Assembly (NCBI GenBank): GCA_037200005.1 | Contig: JBBCGY010000001.1 | Span: 889,812-953,811 of the forward strand | Reading direction: 5' to 3' | DNA length: 64,000 bases | Origin: Alphaproteobacteria bacterium | GTDB taxonomy: Bacteria > Pseudomonadota > Alphaproteobacteria > UBA9219 > RFNS01 | In this document: positions 1 to 64,000 of the stretch, in pieces | How positions within the stretch are numbered: position 1 is the stretch's first letter | Layout: every line of letters starts with the position of its first letter | Position numbers and translations under genes: made by a program | The notes under the pieces: model-generated | The model's database searches: none | The model's input: the letters and a program-made list of their open reading frames with translations, nothing else | What the model was told of the DNA's origin: nothing

Positions 1-364
1 TGAATTGGCGATAACGCAGCTTGTGCAATTGGGAAAGAACATCGCCATATTCATGGGCATTTTCGATATTGATAGCATAGAGCATATCGTTCCCCCTACC
101 AGTAGTAGGGTGTCATAACGGAACACATGTCCTAAAAATAGCTACGAATGTTCGTAGGATTGAGGGCGGCCTCTGTCCGGTTCTGAAATTTTGCAAAGAA
201 TGCGATAGCAAAAAGAACGGCGAAAAAGTTTGCGGCAAGATGCGCCCCGCTATTGGCGCTGGGCGGTCGATGCGTTGGATGGGGGAGCTATGCGAAACTC
301 TCAACGAAACGCTGAACAGAAATAAATAGCGTCTATAAGAGAAAGAGCAACGCATTGAATTCAT

Positions 365-439
365 TGGAGCGGGCGAAGGGATTCGAACCCTCGACCCCAA
401 CCTTGGCAAGGTTGTGCTCTACCCCTGAGCTACGCCCGC
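365..439 (-). tRNA. tRNA-Gly (anticodon GCC)
   Basis: Minus-strand read GCGGGCGTAGCTCAGGGGTAGAGCACAACCTTGCCAAGGTTGGGGTCGAGGGTTCGAATCCCTTCGCCCGCTCCA. 7-bp acceptor stem, GGTTCGAATCC T-arm, anticodon loop TTGCCAA, CCA encoded. Confidence 0.9.
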
Positions 440-666
440 ACTCCAAGGGCCGCAGCTTGCCTTCGGCGGCGCGGCAGGTCAAGTGCCAAAACGCGTCAAA
501 AACCGTGACAAGCGACAAAAAGCGGTTTCGGCCCGCTGCCGTTTTATCTTGGTTTCCCGATAGTTGGAGGCCACTTGAAATATGCGATTTCCATACGATC
601 TCATACCTGATACATGGTTACCGCAGCCCATGACCAACCATTGATCAACCATAACGAAGCCATGCC

Positions 667-1610
667 ATGCTGACCGCCGCCACGTCTCAACCGGTTTCCG
701 CCGCGCCGTCCGATCTTATCAAAGATACGGATTATAACGGCTTCATGCGCGACGTCGTCGAGGCGTCGCTCAAGGTTCCGATCATCGTCGATTTCTGGGC
801 GCCATGGTGCGGCCCATGCAAACAGCTCGGCCCGCTGCTCGAGAAAATCGTCCTGAGCCTTAAAGGCGCGGTGCGGATGGTCAAGATCGATATCGACGCC
901 AGCCCGGAGATCGCGCAGCAGTTTCGCGTTCAATCCATTCCCGCCGTCTATGCGTTCTTTCAGGGACGGCCGGTCGACGGGTTCATGGGCGTTCTGCCGG
1001 AAAGCCAGATCAAGCAGTGGATCGAGCGCATCCTCAAGGTCGCCGCGCCGGAGCCGCCGCGCCGGGCGCACAAAATCCGCTGGCGGAAATAGAAACCGCG
1101 CTGAAGCATGCGGGCGAATTGCTTGCATCCGGCGATTGGCAAGGCGCTCAGGACATCTATAGCGATATCGCCGGTCTCGATCCGGACAATGCCGTTGCCT
1201 ATGCGGGATTAGTCCGCAGCATGATCGTGGGCGGGCATATGGAGCAGGCCAAGACCATGCTTGCTTCCGCGCCGCCGTCGGTTGCCAAGGACAAAGCGCT
1301 GGATCAGGCGCGTTCGGCCCTCGAACTTGCCGAGCAAGCCGCGCAGGCCGGGCCGGTGCAGGAGTTGGAAGCCAAGGCGGCGTCGTCGCCGAACGATCAT
1401 CAGGCGCGTTATGATCTCGCCATGGCTCTTGTGGCGGCGGGCAGAAAAGAAGAAGCGGTCGATCATCTGCTCGAAATCGTCCAGCGCCAGCGCGCCTGGA
1501 ACGAGGAAGCGGCGCGCAAGCAGCTGGTCAAGCTTTTTGAAGTTTTCGGCCCGGCCGATCCGTTGACCGTCAGCGCGCGCAAGCGTTTGTCCTCTATCCT
1601 GTTCGCATAG
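667..1610 (+). CDS. Thioredoxin-domain plus TPR co-chaperone (YbbN/CnoX-like). Apparent single-base frameshift near 1050-1070 joins ORFs 667-1092 and 1017-1610.
   Basis: N-terminal WCGPC thioredoxin motif (VDFWAPWCGPCKQL). C-terminal TPR-like helical region in the second frame. The two frames overlap by 75 nt in a GC run (gagccgccgcgccgggcg). Confidence 0.7.
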
Positions 1611-1611
1611 C

Positions 1612-2289
1612 ATGGGCGACGCCGTATCCCATAGGCTGACCTTGCCGTTCGCCACGCTCGAATTGCCGGAAACGCTGCCTTTATTCGTGTTGCCGAGCAT
1701 CCTGTTGCTACCGCGCGGGCGCCTGCCGCTTAATATTTTCGAGCCGCGCTATCTCGCTTTGGTGGATGACGCGCTTTCGCAGGGGCGGATGATGGGCATC
1801 GTGCAGCAAATGGAGCCTCAGGCCGAAGGCGATGCCGTGTCGCTCTATAAAGTCGGCTGCATGGGCAGGATCATGAGCTTCTCGGAAACGGAGAAGGGGA
1901 ATTACCTGCTTTCGCTTCAGGGCGTTTCGCGTTTCGGGCTGGGGGAGGAATTGCCGTCCAGGAATGGCTATCGCCGGACGCGCGCGGATTTTACGCTTTA
2001 CGCCGACGATCAAGCCGAAGCGCCGCACGGCGTCGTGGAGCGCGGACGGCTGTTCGCGGGCGTTGCGTCATTATTTCAAGATCAACAGCATTACCGCGAA
2101 TTGGGATGTCATCCAGGAGACGTCCGACGACAGCCTGATTATTTCCCTGGCGATGACCTGCCCGTTCGCGCCGTGGGAGCATCAGGCGCTTTTGGAAGCG
2201 CCGACGCTGGCCGAGCGCGCCAGGCTTCTCCTCACGCTCATCGAAATGACCACGGCTCGACCGGCAGCACGACCGGGAAGAGATCGTGA
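1612..2289 (+). CDS. Lon protease N-terminal (LON substrate-binding) domain protein. The C-terminal half reads in another frame (shift near 2050-2080) and the true stop is unclear.
   Basis: [32 protein letters not shown] matches the Lon-N domain. Downstream Lon-N-like sequence ([20 protein letters not shown]...[28 protein letters not shown]) lies in the frame of ORF 1964-2503. Confidence 0.55.
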
Positions 2290-2296
2290 GGCATTG

Positions 2297-2503
2297 ATGG
2301 CGGCGGAAACCAAACCTGCCGAAGCTGGGCGCGCGATCGATCCGCGGCTTCTTGAAATCCTGGTATGCCCTTTGACCAAGGGCGAGCTGACTTATGACGC
2401 GATGCGTGGGGAACTGGTCAGCGCCAAGGCGGGCCTTGCCTATCCTATCCGCGACGGCATCCCGATCATGCTGATCGACGAGGCGCGCAAGATCGAGGAC
2501 TGA
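2297..2503 (+). CDS. Trm112/YcaR-family small protein (UPF0434)
   Basis: MAAETKP...[17 protein letters not shown]...[18 protein letters not shown] is the Trm112 zinc-ribbon-like signature. ATG at 2297. Confidence 0.7.
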
Positions 2504-2541
2504 GGGCGGGCAATCAATCCTTCCCCGCCATCGCCCCGGCC

Positions 2542-2985
2542 TTATGCACGATGACTTGCACCTCGATGCTGCCCGCTTTTTCGAAGCGCAGGATGAGGGG
2601 GGAATTTGTCGCCTTCCTTGAGCGGATTTTTCAAGCCCATCAGCATGATGTGCTTGCCGCCGGGTCGCATGGCGGCCGGCTGATGCGGCTCCAGTTCCAG
2701 CGCATCGAGATGGCGCATCGTGGCGACGCCGTTTTCGACGGCGCTTTCGTGGATCATCGCCATGTCGGCGGCAGGGGTGCTGACCTCGACTAACTTATCC
2801 GGCGCATCGCCGTTGTTGAGCAGCGGAACATAGGCCGCGCCGTTCTCGGCTTTCGCGGACGTGGCGCGCGCCCAGATATGCCCGATTTGTATATCACCTT
2901 GCCGGTAGCTGTGAGCGTGGGCGAGGGGCGCGGCAAGCAAAAGCGCAGATAGCAACGCCGGGGCCAATAGTCTTGCAATCATCAT
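2542..2985 (-). CDS. Periplasmic copper chaperone PCu(A)C (DUF461)
   Basis: Signal peptide MMIARLLAPALLSALLLAAPLAHA followed by ...GHIWARA...MAMIHE...GGKHIMLMGLK, typical of PCuAC. Confidence 0.65.
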   Translation of the reverse strand: MMIARLLAPALLSALLLAAPLAHAHSYRQGDIQIGHIWARATSAKAENGAAYVPLLNNGDAPDKLVEVSTPAADMAMIHESAVENGVATMRHLDALELEPHQPAAMRPGGKHIMLMGLKNPLKEGDKFPPHPALRKSGQHRGASHRA

Positions 2986-3635
2986 GAGTTCACCAGAAAA
3001 CCGTTCCTTGTCCCATGCCCGCATCCCCCATGGTAAGGCCGCGCGCGACGGCGGGGCGTTCGGCGATCATGTCGTACCAGCGGCGGATGTGGGGATAATC
3101 GTCGAGGCTCTGGCCGACACGGGGCATGGTCGCGGATGAAAGGCCAGGTCGCTATGTCGGCAATCGAATAGTCGTCGCCGAGATAATCCCACGCCGCCAA
3201 ATGCCGGTTCAGCACGCCATAGAGGCGGGCGATCTCCCGGGTAAAGCGGTCGATGGCGTAAGGAACTTTTTCGCCCGCGAAGGTGCGGAAATAATGCGCT
3301 TAGGCCCGCCGAAGGGCCGAGGCCGCTGACTTGCCAGAACAGCCATTGCAGCACCCGCATCCGCGCCGCTTGCCCGGTCGGCAGGAACCGGCCTGCTTTT
3401 TCCGCGAGATAGATGAGGATCGCGCCGCTTTCAAAAACCGCCAGCGATCCCCCAGCGCGTCGTGATCGACGATGGCGGGGATTTTGTTATTGGGATTGAT
3501 GGCGAGAAATTCAGGGCGGAACTGCTCGCCCTGCTGGATGTCGACCTTTTTCAGCGCATAGGGCAGCCCGCACTCCTCCAGCATGATCGTGATCTTGAAG
3601 CCGTTCGGTGTCGGGTAATAATAAAGGTCAATCAT
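2982..3635 (-). pseudogene. Glutathione S-transferase split over three frames (two frameshifts). Could be sequencing error rather than true decay.
   Basis: GST N-domain in ORF 3300-3635 ([32 protein letters not shown]). GST C-domain pieces in ORFs 3067-3360 and 2982-3215 (YLGDDYSIADIATWPFI). Confidence 0.5.
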
Positions 3636-3675
3636 TCCGGAAGTTTAACGGCAGACGCGTGCAACAAGCAAGGCA

Positions 3676-3707
3676 CAAAAAAAGCCCCGCCGCGAGGCGG
3701 GGCTTTT
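3676..3707. terminator. Bidirectional rho-independent terminator after the phasin gene
   Basis: A8 run, hairpin GCCCCGCC-GCGA-GGCGGGGC at 3684-3703, then TTTT. Confidence 0.65.
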
Positions 3708-3740
3708 ATAGAGTTCTATCGTATTCAGTCCCTTGGCTTT

Positions 3741-4187
3741 TTAGGCGGCCTTCGAGGGCTGAGTGATCGTTTCGACGATCTCGTTGACCCGCTGGCTGAT
3801 CGGCGCGATCGCCTGGCTGGCGGTGCGGGTGGAGATTTCGGTCATCTTCGTGGTTTCGGCCATGGAGTTATCCATCCAGCTGCGCATCAGACCGCTTTGC
3901 AGGTCGACAAGCTCGCGCAGTGTTTTGACGGCAAGCATTTGCTTGCTGACGGTCATGGATTGTTCCATGACGCCTTGCACCCATCCCATCGTATTCTTGG
4001 TGATTTCTTCACAGCCCTTGGCCACGATCGTGCAGGACTGCACCATGGCGTCCATATTGCTGCGTCCGATACAGGCCATCTTTTCCATCTGGTCGCTGGC
4101 CGTCTTCATGGCCGCTTCGGCAGCCCGCATCGTCGTTTCGGCCTGTTTGCTGGCCGCTTCTTGCCCTGTTTTCATCATAGACTCCAT
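3741..4187 (-). CDS. Phasin-family PHA granule-associated protein
   Basis: 148-aa Ala/Met/Gln-rich helical protein. Composition and length are typical of phasins (MMKTGQEAASKQAETTMRAAEAAMKT...). Confidence 0.65.
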   Translation of the reverse strand: MESMMKTGQEAASKQAETTMRAAEAAMKTASDQMEKMACIGRSNMDAMVQSCTIVAKGCEEITKNTMGWVQGVMEQSMTVSKQMLAVKTLRELVDLQSGLMRSWMDNSMAETTKMTEISTRTASQAIAPISQRVNEIVETITQPSKAA

Positions 4188-4343
4188 CTTGGGCGTTGGC
4201 GGGCGCAGCGAGCGCCACGAGTTTGCTATTTCTAGTCATGAGTGCATTCCTTGTATGTTCTACACCGTTCAGCGCATTATTGCTGAATATTTCAGGCGCA
4301 GACCAACAAAGGAAGATATGCCAAAGCCGACATATATCAATAT

Positions 4344-4357
4344 GCTGCACTGCAGCG
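4344..4357. promoter_or_regulatory. 13-nt palindrome GCTGCACTGCAGC in the phasin/dacC divergent intergenic region
   Basis: Perfect odd palindrome inside a 390-bp AT-rich intergenic region. Confidence 0.25.
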
Positions 4358-4579
4358 CGAAATCTACGGCTAATCGAATTTTGGAGTCAAGAGGAATCTT
4401 GGTATCGAAACGATTCCAAACCCTTTATCCGGGAATATTATGAAAAAACACAACTTATCTTTTTGAGAGGCCAGGCGCTTTTAATGCTTTCCTTGGCCGG
4501 AAAATTACGAAATAGTTGATTTTCGTTAACAATCGCTTCGTAATGATTCGTTATCCTAGGTCGGGGCGTAAGAAACTGC

Positions 4580-5911
4580 ATGATTATAAAATACATTAAA
4601 ATCATTGTGTTATCCTTATTCTTGGGCGTGCTGACATCCGCCGCCCAAGCCGATGATCGTTACGCTTCGATTGTCGTCGATGCCAAAAGCGGAAAGGTCG
4701 TCCAGTCGTATAATTCTGAAAGCCTGCGTCATCCTGCTTCGCTGACGAAGATGATGACCCTTTATATGACGTTTAAGGCGCTTAAGCAGGGAAAGCTGCG
4801 CGGCAATGAGGGTTTGCGCGTCTCTTCTTACGCGGCAGCGCAATCGCCTTCGAAGCTCGGACTGAAGCCGGGCGGAGTCTTGCGGGTTCGCGATGCGATT
4901 TTGGCGCTTATCGTTCAATCGGCTAACGACGCGGCCGTGACCCTGGGCGAGGAGATCGGAGGCAGCGAGGAAAATTTCGCGCGCATGATGACACAGCAGG
5001 CCAAAGAACTCGGCATGACCCGAACGGTTTTCTATAACGCTTCCGGTCTGCCCGACGACCGGCAAGTAACCACGGCCAGGGATATGGCCATTCTTGCCCG
5101 CGCGCTGCTTTTTAATTTCCCCGAGCATTACCGTTTATTCAGCACGCGGGATTTCAAGTATCGCGGGGTGCTTCATGCGAACCACAATCACTTAATGTCG
5201 CGCTATCCCGGCATGGATGGGATTAAAACAGGCTATATAAGGGCTTCCGGATTTAATCTTGTGGCTTCCGCGGTTCGGGGGAAAACGCGGCTTATCGGCG
5301 TTATTTTCGGTGGCGAGACGGCGCGGGGACGCGATAACGATATGGCGGCGCTGCTGAATGACAGCTTCGCCAAAAGCGCGGCATTGCTGACCTCTCAAGC
5401 GGCAACGCCGGTGCCCGCGGTGAAAGTCGCCGATGCCGCCGCGGCTCAAGCGGCATTCGCCGCGGCGCCGGCGGCAGCGGCTCCTTACGGGGCGGGCGAT
5501 ACCGTTGAGGATGTTATTACTGAAAATAATAAAACTGAACCGACGCCTGTGGCAATATCAACACAGCCGTCTCCGCCATCTTCCCAGCCTGTTTTACAGC
5601 CGGAGAAAAGCTCCGCGGAGAGCGCAGCGCCTCGCGCTCAGTCATGGGCGATTCAAATCGGCGCTTTCCGCAATCGTGCCGCCGCCGAGAAGGCGGTAGG
5701 GCGCATCGGCCAGTATTTGCCTAAGGATTTGGCCTCCGCGCGCTATCAGGTCGTTCGGGTCGCGGCCAAGTCCGGCACGGTTTATCGCTCCCGCTTGATC
5801 GATCTCGATGAAAGCGCGGCGCGCGCTATTTGCCGCATGCGGCACAGCGCGGCGAGGTCTGTGCCATTATTTCGCCTTCAGAATAGTATAAACGAGTATG
5901 TGGGGTGTTAA
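4580..5911 (+). CDS. D-alanyl-D-alanine carboxypeptidase (PBP5/6 family) with C-terminal SPOR domain
   Basis: Signal peptide. SxxK active site (ASLTKMMT), SxN (QSANDA) and KTG motifs. C-terminal WAIQIGAFRNRAAAEKA...YRSRL is a SPOR repeat. Confidence 0.85.
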   Translation: MIIKYIKIIVLSLFLGVLTSAAQADDRYASIVVDAKSGKVVQSYNSESLRHPASLTKMMTLYMTFKALKQGKLRGNEGLRVSSYAAAQSPSKLGLKPGGVLRVRDAILALIVQSANDAAVTLGEEIGGSEENFARMMTQQAKELGMTRTVFYNASGLPDDRQVTTARDMAILARALLFNFPEHYRLFSTRDFKYRGVLHANHNHLMSRYPGMDGIKTGYIRASGFNLVASAVRGKTRLIGVIFGGETARGRDNDMAALLNDSFAKSAALLTSQAATPVPAVKVADAAAAQAAFAAAPAAAAPYGAGDTVEDVITENNKTEPTPVAISTQPSPPSSQPVLQPEKSSAESAAPRAQSWAIQIGAFRNRAAAEKAVGRIGQYLPKDLASARYQVVRVAAKSGTVYRSRLIDLDESAARAICRMRHSAARSVPLFRLQNSINEYVGC

Positions 5912-5936
5912 CCAATTCTAAACCCCGCCAATTCTA
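5912..5936 (+). promoter_or_regulatory. Direct repeat CCAATTCTA-N7-CCAATTCTA upstream of the secretin gene
   Basis: Exact 9-bp direct repeats at 5912-5920 and 5928-5936, followed by a T-rich AT-rich stretch about 80 nt before the secretin start. Confidence 0.25.
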
Positions 5937-6018
5937 CTTTTTCACGTTGGGGTATTTTTTACCGGTTTTTCAAAACATTCCACCCATTCGTTAAGTCATT
6001 TTCTTATCAGAAAGAGCC

Positions 6019-7755
6019 ATGATTTCCGGTCCGTTCAGGATCGACGCCATGGGATGGAAGGATGTATTGGTGCCGCGAAATCTTGCCTCACTGACATTGG
6101 GTTGCGCCACGGTGCTGCTGCTTACGCTGTCGGCGTGCGGCGACGTCCATGTGCCGGAGGCCAAATCACTCATTGGCCGGAGGCCGGCCTTGCCGGAGGT
6201 GCCGCAGCCTGATGAAACCGTGCGCGGCGAGGACGATCCCGCCGTCGTTACGTTGAAAATCGGCCGTACCTTGCATGAACGGTATCTCGGACGCGCCGAT
6301 GATTTGCCGAGCGATGTCATCATTCCGCCGACCACTTTGCAGAATGTGCCGGTTACGGCGGCGCTCGAAGCTGTTCTGGCGGGCACGGACTTTTCGCTTT
6401 CATACACGGAAGGCGATTATTCGGACCGGCTCGCGACGCTGGTGAATCTTCGCGGGCCCTTGCCGAAAGTCGTGCAGCGAATTTGCTCGGCGGCCAAGAT
6501 TTTCTGCATTGCCCGCGACGGCAATCTGGAACTGAAAGAAGAACAGAATTTTATCATCGAGCTGCCGCCTATCGAGCGTCATGGAACCGGCGGCGGCGTT
6601 GCCGCCACCAATACGATTGCCGACGCCATTTCCGCGCTTGCCGGAAAGCCTGTCAAGCAGGACGAAGCGGGCGGCAATCTTATCTATACGACGACCGTCG
6701 AAGGCCAGGAGCGCGTGAGCAAATATCTGGAGCAGTTGCGGCATGGAAGGCCGCTGATCGTGCTGCAGATGTATATCTGGGAGGTGTCGCTCGATTCCGA
6801 AGCGGCGGCCGGAATCAATTGGAAGAATCTCAACGTGTCCAAGCTCGGCGGCGACTGGCAAAGCCTGGCGATCAATTCCGGCGCGAGCACCTTTGCCGCC
6901 GCGACCGGCGGCGTCAGCGTGGGCGCGGTCTTAAGCGGAAAGGTCGGCGCGGAGATCATCGCCAACTTCCTGGCCACCCAAGGCGAGGTGCAAACGATCA
7001 GCGATCCGCAGCTGACCTTCGTATCGGGATCGTCCGCCGAATTTCGCGTCGGCGGCACCCGCAGCTATGTTTCCCAGGTCGGACAGCTGACTTCCAATAA
7101 TGTCTCGGGCTCTTCATCGAGCGCCAACGGCATCGGCACCAATACCGTATCGACCGATAAAATCGAAACCGGGCTGAAAATCAATGTCAACGGCTCTTAT
7201 GAATCGGGCGTGGTGTTTTCTACCCTCGAGGTGAACATTACCGATTTGATCAGGATCGATTCGGTCCAAACGGGGGAAACGACCCTGCAGCTGCCCGAAA
7301 CCAGCAACCGCAATTTCACCACGGTATTGCGTGTGCGTCCCGGCGACAGCATGGTGCTGGCGGGCATGACGTCGTCGCGCGACGATTCGGTTCGCGACCG
7401 CCTGAACATACCTTTGATCAACCGGATACCGCTTAACCGCGACGACCAGAAGCAGAACCGGGAATTGGTGGTCATGCTCAAGCCGTCGCTCATTTTCTTT
7501 GCCGACGCCAAGACCGTGGAAGATCGGCAGCGCGAGGAAGCCCCGTCCATGCCGGTGAAAGCCGGCGTTGAAAACAACGCCATAGCGCCGCAACAATCCA
7601 TCCCGGTCTCGCAAACGGACAAGCCGCAATTACCGTCGGCTGTCGGCGTGGCCGATGGCTTGGCTATCGATAAGGAATGGATGCAGCAGGGATTTGCTTC
7701 CGCCCTCGCCGAGTTATCGGGAGAGCCGCCGCAGACAGGGCGGGGACAGCCATGA
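6019..7755 (+). CDS. Secretin (GspD/PilQ/TcpC superfamily) with N-terminal lipoprotein signal
   Basis: Lipobox LLLTLSAC. C-terminal secretin domain (LIVLQMYIWEVSLD...VLRVRPGDSMVLAGMTSSRDDSVRDRLNIPLINRIPLNRDDQKQNRELVVMLKPSLI). Confidence 0.8.
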   Translation: MISGPFRIDAMGWKDVLVPRNLASLTLGCATVLLLTLSACGDVHVPEAKSLIGRRPALPEVPQPDETVRGEDDPAVVTLKIGRTLHERYLGRADDLPSDVIIPPTTLQNVPVTAALEAVLAGTDFSLSYTEGDYSDRLATLVNLRGPLPKVVQRICSAAKIFCIARDGNLELKEEQNFIIELPPIERHGTGGGVAATNTIADAISALAGKPVKQDEAGGNLIYTTTVEGQERVSKYLEQLRHGRPLIVLQMYIWEVSLDSEAAAGINWKNLNVSKLGGDWQSLAINSGASTFAAATGGVSVGAVLSGKVGAEIIANFLATQGEVQTISDPQLTFVSGSSAEFRVGGTRSYVSQVGQLTSNNVSGSSSSANGIGTNTVSTDKIETGLKINVNGSYESGVVFSTLEVNITDLIRIDSVQTGETTLQLPETSNRNFTTVLRVRPGDSMVLAGMTSSRDDSVRDRLNIPLINRIPLNRDDQKQNRELVVMLKPSLIFFADAKTVEDRQREEAPSMPVKAGVENNAIAPQQSIPVSQTDKPQLPSAVGVADGLAIDKEWMQQGFASALAELSGEPPQTGRGQP

Positions 7756-9014
7756 AGCGGTGGTGGATTGTCATGGCCGTGATGGCGATTGTCCTGGGGC
7801 AATCGGGGGGACGGGCGTACGCCGCCCGCGACGCATCCTTCATCGAACCCGGGGCGTTGACGACCAAGGGGAATGTCGCCGAGGCCATCGTCGCCGATCC
7901 TAAATTATACGATGCCGGCGAGACCATGATTGGAATCGCCCGGCGCATCACGATGTTTTTCGTCAATACCAACAGCGGAACGGTCACGATCGGCGAGATC
8001 TCCGCTGCCGGGGACGGCAATGTTACGGTGCAGATTCTCGACAACGACTGCAAGAGAAACGGCAAGCTGGTGGGATTCAGCCGTTGCACCGTCGTCCTGT
8101 CGATTACGCCGACCAGCGTCGGCCCGTGGAGCGTCGAAACCTTGGTCGAGCATGACGGCTCGGGACGGCTGGCGCGCGGCATCGTCACGGGCAAGGCGCA
8201 GATCGATCCCAGGGCGCTCAGGTCCGCGGAAGGACTCAATCTTACCAGCAAAGAAGTCAAGGCGGTGGATTTCAATGATGTCAGCGCCGACGGCGAAGGC
8301 GCGGTGCGAACCGCCCTCATGGTCAATGACAGTCCCGAGAATATAACCTTGCTGTCGATTGAGGTCATCGCGGCCGGACGAGGCCTGGAAAGACTCGACC
8401 AAGGCTGCGCCGTCAATCAAATGCTCAAACCCGATGAGTCTTGTCCCATCACGTTGCGGTGGCAACCGCAGGACAAGGGGGCGATTTCAACCGATTTGAT
8501 CGTGCGTCATACCGGCAAGGCCGGTTTTACGGTTATTCCCGTGCGCGGGCGCTCACAAGGCGGAACGAAAGTCGAGAGCGCCGCCAAGGAAACCCGCATA
8601 ACGCCTTCAACCGGCACCCCGGCCCCTCCCACGGCGGCTGAAATCGAACATCTCGCGGGCAAGCTTCCCGCCGTCGCCGCCATCGATCTGGGCAGCGACC
8701 GGGTCAAGAGCCCCGCGAAAAGCGATAGCGAGATATATTTCATCGGCGCTGTCGGCGACCGGGCCATATTCCAGCGCGATGGAATCACCAAAGTGCTTGC
8801 GATCGACAGCGAAACCGAACTGTCGGGAGCGCATGTCAGGCTGATCGAGATTTCCGGCAAAGTCGCCACCGTCGAGGTCGATGGCCGCCGCAAATATTTG
8901 AAATTGGGCTCTTCCGGTTATCGGCCTTCTTCATCTTTGGTTAAGAAAGACAAGGCTGTTTCTGAAAAAAAGGATGCCGCGTCAAGTAATTCGCAATCTT
9001 CTTTTGGTAAATAA
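7753..9014 (+). CDS. Secreted periplasmic/outer-membrane-associated protein of the pilus operon. Function unknown.
   Basis: Start ATGA-overlaps the secretin stop. Signal peptide MKRWWIVMAVMAIVLGQSGGRAYA. Two internally similar Cys-pair modules (C..C then beta-rich segment). Confidence 0.5.
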
Positions 9015-9060
9015 AATGGTAACAGCGGCGATTCCGGTGGGTGCGCAATCATAATGGCAC

Positions 9061-10839
9061 ATGACATGCCCGCCCCGGCGAAAGGAAGAGAACGTGAACG
9101 AGACCACGCGCGTGGCAGGCATCGAGACCGACGGGAAGAGCCAGCAGGTCAATCCCCGGCACTATGAACTTGCTCGCGCGGAGCAGGCGGTTCACCGCGC
9201 TCGCGGGCGCCATTTAAGCATCGACGACATATTGAAGCGCAATGGCTTTGCCGAAAGCAGCAAGGCCAAGGAAAACGCCACCCGCACCCGCGACGATCTG
9301 ACGATGCAAGCCTTGCGGCTGTATATACCCGCCGCGACCCAGGCGGCGATGGGAATTTGTCTTATGGGATTGAGCGGCGGCGTGTTGCGCATCGCCGTGG
9401 GCGACCGTTTGCACCAGGAAGACATGGATCGCCTTACGGCGGTGCTGACGACTGCGCGCCGCAAGGTCGAGCGCGTTGAAATAGAGCCGTGGGATCGTGC
9501 CGAGCTGACTCGTCTGATGCGCGAGCAATCGGAAATGCCCGGCGAGCGGCTGCTGCGGATATTCTCCAGCCTCAGCCGCGATTCCGACGATTCGACGCTG
9601 ATCGAACAGGCGGTGCATGACATTCTGGCCGAAGCCTTGCAGAGCCGCACCTCGGATATCCATATGACGCTGCAGGACGACGACGTGCGCTGCTGGGTGC
9701 GCTATCGCGTCGACGGCGATCTCGTCTACAAGCACTTGCTTCCGAACCGGGTGATGGCGCCGATCGTCACGCGTATCAAGACCGACGCTAAAATGGACGC
9801 TGCCGACCGCCAGCATCCGCAAGACGGACGCCTCACTTTCGAGTGGCAGGGACGCATGATCGACGTGCGCGTCGCCTGCCTGCCGGTCGCGCCCTCGGGC
9901 GAGAAAATCACGATGCGTCTTCTCGATCGCGAAAATTTGCGCAGCTTCGACGAGCTGTTCAATCACTCGGAAGTGGTGGCCGCCCGCCTTCGCCGCACCC
10001 TGCACGGCCATGTCAAGGACGGCGGCTTGATCGTGGTGTCGGGTCCCACCGGGTCGGGCAAGTCCACGACGCTGTACGGAATCATTCAGGACATCGACCG
10101 CACCGCCAAGGCCGTTTATTCGGTCGAGGCGCCGGTCGAATACGACATGCCTCTGGTCGACCAGACTTCCGTCACCGACAATTCCGCCAACACGATCGCC
10201 GATATTATCCGCGCCTTTATGCGGCATGATCCCGACGTCATCATCGTCGGCGAAATGCGCGATGGCGATACCGTCGAGGCCGCGTTGCGCGCCACGGAGT
10301 CCGGGCATCTCGTCATCACGACCGTTCACGCCGTCGACGCCTTGCATACGCTTGACCGTATCGACGGCTTTTTGAGTTCGGCGTATCGCACCAGCGGATT
10401 GTATATTTTGGGGCATGCGCTGGTGGCCAGCCTGTCGCAGCGTCTCGTGAAAACCGTATGCCCGTCCTGCCACCGCACCGCGCGCGCGGGCGAAGTCTAT
10501 ACAGGAGAGCTGCGGTGCGAGGATTTGGGACTCGATCCCGACGAGGATGTCGGACTGGCCAATCCGGAAGGGTGCGATCTTTGCCATCACCGCGGCTTCT
10601 TCGGCCGGGCGTTGGCGCTTGAAGCCATGTTCCCTCCCGAAGATCAAAGCAGCCGGCGGGCCATCACCGAAATGCTCGTGTCCAACGTTTCGAACTCCAT
10701 TACCGACATCCCGGGCACGATTTACATGCCGCGGCGGGATTCGATCCGCGATCTTATCAGACGCAAGGCCGTGGACGCTCATATGGGCGCGGCGCTTCTG
10801 ATTGAAGAAGCGGCCACCCGTAGTTCGCGGGGGCGCTAG
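9061..10839 (+). CDS. Type II secretion/type IV pilus assembly ATPase (GspE/PilB family)
   Basis: GspE N1 domain, Walker A GPTGSGKSTT, Asp/His boxes (DPDVIIVGEMRD, HLVITTVHA). C-terminal tetracysteine CPSC...CDLC. An alternative GTG start at 9094 is preceded by AGGAAG. Confidence 0.9.
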   Translation: MTCPPRRKEENVNETTRVAGIETDGKSQQVNPRHYELARAEQAVHRARGRHLSIDDILKRNGFAESSKAKENATRTRDDLTMQALRLYIPAATQAAMGICLMGLSGGVLRIAVGDRLHQEDMDRLTAVLTTARRKVERVEIEPWDRAELTRLMREQSEMPGERLLRIFSSLSRDSDDSTLIEQAVHDILAEALQSRTSDIHMTLQDDDVRCWVRYRVDGDLVYKHLLPNRVMAPIVTRIKTDAKMDAADRQHPQDGRLTFEWQGRMIDVRVACLPVAPSGEKITMRLLDRENLRSFDELFNHSEVVAARLRRTLHGHVKDGGLIVVSGPTGSGKSTTLYGIIQDIDRTAKAVYSVEAPVEYDMPLVDQTSVTDNSANTIADIIRAFMRHDPDVIIVGEMRDGDTVEAALRATESGHLVITTVHAVDALHTLDRIDGFLSSAYRTSGLYILGHALVASLSQRLVKTVCPSCHRTARAGEVYTGELRCEDLGLDPDEDVGLANPEGCDLCHHRGFFGRALALEAMFPPEDQSSRRAITEMLVSNVSNSITDIPGTIYMPRRDSIRDLIRRKAVDAHMGAALLIEEAATRSSRGR

Positions 10840-10842
10840 GGC

Positions 10843-12066
10843 ATGAAACTCTATCACGCCAAATATGCGCAGCCTCTTCCTGGCGGCACGGTGACCATCC
10901 GGGAGGAGGATTTTTATCTGCCCGACGTGATCTCGGTGCGGCGGCAGTTGCGCGGACGCGGCCTGTGGCCGATCAAGATTCTCGAGCAAAAACCGCCTGC
11001 CTTCGAATGGCTGGATGTCCGCAGCCGCGAGTGGCAGAAGCAGTTGCTGCGCGCCCTGCGGTTTCAGACGGCGACCGCTTCGGCCGGCACGGCGCTTTTG
11101 AACATCATCGAAGGCGAGGCCGATGCCCGCCGCCGCATGGTGTTTCTGCCTGCGCGAACGGTGCTGAAGGGAGGCGGTTCTTTCTCCGACGCCCTGAAGT
11201 CCCTGAAGCTTATGGACGCCGCGACGATGGCGATCATCGTCTCGGGCGAGCGCGCCGGAGATTTGAAGGGCGTCATCCAGCATGCCATGCAGCATGTCGA
11301 GGAGAAAGGCAAGCAGACCAAAGTGGTGCTCGCCGCGCTCAGCTGGATGGCGTTCGACATATCCAACGTCATTTCCGCGCTGTGGGGCGCGCAGTTCGGC
11401 TTCATCCCCTATTTGCGCGCCAACGCGCCCACGAACACCACGCCCGAGCAGATGCAGAAGCTGGAGACGGCCATCACGCGCGCCTCGTGGATCAATGGTT
11501 CTCTCATCGTCATCACGACCGCCGTGATCGGCGGCGCGATCGTGCTGGCCGCGGCGTTCTGGATGAACCGGCACAAAGCCGACCATCTGGCGGCGCGCCT
11601 TGTCATGAGGGTGCCGCTGTTCGGCGAGTATCTGCGGAATTCGGCGCTGTTCGACACTTGCCGCCTGATAGCCAGGCTCTTGAACGGCAAGGTGCCGCTC
11701 GATGAGGCGCTCAAGATCATCATCGAAACCACCATCGAGCCTTCGGCGCGCAGCTATTGGCGCGAATGCAGAAGCCGTATCATGAAGGGCATCGAGCCGA
11801 GCAAGGCTCTGGCGCGCTGGCCTCTCACCAAAGGCGAACGCGACCAGATTGCGACCGTGCAGTCGGTCGATCAGCTTACCGAAGTCTATGAGGCCATTGC
11901 CGCCGAACGGCAATTGATGGCGAAGGCAACGCAGCGGCGCATCGTCGTCAGCGGCGTGGCCTGCATGATGACGTTGTTCGGCGCCGTGGTTCTTACGATG
12001 ATCTATCTGCTCATGATCCAGAATTCCGGGTTCATGGACAGCTTGCAGGGAATGCGCGAAGGATAA
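10843..12066 (+). CDS. Inner-membrane platform protein (GspF/PilC family)
   Basis: Two T2SSF-like repeats (ERAGDLKGVIQHAMQHVEEKGKQ; GKVPLDEALKIIIE). Three TM segments. Start 4 nt after the ATPase stop. Confidence 0.85.
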   Translation: MKLYHAKYAQPLPGGTVTIREEDFYLPDVISVRRQLRGRGLWPIKILEQKPPAFEWLDVRSREWQKQLLRALRFQTATASAGTALLNIIEGEADARRRMVFLPARTVLKGGGSFSDALKSLKLMDAATMAIIVSGERAGDLKGVIQHAMQHVEEKGKQTKVVLAALSWMAFDISNVISALWGAQFGFIPYLRANAPTNTTPEQMQKLETAITRASWINGSLIVITTAVIGGAIVLAAAFWMNRHKADHLAARLVMRVPLFGEYLRNSALFDTCRLIARLLNGKVPLDEALKIIIETTIEPSARSYWRECRSRIMKGIEPSKALARWPLTKGERDQIATVQSVDQLTEVYEAIAAERQLMAKATQRRIVVSGVACMMTLFGAVVLTMIYLLMIQNSGFMDSLQGMREG

Positions 12067-12080
12067 AAACAAGGATAAAA

Positions 12081-13112
12081 ATGCTGCAGGCTCTTCTCAA
12101 AGAAAAAATGTCCCATGTCGCCGGAAAAGCGCGGCGGGTCGCGGCGTCGATCGAAACCGCCGCCGCGCCCTCGTCCGTCGAAGAGACCGCCGTCACGACC
12201 TCCGGAGGTTTCTTCGGCGGCCAGGTGGCGCTGGACGATTTCTTCATTCCCGGCGAGCTGGTCGGCGGCGCATGTCCGCGCGTGCGCGGCCAGGAACGGG
12301 AAATTGCCTGGCATGCGGCGGCGGAGGCTTGCGATAGCGAGCGCCTGCACATGGTATGGAGCGCGACCGAAGACAGGGTATGGTATCTGGCGGCGCGTTC
12401 CGCGGAATTCGCTTCCAAGCCGTTTACCTGGTGCCCGTTCGCTTCGCTGCTGCCCGGCATGAAAGACGCGACGCCGGGGATGGTTTGCTACGCGTATTAT
12501 TCCGACGAAGCGGCGACGATGATGACGGTGTCGTCGGACACGCTGCAAATTCACCGCGGCACGCCCGCCGTCGTCCGCGCCAAGACCGAGCGGGTCATAC
12601 GCGAACTGGGCGACGCCGCTTCCATCGAAATCGATCCTGAGATGGTCATGGGGCTTACGCCGGTCGCATGGTATTCGGTCTCGCTGTTCGAAGACCGGGC
12701 CAGGCGCTTGCTTACGCTGGTGTCCGTCGCCGCGGCGATGCTGTGCCTGACGGTCGCCTTTCTGGTCTGGCTGATTGCTTCGCTTTCCATCGTGTCCCAC
12801 CGCAGCAATCTCGAGGCGGTTCAGACGCGCACCCAGGAAAGAACCATGCAGCTCATGCAATCGGTCGAAAAGCTTCGCGCCAGCGTCATGCGCGACCAGA
12901 TCGCGCGTTTCACCGAGCTTAACGAAGGTTTGGTGCAGGTCGGCGGATGGCTTAAATTTTATCAGATCAAGAGCAATGCCGTGCGCTGGCGCGCTTTGCT
13001 GCCCGTCAACGTGACCGGCGACAGGATCAAGGAATTGGGCGGCAAGCTTCTGGATACCAAAGAACAGGGCGTGCTGGTCGGAACCGATAAACTGACCCCT
13101 GACGGCAAATGA
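12081..13112 (+). CDS. Bitopic assembly protein: cytoplasmic domain, single TM, periplasmic coiled coil (GspL / PilM-PilN-like)
   Basis: About 185-aa cytoplasmic N-domain, TM helix LLTLVSVAAAMLCLTVAFLVWLIASLSIV, periplasmic helical region. Position follows the platform gene. The family assignment is inferred from topology, not from motifs. Confidence 0.4.
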   Translation: MLQALLKEKMSHVAGKARRVAASIETAAAPSSVEETAVTTSGGFFGGQVALDDFFIPGELVGGACPRVRGQEREIAWHAAAEACDSERLHMVWSATEDRVWYLAARSAEFASKPFTWCPFASLLPGMKDATPGMVCYAYYSDEAATMMTVSSDTLQIHRGTPAVVRAKTERVIRELGDAASIEIDPEMVMGLTPVAWYSVSLFEDRARRLLTLVSVAAAMLCLTVAFLVWLIASLSIVSHRSNLEAVQTRTQERTMQLMQSVEKLRASVMRDQIARFTELNEGLVQVGGWLKFYQIKSNAVRWRALLPVNVTGDRIKELGGKLLDTKEQGVLVGTDKLTPDGK

Positions 13113-13122
13113 TGGAGTCGGC

Positions 13123-13677
13123 ATGAAAGCCATGGGAAACATATCCGACCTGTTGTCTCCTCTCCTTATCGCCAAGGTATTGCGGTCGCTTGACCGCACG
13201 GCGATGGTGATGATGATCGTCGCCTGGTCGGCGGCGATGGGGATGATGGGAATCGCGATTTACACCGTCAAGACGGCGGGCCGCACCAGCCAGCAGGCCG
13301 AAGCCGCCGCCGCGCTGGAACCGGTGGTGCCGACTATGCAGCGGACGGCATTGCCCCGCGCCGACCTGGAAAAACTGGCCGACCGGCTTGCCTCGCGCTA
13401 TCGCGGGGTATCTTTCGTGGCGACCCCGGATAACACCCTGGATATTGCGAACAGCGAGCCCAACAATTTCATGGACTGGCTGGCCTCGCTCAGTTATCTC
13501 GACACGATCGCGCCGGAGGCGCGATGGACGATCCGCGACCTGTGCATCGGCAGCGAATGCGGCCAGGCGCTCATGCGGGCCAGAATCGTGGGAGAACGGG
13601 TCACATTTAAAGCGCCCGCCCAGCCGGATCTGGAAAATATCGGTGGCGACGGGGAATCCGCTCCCGCCAAGCCATAA
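13123..13677 (+). CDS. Bitopic N-in single-TM periplasmic protein (GspM/PilO-like)
   Basis: TM helix AMVMMIVAWSAAMGMMGIAIYTV near the N-terminus, about 130-aa periplasmic domain. Position follows the L-like gene. Confidence 0.35.
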   Translation: MKAMGNISDLLSPLLIAKVLRSLDRTAMVMMIVAWSAAMGMMGIAIYTVKTAGRTSQQAEAAAALEPVVPTMQRTALPRADLEKLADRLASRYRGVSFVATPDNTLDIANSEPNNFMDWLASLSYLDTIAPEARWTIRDLCIGSECGQALMRARIVGERVTFKAPAQPDLENIGGDGESAPAKP

Positions 13678-13936
13678 TTGATGCTCATGCGCTAGCAATT
13701 TTGTCACACTTGCGTTCAATTCTAGATTGGCTGCGCGCGATACGATTATTTAGGGTAGTATTCCGAACAGGAGTTCTTAATGATCGTCTGGTATGATTCA
13801 ACTCGGCAATTTGCTTAACTTAGTCTTAACCTAAGAACCGTAATACATGTGCGTTACGGCTTATGCGGTTTTGGCAAGGTGAGCGATTGCTGCTACTCCA
13901 GGACGATTGGTGCCTGGAACATAAGGGGAGATAAAA

Positions 13937-14611
13937 ATGCAAAACAAGAACGTCTCGCGGCTTCCTAAGGACGCCGGTATCGCTATCGGCCCTATCCTGT
14001 TCGTGGTAGCCATCCTTGGCATTCTGGCCGCGGCGATCGCGGCGGGCAGCGGCTCCTTCACGGGAAGCAGCGCTTCAGAATCCAGCAAAACCAAGGCGGC
14101 CGCGCTGATCGACATGGGGCAAAACCTCAAGGTCGGCGTCGATAGGATGCTTGGCCTCGGTTATGACGGCGGAACCACCTCGGGCACGTCCATAGACATT
14201 AATCCGGTCAATACATCCGGCGACGACGATTTATTCTCGCCGTCAGGCGGAGGAATCAGCGCGCCATCGGTAGCCATGGCCAACACGCCATCCACCGATA
14301 GATGGAACTATTCCAGGCATATTGTCACTAATATGGGAAGTGCAACAGCCACGACCGGCCGGGATCTTACGGCGTTTATACGGATCGCGGCGACCGTGTG
14401 CAATCAAGTCAACGTCAAGGTTGTTGGCGCTCCGGCGACTTTGGATGTGACCACGAACGTCAACTATGCGGCAGACGCCGGCAATCTTGCGACGGATGAA
14501 GATGGAAATTGGGCGCCGGCGCTTGCAGGGCAGATGACGGGCTGTTTCAAGAATACCGCCTCCGCTCCTTGGGACGGATACTGGTACTATCAGGTTCTCG
14601 CCATCCAATAG
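13937..14611 (+). CDS. Pilin-like protein: basic leader, 23-aa hydrophobic N-terminal segment, C-terminal Cys pair. Possible type IVb-class major pilin without Glu5.
   Basis: MQNKNVSRLPKDAG then IAIGPILFVVAILGILAAAIAAG. Cys residues about 50 aa apart near the C-terminus (TVCNQ...TGCFK), resembling a pilin D-region. Strong RBS AAGGGGAG. Confidence 0.5.
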   Translation: MQNKNVSRLPKDAGIAIGPILFVVAILGILAAAIAAGSGSFTGSSASESSKTKAAALIDMGQNLKVGVDRMLGLGYDGGTTSGTSIDINPVNTSGDDDLFSPSGGGISAPSVAMANTPSTDRWNYSRHIVTNMGSATATTGRDLTAFIRIAATVCNQVNVKVVGAPATLDVTTNVNYAADAGNLATDEDGNWAPALAGQMTGCFKNTASAPWDGYWYYQVLAIQ

Positions 14612-14628
14612 GCGAAACGCGAACCCTC

Positions 14629-14672
14629 AGCCGCCATTCCTGCATGCAGCGGGGATGGCGGTTTCTTTTTGG
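14629..14672 (+). terminator. Rho-independent terminator after the pilin-like gene
   Basis: Hairpin CCGCCATTCC...GGGATGGCGG followed by TTTCTTTTT. Confidence 0.6.
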
Positions 14673-14801
14673 GCCTGCGCTGCCTTAAGGCATGGATTAA
14701 CCACAACCGCCTAATCACCCCGCAATTTACAACCAAGGCTTCGATGTGCTAACAGCATGATCGGCGCCGCCTTGTAAAATTGCGGGCGTTCGCGCCTCCG
14801 G

Positions 14802-15758
14802 ATGATATTGACGAGTCCTGACCCTAAGTTGAGCATCATGAGCGTTTCTGCATTGAAAAAATCAGGGAAAAAATGGGGCCGCGCGGCTCTCCTGGCGGCG
14901 TTTTTTATTCTCTCGCGCGCCGCTTCCGCATTTGCCGCGCCCGAGCCGTGGGGCATCGGGATGCAGTCGGGTATCTCGCCTCTGCGCGACCGCATGGATG
15001 ATTTTCATAATCTGCTGCTTTATGTCATTTTCGGCATCGTGATTTTTGTTCTGGGCCTGCTGGTTTACGTGATTTTTCGCTTCAACGCCCGCGCCAATCC
15101 GACGCCCAGCAATTTCGCCCATAACACGCCGCTTGAAATCGTTTGGACCGTCATTCCGATCATTATTCTCGCGGTTATCTCGGTGCCCTCCATTCAATTG
15201 CTGTATTTCGGCGACAAGCTTGCCAAGCCGGACATGACGCTCAAAATTACCGGGCACCAATGGTACTGGTCCTACGAATATCCCGATCACGGCAATATCG
15301 CGTTCGATGCCCGTCCGATCTGGGATAGCTCCGCGACCACCAGCGAGCAGGCGGCGGAGCTTCTCAAGGATGCCTCTCCGAAATGGCTGATCCCGACCGC
15401 CGAGCCGCTCAGAATGCTGGAGACCGACAATCGGCTGGTGCTGCCGGTAGGCGTGAATATCAGGCTATTGTTTACCGGCGCGGACGTGATCCATTCATGG
15501 CTGGTGCCGTCGCTCGGCGTGCAGGAAGCGGCCATTCCCGGCAGGCTCGGCGAACGATGGGTCAAGGCTGACCGCGAGGGCATTTATTATGGGCAGTGCA
15601 CCCTCATCTGCGGCGCGGGACACGGCTATATGCCGATTGTCATCGAGGCGGTTTCGCCGGAGCGTTTCGCCGCCTGGGTCAAGACCAAGCATGATCAAGC
15701 GGACGGCGGCGCCGGGCTGGAGCCCGGCGGCATCCGGCTCGCGCGCATGAGCAAGTGA
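14802..15758 (+). CDS. coxB: Cytochrome c oxidase subunit II
   Basis: CuA site CTLICGAGHGYMP, WYWSYEYPD, signal peptide. Alternative start at 14838 (MSVSAL). Confidence 0.9.
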   Translation: MILTSPDPKLSIMSVSALKKSGKKWGRAALLAAFFILSRAASAFAAPEPWGIGMQSGISPLRDRMDDFHNLLLYVIFGIVIFVLGLLVYVIFRFNARANPTPSNFAHNTPLEIVWTVIPIIILAVISVPSIQLLYFGDKLAKPDMTLKITGHQWYWSYEYPDHGNIAFDARPIWDSSATTSEQAAELLKDASPKWLIPTAEPLRMLETDNRLVLPVGVNIRLLFTGADVIHSWLVPSLGVQEAAIPGRLGERWVKADREGIYYGQCTLICGAGHGYMPIVIEAVSPERFAAWVKTKHDQADGGAGLEPGGIRLARMSK

Positions 15759-17360
<1,602 letters not shown>

Positions 17361-17378
17361 TCGGTTGCGCAGGATATC

Positions 17379-18302
17379 GTGATATCGAGAAATGCCACCA
17401 TATTAACCCCGCCCTTCGCCGTTGCATCCGGCGGCGAAGCGACGCTCGGCGATTATTTCGCGCTGCTCAAGCCGCGCGTCATGTCGCTGGTGGTCTTCAC
17501 CGGCGTCGTGGGCATGGCGCTGGCGCCGGGCCATATCCATCCGGTGCTGGGCCTGATCGCGATCCTGTGTATCGCCATGGCTTCGGGCGGCAGCGGCGCG
17601 GTGAATATGTGGTACGACCGCGATATCGACGCGGTGATGCAGCGCACGGCGGGCCGTCCGATCCCTTCGGGAAAAATCGCGCCGCACGAGGCGATAGAAA
17701 TCGGTAGCATGCTGATTTTGGCTTCGGTCGGGCTGATGGGCCTCGCCACTAATTGGGCGGCAGCGGCGCTGCTCGGCTTCGCGGCAGCTTTTTATATATT
17801 CGTTTACACCATGGGATTGAAGCGGCGGACGCCGCAGAACATCGTTATCGGCGGCGCGGCGGGCGCTTTTCCGCCGATGATCGGCTGGGTGGCGGTCACG
17901 GGCGACGTGAGCTGGATGCCGGTGATTTTGTTCCTGCTGATCTTCTTTTGGACGCCGCCGCATTTCTGGGCGCTGGCCCTTTATCGCAGCGGCGATTACG
18001 CGCGCGCAGGCGTGCCGATGCTGCCGGTCGTCGCCGGAGCGCGCGCGACGAAGCTGCAGATGCTGCTTTATACGCTGGCGCTGCTGCCGCTGGCGCTCGC
18101 GCCCGTGATGATGGGACAAGCCGGATGGATTTACGGCGGCGGCGCGGCTTTGCTCGGCGCGATGTTCGTCATTCATGCCGTGCGGGTCTGGTTCGACGAA
18201 ACCGAGCGCAGCCCCCGCGCCATGTTCAAATTCTCGCTGATCTATCTGGCTGGATTATTCGCGCTGCTGCTGATCGATCATTGGATCGGAGCGGCGGCAT
18301 GA
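17379..18302 (+). CDS. ctaB: Protoheme IX farnesyltransferase (heme O synthase)
   Basis: UbiA-family polytopic protein. Conserved position after coxA. Confidence 0.9.
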   Translation: MISRNATILTPPFAVASGGEATLGDYFALLKPRVMSLVVFTGVVGMALAPGHIHPVLGLIAILCIAMASGGSGAVNMWYDRDIDAVMQRTAGRPIPSGKIAPHEAIEIGSMLILASVGLMGLATNWAAAALLGFAAAFYIFVYTMGLKRRTPQNIVIGGAAGAFPPMIGWVAVTGDVSWMPVILFLLIFFWTPPHFWALALYRSGDYARAGVPMLPVVAGARATKLQMLLYTLALLPLALAPVMMGQAGWIYGGGAALLGAMFVIHAVRVWFDETERSPRAMFKFSLIYLAGLFALLLIDHWIGAAA

Positions 18303-18427
18303 CGCAGGACGAAAGAAGCGTAGTTGCCGCGCGGCGCTTGCGGGCGCGCAACTGGGCGGTGCTGGGAATTCTGGCGGCGTTCGTCATCGCCATTTACGCC
18401 ATCACGATCATCAGGGTTCACCATTAA
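18299..18427 (+). CDS. Small single-TM protein between ctaB and ctaG (CoxF-like small ORF)
   Basis: ATGA overlap with the ctaB stop and TAATG overlap with the ctaG start. Encodes MTQDERSVVAARRLRARNWAVLGILAAFVIAIYAITIIRVHH. Confidence 0.35.
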   Translation: MTQDERSVVAARRLRARNWAVLGILAAFVIAIYAITIIRVHH

Positions 18428-19011
18428 TGCCCGGCGATAAAAATATTCGCATGGCGATGAAGCTGACGGCGCTGGTCGTCGCGATGATCGCTCTGTCGTT
18501 CGCCGCCGTGCCGCTTTACGATGTGTTCTGCAAGGCGACGGGCCTCGGCGGCACGACGCAGCGCGCGGCGAAAGCTCCCGAGAACGCGGCTGAAACCCGG
18601 ACCGTCACCGTAACCTTCAACGCCGATGTCGCGCCTGGCCTGCCTTGGGAATTCAAGCCGGAAACGGCGTCGATGCCGGTTCGAGCCGGGCAGGCGGCCA
18701 TGGTAAAATTCCGCGCCAAAAACCTGTCCGACCGCCCATTGGTCGGCACGGCGGTGTATAACGTCCAGCCTGGCAAGGTGGGCCTGTATTTCAACAAGGT
18801 GGAATGCTTCTGCTTCCAGGAGCAGATGCTGCAGCCGGGGCAGGAGGCCGAATTTCCGGTGACGTTCTTCCTCGATCCCGACATGGCCAAGGATAAAAAA
18901 TTGGATGATGTGCAGGTCGTCACATTGTCCTATACTTTTTTCCTGGCGAAGGATCAAAGCAAGGCCAAGCTGGCGCAGAGCAACGCGCCGGCGCAGATTA
19001 ATCAGAATTGA
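18427..19011 (+). CDS. ctaG: Cytochrome c oxidase assembly protein CtaG/Cox11
   Basis: Copper-binding CFCF motif (KVECFCFQEQ), single N-terminal TM. Confidence 0.9.
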   Translation: MPGDKNIRMAMKLTALVVAMIALSFAAVPLYDVFCKATGLGGTTQRAAKAPENAAETRTVTVTFNADVAPGLPWEFKPETASMPVRAGQAAMVKFRAKNLSDRPLVGTAVYNVQPGKVGLYFNKVECFCFQEQMLQPGQEAEFPVTFFLDPDMAKDKKLDDVQVVTLSYTFFLAKDQSKAKLAQSNAPAQINQN

Positions 19012-19023
19012 TGCGAGGTTTTC

Positions 19024-19866
19024 ATGAGCGCAGAATCCCCTCACTATGAAGACAGCGGCCTGCCGCAGCCCTATCATTTGGTGAAGCCGTCGCCCTGGCC
19101 GATGGTCGGCGCTCTGGCCGCCGGAATGCTGGCCGCCGGCATAGTCTTGTTCATGCATAAGGTGAAGCTGGACGGATTCGAGATCGGCGCGAAGGGCATA
19201 TTGGTCGGCCTCGCGGCGGTTCTGGCCGTCATGTTCGTCTGGTGGCGCGACGTGATCCGTGAGTCGGTGGTCGAACGCGCGCATTCGCCGATCGTCAAAA
19301 TCGGCCTGCGTTACGGCATGGCGCTGTTCATCGCTTCCGAAGTCATGTTCTTCGCGGCCTTTTTCTGGGCCTATTTCAACAGCGCGCTATTTCCCAATGA
19401 GCATATCGGCGGCGTCTGGCCGCCCGCGAATATCAAAACCTTCAACCCGTTCGACATGCCGTTCATGATGACGCTGATCCTGCTGCTTTCGGGCACGACG
19501 GTCACCTGGGCGCACCATGCCGCCATCGAGGGCGACCAGCGCGGCATGAAGCGGGCGCTGGCCTGCACGGTCGGGCTTGGCGTGCTTTTTTCCTGCTTCC
19601 AGGCGTTCGAGTATCATCACGCCACCTTCACTATCAAGGACGGCATTTTCGGCTCGACCTTCTACATGGCGACCGGTTTCCATGGTCTGCATGTCATCAT
19701 AGGAACGATTTTCCTTGCCGTATGCTGGTGGCGCGCGGCCAAGGGGCACTTCACGCCGGAAAGCCATTTCGGGCTGGAAGCCGCCGCCTGGTACTGGCAT
19801 TTCGTGGACGTCGTATGGCTGTTCCTGTTCACGTCGGTTTATATTACCGACTGGTATCATCACTGA
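19024..19866 (+). CDS. coxC: Cytochrome c oxidase subunit III
   Basis: 7-TM CoxC family (FHGLHVIIGTIFLAVCWWR, WYWHFVDVVWLFLF). Confidence 0.9.
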   Translation: MSAESPHYEDSGLPQPYHLVKPSPWPMVGALAAGMLAAGIVLFMHKVKLDGFEIGAKGILVGLAAVLAVMFVWWRDVIRESVVERAHSPIVKIGLRYGMALFIASEVMFFAAFFWAYFNSALFPNEHIGGVWPPANIKTFNPFDMPFMMTLILLLSGTTVTWAHHAAIEGDQRGMKRALACTVGLGVLFSCFQAFEYHHATFTIKDGIFGSTFYMATGFHGLHVIIGTIFLAVCWWRAAKGHFTPESHFGLEAAAWYWHFVDVVWLFLFTSVYITDWYHH

Positions 19867-19951
19867 GTTTCCGGCTGAAAGTAATACGCGGCTTGCCTTT
19901 TTCCGGCCGCGTTATGTAGATTGCCGTGGTTCGTATATTAAGGAGACATAG

Positions 19952-20355
19952 ATGAAGACGATTGCCGCCGCATTGGGTTCTTTCGTTATTGCGACAAACC
20001 AGCAATGGGATGCCTTGCCGTTAGGCGAGCGCAATGCCGTCACGTCTTCGGTTCGGGGCTTATTCCCTGAATCTTCCCGCCTTGTGGTTAAAAGGGACCA
20101 TGTTTCGGCGCAGTTTCTGAAGACTGGAGTAACCTTGGCTTATGATCTGGATAACGGCATCATGACAGCCTCCACGCCCTATGCATCGCAGATTACCGTG
20201 GTGGAGCCTATAACCGAGAGACAGTACGCGGCTTTGCAGCAAGGCCGGAGGCGAGGTCGTTACCGTCGATATCGAAGGCAGCAATCTTGTCTACAGCGCC
20301 CTGCGCTCCATTCTAACGCGGCCCCATATACGGGAAGCCCTGAGAAACGATCTAT
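19952..20355 (+). CDS. Hypothetical protein (about 135 aa) with a probable frameshift near 20240. Lower GC than its neighbours.
   Basis: Strong RBS AAGGAGacatagATG. The ORF 19952-20413 degenerates into Arg-rich text after ...QYAALQQ. The adjacent frame reads KAGGEVVTVDIEGSNLVYSALRSILTRPHIREALRNDL and stops at 20355. Confidence 0.35.
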
Positions 20356-20373
20356 AGCACGCCGAAAACGAGG

Positions 20374-20781
20374 TCAGAGATCCAAGCCGAGGAATTTCCT
20401 GACGTCGCCATAGGTCATGCCTATCTGCCGTGTAACGTCGGGCCGGTTCTCGCCCTCATGTGTTGCCTCGATAATGTTGAATTCGTTACCGGCGTGTGAA
20501 TATTCGACGCGGGTTTCATGGGTTTTCGGTATTATGTTATAAGGATTTGGCTCCATCCGTTGGCCATCGATGATAAAATATGCCACCGAGACAACGTCGC
20601 ACTTGAACCCGAGAATCTTTTCTCTCTCATGGCGGATAGGCTCGACCGTTGCGCCCCGAGCCGCCTTTGTAGCCAGTATCTCATTATACAAGGGTAGAAC
20701 TTTTGTCCGCAGCGCGCGCATCATCGCGCGCGCGTTTTTATATTGCTGCAATGTTTTGCCGGTTAATGGTTCCATCGTCAT
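20374..20781 (-). CDS. Hypothetical protein (135 aa). No recognisable domain.
   Basis: Balanced amino-acid composition. Convergent with the previous gene. Lies inside the otherwise conserved cox locus. Confidence 0.4.
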   Translation of the reverse strand: MTMEPLTGKTLQQYKNARAMMRALRTKVLPLYNEILATKAARGATVEPIRHEREKILGFKCDVVSVAYFIIDGQRMEPNPYNIIPKTHETRVEYSHAGNEFNIIEATHEGENRPDVTRQIGMTYGDVRKFLGLDL

Positions 20782-20889
20782 AAGCTCGCTTTATATATGT
20801 GATCTTCGAAAAGATATTAATGTGCGTTTCGGGTTGAAAGCAATTACAATCAGTTCTTTACCAGTTCTCCATGGTTAAACGGCGCGACG

Positions 20890-21237
20890 ATGACTGAAGC
20901 GGTTTCCATCAAAAATGTATTGTTTAGCCGCTGTCCCCGTTGCGGCAACGGCTCGCTGTTCGAGGGCTTTCTGAAGGTCAAGCCGTCATGCGACGAATGC
21001 GGCCTCGATTTCACCAAGGCGGATTCCGGCGACGGGGCGGCGGTGCTGCTTATCTTTCTTGTCGGCTTCCTGACCGTGCCGCCGATGGTCATTCTCGCGC
21101 TTCATGTCGACTGGCCGCTATGGGTTCATGCCATCCTGGCGAGCGTCGTGATCCTCGGCCTTGCGCTCGGCGCGATGCGCCCCGCCAAGGCGCTGATGAT
21201 CGCGTTGCAGTACCGGCACCGGCGGGAGACGTTTTAA
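20890..21237 (+). CDS. DUF983-family membrane protein with N-terminal Cys4 zinc ribbon
   Basis: [10 protein letters not shown]...CDECGLDF followed by two TM helices. Conserved partner of surf1 in alphaproteobacterial cox loci. Confidence 0.75.
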
Positions 21238-22346
21238 TGAGGAAAGGAAGCGTTGATCGCGGCGATCCAGCTACATATATAAGTGCCAGCCACATTGCCA
21301 ACAGCATTTATACTGCTCTGTTCCGCAAAATTATATATTTTTTGAAGAATTCCAGGACTTTCTTTTTTGATGGTCATTAAGGCTTGCTTTATTTCAGCCT
21401 CATCACTTTTCTGTACTCCATTTCTAATTTTAGTTTCTATAATTTTTAAGGCAGTGCTGAGGGTATTGTTATGAGATTGGGTTAAGGACTCCACTACAAT
21501 TTTTAGTAATTCCAGTTCGGGGGTTGGCTTATCAAGAGCTATGGATAAGAGTGTAGTCATTTCTTGTAGTTGGCTTTGAAGACTTTTATTATGTGAGGCT
21601 AGGTGTTCGCTGTGGCGTTGCTCCACTTCTAAGAGCTCAGTCCGATTTTGAATCTGCATTTCGGCAATTCTTAACTGCTGTTTCATTTCTAAAACCTTTA
21701 TTTCGTTGCCAAGAAATGTTTCGGGAGTTATCTCTCCTTTGAGAACCAAATTATAGTTGTGCAATGTTTGTTCTACCTGCTCTTTTTCTCCATCAGGTGT
21801 TTCTATTACTAAAATGACTTTTAAGCCTTCTTGCTGAATGGAAACGCGTACATCTTTGTTGGCATATTTATCTCGAACGATACTGGAAAAATTTGATAGA
21901 ATGGTCATACCAGCAGCGTGATACTCTGGTGGAAATTCTATTGATCTGACAATCGATGAAAAACCTTCTTTTGTTAGCAATTCATGCCAATTTATATCGA
22001 CGCCCAATCCTTTAATAAATTCTTTGGCAAAGTCATTCCGAGCTTCGGCCCCTGGTTCGCATATGAGTGCTGCACATAGAACAGTGCATTCATCACACAC
22101 AAATACTGTGGGGCTTCCAGAGATAAGTTTACGAACTTCATGTTGGCTCTTTCCACAAAAGGAGCAGTAAACTATCTCGCTACGAATGCGAACAGTCTGG
22201 GCTTGATGGGCAGCTGCGTCCGCAATAGCGGACATCTGGCGGCCAGCGTCCGCCTGCATGTTTTTGAGTATTTCCGTCTGTCGATCTATCAGGTCTCTGA
22301 GAGCGGCTGCGCTTAATATAGGTGGAGATACCTGATCGTCAGACAT
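21234..22346 (-). CDS. ClpX-type C4 zinc-finger domain protein with AT-rich coiled-coil C-terminal region. Function unknown.
   Basis: [35 protein letters not shown] closely matches the ClpX N-terminal zinc-binding domain. No AAA+ module. The 3' two-thirds is about 35% GC in a roughly 60% GC context. Confidence 0.65.
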
Positions 22347-22447
22347 GAATAATGCTCCAAATTATACGATACACAACGCCAATGCTTGCATTATCATTCC
22401 ATTTATTCAAGTAACAATATAAGTGCAAACTTCTCTAGGAGTTCCTT

Positions 22448-23167
22448 TTGCCCCAATACCGCATCTTCAACGGCACATTCACCCCGCGTCCCGGTCCGGC
22501 GCTGTTCACGATATTCGGCGTCGGCGTGCTGCTGGCGCTCGGCTGGTGGCAGCTCGACCGCATGGTCTGGAAGCATGATCTGATCGCAAGGATCGAGGCG
22601 GGCTTGAAGGCCGAGCCCGTCGCGCTGCCAGGCGCGATCCCCGATCCCAAGGCGCTCGATTATGTTCGCGTGCAGGTGACGGGGGTTATGCATCACGACA
22701 AGGAATTCCATCTCGCCGCGCGCGATAAATACGGGAGCTTCGGCTATAACATCCTGATTCCGCTTGAAACCGGCAGCGGATTTATTCTGCTCAATCGCGG
22801 TTTCGTGCCGTCGAAGAAAAAGCCGCCGGAAACCCGGCCCGAAGGACAGATTCAGGGCGCGGTGACGATCACCGGCATCGCGCGGGTTCCGGGCAAGCCG
22901 TCGATTTTCATGCCGGATAACCAGCCCGAAAAGAATTTCTGGCTGTTCATCGATTTCCCGAAAATGGCTGCTGTGGCCGGGATTAAGGCATTCATGCCGG
23001 TCGTGGTCGAAGCCGACGCGGCGCCCAATCCCGGCGGCTATCCGATAGGCGGGCAGACGCGGACGGATTTTCCCGATAATCATTTGGTCTATGCGATAAC
23101 CTGGTTTAGTCTGGCCGTGGCGCTGGCGGCGATATTCTTTCTCTCTCACTGGCGGCGCGAAGCATAA
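22448..23167 (+). CDS. surf1: SURF1-family cytochrome oxidase assembly protein
   Basis: N- and C-terminal TM helices. LVYAITWFSLAVAL. Position in the cox locus. Confidence 0.85.
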   Translation: MPQYRIFNGTFTPRPGPALFTIFGVGVLLALGWWQLDRMVWKHDLIARIEAGLKAEPVALPGAIPDPKALDYVRVQVTGVMHHDKEFHLAARDKYGSFGYNILIPLETGSGFILLNRGFVPSKKKPPETRPEGQIQGAVTITGIARVPGKPSIFMPDNQPEKNFWLFIDFPKMAAVAGIKAFMPVVVEADAAPNPGGYPIGGQTRTDFPDNHLVYAITWFSLAVALAAIFFLSHWRREA

Positions 23168-23208
23168 AGAGCGAGACGTGACGAAGTGGAATTGCTATTG
23201 CAGTTTAC

Positions 23209-23328
23209 GTCATTCCCGACGCCCCGCAGGGGCGAGCGGGAATCCCGTTTGGTTATTCTTGAAAAAAGAAAACGGGATTCCCGTTCACGTTATGCCCGCT
23301 TGGGCGGTCATAACGCGCCGGGAATGAC
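23209..23328. repeat. Nested inverted-repeat (stem-loop rich) element in the surf1-thrC intergenic region
   Basis: Outer IR GTCATTCCCG (23209-23218) / CGGGAATGAC (23319-23328). Inner 14-bp perfect IR CGGGAATCCCGTTT (23237-23250) / AAACGGGATTCCCG (23270-23283). Additional hairpins GCCCCgcaGGGGC and CGTTATGCCC...GGGCGGTCATAACG. Confidence 0.55.
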
Positions 23329-23367
23329 GGCTCTGTTTGAACTCATTAGGCTCTAAAGGGCACATAA

Positions 23368-24750
23368 TTGCGTTATCACAGCACACGCGGGCAAGCGCCG
23401 GAGCTTGATTTTCTGGACGCCGCGATGGCGGGCCTGGCGGCGGATGGCGGCCTTTATTTGCCCAAGGCATGGCCCAAAATCGCCGAAGCGGACATGGTTT
23501 CGTGGCGGGATCAGCCATACCGGAATATTGCCTTTAACGTCTTAAAGCCTCTGATCGGTGACGCTTTAACGAATGCGGAGTTGCAAGGCCTGATCGATCG
23601 CGCGCTCGCGTATTTCGCCCATCCCGATATTGCGCCCTTACGCCAATTAGACGAACGATTGTGGCTGCTCGAATTGTTTCACGGCCCGACGCTGGCATTC
23701 AAGGATATGGCGCTGCAATTCCTGGGACAATTGTTCGATTTCATGCTGGCGCGAAGCGGCAAGCGCGCGACGGTGATCGGCGCGACATCGGGTGACACCG
23801 GCTCGGCGGCGATGGCGGGCTGCGCCGGATGCAAGAATCTCGACGTTTTTATTCTCTATCCGCATAACCGGCCCAGCGAGATTCAGCGCCGCCAGATGAC
23901 AACCCACACCGCGCCGAATATTCACGCCATCGCCGTCGAAGGCAGCTTCGATGACTGCCAGGCGCTGGTGAAGGCGATCTTCAACGACCCCGCAGCGCGG
24001 GCGGCGTTCAATCCGATAGCGGTGAATTCGATCAACTGGGCGCGGATCGCGGCGCAGATCGTCTATTATTTCGTCGCGGCGATAAGGCTGGGCGCGCCGG
24101 CTGTCGCGCCGAGCTTCGTCGTGCCGACGGGCAATTTCGGCAATATCTTCGCCGGTTTCGCCGCGATGCAAATGGGACTGCCGGTTTCGCGGCTGGCGGC
24201 CGCGACCAACCGCAACGACGCGGTGCATCGCTTTTTCACCGAAGGGGAAATCATTCCCGCCGTCGTGCAGCCAAGCCTCAGCCCCAGCATGGATATTCAA
24301 GTCCCCAGCAATCTGGAGCGGTTGCTGTTCGCGCTGACGGATTATGACGGCGCGGCGACGCGCAAGATCATGGCCGCGGACCATCCGCGCCTGTCGCCGA
24401 TCATGCTTGGAAAGGCGCGGCAATATTTCACGTCGGCGCGGGTCGACGATGCCGAAACCTTGAAGGCCATGACGGATATTTATGGCGGAACCGGCTATTT
24501 GCTCGATCCCCACAGCGCGGTCGGAGTCGCCGCCGCGCGGCAGCTGGCGCGCGAACTGCCGGAGCCGGTCGTCTGCCTCGCCACCGCGCATCCGGCGAAA
24601 TTCCCGGAAGCCGCCGCCAGCGCCATTCACCATCCGCTCGATCCGCCGCCGGAGATCGCGGCGCTGTATGATCTGCCGGAGCGCATAACCATCTTGCCGT
24701 CCGACTACCGGCAAGTCACCGATTATATCAGGGAACACAGAACAGCATGA
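23368..24750 (+). CDS. thrC: Threonine synthase
   Basis: PLP-lysine motif FHGPTLAFKDMALQ. TTG start. 460 aa. Confidence 0.9.
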   Translation: MRYHSTRGQAPELDFLDAAMAGLAADGGLYLPKAWPKIAEADMVSWRDQPYRNIAFNVLKPLIGDALTNAELQGLIDRALAYFAHPDIAPLRQLDERLWLLELFHGPTLAFKDMALQFLGQLFDFMLARSGKRATVIGATSGDTGSAAMAGCAGCKNLDVFILYPHNRPSEIQRRQMTTHTAPNIHAIAVEGSFDDCQALVKAIFNDPAARAAFNPIAVNSINWARIAAQIVYYFVAAIRLGAPAVAPSFVVPTGNFGNIFAGFAAMQMGLPVSRLAAATNRNDAVHRFFTEGEIIPAVVQPSLSPSMDIQVPSNLERLLFALTDYDGAATRKIMAADHPRLSPIMLGKARQYFTSARVDDAETLKAMTDIYGGTGYLLDPHSAVGVAAARQLARELPEPVVCLATAHPAKFPEAAASAIHHPLDPPPEIAALYDLPERITILPSDYRQVTDYIREHRTA

Positions 24751-25244
24751 CGGTCCGGATTTCAAAACTCGCCAATGGTTTGACGGTGGCCACCGACACC
24801 ATGCCCGATTCCTACAGCGTCGCCTTCGGCGTGTGGGCGGGGGTTGGAACCCGCGACGAGCCGAAAGAGGCGCAAGGAGTCGCGCATCTGGTCGAGCATA
24901 TGCTGTTCAAGGGTACGAAACGGCGCAGCGCCATCGAAATTTCCGAGGCGATGGAGGGCGTGGGCGGCTACATGAACGCCTATACCTCGCGCGAAGAGAC
25001 GGCCTATCACGCGCGCATGCTGCCCGAGCATGTCGAGCGCGGCTGCGATATCATATCCGATATGCTGATGCATTCGGTGATCGATCCGGTCGAGCTTGAC
25101 CGCGAACGCGCGGTCATCATCCAGGAAATCGGCCAGTCTCTCGATGCCCCCGACGATCATATTTTCGATCTGATGCAGGAAACGGCTTTTCCGGGGCAGG
25201 CAATCGTGAAAGCGCCATTATATGACGACCAAAAGGAATCATAA
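24747..25244 (+). pseudogene. M16-family zinc peptidase truncated after about 155 aa. The 3' remainder is missing.
   Basis: HxxEH motif HLVEHMLFKG and the N-terminal M16 fold. Homology ends near 25207 (FPGQAI), about 270 aa short of full length. The region overlaps the end of a minus-strand island gene. Confidence 0.65.
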
Positions 25245-26201
25245 CCGAACCCCAGCCACGGATTATGACTCATCACCGCCTTGATGACGGCAGGCCAGAT
25301 GACTGTTCTGCCCGATAACGTGGCATCGCGCCCCATCATTGCGGTTGCCGATGCGAGTTCTGACGTATCGACCATGAACATCATCGGCACAATAACAACC
25401 AATATAATTACCCCCGATATATGATCCCACTCTGGTTCTTCTCATCAATTTCGTAAGATAAAAAATCCCTATCATCGACGTCAGCAAAAGCCATGCGCCG
25501 CGCGATAACGACCCAATGGCAAGAATGATTGATATAACGAACAGAAAAATCCCCATTCTGCGCGATGTTTCGGCATGCATCAGCAGGAGAGCGATCAATG
25601 TGCTGGCAACCATCGTGCTGCCCATTGTGTTCTTGTGGTTAAAATAGCCGCGAAATGCCGGATAATGCTTATCGTGATGGATGCCCTGCGCCGGGTCGAG
25701 AATGACCGCCAGCAAGGTCACTAGACAGACGGCAATCATGCAGTAGCCTAGAATCCTAAGGAATTGCGGCGACGAGTACCTGGTTACGAAATAGAAGGCC
25801 AGCATCGTACCGCCGAGCGCATTGATCGAACGCCTGAGCGTCACGGTCGGATCAATCGACCACACGACTGAAAGCACCGTCAGGACGCCGATCACCGCCA
25901 AAGGCCAGGCGGCCTTGATCACGGGAAGGCTTTTTCTCCATCTGATCACCAGATAAAGCAGCGCGTAAAAATAAATCGGCATAAGAATGATCTGGCGAAT
26001 TGGATTGACGATATCGCCCTGCCCTCTTTGAGCGATCAAAGGCGAGCCTACGTGCGAGTCTTCGTCACCGCCCGTGCCGTAGAAAAGCACGCCGCATGCG
26101 CCCGTAACCATAAGAATGGCGACCAAGATAAGCAAGAATTCGAGGCTGAAAATCCTCACCCGCTTATTCTTATTCAAGCTTTCACTATACTGCGTATCCA
26201 T
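25157..26201 (-). pseudogene. O-antigen ligase/Wzy_C-like polytopic membrane protein, frameshifted near 25400
   Basis: Multi-TM N-terminal part in ORF 25263-26201. Wzy_C-like C-terminal piece (GRTVIWPAVIKAVMSHNPWLGFGYDSFWSSY) in ORF 25157-25402 in another frame. Confidence 0.45.
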
Positions 26202-26204
26202 ATC

Positions 26205-27354
26205 TTACGCCTTCTCCAGAAATTCATGCAGCGCGCGCCACATCGGTTTGCGCCGCATATTATCATCAAGGGGCAGCCCCCGGATCCGTCGCCCTGTGGG
26301 ATTGCTCTTATTCCACTTCGCATTGGACAGCCAGCTATGGCGGTCGCTGAGACCCCAGGTCAAAATTTGTTTCGGCACGGCGACCGAAGAAATAATATCC
26401 AAGAATTCCTTCGTTTTAGCCGCGACCCGCTTATCGTTTTCTTCTTGCGTAGCGCGGGCGGAATCAAAAACGTCCAGCTCGGTAATGATGACTTCCAGGC
26501 CCAGACTCTTCGCTTCCTTGCAGAAATTCTCGAGAGGATCCAGCTTCGATCCGGTATGCATGTGAGCTTGCAGCCCCACCGCATGAATGGGAACGTTTTT
26601 GTCCTTAAGGCCGCGAAGCAGCTTCAAAGCCGCCTTGGCTTTAACAGACCCCGCCTCGATCTGGTAATCATTATAGACCAATTGCGCATCAGGATCCGCC
26701 TGCGCCGCCATCCGGAAAGCTTTTTCGACATATGAATCCCCCATGGCCTCCCGCCACGGCGTATCCCGCATCTGGTCTCCAAGCCACCATGCCTCACCGG
26801 GCTTGAGAGCTTCATTGACGACATCCCAGGATAAAAATTTTCCCTTATAGCGGGACATGACGGCGCCGATATGCTCTTCCATCAAAGCCTCGGCCTTGCT
26901 TTTATCGTCTTCCAGCGCCTTCTTGGCCCAAGCGGGCAAAGCCTCGTACCAGATCAGCGTATGCCCGCGCATTTTCATGCCATGGCTCTGCGCGTATTCA
27001 AGCAGCTTGTCGGTCGGGCCGAAATTCCATTTGTCACGCTCCGGATGAATTATATCCCATTTCGTGGCGCCCTCCGCGACGACGATGTTGCACTCCCCGC
27101 GCCACCGCATCGCTGAAATCCGCTTCATAATCTTTTCCGCCCTTGGATATATCCAGCCGCGCGGCATCGGTGGCGCAGCCGAAATAAATTCCCTTCTTGG
27201 CCGCCGTTTCACGCAGGGGCGGCAGGGATTCATAATCATATCCGGCCGCAGCGGTCTGCGCCGCCGCGAATTTCGGCAGCATCGCTCCAGCCGCGACCGC
27301 TGCGGAAAGCTCGATGAAGTCGCGCCTTGTCAAATCTCCGGTTCGATTTTTCAT
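26205..27354 (-). CDS. GH10 glycoside hydrolase (endo-beta-1,4-xylanase family) with Tat signal, frameshifted near 27100-27240
   Basis: Catalytic regions WDVVNEAL and ITELDV. The Tat leader and N-terminus (TRRDFIELSAAVAAGAMLPKFAAA) are in ORF 27034-27354 in another frame. Paralog of 30679-31818. Confidence 0.65.
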
Positions 27355-28517
27355 GCGGCCTCCTCTCTTTTCCTGGATGGAATGTACTTTTCCATGGCCT
27401 GCCTTAATTCAATATCCTCGACAAAGTCTTCCGGCGAGAAGTCGCTTTCCTTATAACGCCCGTATTTCCAGTTATCGGAAATAGGCTTGAAATGGCGATA
27501 GACATACTCCTTCGCGGGCAGGAATTTGCTCGGCTGGTTGGCGATGCTGTGCACCGTCCATGTATTAAGGGCCGCAGAGCATTTGCGAGGCACCGCGCAC
27601 CATTTGTTGGCGCATTTCGACGTGTCTTCTTTCTCAAAATAATAATAATGCGCATGGCGGCGCACGCCGCCCGTAATTTCGGCGGCGCTCGCATTGCTTA
27701 TCCAGACTCCGCCGAAATGCGTCACGCCGAAGATCGAAGCCTCGGCGCGCTCATAGACGGATTGCGGCGATTTCGAGACGATCAGCTCGTCGATGTCGCA
27801 GTTCAGTACGCTCCGCGCCTTTTGCAGGAACCTGAAACGGGCGTGCTGAAGAACGCCAATCTGGCAGAAAACGGAATCCCACGGCGCGATCTTCCCGCCG
27901 ACGCCGCCGGAAACTCCCCCCTGAGGCCCATATTTGAAGGGCCACGAAATCACCAGGATGAGAAGGCCGGGAAACGCCGACGAAAGCGCATCCTGCAGTT
28001 CGCCCGGCGAGTATTTGTCCGAATTGTTGTCGTAGAACAGGACCGCATCCGTTCCCTGGCTGTTCACGTAATATGTTATCCAGTCTATGATCCAATGGAT
28101 CTCATTGTTCTTGGATAGCGTCAGCAAGACGCGCTTGCCCGCGAACAGGCCGTTCCCGTCCGGCTGGACATCAATGTCGAAAGAGCCGAGATCGCCGCGA
28201 AGGGATATTTTCTTGTCGTCGCTCTTAATCCAAATATCGTTAGCCAGTTTTCGATCATAAATCCTGTTTTGGAAATTCAAGGCTCCCAGCTTGCTCGCAA
28301 AGTATGGATATCGCGTCAGGCGCTCTTTAAGGTTAAAAAGCGGCGGCCCCTGAAAAACAACGTATTTTCCTGACGCATACACGTCATAAAACAGCGTCTT
28401 CCAATCATATTGGCCTTCGTAATTTTCATTCCTTAGGCTTAATGGCCTTGGCGCATCCCTGGCAACAGGCACGTCGTCAGGAATCGTGCAAATGCTTAGC
28501 TTTATCGTATTGGGCAT
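27351..28517 (-). CDS. Hypothetical protein with DxD-like motif (NCDIDELIV). Possible glycosyltransferase. About 45% GC.
   Basis: 388 aa, no TM segment, AT-rich codon usage unlike its neighbours. Sits within the polysaccharide gene cluster. Confidence 0.35.
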   Translation of the reverse strand: MPNTIKLSICTIPDDVPVARDAPRPLSLRNENYEGQYDWKTLFYDVYASGKYVVFQGPPLFNLKERLTRYPYFASKLGALNFQNRIYDRKLANDIWIKSDDKKISLRGDLGSFDIDVQPDGNGLFAGKRVLLTLSKNNEIHWIIDWITYYVNSQGTDAVLFYDNNSDKYSPGELQDALSSAFPGLLILVISWPFKYGPQGGVSGGVGGKIAPWDSVFCQIGVLQHARFRFLQKARSVLNCDIDELIVSKSPQSVYERAEASIFGVTHFGGVWISNASAAEITGGVRRHAHYYYFEKEDTSKCANKWCAVPRKCSAALNTWTVHSIANQPSKFLPAKEYVYRHFKPISDNWKYGRYKESDFSPEDFVEDIELRQAMEKYIPSRKREEAA

Positions 28518-28627
28518 AAACTTCTCCTGACGAGCCGGCCATTTATAATACTTCTCTGTAATTCCAATGCCTTTATACCCGGATTTATTACTTTCAACAT
28601 ATTGTTTTATCTACCTATAGGGCGGTT

Positions 28628-29650
28628 TTATGGCAAAAAAACCAGTCTTTGTAAATTATAGCGAGTCAGACCCTTATAGATCAGAACCGGGATGCCTATG
28701 CCCGCAACCATGCCGCTCAATAAATGAATGCCCGGCGAGACGATGCCCACTTTCAGCAGCATAACCCGCCATGCCGCCAGGAAGATGATATGCATGACGA
28801 AAACGATGAGGGAAACCTTGCCCAATGCCGCCAAAGCCCTGCCGATGGGGAACTTGCTTAACCACTGGCTCGCCAAAAACACCAAAAACATCGCGGCAAA
28901 GGTCGCCGGCAGGACGATAATGCTGAAATACGGCACATGCTCTGAAATGCCCAGGGTCAGAAATGCCGCAAAAAGCATGGGAGAAAGCGCTCCCGCGATC
29001 ACGCATCGCCTGTGGGTCACGATCGCCTGAGGCCAGGATTTAGAGGCGGCATAGGCCCCCAGGAAGTAAAATACCCCGAAATCCGCGAGGCTCGCATATT
29101 CGGCGGAATCGATGTTCGCGGCCTCGGGATACGGTTCCACCGCCAGATGCCGGGCCAGATAAAGCCCGATGGCGATGATGAAGGCGAGGCCATACCGATC
29201 CTTCAAGGCCGCGGCGACAAGATGAAAAATCAGCAAGGCATACAGAAACCAGAACTGGGCGACGGGAATGTAAAACGGGGTCAACAAAGCTTCGATGCCG
29301 ATGGGATTATTGACCTGCTTGGACATCACGACCTTAAGGCCGACCTGAAGAATGGCCCAAAAGAAATACATCGGCACCAGCAGCTTGGTGCGGCGCCACG
29401 CGGAAATCCTGGCCGACGACCGGCTCAGGCTGCCATGCACATTATATCCCGCCAGCAAAAGGAATAGCGGCATATGCCAAAGATAAAATGAATAATCGAC
29501 GACCTCCCAAAGACTGTCAGCGGAAGAAATCCCCGCATTGACTAGCCCGCGCCAGACATGGCTATAGACCACGGCGGTGATGCCAATGCCTTTGGCGATA
29601 TCCTGAGCAGCGCTTCGGTCAATGAATTTTTGCTGATTTGTTCCGGTCAC
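28628..29650 (-). CDS. Acyltransferase family 3 (OafA/OpgC-like) integral membrane O-acyltransferase
   Basis: About 10 TM helices and the N-terminal AT3 conserved segment (ITAVVYSHV...WHMPLFLLLAGY). Confidence 0.75.
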   Translation of the reverse strand: MTGTNQQKFIDRSAAQDIAKGIGITAVVYSHVWRGLVNAGISSADSLWEVVDYSFYLWHMPLFLLLAGYNVHGSLSRSSARISAWRRTKLLVPMYFFWAILQVGLKVVMSKQVNNPIGIEALLTPFYIPVAQFWFLYALLIFHLVAAALKDRYGLAFIIAIGLYLARHLAVEPYPEAANIDSAEYASLADFGVFYFLGAYAASKSWPQAIVTHRRCVIAGALSPMLFAAFLTLGISEHVPYFSIIVLPATFAAMFLVFLASQWLSKFPIGRALAALGKVSLIVFVMHIIFLAAWRVMLLKVGIVSPGIHLLSGMVAGIGIPVLIYKGLTRYNLQRLVFLP

Positions 29651-30675
29651 GTCGTTATCGCGTCTAGAACTTTGATCCGGCGCAGAACCAGGACCTTAAG
29701 GGCAACAGGCCCCAAAATGCCCGCCGCGATCAGGATCGGGAGGAAAATCAGGAAATGATAACCATCCCAATTCATGAAACGCATCAGAACGCCCTTTGTC
29801 AGACCAATGAAGATAGTGTTGAACAGATAAATCACGAACGTATAGCCGGCAAGGAAGGCAAGGATACTGGAACGGCTGAAGACCGGCCGACGCATCACGG
29901 CATGGATCGCGGGCAAGGCAAGAAGATCAAGCGCATCCCTGCATAACTCCCAGTAGGGAAATGGGCTCATCACGGCCAAAAGCGCAAGCGATAATATGAA
30001 AACCGCCGCCAGAACCAGCCAGTGGCGGTCGAGAAACCGCCGGTAGGATTCCATATATCGAACCGTCACGCCGCCCAGTATGAAGAATACGAAGAAACCT
30101 CCCACCCGCCACAGATAGAAATACTCGGGCAGCGGCGCGTAATGCAGCGCCGCCGCCAGCGCGAGCAGAGCCCATGCCTTGCCTCTCATGAGCCACATCA
30201 GCGGCGGCACGATCGCGCAATAGACGAACATCACATAGACGTACCAGATCGACGTCGCCGGGCCGGAGTCCGTATTGATGAACATCGCCTTCAGCCCGTC
30301 CGTCAGGCCCGGCGGCTGGCGGTCGACGGTCATGAAATGGCTGAACGCCAGTTTACCGAGGATAATCGTCAGGCCGAACAGCACGAACGGCAGCAGAAAG
30401 CGGAAAGCCCGCTTTTTCAGGAAATCCCAGTATTTTCCTGGCGGCGTTTCCGCCGCGCCGGTGTAAAACATCACGATGCCGCTCAGATACATGAACAAGG
30501 GCATGTGAAACATATAGATGGCGTCGCTTAGCGACATGAACCATTCATTGCCGGCAGGCTGAGCCGCGCCACGGCTTACGATATGGCCGATCACGACCAG
30601 CAGGATGGCGAAGCCCTTGGCCTGATCGATGTCATGCAGCCTCGGCCGCGGCGGTTTTGCGGAAATCCCGGACAT
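29647..30675 (-). CDS. Acyltransferase family 3 membrane protein
   Basis: AKGFAILLVVIGHIV...FHMPLFMYLSG. Polytopic. 4-nt overlap with the downstream AT3 gene. Confidence 0.75.
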   Translation of the reverse strand: MSGISAKPPRPRLHDIDQAKGFAILLVVIGHIVSRGAAQPAGNEWFMSLSDAIYMFHMPLFMYLSGIVMFYTGAAETPPGKYWDFLKKRAFRFLLPFVLFGLTIILGKLAFSHFMTVDRQPPGLTDGLKAMFINTDSGPATSIWYVYVMFVYCAIVPPLMWLMRGKAWALLALAAALHYAPLPEYFYLWRVGGFFVFFILGGVTVRYMESYRRFLDRHWLVLAAVFILSLALLAVMSPFPYWELCRDALDLLALPAIHAVMRRPVFSRSSILAFLAGYTFVIYLFNTIFIGLTKGVLMRFMNWDGYHFLIFLPILIAAGILGPVALKVLVLRRIKVLDAITT

Positions 30676-30678
30676 AAC

Positions 30679-31818
30679 CTACGCTTTTTCCAGGAATTCA
30701 TGAAGCACATGCCACATCGGCTTGCGCTTCAAGTCATCATCGAGCGGCAGGCCGCGAATATGATGCCCTTTCGGATTGCGCCACACGTTCCATTGCGCGC
30801 TGGACAGCCAGCTATGGCGATCGGTCAGGCCCCAGGCCAGGATTTGCTTGGGCACCGCGACCGTGAACACGATGTCCAGGAACTCGCGCAGTTTGGCGGC
30901 AACCAGCTCATCGGTCTTTTTCGAATCGGTATTGAAGGACGGGTCGAAAACATCGAGCTCCGTGATGATGATATCCAAACCGAGCTTCTTCGCTTCCTCG
31001 CATAAAGCCTTCAGCGGCGCGAAGTTCGTCTCAAGGTCGATATGCGCCTGCAAACCAAGGGCATGAATAGGGACATTCTTGTCTTTCAGGCCGCGCAATA
31101 ATTTTATCGCCGACGCCGATTTCGCGGGCCGCTGCTCGATATCGTAATCGTTATAGACCAGTTGAACGTCCGGATCGGCCTGCGCCGCAAGCCGGAAGGC
31201 TTTTTCTATATAAGACGGCCCCAGCGCCTTCAGCCACGGCGTGTCGCGCAGTCCTTCCTCATTCCCCTCGCCCCTGCCCTTGAGGGCTTCGTTCACGACA
31301 TCCCAGGAAACGAGCTTGCCTTTGTAATGGCCCGCCACTTTGGCGATATATTCCTCCATCAGGGCTTCGCCCCTGCCCTCTTTGAGAGCTTGCTCCGCCC
31401 AGGCCGGAAACGCCGCGTGCCATATCAGCGTATGGCCGCGCATCTTCATGTCGTATTTCTTCGCATATTCCAATAGCTGGTCGGCGAGCCAGAAATCCCA
31501 TTTCTCCGGCGTCGGATGGAGAGCGTCCCATTTCATGATGCTCTCGGCGACCAAGAGATTGCATTCGCGGGCGATGGCGTCGTTGAAGTCCTGCTCGTAA
31601 TAGGGGCTGAACGCCTTGGTAATCTCCAGACGCGCGGGCTCGACGCTCGAACCATAGAGGATGCCCTTCTTCGCCGCCGTTTCGCGCAGCGGAGGCAAGG
31701 ATTCATAATCGTATTTTACGGTTTCAGTTTCCGCCATCGCAAATTTCGGAAGCATCGCGCTCGTGGCCGTCGCCGCGGATAGGGCGATAAAGTCGCGGCG
31801 AGTTAGCTCTCGTTTCAT
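30679..31818 (-). CDS. GH10 glycoside hydrolase with Tat signal (intact paralog)
   Basis: Twin-arginine leader TRRDFIALSAATATSAMLPKFAMA. GH10 catalytic Glu contexts WDVVNEAL and IITELDV. Confidence 0.85.
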   Translation of the reverse strand: MKRELTRRDFIALSAATATSAMLPKFAMAETETVKYDYESLPPLRETAAKKGILYGSSVEPARLEITKAFSPYYEQDFNDAIARECNLLVAESIMKWDALHPTPEKWDFWLADQLLEYAKKYDMKMRGHTLIWHAAFPAWAEQALKEGRGEALMEEYIAKVAGHYKGKLVSWDVVNEALKGRGEGNEEGLRDTPWLKALGPSYIEKAFRLAAQADPDVQLVYNDYDIEQRPAKSASAIKLLRGLKDKNVPIHALGLQAHIDLETNFAPLKALCEEAKKLGLDIIITELDVFDPSFNTDSKKTDELVAAKLREFLDIVFTVAVPKQILAWGLTDRHSWLSSAQWNVWRNPKGHHIRGLPLDDDLKRKPMWHVLHEFLEKA

Positions 31819-31821
31819 TTT

Positions 31822-33753
31822 TTATCCTCCTGTCGCGTTCTCCGCGATCTTCAGTACGGGCAGCATGCCAGCCTTGCGGATTTTCTCAAACACATGCGCC
31901 GAACCCTCTGCCGTCAGATGGCCGTAGTCGAACTGGATCGGGACATCTTCTCCGGCCATGGTCTCGCATGCCTGTCCGCCGGGGCACATAACGTCAAAGA
32001 AGGAGATATAGCGCACGCCGTTTTCCGCAGCGAGCTTCGCCATCTCGCCGTCAAGCTGCGCAAAAGTTTCGACGCGGTGGCGAAAGGAATAGGCGGCGTC
32101 GTTCTTTTGGGCGGAAAGCGCGAGCAGCCGGGGCAACGCCGCGTCATACTGCACCATCGGCCCGAACAGCACGACGGCGTCCGCGTATTTCTTCGCATAG
32201 GCCAGAGTCTCGGGCAAGCGCGCCACGTCCTGGCTATTCCAGCGTCCGGCGATGAGCAGGACGTTCACCCGATGAGCGGGAAGATATTCCCGAAAAACAT
32301 AATCCATGAGCTTTGTGCAGCGCTCATAGGAGCTCATAGAATGATTGAGCGTCGGCTTGCAGCCTGAAGCAGCCGCCTGCATGATATTCAAATCGGGGAA
32401 AACCGCTGAAAGGCCGTGCCATAAATGAGCGGCATGGGAATCCCCCAGCAGGAGATAATCGTTATTTTTACCTTCACTGCGTTGCAGGCAGAAAGAAGGG
32501 TCATAGACCATATCTCCGCTTTCTATAAAGCAAGACGCGGCCTTACTGGTCTTTTCGCCGTCATAATTCATATATGAAGCGATCTTGATGACTTGAGGCG
32601 AGTAGCGGAATGCGAGCCCGTCGGCGACCACGATTCCGATCGCCAGCAGCGTGCAGAAGGCGGCGGCGGCTCCGGCCCAGCGGAACAGGACGGGGCGCGT
32701 GAACGATTTCCGGTCGCGGAACGGCGTCTCGACAAATTTCCATGAGGCCGCGGCCAGGACGATGGAAAGGCCGATGACATAAAACTTCTCGACGCGCGGC
32801 GGCAACCCGGCGGACATGAATCCCATGCCGTGGAACACGATCACCGGCCAATGCCAGAGATAGAGCGAATACGAGATAAGGCCGATAAATACGACTGGCG
32901 GCAGCGACAGCAGCTTGCCGCCCCAGGATTCCCCCGTCTCCCCCGCCGCGATAAACAGCGCCGCGCCCAAACAGGGCAGAAGCGCCGCAAAACCAGGAAA
33001 CGGCGTGTCCGAGGAATAGAGCGGAACGCAGACGAGGATCATCGCAAGACCGGCGAGGCTGGCCAGGTTACGCCATAGCGCGCCACGGATTTCCGGCACG
33101 AGCCTCATGCCCAGGACGCAGCCGATCAGCAGCTCCCAGGCGCGGCTGTGCAGCAGATAATAAGACGCCGACGAATGCTGCGCCACGCCGTAGGCGCTGA
33201 GGCCGAGCGAAAACACGGCCAATCCCAGAACAGTCAGCTTCAAATGGCGGCGGAAGCGGCGATAGGCCAGCATGAGCAGGAGCGGAAAGAAGATATAGAA
33301 CTGTTCCTCAACCGCCAGCGACCATGTATGCAGCAACGGCTTCGACATCGAAGCCCCTTCGAAATAGCCCGCCTGGCTCCAAAACAGGAAATTGGAGGCG
33401 GAAAACAGCGCCGCCGGGATGGATTTCGAGAAATCCTTCATCTCGGTCGGCATCAGATAAGCGTAGCCGATGGCCGTCGCGCCGAGCATCGTCACGACCA
33501 GCGCCGGGATGATGCGGCGGATGCGGCGCTCGTAGAAATTGACGATGGAGAAATTCCCGGCTTCGATCTCCGTGGCGATGATGCGCGAGATCAGATAGCC
33601 CGAGATGATGAAAAAAACATCCACGCCGATGAAACCGCCATGGCAGAACGGCATCTCGACATGGCAAGCGGCGACTGCCATGACCGCGACGGCGCGAAGG
33701 CCGTCTATATCCGGGCGGTATTTTGTTCCCTTATGCGCATGTCCCTGAATCAT
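31822..33753 (-). CDS. AT3 acyltransferase fused to C-terminal SGNH hydrolase-like domain (OafA/YrhL-type O-acetyltransferase)
   Basis: N-terminal AT3 membrane domain (DGLRAVAVMAVAACHV...FFIISGYL). C-terminal soluble domain with LLLGDSHAAHL. Confidence 0.8.
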   Translation of the reverse strand: MIQGHAHKGTKYRPDIDGLRAVAVMAVAACHVEMPFCHGGFIGVDVFFIISGYLISRIIATEIEAGNFSIVNFYERRIRRIIPALVVTMLGATAIGYAYLMPTEMKDFSKSIPAALFSASNFLFWSQAGYFEGASMSKPLLHTWSLAVEEQFYIFFPLLLMLAYRRFRRHLKLTVLGLAVFSLGLSAYGVAQHSSASYYLLHSRAWELLIGCVLGMRLVPEIRGALWRNLASLAGLAMILVCVPLYSSDTPFPGFAALLPCLGAALFIAAGETGESWGGKLLSLPPVVFIGLISYSLYLWHWPVIVFHGMGFMSAGLPPRVEKFYVIGLSIVLAAASWKFVETPFRDRKSFTRPVLFRWAGAAAAFCTLLAIGIVVADGLAFRYSPQVIKIASYMNYDGEKTSKAASCFIESGDMVYDPSFCLQRSEGKNNDYLLLGDSHAAHLWHGLSAVFPDLNIMQAAASGCKPTLNHSMSSYERCTKLMDYVFREYLPAHRVNVLLIAGRWNSQDVARLPETLAYAKKYADAVVLFGPMVQYDAALPRLLALSAQKNDAAYSFRHRVETFAQLDGEMAKLAAENGVRYISFFDVMCPGGQACETMAGEDVPIQFDYGHLTAEGSAHVFEKIRKAGMLPVLKIAENATGG

Positions 33754-34889
33754 GGCGAATCAATTCCTCTTGTCTGGGGTACGGCTTGCGGAGAAGCCGA
33801 AGAGAATAATTTACGGAAAACGGCGGAGATGCGGCGGCGTCCCCGGACCTCGATCAGCGCATAGCTGGCCCAAGCGACAAGCCATGCGGCGACAATGACC
33901 GCCGGGGCAAAAACCATGTCCGCGTTCGCCAAGTCGGCAGGCAACACAATTTTAAGACACCGCTTGATCACATCCACCAGAATGCCATGCCACAGATACA
34001 GCGAATAGGAGATCAGTCCCAGGTGATAGATCACCCGGTTCCCGAACAACACGGCGCTTGCGCGGCTGTTGTAATACAGGGAGATAATCAGGAACGGGAT
34101 CACCAGCACGACCGCCACATCGCTGCCCGGAATCGCCAACAGCCCTATAAGCAGAGCGAGAGTTACAAGGACGGCGCCATCGCCTGACATCAACCGGCGG
34201 CATGCGGAATTTTGCGACAGCCTATAAGCTCCCAACCCAAGGCAGAATTCTCCAAGGCAACGCAGCGCGGGCAAAAAGCTGTATTTGTGCGCGTCGAGAT
34301 TGACGACATCGAGCGGGCCCATCTCCCCCTGAGAGGAAACTGCGACCATGAAAATACCCACCACCGAAGCCAAGACTTGCAGCCATACCCAGCGCGAAAA
34401 GGCGATGTATATCAAAAGCGGAAAGAGAGAATAGGCCAGCAATTCGGTGCTTACCGACCACGAATTTCCGACCATGATATGAGCGCCGAGACCCCAGCTA
34501 TGAATCAGCAGGAAATTGGCGATAAGATCGTATGCGCTCAGTTCAAAGTCGTGAACGCCGGAGATATTGACCAGCCATTTCGCGTAGAAGATGGCCGTGA
34601 CCACGAAATAGACCGGATAAATGCGCGCGATCCGATTGACCATGAAGGATGCATAACGAGGCCAGACGCAGCCGTTCTTGAAGTCTTCGCTATATCGAAG
34701 CGCGAGCACGAAGCCGCTGAGCACGAAGAAAAGATCGACGCACAGATATCCCCAGTTCAAGGGAAGGGTGTCGAGAAAGGTGGAATCCTGGTTTTGCCGG
34801 GCGTGCCATTGGATATGATAAAGCATAACCATAAAGGCGGCCAGCCCGCGAACGCCGGTCAACGGCTTGATTTCGTTTTTCATGGCCAT
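33750..34889 (-). CDS. Acyltransferase family 3 membrane protein
   Basis: LTGVRGLAAFMVMLYHI...DLFFVLSGFVL. Polytopic. 4-nt overlap with the downstream gene. Confidence 0.75.
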   Translation of the reverse strand: MAMKNEIKPLTGVRGLAAFMVMLYHIQWHARQNQDSTFLDTLPLNWGYLCVDLFFVLSGFVLALRYSEDFKNGCVWPRYASFMVNRIARIYPVYFVVTAIFYAKWLVNISGVHDFELSAYDLIANFLLIHSWGLGAHIMVGNSWSVSTELLAYSLFPLLIYIAFSRWVWLQVLASVVGIFMVAVSSQGEMGPLDVVNLDAHKYSFLPALRCLGEFCLGLGAYRLSQNSACRRLMSGDGAVLVTLALLIGLLAIPGSDVAVVLVIPFLIISLYYNSRASAVLFGNRVIYHLGLISYSLYLWHGILVDVIKRCLKIVLPADLANADMVFAPAVIVAAWLVAWASYALIEVRGRRRISAVFRKLFSSASPQAVPQTRGIDSP

Positions 34890-35010
34890 GGCCCGCTTTT
34901 CATTGCCATTCCGGACGCCCCTTCATGGAGGCGATCCGGAATCCAGGGAAACAGTGCTTTGCTTGGCATGGATTCCGGTCTCGCGCCCAAGGACGCGCCG
35001 GAATGACAAT

Positions 35011-37155
35011 TCAGCCCTGATAATAATGCTTATATTTCTCGTAACTGCCGAAACCGTATTTTCTTTGCTCGTTCATATCGACCTGAGTGAGAACAGCGCC
35101 GGCCAGCTTGACGTTGAACAGCCGGAGTTTTTTCAATCCCTCAGCCACGCTTTCGGTGGTGGTCGATCCCCAGCGCACGAGGAAGAGAGCGGTATCGACC
35201 TGCTTTGCCATCATGGCGGAGTCGGCAACGGCCATGATCGGCGGAGAGTCGATGATAACGATGTCGTACTTTTCCCGCACCGCGATCAGCAACAGCTCCA
35301 TTTGATGGGAACTCAGCAGATCGTGCGGATTAGGAACCTTGGTATGGGCTACGATGACATCGGCGCCGCTGGTGTCGCGCTGGATGGCGTCTTCGAGTTT
35401 CGCATCATGTGCCAGTACCATGGCCAGATCGGGCTTAGTGATATCAAGGCCCAGCAGGCTATGCACCGAAGGGCGGCGCAAATCGGCATCGATCAGCAGC
35501 ACCTTCTTGCCCGACTGGGCGATCACGCGCGTGAGCGACGTCGCGAAACAGCTCTTGCCTTCCTTCGGCAGGGAACTCGTCACCATAATGATCTTATGAG
35601 GGGCGTCCACATTCGAAAAGTGAATCGCCGTCGCGATCGCGCGTATGGATTCCGCATAGCCCGACAAAGGCTTTTCCAGGATATAGTCGCCAATCGGCTG
35701 CCCAGGCGGAGCATCGGCAACGGGTACGACGCCAAGCCCGTTGATGCCGCATAGCTCCTCGAGCTCGCCGAGAGAGCGGACGCCGCGATTAAGGTATTCA
35801 AAGCCGAAAGCCAGAATGGTCCCAAGCCCGCCGCCAAGAAAAATTCCAAGCAGCAGGAACATCCTCTTCTTGGGGAAATACGCCTCCACGGGAATGTCCG
35901 CCCGCGCCACGATGCGCGAGTCGGCCATTTGCAAGCCTTGCTGTTCGACAATTTGCTTGGACCTGCTCAGGAAGCTTTCATAAAGAGTCCGGGTCACGGC
36001 GGCCTGGCGCTGCAACTGGCGCAAAGTCACCATCGACTGATTGCCTGAAACCGTCACGCCTTCGACGTCCGCAAGCTGCTTCTCCAGCATCGTGACCTTG
36101 TTTTTGGCGACATTGTAGTCGTTTTCGATGCTGGCCGTTATCTTCTGCACTTCATCGCTGATCTTGCCGCGAATGCTGTCCAGCTGGTTGCGGATATTCA
36201 CGATCGTCGGATGCAGCCTGCCATAGCGCTTGGACATATCGGCTTCCTGGCGCAGCACTTCGGCTTCCTGCTGCTTCAAGCCGCGGATCAGTTCCGAGGA
36301 AATGGCGATGGAGGATGATTCCTGCTGCCTTAGGCTCCGCCCCTTGACGCTGTTATAGCGGGCTTCGGCCTGTGCCAGTTCGCCGCGCGCGTCGAGCAAT
36401 TGGGTATTGATGGCGCCCAGCTGCTGCTGCGTGAGGGTTTCATCGCCGCCCTTGCCGACAAGGTTGTTGTCTTCCTTGAAAGTTTCGACGGCTTTCTCAG
36501 CTTTTCTGACTTCTTCCTGCAGAGCTTCCAGCCGCTTGTTGAACCAGATCGTCGCTTTTTCGGACGTGTCGTATTTGACCTCGATCTGGTTCTCCAGATA
36601 AGCCTCGGCAAAGGCGTTGGCGATTCTCGCCGCCTTTTCCGGATTGACGTCGCGGTAATCGATGTTGATGCTATACGAACGGCCGTCATTGACGACATCG
36701 AGCCCCAGAAGCAAATTATTCACGACAATCGTGCGTTCTTCCTCGGCGCGCTTGCTGGCGGTTTCCCCGTCCTCGTCGCTGCCGAAAAGCTGGCTCAGCA
36801 AACCTCTCCCGCCTCCTTCGACGGCGGGGTTAAGCACGGGGTCTTTCATGAGGTCGAGTTTATCGACGACTTTATTGGCGACCGTTTTGGATTGAATCGC
36901 CGTAACGTCGCTGCGAATGGCTAAAGTATCGGGCAAAAGGCTGGACACGACTTCTTCCAGATCGGTGACGCGCGTCTTGCGCGGGTCGAGAATGACCACG
37001 GCCTCGGCCATATAGCGCTTCGGCAATATAAATCCCAGCGTGAGCATCAGAAGCGTGACGCAGCCGGCAACGGCCGAGATAAAAGCTGCATTACGACGCG
37101 CGAAGAAATATATCTTGCGGAGGTCGTTCATCAAAAAAAGATCATCTTGTTCCAT
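35011..37155 (-). CDS. Polysaccharide co-polymerase / tyrosine autokinase (Wzc/ExoP/GumC family)
   Basis: Wzz-like N-terminal domain with 2 TM helices and a long coiled coil. C-terminal BY-kinase with Walker A SSLPKEGKS and Walker B VIIDSPP. Confidence 0.85.
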   Translation of the reverse strand: MEQDDLFLMNDLRKIYFFARRNAAFISAVAGCVTLLMLTLGFILPKRYMAEAVVILDPRKTRVTDLEEVVSSLLPDTLAIRSDVTAIQSKTVANKVVDKLDLMKDPVLNPAVEGGGRGLLSQLFGSDEDGETASKRAEEERTIVVNNLLLGLDVVNDGRSYSINIDYRDVNPEKAARIANAFAEAYLENQIEVKYDTSEKATIWFNKRLEALQEEVRKAEKAVETFKEDNNLVGKGGDETLTQQQLGAINTQLLDARGELAQAEARYNSVKGRSLRQQESSSIAISSELIRGLKQQEAEVLRQEADMSKRYGRLHPTIVNIRNQLDSIRGKISDEVQKITASIENDYNVAKNKVTMLEKQLADVEGVTVSGNQSMVTLRQLQRQAAVTRTLYESFLSRSKQIVEQQGLQMADSRIVARADIPVEAYFPKKRMFLLLGIFLGGGLGTILAFGFEYLNRGVRSLGELEELCGINGLGVVPVADAPPGQPIGDYILEKPLSGYAESIRAIATAIHFSNVDAPHKIIMVTSSLPKEGKSCFATSLTRVIAQSGKKVLLIDADLRRPSVHSLLGLDITKPDLAMVLAHDAKLEDAIQRDTSGADVIVAHTKVPNPHDLLSSHQMELLLIAVREKYDIVIIDSPPIMAVADSAMMAKQVDTALFLVRWGSTTTESVAEGLKKLRLFNVKLAGAVLTQVDMNEQRKYGFGSYEKYKHYYQG

Positions 37156-37425
37156 AATACGCGCCTGTCACATGAGTGGTTGCATTGAAAGATCGGGTTT
37201 CTAAAATAACGTCCTGATTATTCTTTTATATTTCTGCTCCATCGCTCTCTATGCCGTCACAATGCCTTTGTCGGCGCTGACATCAACAATCCCCCACCGA
37301 TTCCGAAACGGCGGAACAATTGCTGCAGTGCACCTGATTAAGGATCGCAGCTTCTAACATTTCCTTCATTCCGATAGCAACTACAAATTTAATTTCAAAG
37401 GGATAGAAATCTCAAATAATTTGCC

Positions 37426-38208
37426 TTAACCACGATTTGCCGGAGATTTCTCGAAAAACAGTTCATAGGGCTTCAGAAACCTGGCCGCGAAAGCAAGCGT
37501 TAGGCGCTGCCAATCCGCCTCGCCGGTCAGGTTCTCGAACTGGGATCGATGCTCCATCAATGCGGCTTTTTTACGGTCAAGATAGCCTCCGGCGTCGATT
37601 CGCTTATGAGTTAGCAAGGGCGAAACAGCCATGGCATGGCGCAGAGCGCCCATAGGCCAGAACCAGAGCGGGTATTCATAGACCGGACAGGCAATTACCC
37701 GGCTATTCACCAGCCTCATTACCGCCGCCGCCACCGCGCGATGATCCGGATGCCGGTCGATGCCGTAAGGCGAAAAAACAATCGCCGGAGCGCATAATTT
37801 GGCCTGTATTTCGATATCGCCGGCGATTTTCTCGATATGCGCGGCTGCCTTGCCATCCGGATAGGACAGAAATACGACATCGTCCGCTGTCACCCCAAGC
37901 CGTCCGGCAGCGCGGCGCGCTTCCTCCTGCCGAAGAGCGGCCAAAGCTTCGGGCGTCATGACCGTGGACTGGGTTGAAGAGCTTCCATCCGTAACGATAA
38001 CGATACGAACTGGAAATCCACTGTCACGCAGCCGCAGAACAGCCGCTCCGCAGCCCAGGGTTTCGTCGTCAGGATGGGGGGCGATCACCAGCGCCGGACC
38101 GGCAGGAAGGCTTTGCGTGATGTCGACGCTTAGGAAGGCAAAGAATGCCTGAAAGACCTCAATGACCGCTCGTTTGACGGTTTCTTTTAGGGCTTGCATG
38201 GAGGCCAT
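37426..38208 (-). CDS. PIG-L/LmbE-family deacetylase
   Basis: VIAPHPDDETLGCGAAV zinc-binding motif. Confidence 0.8.
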   Translation of the reverse strand: MASMQALKETVKRAVIEVFQAFFAFLSVDITQSLPAGPALVIAPHPDDETLGCGAAVLRLRDSGFPVRIVIVTDGSSSTQSTVMTPEALAALRQEEARRAAGRLGVTADDVVFLSYPDGKAAAHIEKIAGDIEIQAKLCAPAIVFSPYGIDRHPDHRAVAAAVMRLVNSRVIACPVYEYPLWFWPMGALRHAMAVSPLLTHKRIDAGGYLDRKKAALMEHRSQFENLTGEADWQRLTLAFAARFLKPYELFFEKSPANRG

Positions 38209-38319
38209 CGAAGCCGCTCGCGAACTTATAAGGAAATATCTGAATCAGCCCTGCTCCGCCAAGAGGCTTCGCAGGGCACTCGGTTTTTCTAAGCGCGCAA
38301 GCGCGCTAAGAAAAACCGG

Positions 38320-38394
38320 TGGTGGGCGGTGAGGGGATCGAACCCCCGGCAGCCTCGGTGTAAACGAGATGCTCTACCGCTGAGCTAACCGCCC
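38320..38394 (-). tRNA. tRNA-Val (anticodon TAC)
   Basis: Minus-strand read GGGCGGTTAGCTCAGCGGTAGAGCATCTCGTTTACACCGAGGCTGCCGGGGGTTCGATCCCCTCACCGCCCACCA. Cloverleaf with anticodon loop TTTACAC. CCA encoded. Confidence 0.85.
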
Positions 38395-38429
38395 ACGCGC
38401 CGACATCCAACGACTGCTACGCGTTTCTG

Positions 38430-39041
38430 TCAAGCCAGAGAGCAATCCTTAGCCGCCGCCTGTCCGCCGGAGAGTTCCGGCCTGTCGGGCGCGGGAGGCT
38501 CCATAGTCCTGCGTGCGGAACTCAAGAGCTCATCCATGACGGCCTCTCTAACCAGGGGTTTATATCCACTGGCGACTTTGCAGCTATCGAGCATGGCGCC
38601 TTTCAGCGGATGGTGTTCCAAAGCTTCGTCGACGACATACTCTACATAGGGCCGCCGCTCTTCGACAGCGGTTTGCACGAGCACTTTTCTCACTAATTCC
38701 TCTAGCGTCATCCATTCGTCTGGCGGGAGATAAACGTCCCCAGATTCAATCCGGGCCTTAAGCCGCTTGCCGCTTCCGCTAGCCAGAGGAAAACCCTTAG
38801 AATCTGACCAAACATGACGCTTTTTCAGCTTTTTCAGCGCTTTCTCCTTGCGCTGGTCGAAATATTTGGCATCCATTTCCTGATCGAATGCCGCATTTTG
38901 CCGGACGGCTGATACGTAAGACCAGTAAGCCGGATGATGGAGGGCATGCTCCAAGACATCAGCGGCAGCCGCCTTCATTTCCTCATATCTTTGCGGACGA
39001 GTTTCTTGCACGCGCTGTAAAAAATCTTCAATTCTGGACAT
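38430..39041 (-). CDS. Hypothetical protein (203 aa)
   Basis: Long ORF with balanced composition between tRNA-Val and adk. No recognisable motif. Confidence 0.45.
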   Translation of the reverse strand: MSRIEDFLQRVQETRPQRYEEMKAAAADVLEHALHHPAYWSYVSAVRQNAAFDQEMDAKYFDQRKEKALKKLKKRHVWSDSKGFPLASGSGKRLKARIESGDVYLPPDEWMTLEELVRKVLVQTAVEERRPYVEYVVDEALEHHPLKGAMLDSCKVASGYKPLVREAVMDELLSSARRTMEPPAPDRPELSGGQAAAKDCSLA

Positions 39042-39135
39042 TATGCATCCCTCCTTAAAAATAGAATGAAATAGATATATCGGCCGATTATTGTTATTTC
39101 AAGCGGCCATCAAAAACCGCCGTAACATCACGCAA

Positions 39136-39786
39136 TTATTCGCATCGATCCAAAATAGCCGAGACGTCTTTCTCGACCTTGTCCATATCGGCCATGCCGT
39201 CGACCTGATGCAAAATACCCTTGGCCGCGTAGTAGGGGATGATCGGTTTCGTCTGTTCCTCATAGGCCTTAAGCCGCGTCTTCATGGTTTCGGCATTGTC
39301 GTCGGCGCGGCGGGTGAATTCCGTGCCGCCGCAAGCATCGCATACGCCGGGAGTCTTCGTCGGCTTGAACTTATCGTGATAACCGGCGCCGCATTTGGCG
39401 CATGTGAAGCGTCCGCTCACGCGCTCGACGAGAGCGGGAACATCGACCTTCAATTCGATGACGGCGCATAGAGGCTTGACCTTGGCCAGCATCGCGTCGA
39501 GAGCCTCGGCCTGAGCCGTGGTGCGGGGAAATCCATCGAGAATGACGCCTCTGGCGCAATCAGGCTCGGCCATGCGCGATGCAATGAGCCGGATCATCAA
39601 ATCGTCCGGCACCAGCTTTCCGGCATCCATGAGCGATTTGGCTTCGAGGCCGAGCGGCTCTCCCCGCTTGATGGCGGCACGCAGCATGTCGCCGGTGGAA
39701 AGCTGCACCATGGCGCGCGAAGTCTCGATCCTCTTGGCCTGGGTTCCCTTGCCCGCGCCCGGCGGTCCAAGCAAGATGATATTCAT
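39136..39786 (-). CDS. adk: Adenylate kinase
   Basis: P-loop GPPGAGKGTQ. Zinc lid CAKCGAGYH...CDACGG. Confidence 0.95.
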   Translation of the reverse strand: MNIILLGPPGAGKGTQAKRIETSRAMVQLSTGDMLRAAIKRGEPLGLEAKSLMDAGKLVPDDLMIRLIASRMAEPDCARGVILDGFPRTTAQAEALDAMLAKVKPLCAVIELKVDVPALVERVSGRFTCAKCGAGYHDKFKPTKTPGVCDACGGTEFTRRADDNAETMKTRLKAYEEQTKPIIPYYAAKGILHQVDGMADMDKVEKDVSAILDRCE

Positions 39787-39814
39787 GCGGTTCCTCGTAT
39801 TACGTCAACTTCTC

Positions 39815-41155
39815 TTACTTTTTGGCGCGCAGCTTCGATTTCTTGATCAATCCTTCATATTGGTGGGCGAACAGATGCGCCTGCACCCTTCCTATCGTAT
39901 CGATCGTCACGCTGACCACGATCAGCAGCGACGTGCCCCCCATGTAGAACGGCACGGAATATTGCGACGACAAAAATTCCGGCAGCAGGCAAACGACCGT
40001 CAGATAGGCGGCGCCCAGAACCGTGATCCGCGTCAGTACGAAATCGAGATACTTGGCGGTATTGGCCCCGGGGCGAATCCCCGGTACCGAGCCGCCGTAT
40101 TTCCTGAGATTGTCGGCGGTTTCGTCGGGATTGAACACGATGGCCGTATAGAAGAAGGCAAAGAAAATGATCATCCCCGCATACAGGATCATGAACAGCG
40201 GCTTGCCGTGCCCCAGTTCGGCCACGACATCCGCGAGCCAGCCGGTATGCCCCACATCGGTGAAACTGGCCAAAGTCAGCGGGAACAGCAGCAGCGAGCT
40301 GGCAAAAATCGGCGGAATAACGCCGGCGGTATTGATCTTGAGCGGCATGTGCGAAGCTTCGCCGCCGAACATCTTGTTGCCGACCTGGCGCTTCGGATAC
40401 TGCACCAGAATGCGCCGTGTCGCTCTTTCGCAGGCGACGCACAGAGCCAGCACGGCCACCAGCAGCGCGATCAGCACCACCAGGAACCAGCCGGAAATCG
40501 CGCCGGTGCGGGCAAGCTCGAACGTATTGCTGAGAGAAACCGGCAGGTTGGCGACGATGCCGGTATAGATAATCAGCGATGTGCCGTTGCCGATGCCGCG
40601 CGCGCTGATCTGCTCGCCGAGCCACATCAGGAACACGGTGCCCCCCGTCAAGGTGACGACGGTCGTAAGCCTGAAAAAGAATCCGGGGTCGATCACCGCA
40701 CTACCTGCGGTGCCCGCCATATTTTCAAGCCCGACGGCTAGCGCATAGGACTGCACCAGCGCGAAACCGACCGTCATGTAGCGGGAATATTGAGTGAGCT
40801 TCAACCGGCCCTGCTCGCCTTCTTTCTTGAGCGCCTCAAGGCTGGGCACGATGGCGCTGAGAAGCTGGATGATGATCGAGGCCGTGATATAGGGCATGAC
40901 GTTGAGGGCGAAGACCGTCATGCGGAACAGCGCGCCGCCCGCCAGCATATCGAACATGCCGAGAATGCCGCCGGAATGCTGCGCAAAAATCTGCGAGAGA
41001 ACATTGGGATCGATACCCGGTATCGGCACATGGGTGCCGATCCGGTAGACGATCAGCGCACCCAGCGTGAACCAGATGCGCGTCTTGAGCTCGCTGGCCT
41101 TGCCGAACGCAGACCAGTCCATATTCGCGGCGAGATTTTCAGCAGTGGAGGCCAT
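39815..41155 (-). CDS. secY: Preprotein translocase subunit SecY
   Basis: 10-TM SecY family, 446 aa. Position after rplO. Confidence 0.95.
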   Translation of the reverse strand: MASTAENLAANMDWSAFGKASELKTRIWFTLGALIVYRIGTHVPIPGIDPNVLSQIFAQHSGGILGMFDMLAGGALFRMTVFALNVMPYITASIIIQLLSAIVPSLEALKKEGEQGRLKLTQYSRYMTVGFALVQSYALAVGLENMAGTAGSAVIDPGFFFRLTTVVTLTGGTVFLMWLGEQISARGIGNGTSLIIYTGIVANLPVSLSNTFELARTGAISGWFLVVLIALLVAVLALCVACERATRRILVQYPKRQVGNKMFGGEASHMPLKINTAGVIPPIFASSLLLFPLTLASFTDVGHTGWLADVVAELGHGKPLFMILYAGMIIFFAFFYTAIVFNPDETADNLRKYGGSVPGIRPGANTAKYLDFVLTRITVLGAAYLTVVCLLPEFLSSQYSVPFYMGGTSLLIVVSVTIDTIGRVQAHLFAHQYEGLIKKSKLRAKK

Positions 41156-41303
41156 TATCGGGATTCCGGAAACAAGAGGGGCAAATCAAATCGTTAAGGA
41201 TTTATGCCCTGTTCATCAAGCTCGCGCAAGCAAGAAGCCTGCTTCGCACTGCATCATCGCAATTGAGCGGCACCGGCCATCCCAAAAGAAAATTCCAGCC
41301 GTA

Positions 41304-41786
41304 TTAAGCTGCGGCTTCTTCCGCCGCCGGCGTGGTGACGGTGACTTTGCCGCCGGCCTTTTCGATGGCCTCGATGGCGGTCTTGGAAGCGCCGGCCACG
41401 GTGAGATTCACCTTGGCCTTGATCGCGCCCTTGCCGAGCAAGCGAACGCCGTCGCGGGCCTGCTTGACCAAGCCGAGCTTGATCAGCATGTCGCCGGTGA
41501 TTTCCTTGGCGGCGTCGAGCTGGCCCGCCTCGATGGCTTTCTGCAGGCGGTCGAGATTGATGACCGAGCAGTCGCGCGCGAAGATATTATTGAAGCCGCG
41601 CTTCGGGATACGGCGATGCAATGGCATCTGGCCGCCTTCGAAGGATTTCAGCGCCACGCCGGTGCGAGCCTTCTGGCCCTTGACGCCACGGCCGCAGGTC
41701 TTGCCCTTGCCGGAGCCGATGCCGCGCCCGACGGTCATCTTGCGCTTGCGCGCGCCCGGATTGTCGCGGAGTTCATTGAGTTTCAT
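41304..41786 (-). CDS. rplO: 50S ribosomal protein L15
   Basis: [15 protein letters not shown] motif. Confidence 0.95.
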
Positions 41787-41833
41787 AGCCTGTATTCCTC
41801 ATTCATAAAAACAACGGAATGCGCTGTTATATA

Positions 41834-42031
41834 TTATTTCTTTTCAGTCACTTCAACCAAATGCTGAACCTTGCGGATCATACCGCGCGTTTCCGGCGTG
41901 TCCGCCAGCTCGCGCGAGGAGTGGCGCCCGCGCAGGCCGAGCCCGATCAGCGTTTCGCGCATGCCGGGCTTCTTGCGGAATCCCGAGCCTTTTTGCGTGA
42001 CGGTCAGAGTCTTCGTTGTCGTTTTAGTCAT
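41834..42031 (-). CDS. rpmD: 50S ribosomal protein L30
   Basis: 65 aa. Position and sequence [12 protein letters not shown]. Confidence 0.9.
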
Positions 42032-42049
42032 GATTTCACCAGTTTCCTA

Positions 42050-42670
42050 TCAGGCATCCGTCGCGGCATCGCCCGCTTTGTCGGCTTTCTTGCCCAAAAT
42101 CTCGTTGACCTTCTTGCCGCGGCGGCTTGCGACCGAACGCGGGCTGGACAATGACGTCAGCGCCGCAAAGGTCGCCTTGACCATGTTATGCGGATTGGAT
42201 GTGCCGACCGACTTCGCCACCACGTCCTGAACGCCCAGAGCCTCGAATACGGCGCGCATCGGACCGCCGGCGATGATGCCGGTGCCGGGAGGCGCGGCGC
42301 GCACGACGACTTCGCCCGCGCCGAAGATGCCGCGGCTGTCATGATGCAGCGTCCGTCCTTCGCGCAGCGGAATGCGAACCAGATTGCGCTTGGCGGCTTC
42401 GGTCGCCTTGCGGATCGCTTCCGGAACTTCGCGCGCCTTGCCGGAGCCGTAGCCGACGCGGCCTTTGCCGTCGCCCATGACGAGCAGAGCGGCGAAGCCG
42501 AACCGCTTGCCTCCCTTGACCACCTTGGCGACACGATTAATGGCGACGAGCTTGTCGATAAACTCGCCACGATCGGAATCGCCGCCACCTTGGCCCTCGT
42601 CGCGCCGCTTCTTGCCGCGACGGCGTCCGCCTTCTTCCGATTCCGGGGTCTTCTCGTCTGCTTTCGCCAT
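42050..42670 (-). CDS. rpsE: 30S ribosomal protein S5
   Basis: Conserved S5 sequence [16 protein letters not shown]. Confidence 0.95.
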
Positions 42671-42688
42671 TATTTCTTTGTCCTTATG

Positions 42689-43048
42689 TTAAAACGACAA
42701 GCCTGCTTCGCGGGCGGCATCCGCGAGCGCCTTGATGCGCCCGTGGAACTGGTCGCCGCCGCGATCGAAGGCAACCTCTTTGACATTCTGTTTCAGCGCG
42801 CGCTCGGCGATTAGCTTGCCGATTACTGCCGCCGCATCCTTATTGGCGCCGGTCTTGCCTTCTTTACGCAAATCTTTTTCCAGCGACGACGCGGCCGCCA
42901 AGGTGCGGCCCGCCCTGTCGTCGATGACCTGGGCATAGATGTGCTTCTCGGAACGAAACACCGACAGCCTCGGCCGGTCGGAGATCTGCCGCAGCTTGTG
43001 ACGCACCCGCTTGGCTCTGCGTTCCTTTAATTGTTTTACTTTTTCCAT
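42689..43048 (-). CDS. rplR: 50S ribosomal protein L18
   Basis: [23 protein letters not shown]. Confidence 0.95.
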
Positions 43049-43059
43049 GACCCTATACC

Positions 43060-43593
43060 CTATTTCTTTTTGCCTTCTTTGCGGCGAACGCGCTCGCCCT
43101 CATACTTGATGCCCTTGCCCTTGTAAGGCTCCGGCTTTTTCAGCGCGCGAATTTCCGAGGCCACCTGCCCCACTTTCTGCTTGTCGAATCCGCTGACGGA
43201 AATAACGGTCGGCTTTTCCGCCTTGATCGCGATGCCTTCCGGGATCGCGTATTTGACTTCATGGCTGAAGCCGAGCTGCATCACCAAATCCTTGCCCTGG
43301 ACGGCGGCGCGGAAACCCACGCCTTCGATTTCCAGCACCTTGCGATAGCCCTCGGAAACGCCCTTGACCATATTCTGCAGATTGTTGCGCGCGGTGCCCC
43401 ACAGCGTCCGCGAACGCTGCGTCATCTGGCGCGGCGTGACGGCAATGGTTCCGCCTTCGACCTTGATCTCCAGTTCGCCCGGCACATCCAGGCTCAGGCT
43501 GCCCAGCTTGCCCTTGGCCGCAACCATCTGTCCCTTGACGTCAAGGGTTACCCCGGAGGGAACGACGACTGCATGTTTACCTATACGCGACAT
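43060..43593 (-). CDS. rplF: 50S ribosomal protein L6
   Basis: [25 protein letters not shown]. Confidence 0.95.
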
Positions 43594-43605
43594 CTTTTAC
43601 TCCAA

Positions 43606-44004
43606 TTAGAATACCCGGCAAAGCACTTCGCCGCCGACATTGGCCGCGCGCGCTTCGTTATCCGACATCACGCCGCGCGGAGTCGAAAGAATCGAAATGC
43701 CGAGGCCGTTGTAAAACCGGGCGAGGTCCTTGATCTTCGCATAGACCCGGCGGCCCGGCTTGGACACGCGGTCGATGCGGCGGATCACGGCGTCGCCTTC
43801 ATGATACTTCAGCTCGATTTCCAGGATCGGCAGCCCATCGGCCTTTTGCGTCTCGCTGAAGCCGCGGATGAAGCCTTCCTTCTGCAAGACTTCAAGAACG
43901 TGCTTGCGGAAGTTCGACGACGGGCATTCGATAACGGCAAGCCTTGCAGCCTGGCCGTTGCGAATGCGCGTCAGCATATCGCCAAGGGGATCGGTCATTG
44001 CCAT
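43606..44004 (-). CDS. rpsH: 30S ribosomal protein S8
   Basis: MTDPLGDMLTRIRNGQ. Confidence 0.95.
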   Translation of the reverse strand: MAMTDPLGDMLTRIRNGQAARLAVIECPSSNFRKHVLEVLQKEGFIRGFSETQKADGLPILEIELKYHEGDAVIRRIDRVSKPGRRVYAKIKDLARFYNGLGISILSTPRGVMSDNEARAANVGGEVLCRVF

Positions 44005-44017
44005 ACGCTAAAACTCC

Positions 44018-44323
44018 TTACCAGCTCGATTTCACAATGCCCGGAATCTGCCCCGTCGAGGCCAGATCGCGCAGCTTGATACGGCACAATTTGAATTTGC
44101 GGTAAACGCCGCGCGGCCTGCCGGTCAGTTCGCAGCGGTTGCGAATCCGCACCGCCGACGAATTGCGCGGCATTTTCGCCAGACGCAAGACCGCGTCGAA
44201 ACGCTCTTCCATCGTCGCATCCTTGTCGCGGATAATCGCCTTGAACTTGGCGCGCGAAGCGGCTTTCTGCTTCGTCATCTTCGTCCGGCGCTTGTTCTTT
44301 TCGACCATGCTTGTCTTGGCCAT
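44018..44323 (-). CDS. rpsN: 30S ribosomal protein S14
   Basis: 101 aa S14 long form, C-terminal [11 protein letters not shown]. Confidence 0.95.
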
Positions 44324-44335
44324 CTTCGGTACTCC

Positions 44336-44878
44336 TTAAGAATTAAACGGTATCTGGAAGCCGCGCAGCAATTCCTTGGCTTCGGCATCGGTTTTCGCCG
44401 TGGTGCAGATCACGATATCCATGCCGCGAACTTCATCCATCTTGTCGTAGTCGATTTCGGGGAACACCAGCTGTTCCTTGAGGCCCATCGCATAATTGCC
44501 GTTGCCGTCAAAACTTTTGCCGGAAACGCCCCGGAAATCGCGGACGCGCGGCAGCGCGATATTGACCAGCCGGTCGAGGAACTCATACATCTTGTCGCGG
44601 CGCAACGTCACCTTGCAGCCGATGCCGAGTCCGCCGCGCAGCTTAAAGGTCGCGATGGCTTTTTTCGACTTGGTAATCACCGGCTTCTGGCCCGCGATCA
44701 GCGCCAATTGCTCGGCAGCGACCTTGCTCTTCTTGCTGTCGTTGACGGCTTCGCCCACGCCCATATTGATGACGATCTTGTCCAGCTTCGGAACCTCGAA
44801 ACGGTTCTTGTAGCCGAACTTAGCGATCATCGCCGAACGGACGGTCTCTTCGTAATGCTTCTGTAAACGCGCTGCCAT
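44336..44878 (-). CDS. rplE: 50S ribosomal protein L5
   Basis: [24 protein letters not shown]. Confidence 0.95.
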
Positions 44879-44890
44879 AATCTTTATCCT

Positions 44891-45217
44891 TTAACGATCA
44901 ATCTGCTCGCCGGAACGCTTGGCGACACGCACCTTGCGTCCGTCGCTCAGCGTCTTGTATCCGACACGCACCGCCTTGTTATCCTTCGGATCGACATGCG
45001 CCACGTTGGACACATGGATCAAGGCTTCTTTCTTCTCGATCCCGCCGCCGGACTTCGCGTCCTGGCGCTTATGCTTGGTGACAAGATTCACGCCCTGCAC
45101 CAGCACGCGGTTTTCCTGGGGCAGAACGCGCAGGACCGTTCCGGTCTTGCCCTTGTCCTTGCCCGCGATCACGATGACGCGGTCATCCTTCTTGATTTTA
45201 AGCTTCGCGGCCATCAC
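44891..45217 (-). CDS. rplX: 50S ribosomal protein L24
   Basis: [20 protein letters not shown]. Confidence 0.95.
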
Positions 45218-45582
45218 AGCACCTCTTCCGCCAGCGAGATAATTTTCATAAAGCCCAGATTGCGCAATTCGCGCGTCACCGGCCCGAACACGCGGGTGCC
45301 GATGGGCTCCTTGTCCTTGTTCACCAGCACCGCGGCGTTGGTGTCGAAGCGGATCGAGGTTCCGTCGTCGCGGCGCACTTCCTTGCGGGTGCGCACGATG
45401 ACGGCCTTATGCACGTCGCCCTTCTTCACGCGGCCGCGCGGGATCGCGTCCTTGACAGACACGACGATGACATCGCCGACCGAAGCGAATTTGCGCTTTG
45501 AGCCGCCGAGCACCTTGATGCAGGCGACGAGTTTCGCCCCGCTGTTATCCGCGACCTGTAAGGTCGATTCCATTTGAATCAT
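45214..45582 (-). CDS. rplN: 50S ribosomal protein L14
   Basis: [17 protein letters not shown]. Confidence 0.95.
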
Positions 45583-45626
45583 AACTTCATTCCTTAACTA
45601 CAAATCTTTATTGATGCCGGGAGGTG

Positions 45627-45890
45627 TTATTTCTTCCCTGCGGTCTTTTTCTCCGCGACGCCCTCTTCCACCACCGTCCAGCGCTTGCGCTTGCTGATCG
45701 GGCGGCATTCGATGATCGAGACGGCGTCGCCGGTCTTGAACTTGTTCAATTCGTCATGCGCGGCGTACTTCTTCGACCGCGTGATGAACTTCTTATAGAT
45801 CGGATGCATGACGCGCCGGGACACCAGGACCGTAATGGTCTTGTCGCCCTTGTCGCTGGTCACTGTTCCCTGCAATACGCGCCTTGGCAT
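45627..45890 (-). CDS. rpsQ: 30S ribosomal protein S17
   Basis: [18 protein letters not shown]. Confidence 0.95.
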
Positions 45891-45902
45891 TATCTTTCCC
45901 CC

Positions 45903-46118
45903 TTAAGCGGCCGACTTAGCCTTGCGGCTACGCTCGGTCAGAATGGTTTCGATCTTGGCAATCTCGCGCCGCGCCTGACGCTGACGGTCGGTATGCGTGA
46001 GCTGGCCCGTGGCCTTCTGGAAACGCAGGTTAAAGCGCTCTTTCTTCAGTCCGATGCGCTGCTCTTCAAGCTCCTTGTCGGTCTTGAGGCGCAAGTCCTT
46101 CGATTTCACCGTAGCCAT
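45903..46118 (-). CDS. rpmC: 50S ribosomal protein L29
   Basis: True start at MATVKSKDLRLKTDKELEEQ. The longer listed ORF is an upstream extension. Confidence 0.9.
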   Translation of the reverse strand: MATVKSKDLRLKTDKELEEQRIGLKKERFNLRFQKATGQLTHTDRQRQARREIAKIETILTERSRKAKSAA

Positions 46119-46119
46119 G

Positions 46120-46539
46120 TTATGCCCCCTCGCCCGTGCGCTGGATGAATTTGGTCTTGAGCGGCAGCTTGGCCGCGGCCAAGGCAAACGCTTCTTTAGC
46201 AACTGCCGCCGTCACGCCGTCCAGTTCGAACATGATCCGCCCCGGATGAACGCGAGCGGCCCAGAATTCCACCGATCCCTTGCCCGAACCCATGCGGACT
46301 TCGGCGGGCTTCTTGGTGATCGAAAGGTCCGGGAAAATGGTGATCCATAGCCTTCCCTGGCGCTTGATGGCGCGGGTGATGGCGCGGCGGGCGGCTTCGA
46401 TCTGGCGCGCGCTCACGCGCTCCGGCTCCATGGCCTTCAGGCCGAAGGCGCCGAAATTCAGGCGCGTCCAGCCCTTGGAAGCGCCATGAATGCGGCCCTT
46501 GTGCATCTTGCGGTATTTTGGACGTTTCGGTTCCAACAT
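46120..46539 (-). CDS. rplP: 50S ribosomal protein L16
   Basis: [16 protein letters not shown]. Confidence 0.95.
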
Positions 46540-46561
46540 CTTACATTACCTTCGTCATATC

Positions 46562-47242
46562 TTATGAATGCTGCGTTACTTGGTCGCCCGAACGGGCGTC
46601 GATCGCCATCGGATCGTGTTCCAGAATTTCACCCTTGAAAATCCAGACTTTGACGCCGCAGGTTCCCATCGTCGTGTGCGCCGTCGCCGAGCCGTAGTCG
46701 ATATCCGCGCGTAAGGTATGCAGCGGCACGCGGCCTTCGCGATACCATTCGACGCGGGCAATTTCAGCGCCGCCGAGCCGTCCGCTGCAATTGATACGGA
46801 TGCCGAGCGCGCCGAGCCGCATCGCGGACTGCACCGCGCGCTTCATCGCGCGGCGGAAAGCCACGCGGCGCTCAAGCTGGCTGGCGATATTTTCAGCCAC
46901 CAGCTTCGAGTCGATTTCCGGCTTGCGGATTTCGGTGATGTTAAGGCTGACTTCCGCGTTGGTCATCTCGCCGAGTTCGCTGCGCAGCTTTTCGATATCC
47001 GCGCCCTTCTTGCCGATGACCACGCCGGGACGCGCCGACTGAATCGTAATCCGCGCCTTCTTGGCCGTGCGTTCGATGATGATGCGCGAAACGCCCGCGG
47101 CCTTCAGCTTTTCTTCGAGCAAGGCGCGGATGTTAATGTCTTCGTGCAGCAGATTGCCATAGTCCTTGCCCGCGAACCACCGGCTGTCCCAGGTACGGAT
47201 AATGCCTAAACGAAAACCGATTGGATTGATTTTCTGACCCAT
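46562..47242 (-). CDS. rpsC: 30S ribosomal protein S3
   Basis: [16 protein letters not shown] domain. Confidence 0.95.
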
Positions 47243-47245
47243 GGA

Positions 47246-47725
47246 CTATGCTCCTGCCTGCGCTTGCGCGGCTTGCTGTTTCTTCGGCTTCGGCTTCGCG
47301 GCCTCGGCGGACTTCTTCTTTCCGGCTCCCGCTTGGCGCTTCGGCTTATCAGCCTCGGTCGTTTCGCGCACGATGACGGTCAGGTTGCTGAACGGCTTTT
47401 CAATGCCGGCGCTCTTGCCGCGTCCGCGCGCATGCCAGCGCTTCATGACGAAAGAGCGGCCCACGCTGGCTTCGGCGACAATCAGCTTGTCGACATCCAG
47501 CGAATGATTGTTCTCGGCGTTGGCGACTGCGGCCTGCAGCACGCGCTTCACGTCATGCGCCACGCGGCGCTTGGTGAAGTCCAGCGCCACGACGGCCTCG
47601 GCGACTCTCTTGCCGCGAATGGTCGCCGCGACGACATTCAGCTTGCGCGCCGACGTGCGGATGGCGATGGCCACCGCCTTCGCGCTATCCGGTCCCAAAC
47701 GACGCTCTGTCTTTTGCTTGCCCAT
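47246..47725 (-). CDS. rplV: 50S ribosomal protein L22 with Lys/Ala-rich C-terminal tail
   Basis: L22 core plus tail [24 protein letters not shown]. Confidence 0.9.
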
Positions 47726-47737
47726 AACCTGTTACTC

Positions 47738-48022
47738 CTAAGCGGCCTTCTCGGACTTCTTATCGCCGGGCGTATGCCCCTTGAAATTCCGCGTCGGCGC
47801 GAATTCGCCGAACTTGTGGCCGATCATGTTTTCCGTGACCGACACCGGAAGAAATTTGTGGCCGTTATAAACGCCGAAGGTCAGACCCACGAATTGCGGC
47901 AGGATCGTCGAGCGGCGCGACCATATCTTGATGATCTCGTTGCGGCCCGAAGCCCGCGCCTTCTCCGCCTTCGCCAGCAGATAACCGTCGATGAACGGTC
48001 CTTTCCAAATTGAACGTGCCAT
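47738..48022 (-). CDS. rpsS: 30S ribosomal protein S19
   Basis: [16 protein letters not shown]. Confidence 0.95.
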
Positions 48023-48037
48023 AGTCTATTCCCTGCC

Positions 48038-48889
48038 TTACCTGTTGCTTCCCTGCGCGTCGCGGCGCTTGTTCGTGCGGCGGATGATCATGCCGTCGGT
48101 GCGCTTGTTGTTGCGCGTCTTGGTGCCCTTGGTGCCCTTGCCCCACGGCGTGACCGGATGGCGTCCGCCCGAAGTGCGGCCTTCGCCGCCGCCGTGCGGA
48201 TGGTCGATCGGGTTCATCGAGACGCCGCGCACGGTCGGGCGGATGCCCTTCCAGCGATTGCGTCCGGCTTTGCCGATCTGGATGTTGCCGTGATCGGCGT
48301 TCGATACCGCGCCGATGGTCGCCATGCATTCCTGCGACACCTTGCGGAGTTCGCCCGAGCTGAGCTTGATCTGCGCAAAGCCGGAGTCGCGCGCGACGAG
48401 CTGGACATAAGTTCCGGCGGAACGCGCGAGCTGGCCGCCCTTGCCGGGCTTCATTTCGACGTTATGGATGATCGTACCGACCGGAATGCTCTTAAGCAGC
48501 ATCGCGTTGCCGGGCTTGACGTCGACCTTGACGCCGCTTTCGACCACATCGCCCTTGGTGACGCGTTGCGGCGCGAGAATATAGGCCAGCGTGCCGTCCT
48601 GGTATTTGATCAGCGCGATGAAGGCCGTGCGGTTGGGATCGTATTCCAGCCGCTCGATGGTCGCGGGCATCCCATGCTTGGTGCGCTTGAAATCGATCAG
48701 GCGATAACGGCGCGCGTGACCGCCGCCCTGATGGCGCACGGTGATGCGTCCGGTATTGTTGCGTCCGCCCTTGCTGTGCAGGCCCTCGGTCAGCGCCTTG
48801 ACCGGCTTGCCCTTCCACAGCTCGCGGCGGTCGATTTGCACCAACTGCCGCATGCCGGGCGTGATCGGATTATATTTCTTGAGTGCCAT
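48038..48889 (-). CDS. rplB: 50S ribosomal protein L2
   Basis: [25 protein letters not shown]. Confidence 0.95.
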
Positions 48890-48892
48890 GTT

Positions 48893-49237
48893 CTAGATTC
48901 CCGTAGCCATGTCGATCGTTTGCCCCTCTTTGAGCGTCACGATCGCTTTCTTGTAGTCCGAACGCTGGCCGAGACGGCCCTTGAACCGCTTCAGCTTGCC
49001 CTTGACCCGCAGCGTGTTGACGCCCTTCACCTCGACCTTGAACAGGCCTTCGATGGCCGCCTTGATCTGCGGCTTGGTGGCGCCCAGCGCAACGCGGAAC
49101 GTCACCTGGCTATGCTCGGAACCGGCAGTCGCCTTTTCGGTGATGTGCGGCGCGAGGATGATGTCGTAATGCGCGGGTAAAATCTCCGCCACTTTCGCCT
49201 TCGCCTTAGTCTTGGTTTTCTTCTCAGCCATCATCAT
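48893..49237 (-). CDS. rplW: 50S ribosomal protein L23 (start uncertain, one of the clustered Met codons)
   Basis: [15 protein letters not shown]. An N-terminal Lys-rich extension precedes the core. Confidence 0.85.
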
Positions 49238-49241
49238 TCCC

Positions 49242-49889
49242 CTATGCCGCCTCTTGGCCGGCATCTTGTCCGGTCAGGCGCGCCTGCAATTGCTCTACCG
49301 CATTCCTGGTCAGAACCAGAGTCTCATGCCGCAGAATGTCATATACGTTCGCGCCCTGCTCCGGCAGCAAATCGACGAAAGGCATGTTGCGGATCGCGAG
49401 CGCGAAATTCTTGTCTAGGTTCGCGCCGTCGATGATGAGCGCCGAACTCGCGCCGAGCGAACCAAGCCTGGCGATCATATCCTTGGTCTTGGGGCTGTCC
49501 GACTTCGCGGCGTCCAGCACGATCAATTTGCCCGCTTTTAGTTTTCCGGCCAGCGCCATGCACAGCGCCAGGCGGCGGAATTTCTTCGGCAGGTCATGAG
49601 CATGGCTGCGCACGACGGGGCCGAAAATCACCGCGCCTTTGCGGAACTGCGGCGAGCGCAGGCTGCCTTGACGGGCGCGGCCCGAACCCTTTTGCGCCCA
49701 TGGCTTGCGGGTCGTGCCGCTGATCTCGGAAATGCCCTTGGTCTTGTGCGTGCCGGCGCGCTTCTTCGCCTGCTGCCAATAGACCGCGCGCGCCAGAACG
49801 TCGCTCCGCTCCTCGACACCGAAGACGGCGTCGAGCAAGTCGACTTCGCCGACCTTCTTGTTATCCAAATTCACCACAGTGGCTTTCAT
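49242..49889 (-). CDS. rplD: 50S ribosomal protein L4
   Basis: 215 aa L4 family. Position. Confidence 0.95.
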
Positions 49890-49908
49890 TATCTTTCCCC
49901 AATTTCCC

Positions 49909-50619
49909 TTAAGCAGCCGTCTCGGCTTGCGCCGCTTGCTTCAAACCCGCCGGAAACGGCGCGTCCTTGTGCAAAGGCCGCTTGACCGCATCGCGCACTT
50001 CCAGATAACCGCCGTCGGATCCCGGAACGGCGCCTCTCACCATGATAAGTCCCCGCGCTTCATCGACCGCGACCACGGTCAGATTCTGCTGCGTCGCGCG
50101 GACATCGCCCATGTGTCCGGCCATCTTCTTGTTCTTGAACACGCGGCCAGGGTCCTGGCGTCCGCCGGTGGAACCATGGCTGCGATGCGAGACCGAAACG
50201 CCGTGCGTGGCGCGCAAGCCGCCGAAATTATGGCGCTTCATGACGCCGGCGAAGCCCTTGCCGATGGTGGTGCCGGAGACATCGACATATTGTCCCGGCA
50301 CGAAATGCGCCGCGGAGATTTCCGCGCCGAGTTCCAGAACGGCGTCCGGCGTGACGCGGAATTCGATCAGCCTCTTCTTCGGCTCGACCTTGGCCTTGGC
50401 GAAATGGCCGCGCAGCGGCTTGGTCACGCGGCTCAGCTTCGCCTTATCGACGCCAAGCTGCACGGCGACATAGCCGTCGCGCTCGAGCGTCTTGACCGCC
50501 ACCACCTGGCAGCCGTCGACCTGCAGCACGGTGACGGGGATATGCTCGCCCTTTTCGCTGAAAAGGCGCGTCATGCCGATCTTCCGGGCCAATAATCCTG
50601 TGCGCAACTTCGTCGTCAT
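49909..50619 (-). CDS. rplC: 50S ribosomal protein L3
   Basis: [20 protein letters not shown]. Confidence 0.95.
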
Positions 50620-50630
50620 GTTCGTATTCC

Positions 50631-50939
<309 letters not shown>

Positions 50940-51069
50940 TTTACTTTCTCTTTCCAGTTAGGACAGAAGCCCGATGATTGTCATGCCGGGACGCGCCTTC
51001 TTCAGACGCAACACCGGGATGGCAAATTTCCGACTTCTGCCCTCCGTTCTTTGTCTTCTGTACTCTATC

Positions 51070-52257
<1,188 letters not shown>

Positions 52258-52340
52258 TTTCTACTCCATCCTCTTCGTTAAGCTAACAAGTTAACTTTCC
52301 AACTTTACCGGCGACTAGCCGGCTGATTTTCCCGCCGGCA

Positions 52341-54431
52341 TTAGCCAGCCAACTTCAGTTTGACTTCCTGCGCCACCTGGGTCGGCACCGGCTCATAGTG
52401 ATCGAACTGCATCGAGTAGGACGCGCGGCCCTGGGTCATCGAACGCAGATTGTTCACGTAGCTGAACATCTCCGCGAGCGGCACCATGGCTTCGACCACG
52501 CGCGCGTTACCGCGCTGATCCATGCCGGTTACCTGACCGCGGCGGCTGTTCAAGTCGCCGATGACGTCGCCCATGAAATCTTCAGGGGTCACGACCTCGA
52601 CTTTCATCATGGGCTCGAGCAAAATCGGCCCGGCTTTCGGCATGCCTTCGCGGAAAGCCGCGCGCGCCGCGATTTCAAACGCCATCGTCGACGAATCGAC
52701 ATCGTGATAAGCGCCATCAGTCAAAGTCACCTTAAAGTCGATGCACGGGAAACCGGCGTAAACCCCTGTTTCCTTTATGCTATCCAGGCCCTTTTCAACG
52801 CCGGGAATATATTCCCTCGGCACCGAGCCGCCGACAACTTTCGATTCGAACACATAACCGGAACCCGGCGGCAGCGGCTCGATTTCGAGATTGATGCGCG
52901 CGAACTGGCCCGAACCGCCCGACTGCTTCTTGTGCGTATAATCGATGCTGGTCTTCTTGGTGATCGTCTCGCGATAGGCGACCTGGGGCTTGCCGACATT
53001 GGCCTCGACCTTGAATTCGCGCTTCATGCGATCGACGAGGATTTCGAGATGCAATTCGCCCATGCCCTTGAGGATGGTCTGGCCGGTTTCGTGATCCACC
53101 GACACGCGGAACGAAGGGTCTTCGTCGGCGAGGCGCTGTAAGGCAACACCCATCTTTTCCTGGTCGGCCTTGGTCTTCGGCTCGACCGCGATCTCGATGA
53201 CCGGCATGGGGAATTCCATGCGTTCGAGGATGATCGGGTGAGCGGTGTCGCAAAGCGTGTCGCCGGTCTTGGTATTCTTCAGCGACGCCAAAGCGACGAT
53301 GTCGCCCGCAAAAGCTTCCTTCGCTTCTTCGCGGTTGTTGGCATGCATCAGCAGGATACGGCCGATGCGCTCGCGGTCTTCCTTGACCGTGTTCTGCGCA
53401 TAGCTGCCCGACGACAATGTGCCGGAATAAATCCGCACGAAGGTCAGCGTGCCGACGAAAGGATCGTTCATGATCTTGAAAGCGAGGCCCGAAAACGGAG
53501 CGTCGTCTTTCGGCTCGCGCTCGTCAGGCTCGGTGCTGTCGACCTTGAAGCCCTTGACGTTGCCGATATCGACAGGAGAAGGCAGGTAATCGACCACGGC
53601 GTCCAGCATCGGCTGCACGCCCTTGTTCTTGAAAGATGCGCCGCACAGAACGGGGAAGAACTTCCGCGCCAGCGTGCCTTTGCGAATGCATGCTTTCAGC
53701 ACTTCGACCGCAGGCTCTTCGCCGCCGAGATATTGCTCCATCGCCGCGTCGTCCATTTCGACGGCGGTTTCGATCATCTGCTGGCGGTATTCCTTGGCCT
53801 TGTCGACCAGATCGGCGGGGATTTCCACTTCGCGGAATTTCGCGCCGAGGGATTCGTCTTCCCAGACGATCGCCTTCATCTTGATGAGATCGACGAGGCC
53901 CTTATGCTCGGATTCGGTGCCGATCGGCAGCTGAATCACCAGGGGCACCGCGCCGAGGCGGTCCTTGATCATCGCCACGGTGCGGTAGAAGTTCGCGCCG
54001 ATGCGGTCCATTTTGTTGATGAAGCAAATGCGCGGCACGCCATACTTGTCGGCCTGGCGCCACACGGTTTCGGATTGCGGCTCAACGCCGGCGACACTGT
54101 CATAGACGGCGATGGCGCCGTCGAGAACGCGCAGCGAGCGCTCGACTTCAATCGTGAAATCGACGTGGCCGGGCGTGTCGATGATGTTGAAGCGGTAAGG
54201 CTTCTCGCCGACTTTCCAGAAGCAGGTCGTCGCGGCGGACGTGATCGTGATGCCGCGCTCTTGCTCCTGCTCCATCCAGTCCATCGTCGCGGTGCCTTCA
54301 TGCACTTCGCCGATTTTATAGGACTTGCCGGTATAGTACAGAATCCGCTCGGTGGTCGTGGTTTTCCCGGCGTCGATATGCGCCATGATGCCGAAATTGC
54401 GATAATCTTCGATAGGAGTCGTACGAGGCAT
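52341..54431 (-). CDS. fusA: Elongation factor G
   Basis: [17 protein letters not shown], 696 aa. Confidence 0.97.
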
Positions 54432-54444
54432 AACCAGAAATCCC

Positions 54445-54915
54445 TTACCAGCGATAATGAGCGAAAGCCTTATTGGCCTCCGCCATGCGATGCGTGTCTT
54501 CCTTCTTCTTGACGGCGGCGCCGTTGTCGTTGGCGGCGGCCATCAATTCTCCGGCCAGCTTCTCCGACGAAGTCTTTTCGGCGCGCTTGTGCATCGCCTC
54601 GATGATCCAGCGCATGGCCAGCGCCATGCCGCGCTCGGGGCGCACATCGGTCGGCACCTGATAGGTCGCGCCGCCGACGCGGCGGGAGCGCACTTCAAGA
54701 TGCGGCCGCACTTTATGCAGCGCTTCCTTGAAGATATCGAGCGGGTCTTTTTTGGCCTTGGCGCGGATGATGTCGAATGCGCCATAGACGATGCCTTCGG
54801 CGACCGACTTCTTGCCCTCTTCCATGAGGCAATTCATGAATTTCGACACGGCGATTTCCCCGAATTTAGGATCGGGTAAAACCGTGCGTTTATCTGCGCG
54901 ATGGCGACGAGACAT
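54445..54915 (-). CDS. rpsG: 30S ribosomal protein S7
   Basis: [19 protein letters not shown]. Confidence 0.95.
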
Positions 54916-54926
54916 GTTTCAATCCC

Positions 54927-55298
54927 CTATTTCGGACGCTTGGCGCCGTATTTCGACCGGCGCTGCTTGCGGTTTTTGACACCCTGGGTATCCAGCGTGC
55001 CGCGAATGATGTGATAACGGACGCCGGGCAAATCCTTCACGCGGCCGCCGCGGATCATGACCGCGGAATGCTCTTGAAGATTGTGGCCTTCGCCGGGAAT
55101 GTAGCTGATGACCTCGAAGCCGTTCGTCAGGCGAACGCGCGCAACCTTGCGCAGCGCCGAGTTCGGCTTTTTCGGGGTCGTCGTATAGACGCGCGTGCAG
55201 ACGCCGCGCTTTTGCGGGCATTCCTTCAGCGCCGGAACCTTGTCCCGGTACTTCGGAACTTTGCGTCCCTTGCGAACCAACTGGTTAATCGTTGCCAT
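54927..55298 (-). CDS. rpsL: 30S ribosomal protein S12
   Basis: True start [13 protein letters not shown] at 55298. The listed longer ORF is an upstream extension. Confidence 0.95.
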
Positions 55299-55672
55299 CG
55301 ATCTCAATTCCCTAGCCGAAAGGCCCATAAGGCCAGTTTAACAAACGTAAAAGCCACCGCGAAGCCGGCTGTCGCCGCTCCGTGAAGGCCAAACCCGCGC
55401 CGGACAACCTGCCGAAAGATATGCCGCTTAGAGGCATCCCCGACCGTTCATTGTCTTGGCTATGTTTTATTCGCTGCAATCACGACCGCGTCTAGATCGC
55501 GCCACCTTAGTTAATGGCGGAACTACCACCGGCCCTAAAAGGCAGGCGGAATATAGACATGTGCATAACTCCCCGTCAAGGAAGTTTATCACTTTCCTTA
55601 TGGCTTTCTTAAAAGAAAGCTTTTTCCTTTGCGGGCTTTTGCATAGGCTAAAAGAAAACAGGAACGGCGGGC

Positions 55673-56296
55673 ATGAAATTTCTTCAAAAACCCATCTGGC
55701 TTTTCGTGCTGGGCACGTTTTTTACGTTGCTTGGCATTGCCGCCGAACGCTATGGAAATCGCCCGGAAAGAGAGGTGGTTCTTATAGCCAACGCACAGCT
55801 TCTGCCGCCATTCGATCAGAGCCTGGTGCTGGTCAAGCACGGATGGCTCGGCGCAAGGGGCGTTATCCTGAACAAACCCCTTTCCGGCAACCAGAAATCG
55901 CAACTTCCCGGCATATTCGCGAACGGCGATATTGAGGTTTCTTACGGCGGCCCGGTCGAGTTTCCCGAAAAAATCTATGTGCTCAAATGGGTAAAAGCGG
56001 AACAGGCGGGAGAGACCGATCACTTCGTCATAGGGGAATGGGAAACGGTATTAAAACAAGATTCCGCCCTTCCCGATAAAATTCGTCAGGACCAAAAGAA
56101 CGGCGCTCTTATATACCGCGTATTCGCCGGTTGCGCAGGATGGGGCATTCAGCAGTTGGAGGGAGAACTCGCCGGTTACGGCTGGTTTACCGCCGCGCCC
56201 ACCCATGATTTGATTTTTCAAAAAGGCAACGGCGTCGATTGGGATACGCTTTATCAGCAGCAGCCCTATAAGCCGCTTCCGGGGCAGAAGGCCTAA
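55673..56296 (+). CDS. YqgE/AlgH-family protein (UPF0301/DUF179)
   Basis: SLVLVKHGWLGARGVILNKPL matches the family core. N-terminal hydrophobic segment. Confidence 0.7.
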   Translation: MKFLQKPIWLFVLGTFFTLLGIAAERYGNRPEREVVLIANAQLLPPFDQSLVLVKHGWLGARGVILNKPLSGNQKSQLPGIFANGDIEVSYGGPVEFPEKIYVLKWVKAEQAGETDHFVIGEWETVLKQDSALPDKIRQDQKNGALIYRVFAGCAGWGIQQLEGELAGYGWFTAAPTHDLIFQKGNGVDWDTLYQQQPYKPLPGQKA

Positions 56297-56787
56297 TCAT
56301 ATCTCATATATAATGCCTCTCGCGAACGCGTGGCCGTAGATTTGATGATATTTTCTTTCAAGAACTCCACATTCCGCTTTAAGAGGCCGGGACTGTTTGG
56401 CCGCTGCGGCGAATTGCTTGGCATTCTGAGTGAATTCAGAGGAGATAATGGGTTCTTCGCAAGCCAAGGAGACATGGCCTGCTCTATTCTGGTCAATGCC
56501 AGCATTTCTTTTTGCTCGATATCCAGTTCCCGGCCAGCAAATCCCTGCTCCAGCGTGGTAGCTAACTGCGTCATGACCCTGGGATGGTCGGCGGCCCAAG
56601 CATTAATAATCGGCCTTAAAATCGCTCTTGCCTGCGCTTTTTGATCTTCCAGAAGATCTTGCCGCGCCATCAGAAGTTTTATTCTGGTTTCCCGCTTTAT
56701 CTTTCGCAGTTCCCCGACGGAACGATTTTTTTGCCAAGACTTGGTCATGGAAAATTTTTTGGACATCAACGGCTCCTTGCAAAACAC
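56293..56787 (-). CDS. Hypothetical helical protein (164 aa)
   Basis: ORF convergent with the YqgE gene and overlapping it by 4 nt. No recognisable domain. Confidence 0.4.
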   Translation of the reverse strand: MFCKEPLMSKKFSMTKSWQKNRSVGELRKIKRETRIKLLMARQDLLEDQKAQARAILRPIINAWAADHPRVMTQLATTLEQGFAGRELDIEQKEMLALTRIEQAMSPWLAKNPLSPLNSLRMPSNSPQRPNSPGLLKRNVEFLKENIIKSTATRSREALYMRYD

Positions 56788-56861
56788 ATCTTCGATAATT
56801 CCGGGCGGAAAATATCACATGCGCCTTATTTACGGCAAGAAATTCCGGTAGACATAGAACC

Positions 56862-58779
56862 ATGCCTTTCTCGATTCTAAACCCCTCCCCGCCCAGGATT
56901 CTGCCGCGCGTCGTCGCGAGCGAATTGCCCGCCCGGCTATGGCCGATGCTTTGGCTGTTCATCAAGCCTCGCTGGCTCTGGGTGCTGGCCGCCAGCATTC
57001 CGCCCATGCTCAACCGCGCGCTGTTCGTATCCGGCAGCTATGCGGCGAAACTTATAGCCGACGCCGCGCTGGCGGCGGAAGCGGCGCATCAGGACATCTG
57101 GACGCAGGTTTTTCCTTTCCTGCTGCTCTTCATCGGCCTGATGACCGGGGTATTCGTCGTGCAAGGCATCGGCTGGGCGATTACCTACCGCACACGCTTT
57201 CCGCTGCTGGCCGATATGCGGCAAACGGTCTTCTCCTTCGTGCAGCGGCACTCGGCGATCTATTTCGATAATAACCTTTCCGGAAAGATTGCCTATAAGA
57301 CCGCCGTCCTTCCGGAACAGATGATATGGCTTCTTGAATGGTGGTGGTTCCAGTTGATGCCCGCGCTGGGAATATTCCTGACCGCCGCCCTGTACCTGAC
57401 CACCGTGAGCGCCGTTTTCGGCCTGCCCATGCTGGGCTGGCTGGCGATGTATTTCGGCGTCTGCATGATGTCGGGGCGGCTCTGCGCCAAACGCGCGGGC
57501 GAGCATAACGAGGCCAAGACCCAACTGACCGGGCGCGTCGTCGATATCATCATCAACATCAAGAACGTGATCTTCTTCGCCGCGCATGAACGCGAGGACG
57601 CGACGGTGAATCGCAACGTAACCGCGACGCTGGCCGCGCAGCGGCGGCTGTTCCTGAACGTCATTTTCCTCATGCGCTCCGCGCAGCATATCATGACGCT
57701 GCTGATGTGGACGGGGCTCTATACCGGCCTGGTCTATGCCTGGTCGCGGCATATCATCACGCCGGGCGATTTCGTGATGATGTCCACGCTGGGCACGATG
57801 ATCGCCGCGCGCTCGCAGGAACTCGGCGACACGCTGCCCGATCTTTTTCGATTATCTCGGCTCGGCCGAGGAGAGCATCGAAACGCTGGTCGTGCCGCGC
57901 GCGATCATCGATGAACCCGATGCCGGAAAATTGCTGGTGCCACGCGGCGAAATCCACTTCGCCGGAGTCGATTTCGCCTATGACGGCAAGCAGAGCGTCA
58001 TCCGCAATCTCGACCTGACCATCGCGCCGGGGCAGCGGGTCGGCCTGATCGGCCAGAGCGGCGCGGGGAAAAGCACGCTCGTCTCGCTGCTGCTGCGCCT
58101 GCATGACATTCAGCACGGCAGCATCGCCATCGACGGGCAGGATTTGCGGCGCGTCACGCAAGACAGCCTGCACAGCGCCATCGGCGTCATTCCGCAGGAT
58201 ACGGTGCTGTTCCACCGCAACCTGATGGATAATATCCGCTATGGCCGCCAGAACGCGACCGATGCCGAAGTCGTGGAAGCGGCGCGCCAGGCTCACGCGG
58301 ATGACTTCATCCAACTGCTGCCGAAGGGCTATGACACGCTGGTCGGCGAGCGCGGCGTCAAACTGTCGGGCGGCCAGCGGCAGCGTATCGCCATCGCCCG
58401 CGCGCTGTTGAAAAACGCGCCGATCCTGATCCTGGACGAAGCGACTTCGGCGCTCGACAGCGAATCAGAAGCCGCGATTCAGGCCGCCATGCGTCTCGCC
58501 ATGAAGGATCGCACCGTCATCGCCATCGCGCACCGGCTTAGCACGATCTATCATCTCGACCGCCTGATCGTGCTGGACGGCGGCACGGTCGTGGAAGACG
58601 GATCGCATACCGAACTGCTGGCAAAGAACGGCCTCTATGCTTCGCTCTGGCGCAAGCAGAGCGGCGGATTTTTGCCCGGCAACGGAAAAATCGTAGACGA
58701 GTTGGAGCAGGAAACCCCCGCCCCCGTTATGGATAAAGCTCGCGCGACGCTGGACGGCGAAGCAGCCAGGGAAGAATAA
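56862..58779 (+). CDS. ABC exporter, fused permease-ATPase (MsbA-like), with +1 frameshift in a T5 run at 57844-57848
   Basis: 6-TM domain in ORF 56862-57914. NBD in ORF 57892-58779 (Walker A GQSGAGKST, signature LSGGQRQRIAIARAL, Walker B ILILDEATSALD). Deleting one T restores ...LPDLFDYLGSAEESIETLVVPRAIIDEP. Confidence 0.8.
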
Positions 58780-58785
58780 GGGCCG

Positions 58786-60138
58786 TTATCCGCGCACGAA
58801 ATCGAAAATGGCGACGCCTTCGGAGCTTTTGGGGCGCTGGAAGATTTCCTTGTGGCGCAGCGCGCGAACGGTATCGTCATAACCGGCGCGCCAGTGATCC
58901 TGCATGGACAGCCGCGAGAATTCGTAATCCTTGGAATCGCCCTCGTAGTTCTTGGCGCGATAGATCAAATGAACGATGTTATACGCTTTATGATCCGAGA
59001 CATCATGCAGCATCTTTGCCTCAGGCGATTTCTTAAGATTTTCCGGCAACTGATTGTATAAAGTAGAGAAAGCATGCCGTGCTTTCTGCGCTTCCTTAAA
59101 GCGATCTGTGCTGGCGCGGGTACGGCTCGAATACTGGATTTCCTTCTGGCGGGTCATCACATCGGTCATGTTGCGCGGCAGCCCGCCCCGCGCGCTCCAC
59201 AGATCGACCTGGAACGCCAGCGTATCGTGGCGCGGCGTGCTGTCCATGATTAATTGCAGCGGCGTATTCGACACCAGGCCGCCGTCCCAGTAATACTCGC
59301 CGTCGATCTCGACCGCCGGAAAGCCGGGCGGCAGCGCGCCGCTCGCCATGATATGCTCGACGCGAATCTTTTCCGACGTCGAGTCGAAATACACGTAGTT
59401 GCCGCTTCTGACATTGACGGCCTCGACGCTCAGGCGGGTTTCTCCGGCATTGATGCGGTCGAAATCGATCAGCTGCTCGAGGGTGGATTTCAGCGGCGAT
59501 GGATCGCAATAGCTGGTCGCGTCCAGCGAGCCGGTCGGCAGCAGCCACGGCCCTGGAACTCGCGGCGAGAAAAATCCCGGCACGCCGTTAAGAAGCGTAT
59601 AGGCGGCGCTCATCTGATTGATGACCCCGCGCGAAATATCCCCTTTCACCACGAAGCTTTCCATCTCGCACAGCAAATGCTCGAAAGGCTTTTTGGCCAT
59701 TCGTTCCCAGAATTCATGCAGCTTCTGGGTATAGGCGCCGGGCCAATGGCTGAACATAAACTCCGACGCTTCCGCCCCAGCGGCGGCGGCGGCGGAGCCG
59801 GTTTGATCGAACAACGCAAAAAGAGGATAGTTTTTCGCGGCGTCTCTGAATTGCCCGACGCTCGTGCCCAGCGAATTAGCCGTCAGGCCCTCCCAGAATT
59901 GGCGCAGCTTATCGATCCGCTGTTCCGGCGAGTTACCCGCGATGATGGCGGAATTGATCGCGCCGATGGAGATGCCCGCCACCCAATCGGGGTGCAGGTC
60001 GGCTTCCGCCAGCGCTTCGTACACGCCGGCCTGATACGCCCCAAGCGCGCCGCCGCCCTGAAGCAATAGCGCCACGGAGCCGAAAGGAAGCGCGCGCCTT
60101 GATGGAGGTTCCGGTTTTTTGGTTTTCTTGGAGGGCAT
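58786..60138 (-). CDS. Patatin-like phospholipase
   Basis: Oxyanion GGGALGAYQAG, GxSxG (GISIGAINS), DGG catalytic Asp. 450 aa. Confidence 0.85.
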   Translation of the reverse strand: MPSKKTKKPEPPSRRALPFGSVALLLQGGGALGAYQAGVYEALAEADLHPDWVAGISIGAINSAIIAGNSPEQRIDKLRQFWEGLTANSLGTSVGQFRDAAKNYPLFALFDQTGSAAAAAGAEASEFMFSHWPGAYTQKLHEFWERMAKKPFEHLLCEMESFVVKGDISRGVINQMSAAYTLLNGVPGFFSPRVPGPWLLPTGSLDATSYCDPSPLKSTLEQLIDFDRINAGETRLSVEAVNVRSGNYVYFDSTSEKIRVEHIMASGALPPGFPAVEIDGEYYWDGGLVSNTPLQLIMDSTPRHDTLAFQVDLWSARGGLPRNMTDVMTRQKEIQYSSRTRASTDRFKEAQKARHAFSTLYNQLPENLKKSPEAKMLHDVSDHKAYNIVHLIYRAKNYEGDSKDYEFSRLSMQDHWRAGYDDTVRALRHKEIFQRPKSSEGVAIFDFVRG

Positions 60139-60212
60139 GTCGACTCCGCAAATGAGCCGCGATAATAAGCCCTATTCCGCTCATCGGGAAGCATGAATTT
60201 TCGCGGAGTTTC

Positions 60213-60674
60213 TTATTGCTCCGCATCGGCGTGCTTGGCGTCGTGCCAAAGGATGATCTTGGATTCCAGATCGTCCGCCCGGAACGGCTTTGAAATATAA
60301 TCGTCCATTCCCGCTGCGAGGCAGCGCTCTCTGTCTCCGGCCAGCGCGTAGGCCGTGACGCCGACGATAGGAATGCGGCTGAAGCCATGCCGCTCTTCAT
60401 AGTCGCGGATCATGCGGGTAGCCGTGAAGCCATCCATCTCCGGCATCTGAACATCCATAAGGATGACATCGAAACCGCCGCCCCTCGCCTTCTCGAATGC
60501 CTCCTGGCCATTGCAAGCCGTTTCATGGCGAATGCCCAGCATCTCGAGCAGCGACGTCGCCACCAGCATATTGTCCGCGTTATCTTCGACAAGAAGCACG
60601 AGAGGATTTATTTCGCTATGGGCAACCGCAGAAGACGCATCCGCCGTATCGAAGGCGCTCATTGTTCTTTTCAT
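60213..60674 (-). CDS. Stand-alone response-regulator receiver (REC/CheY-like) protein
   Basis: LLVEDNADN...DVILMDVQMPEMDG...IPIVGVTAYA. No output domain. Confidence 0.85.
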   Translation of the reverse strand: MKRTMSAFDTADASSAVAHSEINPLVLLVEDNADNMLVATSLLEMLGIRHETACNGQEAFEKARGGGFDVILMDVQMPEMDGFTATRMIRDYEERHGFSRIPIVGVTAYALAGDRERCLAAGMDDYISKPFRADDLESKIILWHDAKHADAEQ

Positions 60675-60934
60675 AATCGCGGCCCTTCCTGTATGTCTGC
60701 ACGGGCATTTTCACAGACGCCAGCATGGAGCCTATTTATTGATAAAGTTTCAGCACTTTTGGTAAAATGCGTTAAATTAGACGAAATCACATGAAAAATT
60801 TATCAGCATCGCGGAATATGCAAGGCACAGTCAGGCTATTATGTAATTTTTATTATTCGATCGCGTGTCACGCTCGTTTGCTTATGAGCAGCCTAGTATT
60901 CATAAATCCGTCGCGACCTAGTCTCGACAGATGT

Positions 60935-60991
60935 GAGCCAGGGAAATTAGCCTTTCAGTGCAGACTGCGAGGAAATTATATTCCCTGGCTC
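60935..60991. repeat. 11-bp perfect inverted repeat GAGCCAGGGAA / TTCCCTGGCTC flanking a 35-nt loop
   Basis: Seen directly at 60935-60945 and 60981-60991. Intergenic. Confidence 0.5.
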
Positions 60992-61008
60992 CGCTGTCTT
61001 AGCGCCGC

Positions 61009-61161
61009 TTATCCCCTGATATTGAATCCGCTATCGACATAAATCACCTGGCCGGTGATATGCCGGGCGCTGGGAGAAGCGAGGAAAGCCGCCATAGCGC
61101 CGACATCCTCTATCGCGGCCAAGCCGACAATCAATCCCTTCATGCCGTTCAGATTAAACAT
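61009..61161 (-). pseudogene. C-terminal remnant of a short-chain dehydrogenase/reductase (SDR) gene (about 50 codons)
   Basis: Minus-strand translation MFNLNGMKGLIVGLAAIEDVGAMAAFLASPSARHITGQVIYVDSGFNIRG resembles SDR/FabI C-termini (...EDVA.AAFL.S..A..ITG..I.VDGG). No upstream catalytic part. Confidence 0.4.
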
Positions 61162-61250
61162 ACTTTTGTCCTTCTGTTGCTTATATGCTGAGGGGCGAGA
61201 GACGATTCGGCATATGCATAATATTCAAGCACGGGCGCGGAGGGAAAGAG

Positions 61251-61727
61251 ATGGAGCTAGCCGAAATTATTGGTTGGATTATCGCCACTTCGCTCGTCGC
61301 CATTACGGTTCTCATTCATTATGAGATCATGTTGATCACCTCCGACAAAATCCTTCCATGGGGGATCAAGCGGTTTCACGATCGCCGCGTCATGCTGATG
61401 ACGATCACCATGCTGATGATAGCGCATATCATCGAAATATGGGTTTTCGCGTTCGTTGTCTATTTCATGTATCTGACGCCCAAGCTCGGCTATTTGTCCG
61501 GCGAATTCGACGGCAGCCTGAGCGCCTGCGTATATTTCTCCGCCGTCAGCTACACATCGCTGGGCTACGGCGAAATAATCCCGCGCGGCGCTATCCGCAA
61601 TATAGCCGTATCCGAAGCGCTGATCGGACTTTTGATGATCGCCTGGTCTGCTTCCTTTACTTATATTAAAATGGAACAGACCTGGAACGAACGCAGAAAA
61701 AAAATCAGACATCCTTCTGCTGAATAA
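61251..61727 (+). CDS. Small KcsA-like two-TM potassium channel subunit
   Basis: Selectivity-filter-like SYTSLGYGEIIP between hydrophobic helices. RBS AGGGAAAGAG before ATG 61251. Confidence 0.6.
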   Translation: MELAEIIGWIIATSLVAITVLIHYEIMLITSDKILPWGIKRFHDRRVMLMTITMLMIAHIIEIWVFAFVVYFMYLTPKLGYLSGEFDGSLSACVYFSAVSYTSLGYGEIIPRGAIRNIAVSEALIGLLMIAWSASFTYIKMEQTWNERRKKIRHPSAE

Positions 61728-61835
61728 CCCGATATTTATGGAGTTCGTATTCTTTCTTTATGCCTTCCTTGTCAACGTAACCGCCAATAGCCGTCAAAGC
61801 GGCAATGGTCGTCACACTTTGAGATGGAGGAAATC

Positions 61836-62330
61836 ATGCAAACGAAACAGCAGAACCCAAATCCAGCCAAAGCCCAAACTCAGAGCCAGGGACAGGGCCG
61901 TCCGCCGCAGGTGAAAGACCTGATGACCAGGAATCCCGTCTTCATTTCTTCCAACGCCACCGTGCAAGACGCGGCGCGAAAAATGGAAAACGTCGATTGC
62001 GGCATTCTGCCGGTCGGCACGCCGGAGAAAATCGAAGGCGTGATTACCGACCGTGATATCGTGATCCGCGTCATAGCCTTAGGCAAGGATGCGAACACCG
62101 AGAAAGTGCGGGATTACATGACGCCCGGCGTCGTCTCCTGCCGCGAAGACGACACGGTCGATAGAGCCGCCGACATGATGCGCGAGAATAACGTCAACCG
62201 GCTCATCGTCAAAAATCAGACCGGCAAACCCTCAGGCATTCTCAGTTTTGGCCGCCTCCTCCGCGAAGAGGTCAATATGAGCGAAATAGCGAGCGTCATC
62301 GAGCGCGCCGTTGGCCCGAAAGCGGCTTGA
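61836..62330 (+). CDS. CBS-domain pair protein
   Basis: Two CBS motifs (VKDLMTRNPVFISSNATVQDAARKM; VRDYMTPGVVSCREDDTVDRAADMM). GGAGG RBS before ATG 61836. Confidence 0.8.
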   Translation: MQTKQQNPNPAKAQTQSQGQGRPPQVKDLMTRNPVFISSNATVQDAARKMENVDCGILPVGTPEKIEGVITDRDIVIRVIALGKDANTEKVRDYMTPGVVSCREDDTVDRAADMMRENNVNRLIVKNQTGKPSGILSFGRLLREEVNMSEIASVIERAVGPKAA

Positions 62331-62379
62331 ACCGGCAAACGTAAAAGGATACCCTTGATCGCAAGGAGTATCCCCAGCC

Positions 62380-62916
62380 ATGCTGCTTTATATCGTCGGA
62401 ATCCTGGCCGTCGTCGCCGCCGCTCTTGCTATCGCGATTGCCTTGCAACCCAATGAATTCAGGGTCACGCGCTCGGCGTCCATGACGGCCCCGCCGGAAA
62501 AGATTTTCGCTCAAGTGAATGATTTTTATAAATGGGCGGCTTGGTCGCCATGGGTCAAGCTCGACCCAAACGCCAAAATGTCCTTTGACGGCCCTCCGGC
62601 GGGAGCCGGCGCGATTACGCGCTGGGACGGCAATCGTCAAGTCGGCGCAGGCAGCATGACGATCCTCGAGAGCCGTCCGGCCGAACTGGTCAAACTGCGG
62701 CTTGATTTCCTGAAGCCGATGCAGGGCACGAGCATCGCGGAATTCACCTTCAAGCCTGAAGGCGCCGAGACCGTCGTGTCATGGAGCATGCATGGCAAAA
62801 ACAATTTCGTCGCCAAAGCGATGGGGCTTATCTTCAACTGCGATAAAATGGTCGGCGGCCAGTTCGATCAGGGCCTGGCGAATTTGAAGGCGGTAGTGGA
62901 AGCGGGCCGGGAGTAA
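62380..62916 (+). CDS. SRPBCC-superfamily (polyketide-cyclase/START-like) protein with N-terminal TM/signal anchor
   Basis: 178 aa. Composition and length fit SRPBCC. Assignment is tentative. Confidence 0.5.
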
Positions 62917-62927
62917 ACGGGAAACTC

Positions 62928-63437
62928 ATGCGCTATCTCTTGATCCTATCCCTGGCTTTCTTCAGCGGCACGATCGCCGCTTTCGCCCAATCTTCACCGG
63001 AGGTTAATAGTCAAACCATGTCCGACCCGACCAAAAACCTTACGCCGATGCAAAGCTATGTGACGCAGCAAAACGGCACCGAACCGCCCTTTAACAACGC
63101 CTATTGGAACAACCACGAGGACGGCATTTATGTCGATGTCGTGTCGGGAGAGCCACTGTTCTCGTCCACCGACAAATATGATTCCGGCACCGGCTGGCCG
63201 AGTTTCACCAAGCCCATCGATCAATCCAAGGTGCTGCAGCAAAGCACGCCTGCGGACAGCCGCATGGAGGTGCGCTCATCCGCCGATTCGCATCTGGGTC
63301 ATGTCTTCGACGACGGCCCGGCCGACAAAGGCGGCAAACGCTTTTGCATCAATTCCGCGGCGCTGCGCTTTGTCCCGAAAAACCGGCTGGAAGCGGAAGG
63401 ATATGGAAAATATCTGACGCTGTTCGAGAAAAAATAA
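62928..63437 (+). CDS. msrB: Peptide-methionine (R)-S-oxide reductase MsrB with signal peptide
   Basis: [26 protein letters not shown] catalytic Cys context. Confidence 0.85.
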
Positions 63438-63446
63438 CTCTCCGCG

Positions 63447-63983
63447 TCAGCCGCAGGAAATCCTTACGACAACGCCCCTGTCGTCAAGCTCGATATTGAT
63501 CCGCGCCGGAGAATAATCCTGCGTGACCGGCACGCCAGGCCCGATGATGCGATAGGGCCGTCCCGTTGCATGCGCTTCTCTTTCCGCAAAACCCGCGCTT
63601 GCGCCTACCCATTGGCTGAAATCGCATGGCGGAAGGTCTCCCGCGTAGGGCTGCTGATCCGGATAGTAAGGCTGCTGCTGTTGCGGAGGCGGATACGGCT
63701 GCTGCGCGGCCATATTCGATGGCGGCGCGGTGGGATAAGGCGGCGCAGGCGGCTGCCGTGATGCCGCGGGATAGGACGGTTGCTGCGCCGGATAAGGCTG
63801 GGGCGGCACCGGCTGTAGCTCGGTGGGATATGGCTGCTGCGATGGCGGATAGGGCTGCGGCGGCACATCGGGATAGCCTGAAGCGCTATTCCCCATCGGC
63901 GGCTCCAAAGCTGAGGCATCCGGATAGTCCTGCACCGGGAGAGGCTGCGGCGGCGCCAAGACTTCCGAATTGTCTTGCGCCAA
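63447..63983 (-). CDS. Proline-rich protein with C-terminal I78-family protease-inhibitor-like domain. The N-terminus may extend beyond the window.
   Basis: PQPYP repeats. C-terminal RIIGPGVPVTQDYSPARINIELDDRGVVVRISCG resembles the inhibitor_I78 fold. Confidence 0.5.
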   Translation of the reverse strand: MAQDNSEVLAPPQPLPVQDYPDASALEPPMGNSASGYPDVPPQPYPPSQQPYPTELQPVPPQPYPAQQPSYPAASRQPPAPPYPTAPPSNMAAQQPYPPPQQQQPYYPDQQPYAGDLPPCDFSQWVGASAGFAEREAHATGRPYRIIGPGVPVTQDYSPARINIELDDRGVVVRISCG

Positions 63984-64000
63984 GGCTGAACCGCCCGGCG

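Follow-up and report, generated by a model that had tools for sequence, protein, structure and literature searches.

Seven co-directional genes in an alphaproteobacterial genome, flanked by a D-Ala-D-Ala carboxypeptidase gene on one side and cox genes on the other, raise the question of which envelope machine they encode. Machines of the type IV filament superfamily are divided into T4aP, T4bP, Tad, MSH, T2SS, Com and archaeal classes. The initial annotation placed the cassette between a cell-wall carboxypeptidase gene and the cox locus, as is the case, and read it as a minimal pilus or secretion operon of type IVb or T2SS character. In this study, the cassette was analysed in the window, which is the whole 64-kb stretch of DNA, and in 54 independent related genomic loci. 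We believe that it probably codes for a complete machine that spans the envelope and belongs to the type IV filament superfamily; the family is unnamed and uncharacterised.

Organization and conservation of the cassette

All seven open reading frames are present and intact on the + strand at 6019-14611, as initially annotated. The tight coupling described for the whole operon applies to four junctions: g1 and g2 overlap by 4 nt, with the same start/stop overlap in 41/51 loci, and the gaps at g3/g4, g4/g5 and g5/g6 are 3, 14 and 10 nt, respectively. It does not apply to g2/g3, with a spacing of 46-79 nt, or to g6/g7, which are 259 nt apart (13678-13936, + strand). A sigma-70-like site lies inside the latter gap at 13701-13728, and the locus coordinates reveal a comparable gap upstream of g7 in most loci; a separate promoter for the pilin gene is possible. 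A sigma-54 promoter upstream of g7, read by eye, was rejected, its spacing being off consensus. Rfam matched no RNA element in the operon, including the g6-g7 gap. The rho-independent terminator at the operon end was recovered at 14629-14672 (+ strand), with a 15-bp stem containing 9 GC pairs, a 5-nt loop and the T-run TCTTTTTGGG.

The synteny comparison proposed with the initial annotation showed that the seven-gene order is identical in every sufficiently long locus of the 54, which indicates that the cassette is not a chance arrangement. The same synteny was found on metagenome contigs, and the flanking contexts differ. The 54 loci belong to uncultured MAGs, several of them labelled Micavibrio or Bdellovibrionales, and the family occurs mainly in uncultured Micavibrio-like alphaproteobacteria.

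A diverged copy is carried by a conjugative plasmid of Rhodoferax ferrireducens T118 (NC_007901.1, RFER_RS22335-22280). The matches of its secretin, ATPase and platform were 2e-56, 6e-93 and 2e-36, respectively, those of g5 and g6 were 6e-18 (hhalign 97%) and 4e-9 (hhalign 95%), respectively, and the pilins matched at hhalign 95%. The cluster thus has a homologous secretin, ATPase, platform, L-like protein, M-like protein and two pilins in shared order, and its pilins also lack Glu5 (G|FMNAL...). In contrast to the cassette, it lies on a conjugative plasmid beside PRTRC genes and is annotated as hypothetical proteins only. At its g2 position stands a 234-aa protein that lacks Ig-like repeats, and the cluster further includes an extra, PulD-like paralogue of the secretin, a third pilin-like gene, a 1049-aa protein and a peptidyl-prolyl isomerase. 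A tblastn survey of plasmids with g5 returned nothing at 1e-3; phmmer nevertheless links g5 to the Rhodoferax protein.

Secretin, ATPase and platform protein

The g1 product (6019-7755, + strand, 578 aa) is a predicted outer-membrane liposecretin. It matched Pfam Secretin at 2.6e-16 (residues 318-492) and has the lipobox LSAC with Cys40, which is kept in 50/52 relatives, in agreement with the lipoprotein secretin first proposed. The top NCBIfam match was MshL with 97.7 bits, far under the cutoff of 250, and the weaker GspD and PilN matches reached 61.8 and 57 bits against cutoffs of 351 and 288 bits, respectively. The sole PDB sequence match was the lipoprotein secretin BfpB (5.7e-9).

The putative assembly ATPase g3 (9061 or 9094-10839, + strand, 592 or 581 aa; the NCBI start is 9094) matched Pfam T2SSE at 4.6e-84. 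Its Walker A motif GPTGSGKS at residue 328 is conserved among relatives, and the tetracysteine motif CxxC...CxxC (C467, C470, C505, C508), already noted for this GspE/PilB ATPase, is kept in 51-52 of 52 relatives. The NCBIfam scores for GspE and PilB were 260 (cutoff 630) and 238 bits, respectively, all equivalog cutoffs being missed, and the TadA-family model gave 49 bits against a cutoff of 373. The PDB scores of GspE, PilB, PilT and BfpD were 196, 181, 100 and 81 bits, respectively; E. coli GspE, the Rhodoferax homologue and IncI1 PilQ scored 187, 302 and 82 bits, respectively. The median identity of the ATPase across the family is 73%.

The platform protein g4 (10843-12066, + strand, 407 aa) matched Pfam T2SSF in two stretches (7.9e-18), as expected for a GspF/PilC-type protein. 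The NCBIfam matches to GspF and ComGB, both about 51 bits, were under the cutoffs (424 for GspF). Profile matching assigns g1, g3 and g4 to their families, and the cassette contains both a PilB/GspE-family extension ATPase (g3) and a GspF/PilC-family polytopic platform (g4), two of the parts that mark a member of the type IV filament superfamily.

Bitopic proteins g5 and g6

The genes g5 (12081-13112, + strand, 343 aa) and g6 (13123-13677, + strand, 184 aa) had been described as an L-like and M-like pair. The L-like half of this description was supported. The g5 product, which is GspL/BfpC/PilO2-like, combines an actin-like half-domain on the cytoplasmic side with a long TM helix and, in the periplasm, a small alpha/beta domain; it had no Pfam match and no PDB sequence match. 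Structure prediction, also suggested at the outset, gave an AF2 model with pLDDT 81.7, for which Foldseek ranked PilM (3jc8), the cytoplasmic domain of PilO2Bp (4bz0, prob 1.0), PilM, FtsA and BfpC (3vhj) highest; the E-values, 2e-3 to 4e-2, were weak. In this model, the cytoplasmic domain has the actin-like PilM/PilO2Bp/BfpC fold.

The g6 product has a short cytoplasmic N-terminus, one TM and about 130 periplasmic aa, as read from sequence, and its gene always directly follows g5 in related loci. No Pfam, PDB or hhalign match linked g6 to GspM, PilP or g5, and homology of g6 to GspM or to the g5 periplasmic domain was rejected with zero signal. Its GspM/PilO-like assignment is therefore one of position and topology. 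E. coli GspC, L and M had no sequence or profile match to the cassette proteins.

Pilin and proposed prepilin processing

The predicted prepilin g7 (13937-14611, + strand, 224 aa) has a 14-residue basic leader to Gly14; IAIGPILFVVAILGILAAAIAAG comes next, and the globular domain after it contains the Cys155/Cys203 pair. Gly14 and Pro19 are invariant (50/50). The short Gly-ended leader, about 21 hydrophobic residues, long N-terminal helix and beta-sheet head are those of type 4 pilins, and the pilin fold and N-terminal motif bear out the pilin-like protein of the initial annotation. No Pfam or NCBIfam pilin model matched, and the g7 profile aligned to E. coli GspG with an hhalign probability of 3.8%. 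We infer that a prepilin peptidase cleaves after Gly14. The mature protein would start with IAIGP, in which the usual Glu5 is replaced by Pro. The role proposed for Glu5 is to neutralise the charge of the N-terminus and to drive subunit docking. Because Pro occupies this position, the filament core must be packed differently from the cores of known bacterial pili. In the known type 4 filaments, minor pilins and Glu5 are present without exception (PMC10191384). With one pilin and no Glu5 at the locus, assembly might fail or proceed differently.

The operon had been called minimal, lacking GspG-K pseudopilins, a prepilin peptidase and a retraction ATPase. The 64-kb window contains no GspG-K open reading frame, canonical (GFTLIE-type) pseudopilin, second ATPase, retraction ATPase, second secretin or A24 peptidase, and no A24 prepilin peptidase was found within 10 kb of 50 other loci. 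In L055, L056, L060 and L065, an A24 peptidase lies in the cassette, beside the pilin genes or the secretin, and in deep-branching relatives the cassette includes a short A24 prepilin peptidase as well as three to five pilin paralogues, neither of which is in the window. The cassette of the window therefore looks reduced, and probably relies on a peptidase encoded elsewhere in the genome; the word minimal suits this locus but not the deep-branching relatives. MSH loci likewise lack their own prepilin peptidase (PMC6668835).

Ig-repeat protein g2

The 420-aa product of g2 (7752-9014, + strand; same start as NCBI's WDO70_04575) has a predicted cleavable signal peptide (AYA|ARDASF), consistent with the secreted protein first described. 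It continues with two Ig-like repeats of the ASH type, then a linker, a C-terminal domain of about 70 aa that is conserved, and a Ser-rich tail. It had a weak Pfam ASH match and no PDB sequence match. An Ig-like-repeat exported protein is always co-encoded with the cassette, and the gene at the g2 position has 2 repeats in the window and 3, 19 and 36 in L060, L065 and L064, respectively. This expansion from 2 to 36 suggests that g2 is probably exported or displayed at the surface. It is most likely either cargo belonging to the machine or an adhesin on the cell surface, which the machine exports or holds; this would resemble the export of TcpF or CofJ by type IVb pilus systems.

A role of g2 as a GspC/PilP-type connector is doubtful. 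By eye, the C-terminal motif resembles GspC-HR/PilP; in Pfam the likeness is faint (T2SSC E = 0.2 in one member), and hhalign found no match to E. coli GspC, to IncI1 PilP or to the 234-aa protein of Rhodoferax. A fixed periplasmic strut also fits poorly because relatives have 19-36 repeats.

Proposed working of the machine

In the proposed mechanism, g7 would be produced as a prepilin and placed in the inner membrane, where an A24 prepilin peptidase, encoded in the cassette of deep-branching relatives and presumably elsewhere in this genome, would cut the basic leader after the invariant Gly14. The hexameric zinc-finger ATPase g3 would dock on the platform g4 and also on g5, at the latter's actin-like cytoplasmic domain, and would drive mature pilins from the membrane into a helical filament; g6 would pair with g5. 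The filament would enter or pass through the lipid-anchored secretin g1 and may be either a surface pilus or a short piston. The Sec-exported g2, translationally coupled to the secretin and with 2-36 Ig-like repeats in relatives, would be the cargo or the displayed adhesin.

Comparison with known systems

The strongest competitor is a dedicated T2SS, in which g7 forms a short periplasmic endopilus that pushes folded g2, and perhaps hydrolases, through the secretin, and no surface pilus is made. We consider this somewhat unlikely. As in the Vibrio Eps and E. coli Gsp systems, one operon encodes a secretin, a GspF-like platform and a GspE-like ATPase that carries both an N-terminal extension and a tetracysteine zinc site; in addition, an L-like bitopic protein whose cytoplasmic domain is actin-like precedes a small M-like bitopic protein. 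The top ATPase scores, in both NCBIfam and PDB, are against GspE. Neither the cassette nor the window contains a retraction ATPase, and the protein g2 is always co-encoded, secretin-coupled and expandable beyond lengths that fit the periplasm. However, a retraction ATPase is likewise missing from type IVb pili, which also export a cognate protein, and these two arguments do not discriminate. The GspD, GspE and GspF equivalog cutoffs were missed widely, pseudopilins and the GFTLIE motif are absent, and a recognisable GspC is lacking; E. coli GspC, G, L and M had no profile match. The secretin is a short lipoprotein, and the subunit of the filament, 210 aa long, is a type IVb-like pilin that bears a disulfide and lacks Glu5. 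These searches find superfamily components and do not place the cassette in a classical T2SS. A link to the protist mitochondrial T2SS (PMC8134430) was rejected, as its GspG retains Glu5 and it classes as a canonical T2SS.

The Micavibrio genome paper describes an 'incomplete' T2SS that is up-regulated in prey attachment (PMC3189940), which would favour a secretion system, although the layout of that locus is unlike that of the cassette. The cassette itself was sought in Micavibrio aeruginosavorus ARL-13 by gene-table comparison; the table contains a Tad locus and a differently ordered secretin/PilT/PilD/F/E cluster, but not the cassette.

Membership of the type IVb pilus family in the R64/Bfp/Tcp sense, with g2 as PilO, is improbable. 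It would account for the lipoprotein secretin, with BfpB as its only PDB sequence match, for the resemblance of the g5 fold to PilO2Bp and BfpC, and for the secretin gene coming first. The mapping onto R64 PilN-PilO-PilQ-PilR-PilS, suggested in the initial annotation, failed against a real IncI1 pil operon: only the ATPase matched, weakly, PilQ and BfpD scoring far below GspE and PilB, which puts the cassette ATPase clearly outside the BfpD/PilQ group of type IVb ATPases (with TcpT). IncI1 PilN, PilO2, PilP and PilS had no phmmer or hhalign match to g1, g2, g5, g6 or g7. PilO2 is bitopic and contains an actin-like domain, whereas g2 has a signal peptide and Ig-like repeats, no Pfam PilO-family match, and an hhalign probability of 0.2% against IncI1 PilO2; the fold-level counterpart of R64-type PilO (PilO2Bp) is g5, not g2. 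The low PilN score of g1, the short leader (14 aa), Pro for Glu5 and the lack of a minor pilin or peptidase at the locus are also unlike type IVb pili (TCP, CFA/III-Cof, Bfp, R64 thin pilus).

The MSHA pilus shares the best NCBIfam secretin match, a single locus and the absence of its own prepilin peptidase; unlike it, the cassette falls short of the MshL cutoff, has no MshI, J, K, M, N or other Msh-specific component among the seven genes in Pfam and NCBIfam, and has no N-methyl type pilin. Compared with Tad/type IVc systems, the TadA score is low, there is a single platform gene, and the 224-aa pilin is not Flp-like.

That g7 is an uncleaved, N-terminally anchored membrane protein in a degenerate remnant assembling no filament is highly improbable, since seven intact genes with a well-conserved ATPase are kept in dozens of genomes, and the invariant Gly14 and Pro19, the pilin fold and the A24 peptidase in relatives' cassettes outweigh the lack of a peptidase or minor pilin in the window and of Glu5 or a pilin-model match in g7.

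A possible new class and its significance

A large survey concluded that few new families are left among systems with a recognisable pilin (PMC6668835). No sequence model in Pfam, NCBIfam or the PDB matches the pilin, the L-like and M-like proteins or the Ig-repeat protein, and this family would therefore escape such surveys; the machine as a whole is absent from these sets, in keeping with the suggestion that it is undescribed. We tentatively speculate, with less confidence than in the superfamily assignment, that it forms a separate, unrecognised class, marked by Glu5-less major pilins, a liposecretin, an A24 peptidase that is short and non-methylating, and an Ig-repeat protein that is coupled to the secretin, varies in length and is exported or displayed by the machine. 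In the Micavibrio-like lineage, it may use a single pilin and may be a prey-attachment organelle.

If so, the single-pilin machine would be the first case of a type 4 filament that lacks minor pilins. The combination of one pilin gene and no Glu5 is a natural test of the true requirements for filament assembly. We know of no prey-attachment apparatus for the predator Micavibrio, whose uncultured small-genome relatives are the hosts of the cassette; the machine could be the organelle for prey attachment in these probably epibiotic predatory bacteria. The repeat-variable Ig-like protein tied to the machine suggests a new mode of adhesin export or anchoring. In a profile search, repeats of the g2 type were found 10-23 times in giant proteins.

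Organization and Distribution of the Cassette

All seven plus-strand open reading frames of the initial annotation were recovered (6019–14611), and they are called here g1 (secretin), g2 (Ig-repeat protein), g3 (ATPase), g4 (platform), g5 and g6 (bitopic proteins), and g7 (224-aa pilin-like protein). Pfam profile searches found a Secretin domain in g1 (2.6e-16), the T2SSE ATPase in g3 (4.6e-84), and the T2SSF platform in g4 (7.9e-18), while g2, g5, g6, and g7 had no significant match in Pfam or NCBIfam, and profiles of g2, g5, and g6 retrieved nothing from the PDB sequences. Tight coupling had been claimed for the whole operon; it holds at g1/g2 (4-nt overlap), g3/g4 (3-nt gap), g4/g5 (14-nt gap), and g5/g6 (10-nt gap), but not at g2/g3 (46–79 nt gap) or at g6/g7, where a gap of 259 nt contains a sigma-70-like site. 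The proposed terminator at the operon end was confirmed as a 15-bp GC-rich hairpin followed by a T-run (14629–14672). The 5′ neighbor of the operon encodes an S11 D-Ala-D-Ala carboxypeptidase with a SPOR domain, and the 3′ neighbors are coxB, coxA, ctaB, and ctaG. The 64-kb window contained no second ATPase, second secretin, or second pilin, and neither a GFTLIE-type class III signal nor an A24 peptidase.

The seven-gene cassette is a conserved functional module, and a chance arrangement is ruled out. When one genome per species was scanned with the g2 profile, 54 loci were found, every one from an uncultured MAG, labeled Alphaproteobacteria, Rhodospirillales, Rhodospirillaceae, Pseudomonadota, "uncultured proteobacterium", "Micavibrio sp.", or "Bdellovibrionales" (the NCBI taxonomy places Micavibrio under Bdellovibrionales). 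The order g1-g2-g3-g4-g5-g6-g7 was found in all loci of sufficient length, in unrelated flanking contexts, and the g2 start overlapped the secretin stop in 41 of 51 loci. The median identities to the window proteins were 73% for g3, 62% for g4, 46% for g1, 45% for g5, 44% for g7, 37% for g2, and 31% for g6. The g2 protein of the window was identical to WDO70_04575 on a 1.83-Mb contig of a MAG labeled "Alphaproteobacteria bacterium" (GCA_037975565.1). Most members of the g2, g5, and g7 families (104, 232, and 399 clusters, respectively) are unnamed or hypothetical, and a few g7 homologs are called "pseudopilin PulG" by JGI.

In L012, two PilT/PilU-sized ATPase genes (352 and 343 aa; 17066–19172) lie directly 3′ of the pilin gene; their T2SSE-family matches are weak, and they are the sole hint of a linked retraction ATPase. 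In L005, a separate cluster (1–2127) with a T2SSF platform, an N_methyl pilin, and a Bundlin/PilS-type pilin lies 6 kb upstream of the three-pilin cassette of the same MAG, so classical type IVb-like pili coexist with the g1–g7-type system.

Relationship to Known Systems

The cassette clearly belongs to the type IV filament superfamily and is therefore not categorically new. In NCBIfam, the equivalog cutoff of no class was reached; the top model for the g1 secretin was MshL with 97.7 bits (cutoff 250), and the lipoprotein BfpB was the sole PDB sequence match of g1. The g3 ATPase scored 196 bits against Vibrio GspE (PDB), 187 bits against E. coli GspE, 181 bits against PilB, 82 bits against IncI1 PilQ, and 81 bits against BfpD. 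The cassette family resembles the T2SS in its ATPase and L/M layout and type IVb pili in its liposecretin and large pilin. By the sequence, profile, and fold comparisons made, the family would belong to neither. The genes had been mapped to the R64 thin pilus (PilN-PilO-PilQ-PilR-PilS), and this mapping failed: when g1–g7 were compared with the real IncI1 pil operon, only the ATPase matched, so the R64 analogy comes down to gene order.

Among annotated sequences, the closest relative is a cluster carried by the conjugative plasmid (MOBH/MPF_T) of Rhodoferax ferrireducens T118 (L062; NC_007901.1, 155890–175017), which has homologous secretin, ATPase, platform, L-like, M-like, and pilin genes in the same order. 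It adjoins PRTRC-system genes and additionally carries a second PulD-like secretin paralog, a peptidyl-prolyl isomerase, and a 1049-aa signal-peptide protein without a Pfam match.

Pilin and Prepilin Peptidase

The g7 homologs share a short basic leader and an invariant Gly, followed by IAIGPILF[IV][IV]AIL[GA]ILAAAIAAGSGSF. Gly14 and Pro19 were invariant in 50 of 50 sequences, and two cysteines near the C-terminus in 49–50 of 50. In the g7 search, PilA4, PilS, PilA, PilV, and EpsG were all among the top twelve matches. We conclude that g7 is a type 4 pilin, nearest to type IVb pilins by size and shape, in which Pro replaces the near-universal Glu5. Glu5 forms a salt bridge to the N-terminus of the adjacent subunit, and in known filaments the tip subunit alone lacks it (PMC10191384). 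The Rhodoferax pilins, which start with G↓FMNAL or G↓FINAL and are still hypothetical in RefSeq, likewise lack Glu5. At some loci there are 2–5 tandem g7 paralogs with a retained N-terminus and a diverged remainder, a pattern typical of major and minor pilins. The 27 N-terminal residues of the mature pilin are identical between the sister-clade loci L060 and L065, the contigs of which have a GC content of 59% and 35%, respectively, which shows that this segment is under very strong constraint.

A jackhmmer search across the loci, with E. coli GspO as the seed, detected A24 peptidases in L055, L056, and L060 only. L055 and L056 represent the two deepest main-family branches; in both, the last pilin paralog is directly followed by an A24 gene of approximately 160 aa on the same strand. 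Both A24 proteins have the DxR...P and GxGD motifs, and that of L056 exceeds the Pfam Peptidase_A24 cutoff. In the sister clade (L060 and L065), a 168-aa A24 gene lies 5′ of a response-regulator gene and the secretin gene, in divergent orientation. All four are short forms and, by analogy with TadV-type enzymes, presumably have no N-terminal methyltransferase part. The description of a minimal system with no prepilin peptidase thus suits the window, but not these four relatives, which have an A24 gene in or beside the cassette. The A24 genes and the several pilins of the relatives indicate that the ancestral cassette had several pilins and its own peptidase; the clade of the window retained one or two pilins and no linked peptidase. 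The MSH loci are a precedent for a peptidase encoded elsewhere (PMC6668835).

The response-regulator gene of the sister clade is small, stand-alone, and immediately 5′ of the secretin gene (L060, 3267–3659; L065, 7889–8260). A response regulator is also found upstream in the Rhodoferax cluster, and the window cassette has none.

Inner-Membrane Proteins

The predicted model of g5 (pLDDT 81.7) consists of an N-terminal helix, an alpha/beta domain (60–201), a very long helix with the transmembrane segment, and a small alpha-beta-beta/alpha-beta-beta domain. The top Foldseek matches were Myxococcus xanthus PilM, the cytoplasmic domain of Burkholderia pseudomallei PilO2Bp (actin-like, from an R64-type pilus machine), Pseudomonas aeruginosa PilM, FtsA, and BfpC; the E-values were weak (2e-3 to 4e-2), yet the matches were coherent. 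On this model, g5 is predicted to be a component of the GspL/BfpC/PilO2 type; its counterparts in known systems bind the ATPase. The 420-aa g2 protein had been likened to PilO but is not PilO; the predicted PilO2-like component is g5. The g6 gene always follows g5, and its product has a GspM-like topology, beyond which no similarity was found.

Ig-Repeat Protein and Working Model

The g2 protein starts with a cleavable-looking signal peptide, after which comes the conserved motif ARDAAF. Two Ig-like repeats follow, in which the Cys pairs are conserved as invariant columns; a linker then leads to a C-terminal domain of approximately 70 aa, likewise conserved, and the protein closes with a Ser-rich tail. 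When 1.84 billion representatives were searched with a profile, 3018 matches were obtained, many of them giant proteins with up to 23 matched stretches. Three of these relatives are encoded between the secretin and ATPase genes, where g2 lies: L060 (561 aa, 3 repeats), L065 (2404 aa, 19 repeats), and L064 (4358 aa, 36 repeats), although L064 stops within the gene after g2, which has no Pfam call. A similar C-terminal segment ends all of these proteins and that of the window (420 aa, 2 repeats). An Ig domain is estimated at approximately 4 nm, so a chain of 36 repeats would be much longer than the periplasm is wide. Given the approximately tenfold variation in length, a fixed periplasmic connector is unlikely, and we therefore favor an exported or surface-displayed g2, either as cargo or as an adhesin tethered via its C-terminal domain.

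In the working model, an A24 peptidase would mature g7, the g3-g4-g5-g6 complex would polymerize it, the filament would enter the g1 channel, and the machine would export or display g2. We regard this core model as likely. The filament could be a surface pilus working like TCP or CFA/III, which likewise export a cognate protein, or a piston-like endopilus working like the T2SS; of the two, we slightly prefer a pilus that handles g2 as well.

The literature searches found no description of the cassette family, and the layout in the Micavibrio genome paper differs from it (PMC3189940). The cassette appears to represent an unnamed family that stands out in four ways: its pilins lack Glu5, the reduced form has a single pilin, the ancestral form encodes a short peptidase within the cassette, and the Ig-like partner varies in its number of repeats.

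Other Features of the Window

The GC content falls to 0.44–0.51 at 20000–22400, where a 370-aa minus-strand protein (21234–22346), whose only domain match is a ClpX-type C4 zinc finger, and a 248-aa ORF without a Pfam match are encoded. An M16 peptidase gene (24747–25263) ends after its N-terminal domain (165 aa), and its stop at ~25.2 kb coincides exactly with the mapped end of contig JBBCBH010010965.1; the genes 3′ of this fragment are on the opposite strand. The window seems to be two MAG contigs joined at ~25.2 kb, so nothing past this point can be taken as linked to the operon. The minus-strand run at 25263–37155 has a patchy GC content (0.49–0.59) and includes a GH10 xylanase-type glycosidase (26205–27239; Pfam 1.7e-81) and several paralogs of approximately 340–640 aa, the N-termini of which, by eye, resemble acyltransferase-3 family membrane proteins.

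Follow-up and report, generated by a model that had tools for sequence, protein, structure and literature searches.

Type IVb pilins, among them CofA of ETEC CFA/III, TcpA of V. cholerae and PilS of S. Typhi, are recognised by a long leader, a first mature residue other than Phe, a large mature protein and a C-terminal disulfide, while MSHA pilins are canonical Glu5 pilins; this glutamate at mature position 5 is treated as the only universal polar residue of bacterial type IV pilins, and its role is itself debated: it may be charge neutralisation, docking or register. In canonical pilins the hydrophobic tract of about 21 residues is “almost invariably” interrupted by Glu5, and classical pilins mutated at Glu5 do not assemble into homopolymeric pili (PMC4471445). 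Archaeal pilins are often without it (PMC4471445, PMC10710030), and in known systems the subunit lacking Glu5 is the tip subunit (PMC10191384). In Micavibrio ARL-13 a type II secretion system has been described for which the annotation showed no GspC, G, H or K, and most of which is up-regulated during attachment (PMC3189940).

The 64-kb stretch of DNA analysed here (the window) carries a seven-gene type IV filament cluster, encoding in order an outer-membrane secretin, an Ig-domain protein, an ATPase, a platform protein, two single-pass membrane proteins and, last, a pilin-like protein (Table 1). In MAGs of related, Micavibrio-like Alphaproteobacteria, about 50 out of 80 loci fetched repeat this order of seven genes with the pilin gene at the end. 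On either side lie ordinary chromosomal genes: upstream one for a DacA-like carboxypeptidase, downstream the cox operon and operons for ribosomal proteins. The pilin gene itself (ORF 13937..14611, plus strand) encodes 224 amino acids starting MQNKNVSRLPKDAG and continuing IAIGPILFVVAILGILAAAIAAG; a Shine-Dalgarno-like GGGGAG element lies a few bases 5' of its ATG, and the product is identical to NCBI [quoted passage not shown] encoded on a 1.83-Mb contig. An earlier note on this DNA had described the ORF as the last gene of a cluster, which agrees with the terminator-like stem-loop that follows it and with coxB, starting 3' of the stem-loop at 14802. The sequence also bears out the 23-residue uncharged segment reported after the start, the lack of a Glu five residues after either candidate cleavage glycine (P19 after G14, V23 after G18), and two Cys about 50 residues apart: C155 and C203, 48 apart, with codons at 14399-14401 and 14543-14545. 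The region between the pilin gene and the rest of the cluster may hold the pilin gene's own promoter. It contains a single sigma-70-like site (13701-13728), a count not above chance; no sigma-54-like promoter was found upstream of the pilin gene, and overall such matches were fewer than expected by chance.

Table 1. Features of the filament cluster and of the pilin gene, in window coordinates.
Feature	Position	Strand	Remarks
Outer-membrane secretin, first cluster gene	6019..7755	+	Pfam Secretin PF00263, E 2.6e-16
Periplasmic protein with Ig-like (ASH) domains	7752..9014	+	ASH PF15780; position kept in related loci
Assembly ATPase, GspE/PilB type	9061..10839	+	Pfam T2SSE, E 4.6e-84
Inner-membrane platform, GspF/PilC type	10843..12066	+	Pfam T2SSF, E 7.9e-18, two stretches
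Single-pass membrane protein, 343 aa	12081..13112	+	Position kept in related loci, 39-69% identity
Small single-pass membrane protein, 184 aa	13123..13677	+	Position kept in related loci, 25-59% identity
Intergenic region, 259 bp, upstream of pilin gene	13678..13936	.	Candidate promoter region
Predicted leader peptide, residues 1-14 (MQNKNVSRLPKDAG)	13937..13978	+	Ends at invariant Gly
Hydrophobic alpha1-N, residues 15-37 (IAIGPILFVVAILGILAAAIAAG)	13979..14047	+	Pro19 = mature +5
GSGSF linker, alpha1-C helix (residues 46-73) and globular domain with four strands and C155/C203	14048..14611	+	Stop codon included
Terminator-like stem-loop with T-tract closing the cluster	14629..14673	+	15-pair stem, 9 G-C pairs, then TCTTTTTGGG

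Very probably, the pilin gene product is the prepilin from which a divergent type IV filament machine, specific to Micavibrio-like Alphaproteobacteria, makes its major subunit; the hosts are uncultured relatives of the predatory Micavibrio. The earlier note had left a choice between a divergent pilin class, a signal-anchored secreted subunit and a T2SS substrate; the first of these is backed by the gene cluster, the conservation profile, the fold, the alignment register and linkage to an A24 peptidase. The family is large, with at least 399 homologous clusters at 90% identity (E<=1e-3), and a full scan of 1.84 billion representatives (50% identity) yielded 1160 at E<=1e-3 and 319 at E<=1e-10; judged by these homologue numbers, a chance ORF is excluded. 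All named matches are MAGs labelled Alphaproteobacteria, Rhodospirillales, Micavibrio or “Bdellovibrionales,” the last label probably because NCBI taxonomy files Micavibrio under Bdellovibrionales. NCBI annotates the family proteins as hypothetical, and no description of the family was found in the searchable literature.

In an alignment of 35 sequences, G14-I-A-I-G-P-I-L-F, G37-S-G, F41, C155 and C203 are invariant. Pairwise identity within the family is 31% in the leader, 92% over residues 14-42, 60% in alpha1-C and 45% in the globular part. The leader, here 14 amino acids with K4, R8, K11 and D12, varies in both length and sequence, reaching about 40 amino acids in homologues, and is followed across the family by the near-invariant stretch G/IAIGPILF...AAIAAGSGSF (slash, predicted cut). 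The 80 loci contain 96 proteins with this motif, in two subfamilies with a common N-terminus: a major type (83 proteins), usually with two Cys, and a four-Cys type (13 proteins). The exact string GIAIGPILF occurs in 86 of the 96, and positions +1 to +23 lack any charged residue in 92. As read from these alignments, a leader that varies, a Gly that does not and a hydrophobic helix under extreme conservation together form the signature of a type IV pilin, the reverse of the pattern in a Sec signal peptide.

Another possibility is that the N-terminus is nonetheless a Sec signal peptide or anchor, either cut by signal peptidase I near AAG/S or left in the membrane, the protein then being a periplasmic or secreted accessory, or a substrate, of the machine. 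The charged n-region, the hydrophobic core and the small residues at -3 and -1 (A35, G37) of a formal A-A-G/S site would suit such a signal, as would the silence of the pilin signature models: searches of Pfam and NCBIfam up to E 0.1 gave no pilin or pseudopilin family, Pfam returning only a chance-level ABC_trans_aux match and NCBIfam nothing. The supposed signal peptide would, however, be 92% identical pairwise against 45% for the mature domain, and the Gly where leader and hydrophobic core meet does not vary. The four-Cys subfamily, with the same nine residues, has no consistent A-x-A site (e.g., ...AAYMASDSSNMGG) and is linked to an A24 peptidase, and the structural model runs the segment on into a pilin-type alpha1 helix, within a fold that matches pilins. 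A Sec signal is thus very unlikely, and the signal-anchored secreted subunit of the earlier note is likewise disfavoured: the N-terminus is the most conserved part of the protein, and is unchanged in paralogues with different mature domains. The reading as a type II substrate was rejected on the pilin fold of the protein and the conservation pattern.

The class III signal of the pilin gene product, as judged from its sequence, is most likely a non-canonical one without Glu5, with Ala at +2 in place of Thr/Ser and Pro at +5 in place of Glu. P19 is invariant in 35 of 35 aligned sequences, and Glu at +5 is absent from all 96 motif proteins in the 80 loci, in both subfamilies. In a set of 147 more distant representatives, every N-terminus readable by the motif pattern has Pro at +5 or, less often, Ala, Ser, Met, Thr or Leu, and never Glu. 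Comparison of the family profile with all PDB sequences gave Geobacter PilA-N as its sole match, a weak one (E 0.44 and 0.91), and on these scores the similarity to canonical pilins is not significant alone (E 0.44). The HMMER alignment register with this protein is exact: G14 falls on the -1 Gly, P19 on Glu5, and VVAILGILAA on VVAIIGILAA.

Known tip subunits lack Glu5 and have a pilin fold (GspK, PilX/PilK; PMC10191384), and canonical prepilins are encoded elsewhere in the genome of Micavibrio ARL-13 (PMC3189940), so the pilin gene could be imagined to encode a GspK/PilX-like minor pilin capping the tip, with a true Glu5 major pilin encoded elsewhere. Against this, Glu5 is missing from every paralogue, as well as from the more distant representatives; in GspK and PilX/PilK systems it is one low-abundance cap that lacks Glu5, whereas here it is every pilin, including the one at the major position. 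A canonical GFxxxE gene is absent both from the window and from two contiguous clusters of related lineages (L060 and L064, described below). The pilin gene occupies the usual major-pilin position, with its own upstream region and terminator; tandem duplicates of it are common in related loci, several relatives having a second copy. A tip pilin appears quite improbable, and was rejected on the absence of Glu5 from all paralogues.

The checks proposed in the earlier note are sound ones, and its AlphaFold test yielded a fold like that of a pilin. The AF2 model (pLDDT 87.4, pTM 0.76) combines a four-stranded sheet with a long N-terminal helix broken at GSGSF, the first part at residues 18-38 and alpha1-C after the break; it matches type IV pilins, with CofA closest. 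The protein resembles type IVb pilins also in its fairly long, variable leader ending in Gly, in a first mature residue that is not Phe (here Ile), in a mature size of about 210 amino acids and in a Cys pair in the C-terminal half; it differs from them in that the family has Pro, not Glu, at +5. The Cys pair had been likened to a D-region. The pair is there, but the analogy is only a loose one, since in the model it joins a helix (152-162) to a strand (201-206). Nor is the hydrophobic segment unusually long, as had been claimed, given a canonical tract of about 21 residues (PMC4471445): it looks long because no Glu interrupts it. Of the features of bacterial type IV pilins, those found here are the hydrophilic leader ending in Gly, the hydrophobic alpha1-N tract, the pilin fold and the linked ATPase and platform; the family lacks Glu5 and a match to a curated pilin model.

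In 10 of 10 loci where a gene of the four-Cys subfamily lies apart from the cluster, the gene directly following encodes 155-180 amino acids and matches Pfam Peptidase_A24 (PF01478), at 28.7 and 32.7 bits against a gathering score of 26.5. Residues D27 and D99 of this protein, the latter in GxGDAKW, are invariant in seven of seven sequences, and its relatives are named prepilin peptidase by NCBI and JGI; at 155-180 amino acids it is too short for a methyltransferase domain. For nine of these 10 split loci with the peptidase, the main cluster is present in the MAG as well (e.g., WBK91_00950 and WBK91_09895). In L060 and L064 the arrangement is contiguous, with machinery, major pilins, two minor pilins and peptidase followed by a convergent secF; both represent deeper lineages, L064 being a complete 1.64-Mb chromosome. 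The A24 gene thus adjoins paralogues starting G/IAIGPILF in 12 of 12 loci, and this adjacency, including that in the contiguous L060 and L064, ties the peptidase to proteins with this start. Searches of the window gave no GxGD-type peptidase motif, no second copy of the pilin motif, no minor pilin and no paralogue of the cluster genes, and protein-database searches, with a profile and with the sequence of the closest relative, returned no peptidase from the window's MAG, so for this genome we infer the cleavage step.

A peptidase consisting of an A24 domain only, at 155-180 amino acids, recalls TadV of Tad/Flp systems (PMC10191384). Flp pilins differ in being very small, with the motif G/XXXXEY containing Glu5 and Tyr6, as opposed to IAIGPILF, 210 amino acids and Pro5 here, and GspE/PilB and GspF/PilC are the top-scoring models for the ATPase and the platform, the TadA-family model reaching only 49 bits. 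Archaeal type IV pilins and archaellins, whose class III signal peptides are processed by PibD/FlaK/EppA, share with this family the absence of Glu5, in archaea a frequent one, a peptidase without a methyltransferase domain and a fully hydrophobic N-terminal segment; unlike them, the present family belongs to a diderm alphaproteobacterium with a secretin, bacterial GspE/PilB and GspF/PilC machinery, and a bacterial-type invariant leader Gly.

In about 45 related loci, too, the secretin gene precedes that of the pilin. The secretin of the cluster scores best on the NCBIfam model for MshL (97.7 bits; GspD 61.8, T4b PilN 57.4), all far below curated cut-offs. In the window the cluster encodes no peptidase, as has been reported for MSH loci (PMC6668835); the MshL score, however, compares with a cut-off of 250 bits, and no other Msh-specific component was recognised here. 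The Ig-domain protein, with its likely start at ATG 7752 (4-nt overlap with the secretin stop) and a signal peptide read from the sequence as MKRWWIVMAVMAIVLGQSGGRAYA, may possibly be a GspC/PilP-like connector: the ASH domain PF15780 is matched by 13 of 13 orthologues (best E 3.6e-12), and T2SSC by one of the 13, weakly (E 0.0078). The ATPase, 67-85% identical across related loci, contains a Walker A motif (GPTGSGKST) and a tetracysteine motif (CPSC...CDLC), and scores 260 bits on GspE, 238 on PilB and 230 on TfpB, all below equivalog cut-offs. Scores for the platform are 51 bits on GspF, 50.8 on ComGB and 39.7 on PilC, again far below cut-offs.

Neither of the two single-pass membrane proteins is recognisable by family. 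The 343-aa protein, with no match in Pfam, NCBIfam or PDB-profile searches, consists of about 210 cytoplasmic residues, a transmembrane helix near residues 212-236, and then a periplasmic helix and domain, an architecture that would resemble GspL or a PilM-N fusion; in a single-sequence AF2 model (pLDDT 49) only the membrane and coiled helix are confident. The small protein, also without a family or PDB match, has invariant C141 and C146, and its position and topology suggest a resemblance to GspM/PilO. By curated models the machinery falls in no established subtype, since all equivalog scores are far below cut-offs and those for GspE and PilB are nearly equal. The system is not T2SS, T4a, T4b, MSH or Tad as these are currently defined.

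If the gene product is a filament subunit, what kind of filament is it? One possibility is a type II secretion system with this protein as its major pseudopilin, which would form no surface pilus but a short piston in the periplasm, driving folded hydrolases out through the secretin. The best-scoring models for the ATPase (GspE) and platform (GspF) point in this direction, as do the single ATPase in the cluster, with no paralogue of it in the window, the two single-pass membrane proteins at gspL/gspM positions, and the name “pseudopilin PulG” that JGI gives to several family members. The ARL-13 work, in which the system is a type II system lacking annotated GspC, G, H and K and mostly up-regulated during attachment (PMC3189940), would fit as well; the cox locus of ARL-13 is not adjacent to such a cluster. 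Like GspG (PulG, EpsG), the pilin gene is found with genes for a GspE-like ATPase, a GspF-like platform and a secretin. It differs from GspG in that its family has no Glu5 and no match to a pilin or pseudopilin model, is about 70 residues longer and has a Cys pair, and GspG systems differ from the cluster in that no recognisable GspC, H, I, J, K, L or M is encoded here. The machinery scores, moreover, lie far below curated cut-offs, with PilB nearly equal to GspE, and the secretin matches MshL better than GspD. There are only two pilin subfamilies in the 80 loci, rather than a GspG and GspH-I-J-K set, and the major gene is often tandemly duplicated in relatives. A pseudopilin is therefore possible though rather unlikely. 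Subunit size and T4b-like fold, tandem duplicates and the MshL-like secretin all point toward a pilus, while a lone ATPase, two genes placed like gspL and gspM, and an ARL-13 type II system without annotated GspG (PMC3189940) leave room for type II secretion; we lean toward a surface pilus.

The proposed pathway is as follows. The prepilin would insert into the inner membrane with its leader (K4, R8, K11) in the cytoplasm and its globular domain in the periplasm, where a C155-C203 disulfide would form. The dedicated short A24 aspartyl peptidase, lacking a methyltransferase domain, would cut after the invariant G14, as gene linkage in relatives suggests, leaving a mature N-terminus I-A-I-G-P-I-L-F that is probably unmethylated. 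By analogy with known type IV filaments, the ATPase, the platform and the two single-pass proteins would then lift mature subunits from the membrane and polymerise them via alpha1-N, and the filament would leave through the MshL-like secretin in the outer membrane. Its core would presumably pack by hydrophobic contacts alone, without a salt bridge from Glu5 to the N-terminus, as in archaeal type IV pili, and the four-Cys subfamily, with the same N-terminus, may serve as minor or priming pilin. A homopolymer of Glu5-less subunits would be without bacterial precedent, because Glu5 mutants of classical pilins form none (PMC4471445).

There is perhaps an even chance that this diderm lineage builds a type IV filament entirely from Glu5-less subunits, with Pro5 and Ala2 for Glu5 and Thr2, processed by a dedicated peptidase without methylase. 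If so, the salt bridge from Glu5 to the N-terminus, described as absolutely conserved in bacterial type IV pili, would be dispensable for assembly in bacteria. A natural bacterial family with Pro in every subunit at the Glu5 position would make the question of Glu5 function directly testable. The machine would also represent a separate type IV filament subtype missed by detection models that need a recognisable major pilin; detectors with this requirement (PMC6668835) would probably overlook it. The family may account for the pseudopilin missing from the “type II secretion system” of Micavibrio aeruginosavorus (PMC3189940). Because epibiotic predators belong to the clade of the host, prey contact is a candidate role for the filament, which is possibly used in attachment to prey; if the reading of an all-Glu5-less filament is true, it may serve Micavibrio-like predators in attaching to or feeding on their prey.

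Between the secretin and ATPase genes lies a gene for a periplasmic protein with ASH/Ig-like domains, which were matched in 13 of 13 orthologues (13 loci; best E 3.6e-12); such domains are not known to belong to the usual parts of type IV filament machines. The start codon of this gene is probably the ATG at 7752, giving a 4-nt overlap with the secretin stop. The small single-pass membrane protein matched no known family in family searches, and across 14 orthologues it has an invariant pair of cysteines, C141 and C146, four residues apart, together with invariant G143, W119, Y125, D127 and W135.

Very long antisense ORFs, of up to 952 aa, run across the ATPase and platform genes; we take these for artefacts of coding-strand base composition (the window is 57.5% G+C overall) rather than genes. 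The only RNA genes detected in the window are two tRNAs, with no others at the Rfam gathering score. The polysaccharide-type cluster encodes a Wzz/GNVR/AAA_31 tyrosine-kinase-like protein, one GT92 glycosyltransferase, four Acyl_transf_3 proteins (one fused to an SGNH domain) and two Glyco_hydro_10 proteins; the combination of four AT3 acyltransferases with two GH10 enzymes is unusual.

Coordinates of features in the window and in related loci
Feature	Location	Strand	Remarks
tRNA-Gly(GCC)	window 365-439	-	
Periplasmic protein, ASH/Ig-like domains	window 7677-9014		
Antisense ORF (example)	window 9214-12072	-	read as artefact
Small single-pass membrane protein	window 13123-13677		
Polysaccharide-type gene cluster	window 25263-37152	-	
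tRNA-Val(TAC)	window 38320-38394	-	
Pilin genes and A24 peptidase	L064 10001-13889		deeper relative
Pilin genes and A24 peptidase	L060 9897-12581		deeper relative
Tandem major-pilin copy	L003, L004, L006, L022, L027, L042, L044, L054		just downstream of pilin match

The major pilin gene is single-copy in the window; among relatives a second, diverged tandem copy is common, with 33-43% identity to the window pilin. In two deeper relatives (L060 and L064) the system is contiguous: downstream of the machinery genes come between one and three genes for major pilins, a pair for minor pilins (one product reading GIAIAPILM or GIAIGPILM) and then the A24 prepilin peptidase gene, with secF convergent beyond it. 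In the window's lineage, the module of minor pilin, peptidase and secF is a separate locus. Contiguity in the deeper relatives and separation in the window's lineage suggest that the ancestral filament cluster was split at a later stage.

Follow-up and report, generated by a model that had tools for sequence, protein, structure and literature searches.

What two small genes of lower GC content are doing in the middle of a cytochrome c oxidase gene cluster, where they may have come from and whether their presence affects the genes downstream are the questions raised by the cox locus of an uncultured deadwood alphaproteobacterium. The source is contig JBBCBH010010965.1 (1.83 Mb) of a PacBio HiFi metagenome co-assembly of four deadwood samples, and the window, by which we mean the whole 64-kb stretch of DNA that was analysed, has a mean GC content of 57.5% and contains core genes, including a ribosomal protein operon. 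On the plus strand of the window, coxB (14802–15758), coxA (15771–17360), ctaB (17379–18302), a Coa3-like ORF of 42 aa located between ctaB and ctaG, ctaG (18427–19011) and coxC (19024–19866) follow one another, the last of these encoding cytochrome c oxidase subunit III (MEJ0062487.1; PF00510, COX3; GC3 0.79). They are followed by the segment under study (19867–20889), the DUF983 gene (20890–21237; MEJ0062489.1; PF06170, E = 1.1e-27; GC3 0.78), a second inserted region that fills the gap between DUF983 and surf1 (21238–22447, 1210 bp), surf1 itself (22448–23167; PF02104, E = 1.7e-46) and thrC (23368–24750). The coxC and DUF983 genes are the native left and right flanks of the segment, and surf1 is native as well.

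Two insertions in a conserved gene order

The preliminary description of this DNA had started from a conserved coxC-DUF983-surf1 order, broken here by a lower-GC segment of about 1 kb, and both observations hold. For the comparison, 80 genome loci with CoxC, taken from the matches listed, and 80 metagenome loci with DUF983 gave a set of 160 loci, in which the neighbouring genes were located by tblastn, and the gap statistics were obtained from the 113 loci holding both genes. In these, the median distance between coxC and DUF983 was 44 bp (95th percentile, 224 bp), versus 1023 bp in the window, and a gap of at least 900 bp was present, among the 113 loci from the matches listed, in two Rhizobium loci only. 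The GC content of the segment was 50.9% compared to 57.5% for the window, and the GC3 of both of its genes, designated orfP (plus strand) and orfM (minus strand), was 0.60 compared to 0.72–0.82 in the flanking cox, DUF983, surf1 and thrC genes.

A homologue of orfP or orfM was found in 0 of the 160 cox loci from the matches listed. The synteny comparison proposed in the preliminary description thus bore out its suggestion of accessory DNA lodged in a conserved operon, which is lineage-specific and of deviating composition. The conserved position expected of a cox biogenesis gene was likewise not observed in this set, the nearest relative in which is 83% identical in CoxC; the pair could be conserved within its family beyond the relatives sampled. 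This nearest relative, L168, is represented by a 6-kb JGI contig (Ga0501180_007973), the thrC product of which is 67% identical to that of the window. Its coxC-DUF983 junction is about 800 bp long and lacks the pair; it is occupied by an unrelated 154-aa minus-strand orphan with weak MORN_2/DUF2963-like repeats. Homology of this gene to orfP or orfM was considered and rejected (p = 0.14–0.83).

The two Rhizobium loci with long gaps, those of Rhizobium sp. WW22 (L053) and R. lusitanum (L061), have this junction occupied by a P-loop kinase-like gene on the minus strand, accompanied in L061 by a second ORF. The insertions in L053, L061 and L168 resemble the one described here in that a minus-strand gene lies immediately upstream of DUF983 and is divergent from it, within a spacer of 0.8–1.9 kb; they differ from it in their cargo, which is unrelated in each case and shows no resemblance to orfP or orfM. 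The presence of unrelated genes in L168 and Rhizobium at this position indicates that the coxC-DUF983 junction is a recurrent landing site, with different minus-strand cargo in at least four independent lineages. This repeated use of one junction is a useful side observation of the present study.

The second insertion, which separates DUF983 from surf1, is distinct from the orfP/orfM segment. It carries a minus-strand gene (21234–22346) for a ClpX-type C4 zinc-finger protein of 370 aa (PF06689, E = 2.1e-13), with a GC content of 0.41 and a GC3 of 0.36. The gap of 1210 bp that it creates can be compared with a median of 10 bp and a maximum of 642 bp otherwise among the loci examined; in L168, DUF983 and surf1 overlap by 4 nt. 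Full-length homologues of the zinc-finger protein sit in islands together with integrase, ParE and TIR genes, and this small family, recurrent in such islands, is arguably a more promising lead than the pair itself. Co-occurrence of orfM or orfP with the zinc-finger family was considered and discarded, as no such genes were present beside its homologues in six loci. In the wider neighbourhood, the M16 peptidase gene following thrC, which is intact in L168, is cut in the window to 165 aa, the remainder being absent from the window, and a lower-GC minus-strand cluster follows. Like the zinc-finger gene, this region looks foreign, and such further disturbance close by favours the reading of the segment as accessory DNA.

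Two similar open reading frames, one with an apparent change of frame

The minus-strand gene orfM (20374–20781) is intact and encodes the 135-aa protein that had been predicted for this strand; it is present in the ORF list and annotated in GenBank as hypothetical (MEJ0062488.1). A second ATG at 20775 would give a product of 133 aa, and the ribosome-binding site is weak. Its codon pattern is that of a coding sequence (GC1/2/3 of 0.54/0.38/0.60, purine at position 1 of 0.65), and, of the six frames, its own received the best score from a codon model fitted to the genes on either side. Upstream, orfM is separated from the divergent DUF983 gene by an AT-rich spacer of 108 bp (20782–20889), where the GC content in 300-nt windows falls to 0.47–0.48.

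The plus-strand gene orfP begins 85 nt after coxC. The spacer (19867–19951) contains a weak 8-bp hairpin (19886–19893/19905–19912; the fold z-score of the spacer was just −0.95) and, at 19940–19945, the AAGGAG ribosome-binding site already pointed out in the preliminary description, which lies 6 nt before the ATG at optimal spacing and is the best Shine-Dalgarno match among the approximately 35 starts inspected. No promoter-like site was found on the plus strand of this spacer by pattern scan, and orfP would accordingly depend on the cox transcript, being translated from the 3′ end of that transcript with the help of its own strong ribosome-binding site. In the ORF list, orfP is an uncorrected frame of 153 aa (19952–20413), with an Arg-rich tail that extends 40 nt into the 3′ end of orfM. 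The 153-aa product was absent from the protein collections, no GenBank protein is recorded between coxC and orfM, and orfP was skipped by both the database gene caller and the GenBank annotation.

The statement that orfP needs a frameshift near 20240 to give a protein of about 135 aa is supported by the codon statistics, which switch frame near 20243. The 97 codons of the 5′ part in frame 1 (19952–20242), starting with the hydrophobic N-terminus MKTIAAALGSFVIA, have the best score of the six frames and GC1/2/3 values of 0.54/0.45/0.60. Beyond approximately 20243, frame 1 takes on non-coding properties (GC2 0.65, GC3 0.47, purine at position 1 0.39, −1.1 bits/codon), and it is frame 2, open from 20214, that is coding-like there (20244–20357; GC1/2/3 of 0.64/0.39/0.64, purine at position 1 0.64, −0.19 bits/codon), reading AGGEVVTVDIEGSNLVYSALRSILTRPHIREALRNDL and then a stop codon. 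One extra base at about 20243, within the interval 20230–20250, accounts for this +1 change, and the frame-repaired product has approximately 134 aa; its stop codon would lie 16 nt from that of orfM. Inspection of the sequence at 20230–20250 revealed no slippery heptamer, prfB-like context or long homopolymer. Programmed frameshifting was thus considered and judged unlikely in view of the missing heptamer and prfB-like context, and we take the change for a simple insertion of one base, a consensus error being the less likely reading. The case for this putative disruption comes from the codon statistics and from the alignment to orfM described below, both of which favour a +1 shift near 20243.

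The two proteins have no recognisable motif, as had been supposed. Scans of both ORFs and of the frame-2 tail against Pfam, NCBIfam, PHROGs and PADLOC gave nothing credible, the best family match being that of orfP to TrfA (E = 0.047), which is below threshold and unrelated to toxins. Among 5.8 billion proteins, orfM matched only itself and the repaired orfP matched nothing. In an exhaustive HMMER search of 1.84 billion representatives, orfM found itself and one weak match (E = 7.6e-4), P0002, a phage tail-fibre-like repeat protein of 1324 aa. The latter was rejected as a homologue and attributed to the multiplicity of its repeats: when a profile was built from its 15 repeats, orfM reached 4.3 bits against it, a score exceeded by 2 of 2000 shuffled controls, while orfP was not reported at all. 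At the DNA level, orfP was found neither in metagenome contigs nor in viral contigs, orfM was not found in viral contigs, and a two-sequence alignment of the pair retrieved nothing from viral contigs either. Plasmid and phage records, searched at the DNA level and by tblastn, contained nothing under E = 0.1. PDB sequence searches with the single proteins and with the two-sequence profile gave nothing below E = 0.4, and a Foldseek search of the PDB with the low-confidence model of orfM gave no match at E ≤ 0.001; the single-sequence AlphaFold models of the two proteins reached pLDDT values of 43 and 46, too poor for use. No RNA family was found by Rfam over 19700–22600 at E ≤ 1, and the insert has no paralogues or repeats elsewhere in the 64-kb window.

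The one new finding about these orphans is their resemblance to each other. The repaired orfP product and the orfM product, of 134–135 aa and both ending in DL, align collinearly with 25–26% identity, starting near residue 22/29 and extending to the very end, and BLASTP aligned them at 26% identity over 92 aa (E = 0.036). Compared with shuffled sequences, the Smith-Waterman local score was 43 versus 26.6 ± 4.6 (p about 0.007), the semi-global score was 37 versus 10.8 ± 5.2 (p = 0.0006–0.0013), and the local score with BLOSUM45 was 69 versus 36 ± 6.3 (p = 0.001). When 1688 real protein segments were used as the null, the same local score of 43 stood against 26.0–26.1 ± 4.4–4.8, with a fraction of 0.005–0.0065 reaching it, and the semi-global score of 37 stood against 8.9–9.5 ± 5.2–5.7 (fraction 0–0.0012). 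The halves of the alignment were not significant singly (p = 0.05 and 0.14–0.34). The semi-global p value was 0.0006 with the repaired orfP versus 0.16 with the unrepaired 153-aa ORF, and the best local alignment of the frame-2 part of orfP was to the C-terminus of orfM. That the alignment is lost without the repair independently favours the frame change.

Such likeness (p about 0.001) is suggestive of diverged paralogues that would have arisen by an inverted, tail-to-tail duplication, a mildly unusual feature of an otherwise ordinary event. Because the copies stand at 25% identity and yet are open bar one frameshift, both would seem to have been under long-term purifying selection in the past. 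Most likely, the duplication is older than the arrival of the genes in this genome, the pair having come in together, since the GC3 of both copies has not converged on that of the host.

The possibility that the two ORFs are not genes but chance open frames, in a spacer that is non-coding or long dead, should be weighed here. Gene callers skipped orfP, the ribosome-binding site of orfM is weak, the searches returned no homologues and the structure predictions had low confidence; moreover, one ORF of at least 135 codons appeared in 9% of first-order Markov simulations of the segment. However, a pair of ORFs of that size appeared in only 0.4% of the same simulations (p = 0.004), the codon-position composition of both ORFs is of the coding type in no frame but the predicted one, and the Shine-Dalgarno sequence of orfP and the mutual resemblance of the products also speak against chance. 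This explanation is, in our opinion, unlikely.

Origin, function and probable effect on the operon

The reading that we prefer, and to which we would assign a probability of roughly 55%, is that orfP and orfM form a partly decaying and probably imported pair of orphan paralogues, specific to this lineage and without an assignable function, which acts mainly by interrupting the operon. According to this reading, a small lineage-specific piece of accessory DNA bearing two diverged copies of one orphan gene, tail to tail, would have been acquired, most likely from a lower-GC source, and inserted into the short coxC-DUF983 spacer by a traceless route. At present, orfP would be disabled or altered by its 1-base frame change and orfM intact; the pair would have no role in oxidase assembly, and its present-day effect would probably be architectural. 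The insertion, its composition, the coding signal, the lack of homologues and the frame change in the assembled sequence are direct observations; paralogy, foreign origin, decay, termination and operon splitting are inferred.

The route of entry can be considered from the borders of the segment. No integrase, transposase or recombinase gene lies in 19867–20889, the nearest tRNA genes are at 365 and 38320, and the direct and inverted repeats flanking the segment are only short ones at chance level. Of the properties by which a mobile element or genomic island is recognised, the markers (integrase, terminal repeats and tRNA) were absent, and a deviating composition together with a patchy distribution, as judged from the loci listed, was present. 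Neither a donor nor a homologue was found, so it is the composition that points to a foreign origin.

If the pair were native after all, it might serve the aa3 oxidase as accessory factors of this lineage, for example small proteins of assembly or regulation, which would be conserved in the family and co-expressed with coxC. Such a role would fit the location of orfP, 85 nt after coxC and equipped with a strong ribosome-binding site but no separate promoter, as well as its hydrophobic N-terminus, a conceivable signal peptide or membrane anchor; close relatives are essentially unsampled. However, the pair is absent from the 160 cox loci listed, with an unrelated gene in its place in L168, its GC3 is unlike that of the cox genes, and the break affects orfP, the very gene whose position suits co-expression best. 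Motifs of metal binding or of known assembly factors are lacking, and Pfam and NCBIfam gave no match to assembly factors such as Cox11/CtaG, Surf1, Sco, PCuAC or Coa3-like proteins. We regard this possibility as quite doubtful. A bolder variant, in which orfP and orfM found a new protein family that is restricted to a scarcely sampled lineage, has no relative among about 6 billion predicted proteins, is kept as an inverted pair and is tied to the oxidase, appears equally doubtful to us; under it, the highly expressed cox transcript, running antisense through orfM up to the hairpin at 20712–20743, could gate orfM by the respiratory state.

The preliminary description had suggested that the pair could be a toxin-antitoxin-like or other accessory module, and the toxin-antitoxin part of this suggestion was not supported. 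As a two-gene addiction or defence module, in which a toxic protein is neutralised by its partner, the segment has in its favour that its DNA looks foreign, that the two genes in it are small, adjacent and similar in size, and the neighbouring zinc-finger insert, whose family is found in islands with ParE/HTH and TIR genes. Type II toxin-antitoxin modules likewise consist of two small adjacent genes in accessory DNA, but they are co-transcribed, whereas orfP and orfM are convergent, on the plus and minus strands, respectively, with separate 5′ regions. Furthermore, at E ≤ 1 no toxin, antitoxin or defence model was matched in Pfam, NCBIfam, PHROGs or PADLOC, the sub-threshold TrfA similarity of orfP being the sole exception to the empty result, and the plus-strand partner is frameshifted. 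The two proteins, collinear at 25–26% identity, appear to be copies of each other, and paralogous partners would not be a toxin and its antitoxin. Such a module is very unlikely.

Finally, it is highly improbable that the insertion, or the frameshift alone, is an artefact of HiFi metagenome co-assembly: the contig does come from a co-assembly of four samples and the frame change is a single base, but the independent assembly GCA_015689235.1 contains a 1053-bp contig with a matching layout (partial minus-strand gene, identical DUF983 and partial zinc-finger gene), owing to which the coxC-DUF983 insert is not taken for an assembly chimera. This contig ends short of the frameshift site and thus speaks for the insertion; the site itself lacks the long homopolymer that is the usual context of HiFi errors.

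Within the preferred reading, that of an imported and partly decaying paralogue pair, the main consequence would concern transcription. A pattern scan revealed a strong terminator-like hairpin on the plus strand at 20712–20743, GCGCGCGC-ATCATC-GCGCGCGC followed by GTTTTTATAT, with eight G-C pairs and the U run GUUUUUAUAU. It lies within the 5′ part of orfM, which is encoded by the opposite strand, 355 nt past the stop codon of the repaired orfP, and it is kept in both the minimum-energy and the centroid folds, the segment having a z-score of −2.0. Plus-strand transcripts from coxC would run antisense through orfM and meet this hairpin and its U run. If termination at this site is real, nearly the whole of orfM is covered by antisense cox transcript, and DUF983 and surf1 would both depend on initiation within the AT-rich 108-bp spacer (20782–20889). 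No consensus promoter was found in this spacer on either strand by pattern scan; in alphaproteobacteria, an undetected consensus promoter is not unusual. From this arrangement, the insert probably splits the cox operon into separate transcription units, in keeping with a suggestion of the preliminary description.

Probable orphan cargo in a respiratory operon compared with known systems

If the preferred reading is true, the locus illustrates, modestly but cleanly, how a respiratory operon of strong conservation gathers orphan cargo at a preferred junction, and how such cargo can re-wire the transcription of DUF983 and surf1, the assembly genes further downstream. It opens no new mechanism and settles no open question, and one of the two proteins is probably dying.

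Two known systems may serve for comparison. The aa3-type oxidase cluster, coxB-coxA-ctaB-ctaG-coxC-DUF983-surf1, is the system in which the pair is embedded, and orfP is placed so as to be read with the cox transcript; at the same time, the pair is not conserved together with the cluster and resembles none of the known assembly factors. The other system comprises the ORFan genomic islets found in conserved operons, which usually have an integrase, a tRNA gene and direct repeats, whereas the orfP/orfM segment is without them, and of which diverged inverted paralogues, as orfP and orfM appear to be, are atypical. In other respects the segment resembles these islets closely: it is lineage-restricted, of deviating composition and without homologues, it occupies an intergenic spacer of a core operon, and it appears to be partly pseudogenised.

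Hairpin opposite orfM and further ORFs of the cox neighbourhood

On the plus strand, opposite orfM (the minus-strand member of the two small convergent orphan genes between coxC and DUF983), positions 20712–20743 carry the perfect palindrome GCGCGCGC-ATCATC-GCGCGCGC, followed by GTTTTTATAT, which from its sequence is a predicted near-canonical intrinsic terminator. Read on the orfM strand, the same palindrome encodes NARAMMRALR.

Immediately upstream of coxB, a T2SSE/T2SSF ATPase-platform pair is followed by three ORFs of 343, 184 and 224 aa (9061–14611, plus strand), none of which has a Pfam match in the precomputed gene tables; the N-terminal segment of the 224-aa ORF is hydrophobic and pilin-like. 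A 42-aa ORF (18299–18427, plus strand) overlaps both ctaB and ctaG by a few bases, and the precomputed annotation gives it Pfam YCO2/Coa3-like matches.

Zinc-finger gene before surf1 and shortened M16 gene after thrC

DUF983 and surf1 are themselves separated by the gene of a 370-aa zinc-finger protein (21234–22346, minus strand), located inside the insert 21238–22447. PF06689 (E 2e-13) marks a C4 zinc finger of the ClpX type in this protein; its long C-terminal region matches no family. The GC content of the gene is 0.41 and its GC3 is 0.36. Its full-length homologues form a small family with 32–48% identity, and every one of them is AT-richer than its host. All of them are located in islands, which hold a phage integrase and a Schlafen-like gene together with ParE/HTH (L162), or DUF4145 along with TIR and HD proteins (L167). 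No GenBank protein accessions were found between DUF983 and SURF1.

Directly after thrC, the M16 peptidase gene (24747–25244, plus strand) encodes only 165 aa, against 405–418 aa in the relatives L168 and L011, and the missing ~260 residues were not found anywhere within the window. Beyond this gene comes a minus-strand cluster (25263–28517) with a GC content of 0.51–0.55, whose products are a membrane protein and two more proteins, 344 and 388 aa long. The truncation, together with this adjoining lower-GC cluster, has the appearance of a further insertion or deletion.

The coxC/DUF983 junction in other genomes

The source lineage is very poorly sampled: the top CoxC identity among the matches listed for GTDB species representatives was 63–66%, JGI metagenomes gave at best 58% for DUF983, and the core proteins of the locus are mostly the sole members of their 90%-identity clusters. 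In the closest relative found (L168, JGI Ga0501180_007973; CoxC 83%), where coxC appears broken into two frames, the junction (1438–2241) carries an unrelated orphan gene of 154 aa (1521–1985, minus strand), whose product contains YFxNGKLHRxxxxPAxIEY-type repeats and gives weak matches to MORN_2 and DUF2963. Independent invasion of this junction is also seen in Rhizobium sp. WW22 and R. lusitanum, in which the coxC–DUF983 interval contains a minus-strand kinase-like gene with a P-loop (GAPRSGKSS), at L053 6912–7862 and L061 7840–8565, respectively, accompanied in R. lusitanum by an additional 269-aa ORF (L061 7007–7816, plus strand).

Follow-up and report, generated by a model that had tools for sequence, protein, structure and literature searches.

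The gene described here encodes a 370-aa protein that joins a ClpX-type zinc-binding domain (ZBD) to a conserved C-terminal module, and what proves decisive is that this hitherto unannotated module occurs with many other heads besides the ZBD. The gene resides in a stretch of 64,000 nucleotides, referred to below as the window, where base composition and comparative gene order show it to be a horizontally acquired, intact single-gene cassette. As a description, an intact gene with a ClpX-like head and a family module is near certain; the lower confidence expressed further below applies to the mechanism that is proposed for the protein and not to this description.

A single-gene cassette between DUF983 and surf1

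The protein is encoded on the minus strand by an ATG-initiated open reading frame of 370 codons without interruption (21234..22346, stop codon included), which is preceded by a GGAG sequence 9 nt upstream of the ATG. The adjoining upstream region (22347..22447, minus strand) had been called AT-rich in an earlier reading of this DNA made without database searches (the sequence-only reading), and its GC content was measured at 34%. Within it, a sigma-70-like match at 22417-22390 (TTGTTA, 16 nt, GATAAT) provides a putative promoter, which is to be taken as a consensus match only and as no sign of activity. At its 3' end, the gene runs convergently into the DUF983 gene (20890..21237, plus strand; PF06170, E=1e-27), and the TTAA palindrome at 21234-21237 is common to both stop codons, in line with the overlap noted earlier. 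The other flank is formed by surf1 (22448..23167, plus strand; PF02104, E=2e-46), which the insertion parts from DUF983, thereby splitting a translationally coupled gene pair in a cytochrome oxidase assembly cluster.

The inserted segment of approximately 1.2 kb (21238..22447) comprises the gene together with its own upstream region and is sharply delimited by composition: a GC content of about 63% gives way to 31-40% at 21240, and the higher level returns at about 22450. At 41.2% GC, the gene is well below the 57.5% average of the window (z=-4.3, with an sd of 3.8% among equally sized windows) and represents the lowest-GC 1.1 kb anywhere in the 64 kb, and its GC3 amounts to 0.33-0.43 as compared to 0.74-0.79 in coxC, DUF983, surf1 and thrC. 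Moreover, empty sites are seen in the two relatives with the most similar SURF1 proteins (63% and 60% identical), where DUF983 and surf1 are separated by 2 bp or overlap, and surf1 directly follows DUF983 in the relatives L048, L049 and L050. The idea of an AT-rich foreign gene lodged between DUF983 and surf1 is thus upheld by both composition and the empty sites of the closest relatives. The nearest relatives of the protein itself belong to Gammaproteobacteria, namely Algicola, Alteromonadaceae, Methylomonas and Stenotrophomonas.

How the cassette is built speaks against an integrative element: island, prophage and IS were all rejected, given that the segment harbours a single open reading frame and neither an integrase, an IS nor a second open reading frame, that only chance-level 10-mers were found as flanking repeats, and that the tRNAs at 365 and 38320, the only two Rfam matches in the window, are located far from the insert. 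The sequence-only reading had also taken a GC step within the gene, from about 60% over its first 270 nt to about 35% thereafter, as a hint of a chimeric gene. The measured values are 49% for the first 270 nt and 39% for the remainder, and 60% is reached only at nt 90-180, which encode an Ala/Arg-rich linker. Since the ZBD-coding stretch is itself AT-rich (43% GC, GC3 0.30) and only the Ala-rich linker is GC-rich, there is no compositional sign of a chimera between host and foreign DNA, and this origin was discarded. An assembly artefact behind the GC shift was rejected as well, because an independent contig from a second assembly also contains the DUF983-side junction, with a single amino-acid difference. 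Gene calling on the NCBI contig JBBCBH010010965.1 yields the same gene of 370 aa. In the NCBI annotation, the accessions proceed from DUF983 to SURF1, apparently without a protein accession for the 370-aa gene.

The ClpX-type zinc-binding head

The ZBD occupies aa 60-95 (22062..22169, minus strand) and is recognised by the Pfam family zf-C4_ClpX (PF06689) with E=2.1e-13 and 50.4 bits against a cut-off of 27, with all four zinc-ligand cysteines (C61, C64, C84, C87) present within YCSFCGK...VCDEC. It is 71-78% identical to genuine ClpX ZBDs, surface positions included, which together with the Pfam match substantiates the ClpX N-terminal C4 zinc finger perceived before. Compared to the ZBDs of its own family, identity ranges from 38 to 75%; the domain is therefore as close to true ClpX ZBDs as to those of its own relatives, which is the pattern expected of a mimic under selection. 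The ZBD follows an N-terminal extension (aa 1-58; 22173..22346, minus strand) consisting of a predicted helix and the Ala-rich linker, which is not conserved in the family: N-termini vary across the family alignment, and a first structure model was of low confidence for aa 1-58.

While the head shares the fold family of the ClpX domain, the protein differs from ClpX in that it is devoid of the AAA+ unfoldase and of the ClpP-binding part, and in that its ZBD is flanked by the 58-aa extension and an unrelated module of 259 aa. No AAA family of Pfam matches the protein, the NCBIfam ClpX equivalogs (TIGR00382 / NF003745) attain only 33-35 bits against cut-offs of 359-371 and do so through the ZBD only, and a tblastn search of the window with a 419-aa ClpX aligned residues 11-56 of ClpX and nothing else. 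The absence of an AAA+ module, as read earlier from the letters, hence agrees with both the equivalog scores and tblastn. A fragment of a disrupted clpX was rejected as the source of the gene, as there is no AAA+ remnant and the relatives feature the same architecture without AAA+; contrary to a possibility raised in the sequence-only reading, they are never full-length ClpX.

In ClpX, the ZBD serves as the docking platform for SspB and RssB (PMC7226468). Judging from its high identity to ClpX ZBDs, it is plausible that the ZBD of the window protein dimerises and binds adaptor tails or substrates. The interface for ZBD ligands would then be shared with SspB, RssB and IraD-type anti-adaptors (PMC7226468), although this is a functional analogy only: those proteins bind a ZBD, whereas the window protein is one, and neither the SspB domain PF04386 nor an RssB-like domain was matched in it. 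Outside ClpX, the ZBD likewise occurs as a portable head without AAA+ in small phage proteins (PHROG 6797, 12435 and 5259), in glyoxalase-like-ZBD proteins (PF20066+PF06689) and in an SspB-ZBD fusion (P0012). All of these are uncharacterised, and none of them carries the C-terminal module of the window protein.

The C-terminal module

The C-terminal 259 aa constitute an unannotated module in which a small alpha+beta domain is followed by a coiled coil, then by a helical bundle and finally by a hydrophobic tail. Its structure model reached a pLDDT of 82.6, whereas the first model, built from 7 sequences, remained at 58.8 and was too poor for use. The sequence-only reading had assigned about 270 aa to a coiled coil; this extent shrinks to a single helix of 58 aa with a clear hydrophobic periodicity of 3.5 residues, the remainder being made up of the alpha+beta domain, a five-helix bundle and a terminal hydrophobic helix.

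The alpha+beta domain (aa 118-202, about 85 aa; 21741..21995, minus strand) is modelled in the order strand-strand-helix-strand-strand-helix and represents the best-conserved part of the family. Its family motif, I.R.IEFPPE..(Q/A)AG.(S/T)IL..F ... I(E/Q)Q.G ... IETP.G, or in a looser form R.I.F.PE..(Q/A)AG..IL..F ... I.Q.G ... G, corresponds to [21 protein letters not shown] ... SIQQEG ... PDG in the window protein, and Q172 and G186 (Q61 and G75 in module numbering) are shared by all 150 sequences compared. The 58-aa helix (aa 215-272; 21531..21704, minus strand) is a single helix in both models and is probably a dimeric coiled coil: the family hydropathy profile has a power of 31 at period 3.5, 22.8 at 3.6 and 11.9 at 7, and at most 7.5 at the tested non-heptad periods below 3.5 or above 3.6. 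It is followed by a bundle of four helices (aa 277-347; 21306..21518, minus strand), to which the tail contributes a fifth; the bundle is more variable within the family, and in a subgroup with XRE-HTH heads, where only about 67% of the module is covered, it has been replaced or has diverged. The hydrophobic tail (21237..21293, minus strand) bears the family motif G..GN.LY.W.......LPK, conserved at the extreme C-terminus, and is slightly divergent in the window protein, where it reads [21 protein letters not shown] and FPH replaces LPK. With a mean Eisenberg hydrophobicity of about 0.5 and a hydrophobic moment of about 0.26, the tail may reach the membrane, or else it may pack into the helical bundle. 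No catalytic-looking conservation was found in the module, its strictly conserved positions being Q, G and hydrophobic residues.

A large family with interchangeable heads

The module belongs to a large unannotated family with interchangeable N-terminal heads. It comprises 1007 clusters at a threshold of E<=1e-3, or 521 if E<=1e-30 is required, the roughly 1000 clusters being counted at 50% identity, and these extend over Alpha-, Beta- and Gammaproteobacteria, Geobacter/Syntrophales-type lineages and Cyanobacteria. The full-length relatives P0001-P0006 are 34-45% identical to the window protein, which aligns with its relatives end to end, including the exact C-terminus of the family, and retains all family-invariant residues. 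Neither six family members nor 124 representatives yielded a Pfam match to the module; it was equally without match in NCBIfam, PADLOC and PHROGs, in solved (PDB) structures and in viral predicted (BFVD) structures, and a sequence-profile comparison with PDB gave a best E of 0.29. A full-text literature search retrieved no description of the ZBD-plus-module architecture. Existing annotations of family members refer to their heads alone or designate them as hypothetical.

In 145 of 150 representatives, the module occupies the C-terminus, and it combines with more than 50 head types. Among 124 representatives, Response_reg is the most frequent (21), followed by zf-C4_ClpX (14) and Pentapeptide (13), and further heads comprise several HTH types, Bac_DnaA, DnaB, PIN_4, GAF, CBS and HisKA as well as Sigma70_r4, Sigma54_activat and Cas_NE0113. 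XRE and DeoR HTH domains also occur, with XRE-HTH forming a further large subgroup, and by eye the receiver heads have an intact phospho-acceptor site, e.g., in P0136. In 6 of 16 ZBD proteins, the nearest neighbour by module carries a different head, which indicates that heads are swapped even between close modules; the modules of P0004 and P0121, for instance, are about 40% identical to that of the window protein and are joined to another head.

Genomic surroundings of the family

Members of the family are solitary genes. An all-against-all comparison of the neighbours at 30 independent loci uncovered no conserved partner gene, only near-duplicate loci sharing genes, and in none of the members examined was clpX, clpP or sspB adjacent. 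Individual loci are found beside an integrase, ParE/HTH and SLFN_AlbA_2, beside DUF4145, a CAP12-PCTIR TIR and HD, beside IS1595 and a type I HsdM, or beside HEPN and a resolvase; one locus lies with an integrase at a prophage end, one gene sits in a P2-like Vibrio prophage next to Bro-N on the strand opposite to the tail genes, and another is carried, together with a recombinase and a methyltransferase, by a mobilizable Polaromonas plasmid. In raw counts, Phage_integrase is the commonest Pfam family among 125 neighbouring proteins, and PADLOC matches among the neighbours include type I RM, PDC-S01/S18/S41 and mad2. These defence-like surroundings are individual cases and as such anecdotal. 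Housekeeping surroundings are also encountered: P0005 is situated beside a peptidase M2 and a trypsin, P0157 near flagellar genes and P0158 among metabolic genes.

A phage-borne family was rejected, as sequenced phages (2 of 50,697 records) and plasmids (1 of 72,556) hardly ever carry a member. Viral and plasmid carriers amount to two IMG/VR loci, two Vibrio prophage records and one plasmid, and a second IMG/VR scan found none.

Proposed function and alternative explanations

On balance, the window protein is tentatively assigned to accessory modular proteins of the conflict type, with a head that acts as a mimic of the N-domain of ClpX, a proposal held with somewhat less than even confidence. 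According to this proposal, the module would be a non-enzymatic, dimerising body, as suggested by its coiled coil and by strict conservation of Q, G and hydrophobic positions, and would confer a common output or assembly function on whatever its head binds. The head of the window protein would capture ligands that normally dock on the ClpX ZBD, i.e., SspB/RssB-type adaptor tails and substrates that depend on the ZBD, proteins of mobile elements among them, and binding at the paired heads would be passed on via the coiled coil to the module. It is because of the patchy, mobile-element-associated distribution that the protein is placed in an accessory context of defence or exclusion and not in housekeeping ClpXP function. 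In several respects it resembles single-protein modular anti-phage proteins, which are likewise solitary, patchily distributed, imported as AT-rich DNA and subject to domain swapping, and the integrases, RM, TIR, HEPN and ParE genes near several family members are reminiscent of defence-island cargo. Unlike known anti-phage proteins, however, it has neither an NTPase nor a nuclease core, and a search with PADLOC-DB v2 models returned no family at E<=1. Of the ideas offered by the sequence-only reading, the data agree best with its fallback, a defence or regulatory system not yet characterised.

A bolder version of the proposal, which is doubtful, is that proteins with this module form a hitherto unrecognised class of conflict proteins, each encoded by a single gene and with copies of host proteins as integrated heads, the window protein being the member with a ClpX bait. 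Heads such as the ClpX docking domain, the DnaA ATPase, the DnaB N-domain, sigma-70 region 4 and DNA-mimicking pentapeptide repeats would then copy host proteins that are targets of mobile elements or are needed by them, and would serve either as baits detecting an invader protein or as dominant-negative fragments released for cell arrest. This would be a bacterial parallel to the integrated decoys of plant immune receptors.

Among the alternatives to a conflict-type protein with a ClpX-mimicking head, a rather unlikely one is an ordinary signalling or scaffold protein, in which the module provides one-component and response-regulator proteins with a new domain for output or oligomerisation and the ZBD serves only as a small dimerising zinc ribbon, with no link to conflict or ClpXP. 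The commonest heads, receiver and XRE-HTH, belong to ordinary signal transduction and hence favour a regulatory scaffold over immunity; the receivers with their apparently intact phospho-acceptor sites, the GAF, CBS, HisKA and sigma-54 activator heads and the several housekeeping contexts point in the same direction. Response regulators and one-component regulators are built similarly, with a variable N-terminal REC, HTH, GAF or CBS head on a constant C-terminal part, except that searches linked the constant module to no known output domain and that the head of the window protein is not a signalling domain. On the other hand, 71-78% identity to ClpX is more than one would expect a zinc ribbon with a purely structural role to retain, the PIN, DnaA ATPase, DnaB N-domain and Cas_NE0113 heads are atypical as signalling inputs, and members recur near integrases, RM and toxin genes as well as on a prophage and a plasmid.

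Unlikely, too, is a regulator of ClpXP, which was the main idea of the sequence-only reading and would mean that regulated proteolysis of the host is retuned: the free ZBD would compete for adaptor tails or substrates as an anti-adaptor or decoy, pair with the ZBD of ClpX, or deliver cargo. The close match to true ClpX ZBDs, surface positions included, the known role of the ZBD in SspB/RssB docking and the existence of other AAA+-less fusions such as SspB-ZBD and glyoxalase-like-ZBD are all in its favour. Nevertheless, the ZBD is one of more than 50 head types, and the function of the module therefore cannot be specific to ClpX; furthermore, clpX, clpP and sspB are missing beside the members examined, and a foreign, patchily distributed gene would be unusual for a housekeeping regulator. 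Finally, a non-functional relic or artefact, be it a decaying imported pseudogene, a clpX fragment or a metagenome assembly chimera, is highly improbable and already largely refuted, since its indications (a metagenome-assembled genome as source, the skipped protein accession, an insertion without mobility gene or target-site repeat) are opposed by the uninterrupted reading frame with its end-to-end alignment and invariant residues, by relatives that never carry AAA+, by a ZBD-coding part as AT-rich as the rest of the gene and by the junction found on an independent contig.

Significance

A conserved module of 250 aa that is missing from Pfam, NCBIfam, PADLOC and PHROGs is a candidate for a new domain entry and for experiments. 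The variety of heads on a constant body offers a testable handle on the function of that body; many of the heads are real phospho-accepting receiver domains, and these could be switched on artificially. Moreover, a free, horizontally imported ClpX-like docking domain constitutes a natural probe of how the adaptor traffic of ClpXP may be intercepted. If the protein is a scaffold only, the locus still illustrates cleanly how the insertion of one gene can separate DUF983 from surf1, while the bait or decoy reading, if true, would add a new logic to bacterial immunity.

The window gene and its ClpX-type zinc-binding domain

The region between DUF983 and surf1 holds a single long open reading frame (21234-22346, minus strand, 370 aa), which begins with ATG, has GGAG 9 nt upstream of it and is preceded by a sigma-70-like match at 22417-22390. 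In Pfam, aa 60-95 of the product match the ClpX C4 zinc finger (E=2.1e-13; 50.4 bits, cut-off 27) with all four cysteines kept, which bears out the near-canonical finger noticed in the sequence-only reading. The absence of an AAA+ module, claimed there as well, is confirmed: NCBIfam ClpX equivalogs match solely along the zinc-binding domain (ZBD), at 33-35 bits against cut-offs of 359-371, and tblastn of full-length ClpX against the window aligns only ClpX residues 11-56. Hence, the protein carries a ClpX ZBD without AAA+. Its identification as ClpX itself, which requires the AAA+ module, was rejected, and by its sequence it is assigned to the zf-C4_ClpX domain family. The window ZBD is 71-78% identical to genuine ClpX ZBDs, a similarity no lower than that to the ZBDs found within its own family. 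Among PADLOC systems, there is none to which the protein belongs.

With respect to ZBD proteins devoid of AAA+, the window architecture is a new variant. Other arrangements were encountered in the searches. In the database proteins P0007-P0009 (~380-450 aa), a small group of their own, a long acidic N-terminus precedes a tandem pair of ClpX-type zinc fingers, after which come hydrophobic segments of membrane-like character; the C-terminal module described below is absent from them. Further fusions without AAA+, found among P0012, P0016, P0022, P0037 and P0115, comprise an SspB domain with a ZBD (211 aa), a curious union of an adaptor domain with its own docking domain, and a glyoxalase-like PF20066 domain with a ZBD (~230 aa), one cluster of the latter lying on a 75-kb contig.

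Insertion of a compositionally foreign gene

The gene is flanked by DUF983 (20890-21237) and surf1 (22448-23167), and the convergent stop codons of DUF983 and the 370-aa gene share TTAA at 21234-21237, as had been read from the sequence. The two nearest relatives by SURF1 (63% and 60% identity), represented by contigs of 201 kb and 69 kb, both show the order coxC-DUF983-surf1-thrC-peptidase M16 with DUF983 and surf1 2 bp apart or overlapping, whereas in the window 1.2 kb separates the two genes, its sole content being the 370-aa gene in opposite orientation. An assembly chimera, named in the earlier reading as a possible refutation, does not account for this: the DUF983-side junction recurs in another assembly, GCA_015689235.1, on a contig of 1053 bp where the 108 C-terminal residues differ from the window protein at one position. 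The 1.2-kb segment is an insertion and not an artefact. Neither an integrase or IS nor a tRNA or above-chance repeat accompanies the insert. Among species-representative genomes, the closest full-length relatives come from Gammaproteobacteria (Algicola, an Alteromonadaceae isolate, Methylomonas and Stenotrophomonas africana).

The GC content of the 370-aa gene amounts to 41.2% compared to 57.5% for the window, making it the lowest-GC stretch of its size across the 64 kb (z=-4.3), and its GC3 is 0.33-0.43 versus 0.74-0.79 in coxC, DUF983, surf1 and thrC. The upstream 100 bp, likewise reported as AT-rich, have 34% GC. On the contrary, the proposed intragenic step from 60% to 35% is absent: the first 270 nt have 49% and the remainder 39% GC, and solely nt 90-180, where a linker rich in alanine and arginine is encoded, attain 60%. 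Over the ZBD, GC is 43% and GC3 0.30, so that no compositional sign of a fusion with host DNA exists. Of the suggestion that the gene is chimeric or horizontally acquired, the foreign composition therefore stands, and applies to the whole gene including the ZBD, while the host-DNA chimera does not. Further GC dips to ~48-50% at 4001-5000, 28001-29000 and 60651-61800 may represent other imported segments.

The window matches NCBI contig JBBCBH010010965.1 (GCA_037975565.1; 1.83 Mb; labelled MAG), in which protein accessions pass from DUF983 (MEJ0062489) to SURF1 (MEJ0062490) with none for the 370-aa product; public annotation seems to skip the gene or to flag it as a pseudogene. Position 1 of this contig falls at ~25200 of the window and the sequence past it is unrelated, so a contig end or join appears to lie there; the peptidase M16 gene (24747-25244) ends after 165 aa, compared to ~404 aa in relatives. 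A second variable spot of the cox cluster is the interval between coxC and DUF983 (19867-20889), which measures 20 bp in one relative and contains an unrelated 160-aa ORF in another. In the window it harbors two overlapping ORFs (19952-20413, plus strand; 20374-20781, minus strand) of intermediate GC3 (0.55-0.60) and no match in Pfam, NCBIfam, PADLOC or PHROGs, as well as the GC-only hairpin GCGCGCGCATCATCGCGCGCGC at 20712-20733.

An undescribed module with many heads

Among 5.8 billion proteins, only six (P0001-P0006, 34-45% identity) align with the window protein over most of their length. Because one of them, P0004, shares the C-terminal part and has a different N-terminus, the C-terminal 259 aa, here termed the module, were searched alone. 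A profile built from six sequences of this part retrieved 1007 clusters, formed at 50% identity, with E<=1e-3, and 521 with E<=1e-30. In 145 of the 150 best matches the alignment ends at most 12 residues from the C-terminus, while the preceding region, or head, varies from 0 to 375 aa. Pfam covers the module neither in six close members nor in 124 representatives, and NCBIfam, PADLOC, PHROGs and a PDB sequence profile yielded no match; the module is an undescribed domain family.

A structure model built with 150 sequences (pLDDT 82.6; protein numbering) predicts a strand-strand-helix-strand-strand-helix domain (aa 118-202), one continuous helix of 58 residues (aa 215-272), another four helices (aa 277-347) and a terminal helix (aa 352-367). 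Conservation is highest in the alpha+beta domain (R.I.F.PE..QAG.SIL.YF ... IEQ.G ... IETP.G). Invariance is limited to one Q and one G, and the other positions with at least 90% conservation are hydrophobic or glycine, a pattern unlike that of an active site. Hydrophobicity along the long helix has a strong period of 3.5 residues (power 31 versus at most 7.5 at the non-heptad periods tested, with 22.8 at the adjacent period 3.6 and 11.9 at 7), which fits a coiled coil; the coiled coil of about 270 aa proposed earlier is thus reduced to ~58 aa. The C-terminal tail (G..GN.LY.W.......LPK), conserved at the protein end and moderately hydrophobic, could be membrane-seeking or simply part of the helical bundle. 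The module is probably dimeric and non-enzymatic.

Pfam assigned 54 head families to the 124 representatives, led by Response_reg (21), zf-C4_ClpX (14) and pentapeptide repeats (13), followed by XRE-type HTH (about 4), HTH_11/DeoR (3), Bac_DnaA, CBS, GAF, HisKA and Sigma70_r4 (2 each) and single cases of Sigma54_activat, Cas_NE0113, PIN_4 and the DnaB N-terminal domain. Sequence clustering of the heads agrees with this census and further distinguishes two groups of helical heads of unknown type (10 and 5 members) and 43 singletons. When a central sub-alignment served as query, a second search revealed a large XRE-HTH subgroup, further PIN, LRR and pentapeptide members, and the few proteins with a named source: Ideonella azotifigens, a Chroococcidiopsidales cyanobacterium, Geobacter grbiciae, Aeromonas veronii and Paraburkholderia oxyphila. 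All of the latter are annotated as hypothetical or after their head. Five proteins of the XRE-HTH subgroup (P0428, P0451, P0464, P0472, P0482) have a precomputed hit to PF26355, which may correspond to their head or to part of a variant C-terminus of the module. In Syntrophales, P0158 (L045 contig, 8001-10804), annotated as DnaA, joins a DnaA ATPase domain to a C-terminal module; its gene adjoins one for a ClpP/SDH-type serine protease, a pairing seen again on a second contig (L046).

Similarity between modules is only a loose guide to head type. In 6 of 16 ZBD proteins, the module most similar to their own sits behind a different head; the ZBD is hence one of many heads that the constant module accepts, and one chosen repeatedly.

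Genomic setting of relatives

In a comparison of 30 independent loci, no family of neighbouring genes was found repeatedly, which implies that module proteins act alone or with universal host components. Many of the loci have a mobile or defence-like appearance. Relatives reside beside an integrase, ParE/HTH and a Schlafen-AlbA protein; DUF4145, a CAP12-type TIR and an HD protein; IS1595 and type I HsdM; HEPN and a resolvase; or, at a viral contig end, an integrase. One lies next to a Bro-N gene in a P2-like Vibrio prophage, encoded on the other strand from the tail genes, and another on a mobilizable Polaromonas plasmid that also bears genes for a recombinase, an XRE regulator and a methyltransferase. 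Phage_integrase is the commonest Pfam family among 125 neighbours within 5 kb, and strong PADLOC hits comprise type I RM subunits, PDC-S01/S18/S41 and mad2. Other loci are plainly housekeeping, and the family is very rare among sequenced phages and plasmids. The association with mobile and defence loci, judged without a background control, is therefore no more than suggestive.

Possible function

The window gene is an imported, intact gene that places a look-alike of the ClpX N-domain on a widespread, unannotated, many-headed module. The ClpX ZBD docks ZBD-dependent substrates such as lambda O and MuA. It is the established docking site for SspB and RssB (PMC7226468). Given this docking role and the identity to real ClpX ZBDs, from which we infer ClpX-like binding by the head, we tentatively favor a mimic: the head would capture ligands of the ClpX N-domain, binding would be passed on to the module, and the protein would serve in an accessory, conflict-type role.

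That the protein is an ordinary signalling scaffold, in which the ZBD merely dimerises, agrees with the numerous receiver and HTH heads, and seems a doubtful account of this gene. The window protein follows the input-output logic of response regulators but has no known output domain. A ClpXP regulator proper is unlikely, since the module is common to heads unrelated to ClpX, and a relic or artefact is highly improbable.

In summary, the sequence-only reading was largely right in what it observed and finds partial support in what it proposed, while the most interesting part of the protein is the half that it dismissed as coiled coil.

Follow-up and report, generated by a model that had tools for sequence, protein, structure and literature searches.

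A minus-strand polysaccharide locus with paired GH10 and AT3 genes in an alphaproteobacterium, interpreted as the proximal part of a Wzx/Wzy-dependent exopolysaccharide cluster cut by a contig end

In the succinoglycan exo cluster of Sinorhizobium meliloti, the GH16 glycanase ExoK is encoded together with the AT3 proteins ExoH and ExoZ, the Wzy protein ExoQ and the Wzc protein ExoP, and in Salmonella the AT3-SGNH proteins OafA and OafB serve as O-antigen acetyltransferases. The promonan (prm) gene set comprises, besides its GH10 and AT3 genes, WecG, four GT2, Wzx, Wza, an outer membrane (OM) porin, an AAA+ ATPase and a GH16 enzyme. In the promonan cluster of Sphingomonas sp. LM7, PrmN (GH10) adjoins PrmO, an OafA-family AT3, and the polymer has a high content of 4-linked Glc and GlcA; deletion of prmN gave no visible phenotype, and PrmO was needed for polymer production, for which the authors propose a lipid-linked intermediate as its target (PMC11340318). 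In Pss-I, the pssW-pssE operon starts with pssW (PMC9961541), and PssW has been described as a GH10 enzyme yielding low-molecular-weight exopolysaccharide (EPS) (preprint 10.64898/2026.08.21.746188). A periplasmic GH10 enzyme with acyltransferases in a Wzx/Wzy EPS cluster is an arrangement already known from Sphingomonas and Rhizobium.

We analyzed a stretch of 64,000 nucleotides of DNA from an uncultured alphaproteobacterium (the window; positions are counted from its first letter), in which a series of minus-strand genes (Table 1) most probably forms the proximal part of a gene cluster for a Wzx/Wzy-dependent exopolysaccharide or capsule, organized as one operon, cut by a contig end and equipped with its own GH10 enzymes; we put the probability of this reading at about 75%. 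The minus-strand gene order and families listed in the original prediction were borne out by Pfam, with corrections of detail. At most of the junctions, neighboring genes overlap by 4 nt or are separated by 3 nt, as in an operon, and the GC content of the locus (0.51–0.59) is lower than that of its flanks (0.59–0.62). The tRNA-Val gene directly upstream of the locus possibly marks an island boundary; the Rfam scan of the window detected two tRNAs and nothing else. Promoter-like sites were at chance level in a motif scan (10 vs 9.4), and a scan for terminator-like sites returned 26 compared with 16.6 expected (sd 4.2). NCBIfam gave no equivalog-level name for any AT3, for either GH10 or for the GT92 protein.

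Table 1. Features of the locus and its borders, in window positions
Feature	Position	Strand	Evidence
Artificial contig-end join	25200/25201	no strand	contig coordinates, M16 and Wzy match ends
Wzy/ExoQ-type polymerase gene, frameshifted and cut; ORF 25263-26201	25201-26201	minus	tblastn
GH10 copy 2, frame-split; ORF 26205-27239	26205-27354 (repaired extent)	minus	Pfam PF00331
GT92-family glycosyltransferase, 388 aa	27351-28517	minus	Pfam PF01697 (Glyco_transf_92), 26.6 bits, E 5.7e-6
AT3d, short AT3	28628-29650	minus	Pfam PF01757, 6.5e-30
AT3c, short AT3 of another subgroup	29647-30675	minus	Pfam PF01757, 1.1e-36
GH10 copy 1, intact single-domain glycanase (predicted)	30679-31818	minus	Pfam PF00331, 9.2e-79
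AT3b, AT3-SGNH fusion	31822-33753	minus	Pfam PF01757, 5e-32, and PF19040, 5.2e-30
AT3a, PrmO-like subgroup membrane acyltransferase	33750-34889	minus	Pfam PF01757, 1.1e-27
Wzc-type PCP/BY-kinase	35011-37155	minus	Pfam Wzz+GNVR+AAA_31
PIG-L/LmbE-family de-N-acetylase	37426-38208	minus	Pfam PF02585, 1.4e-29
tRNA-Val (anticodon TAC)	38320-38394	minus	ARAGORN and Rfam

The apparent incompleteness of the cluster is due solely to the end of the assembled contig, which falls within it. In NCBI contig JBBCBH010010965.1 (1,828,711 bp), window position 25200 corresponds to base 1 and 25201 to the final base; window positions 9024–25200 (L003) are contig positions 1–16177, and 25201–41818 (L001) are contig positions 1812094–1828711. 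The match to an M16 peptidase fragment stops exactly at 25200 (aa 152 falls at the junction) and the Wzy homology detected by tblastn extends to 25202, so the join between these two positions is artificial, and the locus is truncated inside the Wzy polymerase gene by the contig end. The start of the locus, placed originally at 25157, has to be moved accordingly, as 25157–25200 belongs to the unrelated M16 peptidase fragment. No Wza, Wzx or initiating transferase gene was visible in the window, where the locus stops inside Wzy; since the contig ends there, the lack of a flippase or an initiating transferase permits no conclusion, and the inference previously drawn from it is not supported. The Wzy ORF was found on this one contig, and a homolog search with the repaired Wzy returned no full-length copy from the same organism; these searches turned up no further contig of it. 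A Logan contig (L002) covering part of the locus stops at 27091 and gives no extension past the contig end.

The two GH10 proteins score 265 and 274 bits with PF00331 (cut-off 22). Copy 1 carries the Tat signal MKRELTRRDFIALSAATATSAMLPKFAMA, and the ORF at 26205–27239, copy 2, has no true Tat signal; the real one, MKNRTGDLTRRDFIELSAAVAAGAMLPKFAAA, lies upstream in a different frame. The two frames are separated by one extra G in the G-run at 27095–27098: in tblastn, copy 2 matched in frame -3 for its first 81 aa and in frame -1 from there on, and L002, which comes from a separately built Logan assembly (run SRR28211700), has GGG where the window reads GGGG. The repaired copy 2 has 382 aa with a full Tat signal. 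Reading by eye for a twin-arginine motif (S/T-R-R-x-F-L-K), a hydrophobic region after it and an A-x-A cleavage site gave TRRDFI...KFAMA for copy 1 and, for copy 2 after repair, TRRDFI...KFAAA, and RRxFL is present in the GH10 family consensus. The Pfam TAT_signal profile, which is short and whose matches are frequently missed, gave 16.5 bits on copy 1, below its cut-off of 22.7. The twin-arginine signals expected on both proteins are present on copy 1 and, after frame repair, on copy 2, and are not found in the uncorrected ORF.

The copies share 68.6% identity over 1128 nt and 63% over the full-length proteins. The similarity of about 70% at nucleotide level predicted for their 3' ends is not confined to them; the genes are alike over the whole length (61–78% per 100 nt, roughly even). 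Gene conversion at the 3' ends was rejected for the same reason. In an NJ tree the two copies are sisters, with the GH10 of locus L004 next, and the pair reads as a lineage-specific duplication. Both copies carry SWDVVNEALK and I(I/V)ITELDVF, the acid/base and nucleophile Glu motifs, whose WDVVNE and ITELD align to T. maritima XynB (1vbr). The two Glu positions are invariant in 85 sequences, as are the equivalents of the catalytic residues N126, E127, H205, E233 and W273 in the GH10 alignment. At the positions that correspond to N44 and Q87, which bind xylose in Cex, copy 1 has S and A and copy 2 has G and A. With kinship ignored, the first position is N in 7 of 36 EPS-linked vs 39 of 49 other GH10s, and the second is Q in 1 of 36 vs 17 of 49. 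The closest solved structures are genuine xylanases, for example T. maritima XynB; together with the sequence motifs, the solved homologs suffice to establish the fold.

The genomic neighborhood of related GH10 genes was conserved. In the three closest homologs (62, 51 and 46% identity), a Wzy_C gene directly follows the GH10 gene and is itself followed by glycosyltransferase genes. The GH10-Wzy_C adjacency occurs in loci L004, L006 and L008, with Wzx also following in L004 and L008, and the full set of L004 is Bac_transf, Wza, OM barrel, Wzc, AT3, GH10, Wzy, GT2, GT4, GT2 and Wzx. Of the 83 related loci, 34 were counted as Wzy-pathway clusters, with genes of two or more Wzy-pathway families no farther than 6 kb away, and these cover essentially all alphaproteobacterial and cyanobacterial branches; the neighbor genes were detected with home-made HMMs, and the 'non-EPS' loci are possibly under-called. 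This synteny, the 34 loci and the PrmN and PssW precedents agree with the earlier view that the GH10s belong to a polysaccharide pathway and not to plant-xylan use, and they support a role in which the enzymes would process the cluster's own polymer. The conserved core, as judged from the compared sequences, is Wzc-AT3a-GH10-Wzy, to which AT3b, AT3c, AT3d, GT92 and the second GH10 appear as additions.

The Wzc kinase proposed to head the locus was confirmed by its Pfam domains and by NCBIfam TIGR01007 (136.7, cut-off 108); TIGR01005 scored 379.5, just under its cut-off of 411.7. Its Walker motifs are PKEGKS (A), IDADLRRP (A') and IVIIDSPP (B), and its C-terminal tail is rich in Tyr, which makes up five of the last 16 residues. 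The protein is 34% identical to the Wzc of L004 and is predicted to be a Wzc-type co-polymerase fused to a BY tyrosine autokinase. The Wzy gene has a frameshift near 25430 and breaks off around residue 333 out of roughly 410–490, and Pfam found no match on this truncated, frameshifted ORF. With the Wzy proteins of L004, L006 and L008, which carry PF04932 (Wzy_C), tblastn showed 37–46% identity in two frames. Database homologs have 410–472 aa, all of those at 25–45% identity carry PF04932, and close homologs are named ExoQ by JGI. The Wzy_C-like protein of the original prediction is supported in its similarity to Wzy_C/ExoQ-type proteins, and not as an intact ORF. The gene listed as a 'DxD protein' is present, and its identity was refined to a GT92-family glycosyltransferase by a weak Pfam match (cut-off 23) and by the NCBI name, which is likewise GT92 family. 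Its homologs (42–52% identity) are mostly from Sphingomonadales and adjoin an AT3 gene (L089) or GT2 and Wzx genes (L090/L091). The PIG-L protein is 45% identical to one whose gene overlaps a GH10 gene in L006; it is probably part of the system and would act on an N-acetyl sugar intermediate.

All four AT3 genes scored 97–127 bits with PF01757 (cut-off 31), and each of them shows the conserved N-terminal His and motifs of the RxxR type, so that four O-acyltransferase genes including one AT3-SGNH are present as expected. AT3a is 46.5% identical to the AT3 lying between Wzc and GH10 in L004 and 41–47% identical to the GH10-adjoining AT3 of the promonan-like loci L060, L063 and L072. By these similarities AT3a is classed as a conserved core partner of the GH10 gene and as a predicted ortholog of the PrmO-type acyltransferase. 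Given the lipid-linked target proposed for PrmO, AT3a may have a role other than decoration. AT3b, which stands between AT3a and GH10, has the OafA/OafB architecture, with 105 bits for PF19040 and the GDSH and DYGH blocks. AT3c carries an HMPLF motif and has a weak NolL-like match in NCBIfam, below the cut-off; no relatives of it were detected among the 83 related loci. In pairwise BLASTP, AT3a and AT3b are 27% identical and AT3c and AT3d 23%, and neither pair shows significant similarity to the other. This lack of cross-similarity rules out that an AT3-AT3-GH10 block was duplicated as a segment: the triad seen twice in the gene order is not a duplication, only the GH10 genes being paralogs and the four AT3s being mutually divergent. 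The glycan may be heavily O-acylated, as first suggested.

Frameshifts affect two of the nine locus genes in the deposited sequence (GH10 copy 2 and Wzy), and a third frameshifted gene, for an ABC exporter, lies at 56862–58779, with its frameshift within ORF 56862–57914, shortly upstream of 57862. These could be signs of a decaying remnant, with GH10 copy 2 and Wzy as true pseudogenes in a small genome (about 1.8 Mb), the M16 junction as a real deletion scar in a circular chromosome, and no polymer made. The window does show the two contig ends as contiguous, and Wza, Wzx and the initiating transferase are out of view. However, the separately built assembly lacks the extra G of GH10 copy 2, the cutting of two genes exactly at the assembler's arbitrary break indicates a linear contig end and not a deletion scar, and the other locus genes are all intact with conserved catalytic motifs. 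We therefore regard decay as unlikely. With the artificial join and at least one assembly indel in the window, missing-gene or pseudogene conclusions would be wrong here.

It is highly improbable that the GH10 proteins are simply endo-xylanases for the use of plant xylan, secreted or periplasmic, whose genes lie among polysaccharide genes by chance. They match Pfam GH10 and solved xylanases strongly, with intact catalytic residues, and their database name is endo-1,4-beta-xylanase; nevertheless, both genes are inside the operon with 3–4 nt spacing, the GH10-Wzy adjacency is kept down to 46% identity, the N44 and Q87 equivalents are replaced, and no xylosidase, xylose-catabolism or sugar-uptake genes were found within the window. 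An O-antigen or LPS-linked glycan locus, in which the Wzy_C protein would be a WaaL-type ligase and not an EPS polymerase, is also improbable. The co-polymerase has the BY-kinase and Tyr-rich tail typical of EPS/capsule PCP-2a and not of O-antigen Wzz, the ExoQ names of the close Wzy homologs point to EPS, and Wza and an OM barrel adjoin Wzc in L004. These points outweigh the occurrence of Wzy_C domains in O-antigen ligases, a weak RfaL match below the cut-off, the naming of some Wzy homologs as O-antigen ligase and the acetylation of O-antigen by AT3-SGNH enzymes such as OafA.

For the proposed exopolysaccharide operon truncated by the contig end, the gene families, synteny, intact catalytic motifs and assembly artefacts are what we observed, and from them we infer the enzymatic roles and the substrate. 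Repeat units would be assembled on undecaprenyl phosphate by the GT92-like enzyme and other glycosyltransferases expected beyond the contig end. An amino sugar may be de-N-acetylated by the PIG-L enzyme, and the lipid-linked intermediate is probably acylated by AT3a in the manner of PrmO. AT3b, AT3c and AT3d would transfer further O-acyl groups, taken from acyl-CoA in the cytoplasm, to the glycan on the periplasmic side. The flipped units would be polymerized by Wzy, with polymerization and export controlled by Wzc. Both GH10s would be exported folded into the periplasm via the Tat pathway and could cleave beta-1,4 linkages in the polymer that the cluster itself makes, trimming chain length or clearing stalled polymer, as has been proposed for ExoK, PssW and other hydrolases encoded within such pathways.

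Across several phyla, exopolysaccharide clusters repeatedly include Tat-targeted GH10 enzymes of this kind, with changed sugar-binding residues, and the Wzx/Wzy-embedded members come from alphaproteobacteria, cyanobacteria and Gemmatimonadota. We tentatively suggest, with rather less than even odds, that these GH10s form a functionally distinct branch of endoglycanases for beta-1,4 Glc/GlcA-type EPS backbones, not xylanases, in which loss of the N44 and Q87 equivalents would open the -2 subsite for C6 substituents, and that the duplicated pair, next to four acyltransferases, may have diverged for differently acylated forms of a single polymer. The EPS-linked GH10s offer a concrete target where glycanases specific for EPS are sought, as for dispersing biofilms or tailoring polymers.

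Compared with the known systems, the locus resembles promonan as a Wzy-dependent alphaproteobacterial cluster with GH10 next to AT3, whose GH10s fall in the same broad EPS-linked group and whose AT3a resembles the AT3 after GH10 in the Sphingomonad prm-order loci that stood in for LM7 (L060, L063 and L072, above). It differs in a GH10 identity of just ~35%, in a fused Wzc instead of the separate Wzz and kinase genes of prm, and in having two GH10s, three extra AT3s and GT92, whereas GH16, WecG, GT2 and the AAA+ ATPase are not in view here, where the contig ends. AT3b shares the AT3 and SGNH fusion and the SGNH catalytic blocks with OafA/OafB of Salmonella, but the similarity is at family level, with no NCBIfam equivalog match, and the context is EPS and not O-antigen. 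Like succinoglycan exo, the locus has a Wzy pathway accompanied by a dedicated endoglycanase and at least two AT3 acyltransferases, and its Wzy homologs bear the ExoQ name; the glycanase is GH16 there and GH10 here, Tat export is found here, and there are four AT3s here vs two. The likeness to Pss-I, drawn from its description, is a GH10 gene that shares a transcript with EPS glycosyltransferase genes of a Wzx/Wzy pathway, whereas pssW heads a glycosyltransferase operon and the enzymes for acyl and pyruvyl decoration belong to other types. The locus is one more Wzy-type cluster with the GH10 and AT3 pairing already reported for promonan and Pss-I.

The nine minus-strand ORFs of the polysaccharide locus (25263-37155) belong to the families named in the original prediction, and Pfam matched the proposed order of Wzc, AT3, AT3-SGNH, GH10, AT3, AT3, DxD protein, GH10 and membrane ORF except for the last ORF. 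Six of the eight gene junctions are a 4-nt overlap or a 3-nt gap, an operon-like packing. Wzc shows the three Walker motifs (A, A' and B) together with a Tyr-rich tail, all four AT3 acyltransferases (AT3a to AT3d, in order from Wzc) retain the N-terminal His and RxxR-type motifs, and the SGNH blocks GDSH and DxxH are retained in AT3b. The locus is best read as a Wzx/Wzy-dependent exopolysaccharide (EPS) or capsule cluster, in which several AT3 enzymes would acylate the cluster's own polymer and the GH10 glycanases, exported through the Tat pathway, would trim it in the periplasm.

Features of the polysaccharide locus and its upstream flank
Feature	Coordinates	Strand	Match or remark
Membrane ORF (Wzy homolog)	25263-26201	-	no Pfam match
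GH10 copy 2 (ORF as deposited)	26205-27239	-	Pfam
388-aa protein	27351-28517	-	Glyco_transf_92, just over cut-off
AT3d	28628-29650	-	AT3 (Pfam)
AT3c	29647-30675	-	AT3 (Pfam)
GH10 copy 1	30679-31818	-	Pfam
AT3b, AT3 fused to SGNH	31822-33753	-	Pfam
AT3a	33750-34889	-	AT3 (Pfam)
Wzc-type co-polymerase/tyrosine kinase	35011-37155	-	Wzz, GNVR, AAA_31
PIG-L de-N-acetylase	37426-38208		Pfam; upstream of locus
tRNA-Val (TAC)	38320-38394	-	directly upstream of PIG-L/Wzc locus
203-aa ORF between adk and tRNA-Val	38430-39041	-	no Pfam or NCBIfam match

Exact look-ups placed the window on NCBI contig JBBCBH010010965.1 (GCA_037975565.1; 1,828,711 bp), with window 25201-41818 matching contig positions 1812094-1828711 in reverse complement and window 9024-25200 matching positions 1-16177 in reverse, so the window runs off the contig start and comes back in at the contig end. 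The junction 25200/25201 is an artificial join of the first and last bases of this 1.83-Mb contig, and features spanning it are artificial. On one side, the Pfam model of an M16 peptidase ORF (plus strand, 24747-25244) stopped matching after residue 152, at base 25200; on the other, Wzy-protein homology extends to 25202 by tblastn. Of the bounds first proposed for the locus, 25157-37155, the stretch 25157-25200 lies on the peptidase side of the join and is not part of the locus. Because the contig ends inside the Wzy gene, the absence of a flippase and an initiating transferase, which had been taken as a property of the locus, cannot be read from the window, nor can that of further glycosyltransferases.

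Both GH10 proteins were said to carry twin-arginine signals, which holds for copy 2 only once its frame is repaired and not for the deposited ORF. With copy 1 as the tblastn query, copy 2 falls into two frames: its 81 N-terminal residues, with the full Tat signal, lie in one (27336-27097) and the remainder in the other (27095-26208). At the frame break the window reads GCGCGGGGAGTG, and the separately built Logan assembly of run SRR28211700 (contig L002) reads GCGCGGGAGTG, a reading that joins the two parts into one ORF of 382 aa (27354-26205). The reads at this GGG/GGGG homopolymer may be heterogeneous, through sequencing error or strain-level variation, because L002 stops 4 nt past the site (L002 13290-13304, window about 27091-27105). 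The Wzy homolog also switches frame near 25430, and an ABC exporter (56862-58779, plus strand) is split likewise: its ABC_membrane (56862-57914) and ABC_tran (57892-58779) domains, normally fused in one protein, fall in two ORFs that overlap but differ in frame. Three split genes in 64 kb could be taken as a decaying locus, but this is less likely, since the separate assembly contradicts one of the three and the exact cut of two unrelated genes at the assembler's break point fits a linear contig end, not a biological deletion. Indels introduced by assembly are therefore favoured over gene decay as the cause of the splits, although for Wzy and the ABC exporter this is not proven.

The repaired GH10 copies share 63% identity over 379 residues and 68.6% over 1128 nt. 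The level of about 70% originally noted at the 3' ends is thus borne out; its restriction to those ends is not, as the two genes are about equally similar throughout their length. In a neighbour-joining tree (no bootstrap) the two copies pair with each other, and the L004 protein joins them next. AT3a and AT3b share 27% identity and AT3c and AT3d 23%, and pairwise comparison found no significant similarity between the two pairs. Duplication of an AT3-AT3-GH10 block was therefore rejected: the AT3 genes were not duplicated along with GH10, and the apparent repeat of the triad comes from family labels that coincide by chance.

Outside this organism, the nearest GH10 homologs (62, 51 and 46% identity) lie in loci L004, L006 and L008, in all of which a Wzy_C gene comes directly after GH10 and is itself followed by glycosyltransferase genes; L004 and L008 also have a Wzx flippase gene. 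L004 has a complete system, in the order Bac_transf, Metallophos, Wza, outer-membrane barrel, Wzc, AT3, GH10, Wzy, GT2, GT4, GT2, unassigned gene and Wzx. Compared with the window proteins, identity is 46.5% for the L004 AT3 (against AT3a), 34% for the L004 Wzc, 45% for the PIG-L encoded directly beside GH10 in L006 and 37-46% for the Wzy proteins of the three loci (against the window's Wzy fragment). From this synteny and these identities, the conserved core is (PIG-L) - Wzc - AT3a - GH10 - Wzy, and AT3b, AT3c, AT3d, GT92 and the second GH10 were added in this lineage. GT92-like homologs (42-52% identity) are abundant in Sphingomonadales, adjoining an AT3 gene (L089 10001-12211) or GT2 and Wzx genes (L090/L091 7466-11167); for most family members the database listing gives no precomputed Pfam domain.

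Beyond the 203-aa ORF, further upstream, lie adk, secY and then the ribosomal protein operon. The GC content of the locus is 0.51-0.59, compared with 0.59-0.62 in flanking housekeeping genes; together with the adjacent tRNA-Val, this is consistent with an acquired tRNA-adjacent island, for which no integrase was seen in the window and whose far end lies beyond the contig. Elsewhere, 6019-13677 (plus strand) encodes a type II/IV pilus-like secretion cluster (secretin, T2SSE ATPase, T2SSF platform protein and several unassigned ORFs) adjoining the cytochrome c oxidase operon. A low-GC stretch (20000-22346; 0.477) holds a DUF983 ORF and a 370-aa protein (21234-22346, minus strand) that matches nothing but a ClpX-type C4 zinc finger.

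Scanning GTDB species representatives gave 80 further GH10 loci (31-40% identity). In at least 34 of 83 loci, two or more Wzy-pathway families are encoded no more than 6 kb from GH10, a lower bound because neighbours were called by limited profile HMMs built from the loci described above. This context occurs in essentially all alphaproteobacterial (Rhizomicrobium, Bradyrhizobium, Rhizobium, Methylobacterium, Bosea, Sphingomonas, Sphingobium) and cyanobacterial branches (Scytonema, Calothrix, Chlorogloeopsis, Brasilonema, Fischerella); with these HMMs and this distance, none was found in a large Acidobacteria branch. In filamentous cyanobacteria, GH10 lies between WecG-type glycosyltransferase and Bac_transf initiating transferase genes in six of eight loci (L011, L019, L035, L043, L049, L058), set within large GT4/GT2/Wzy clusters, which suggests a candidate conserved EPS glycanase there as well.

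Both GH10 copies retain the acid/base and nucleophile motifs WDVVNE and ITELD, and these align to the nearest solved structure, T. maritima XynB (1vbr). Residue numbers are those of the presumed sequence of the xylanase Cex, checked also against the Cex-like L079; the equivalents of N126, E127, H205, E233 and W273 are invariant in 85 sequences. In Cex and related xylanases, N44 and Q87 contact the xylose bound at the glycone subsites, and sugars that carry C6 are hindered by Q87. The N44 equivalent is Asn in 7/36 EPS-linked vs 39/49 other sequences (Fisher 5e-8) and the Q87 equivalent is Gln in 1/36 vs 17/49 (Fisher 3e-4), an association that is suggestive only because the tests ignore phylogenetic non-independence. 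The window proteins have S/A (copy 1) and G/A (copy 2) at these positions.

That the GH10s, with their intact catalytic motifs, are true xylanases present by chance is less likely, as GH10-Wzy synteny and known precedents tie them to the polysaccharide pathway. An O-antigen locus, with the membrane ORF as a WaaL-type ligase, is also less likely than an EPS or capsule cluster. The original prediction holds in part: its link of GH10 to this pathway is kept, its left boundary and the frame of GH10 copy 2 are corrected, and its duplication and missing-gene inferences are dropped. The point of most interest is the substrate of the EPS-linked GH10 group.

A GH10 within a Wzy-type EPS cluster is an arrangement already known, because promonan prmN and pssW provide precedents. 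In the promonan cluster of Sphingomonas sp. LM7, prmN (GH10) adjoins prmO (OafA-family AT3); prmN deletion had no visible effect and prmO deletion abolished EPS, and the polymer is linear, mainly of 4-linked Glc and 4-linked GlcA (PMC11340318). In Rhizobium leguminosarum, pssW heads the pssW-pssE operon of 14 genes (PMC9961541), and PssW is described as a GH10 giving low-molecular-weight EPS (2026 preprint, 10.64898/2026.08.21.746188). The promonan gene order recurs in the Sphingomonad loci L060, L063 and L072, whose AT3 proteins are 41-47% identical to AT3a. By analogy, AT3a is likely to act in core assembly, as a PrmO-type enzyme, and not in decoration.
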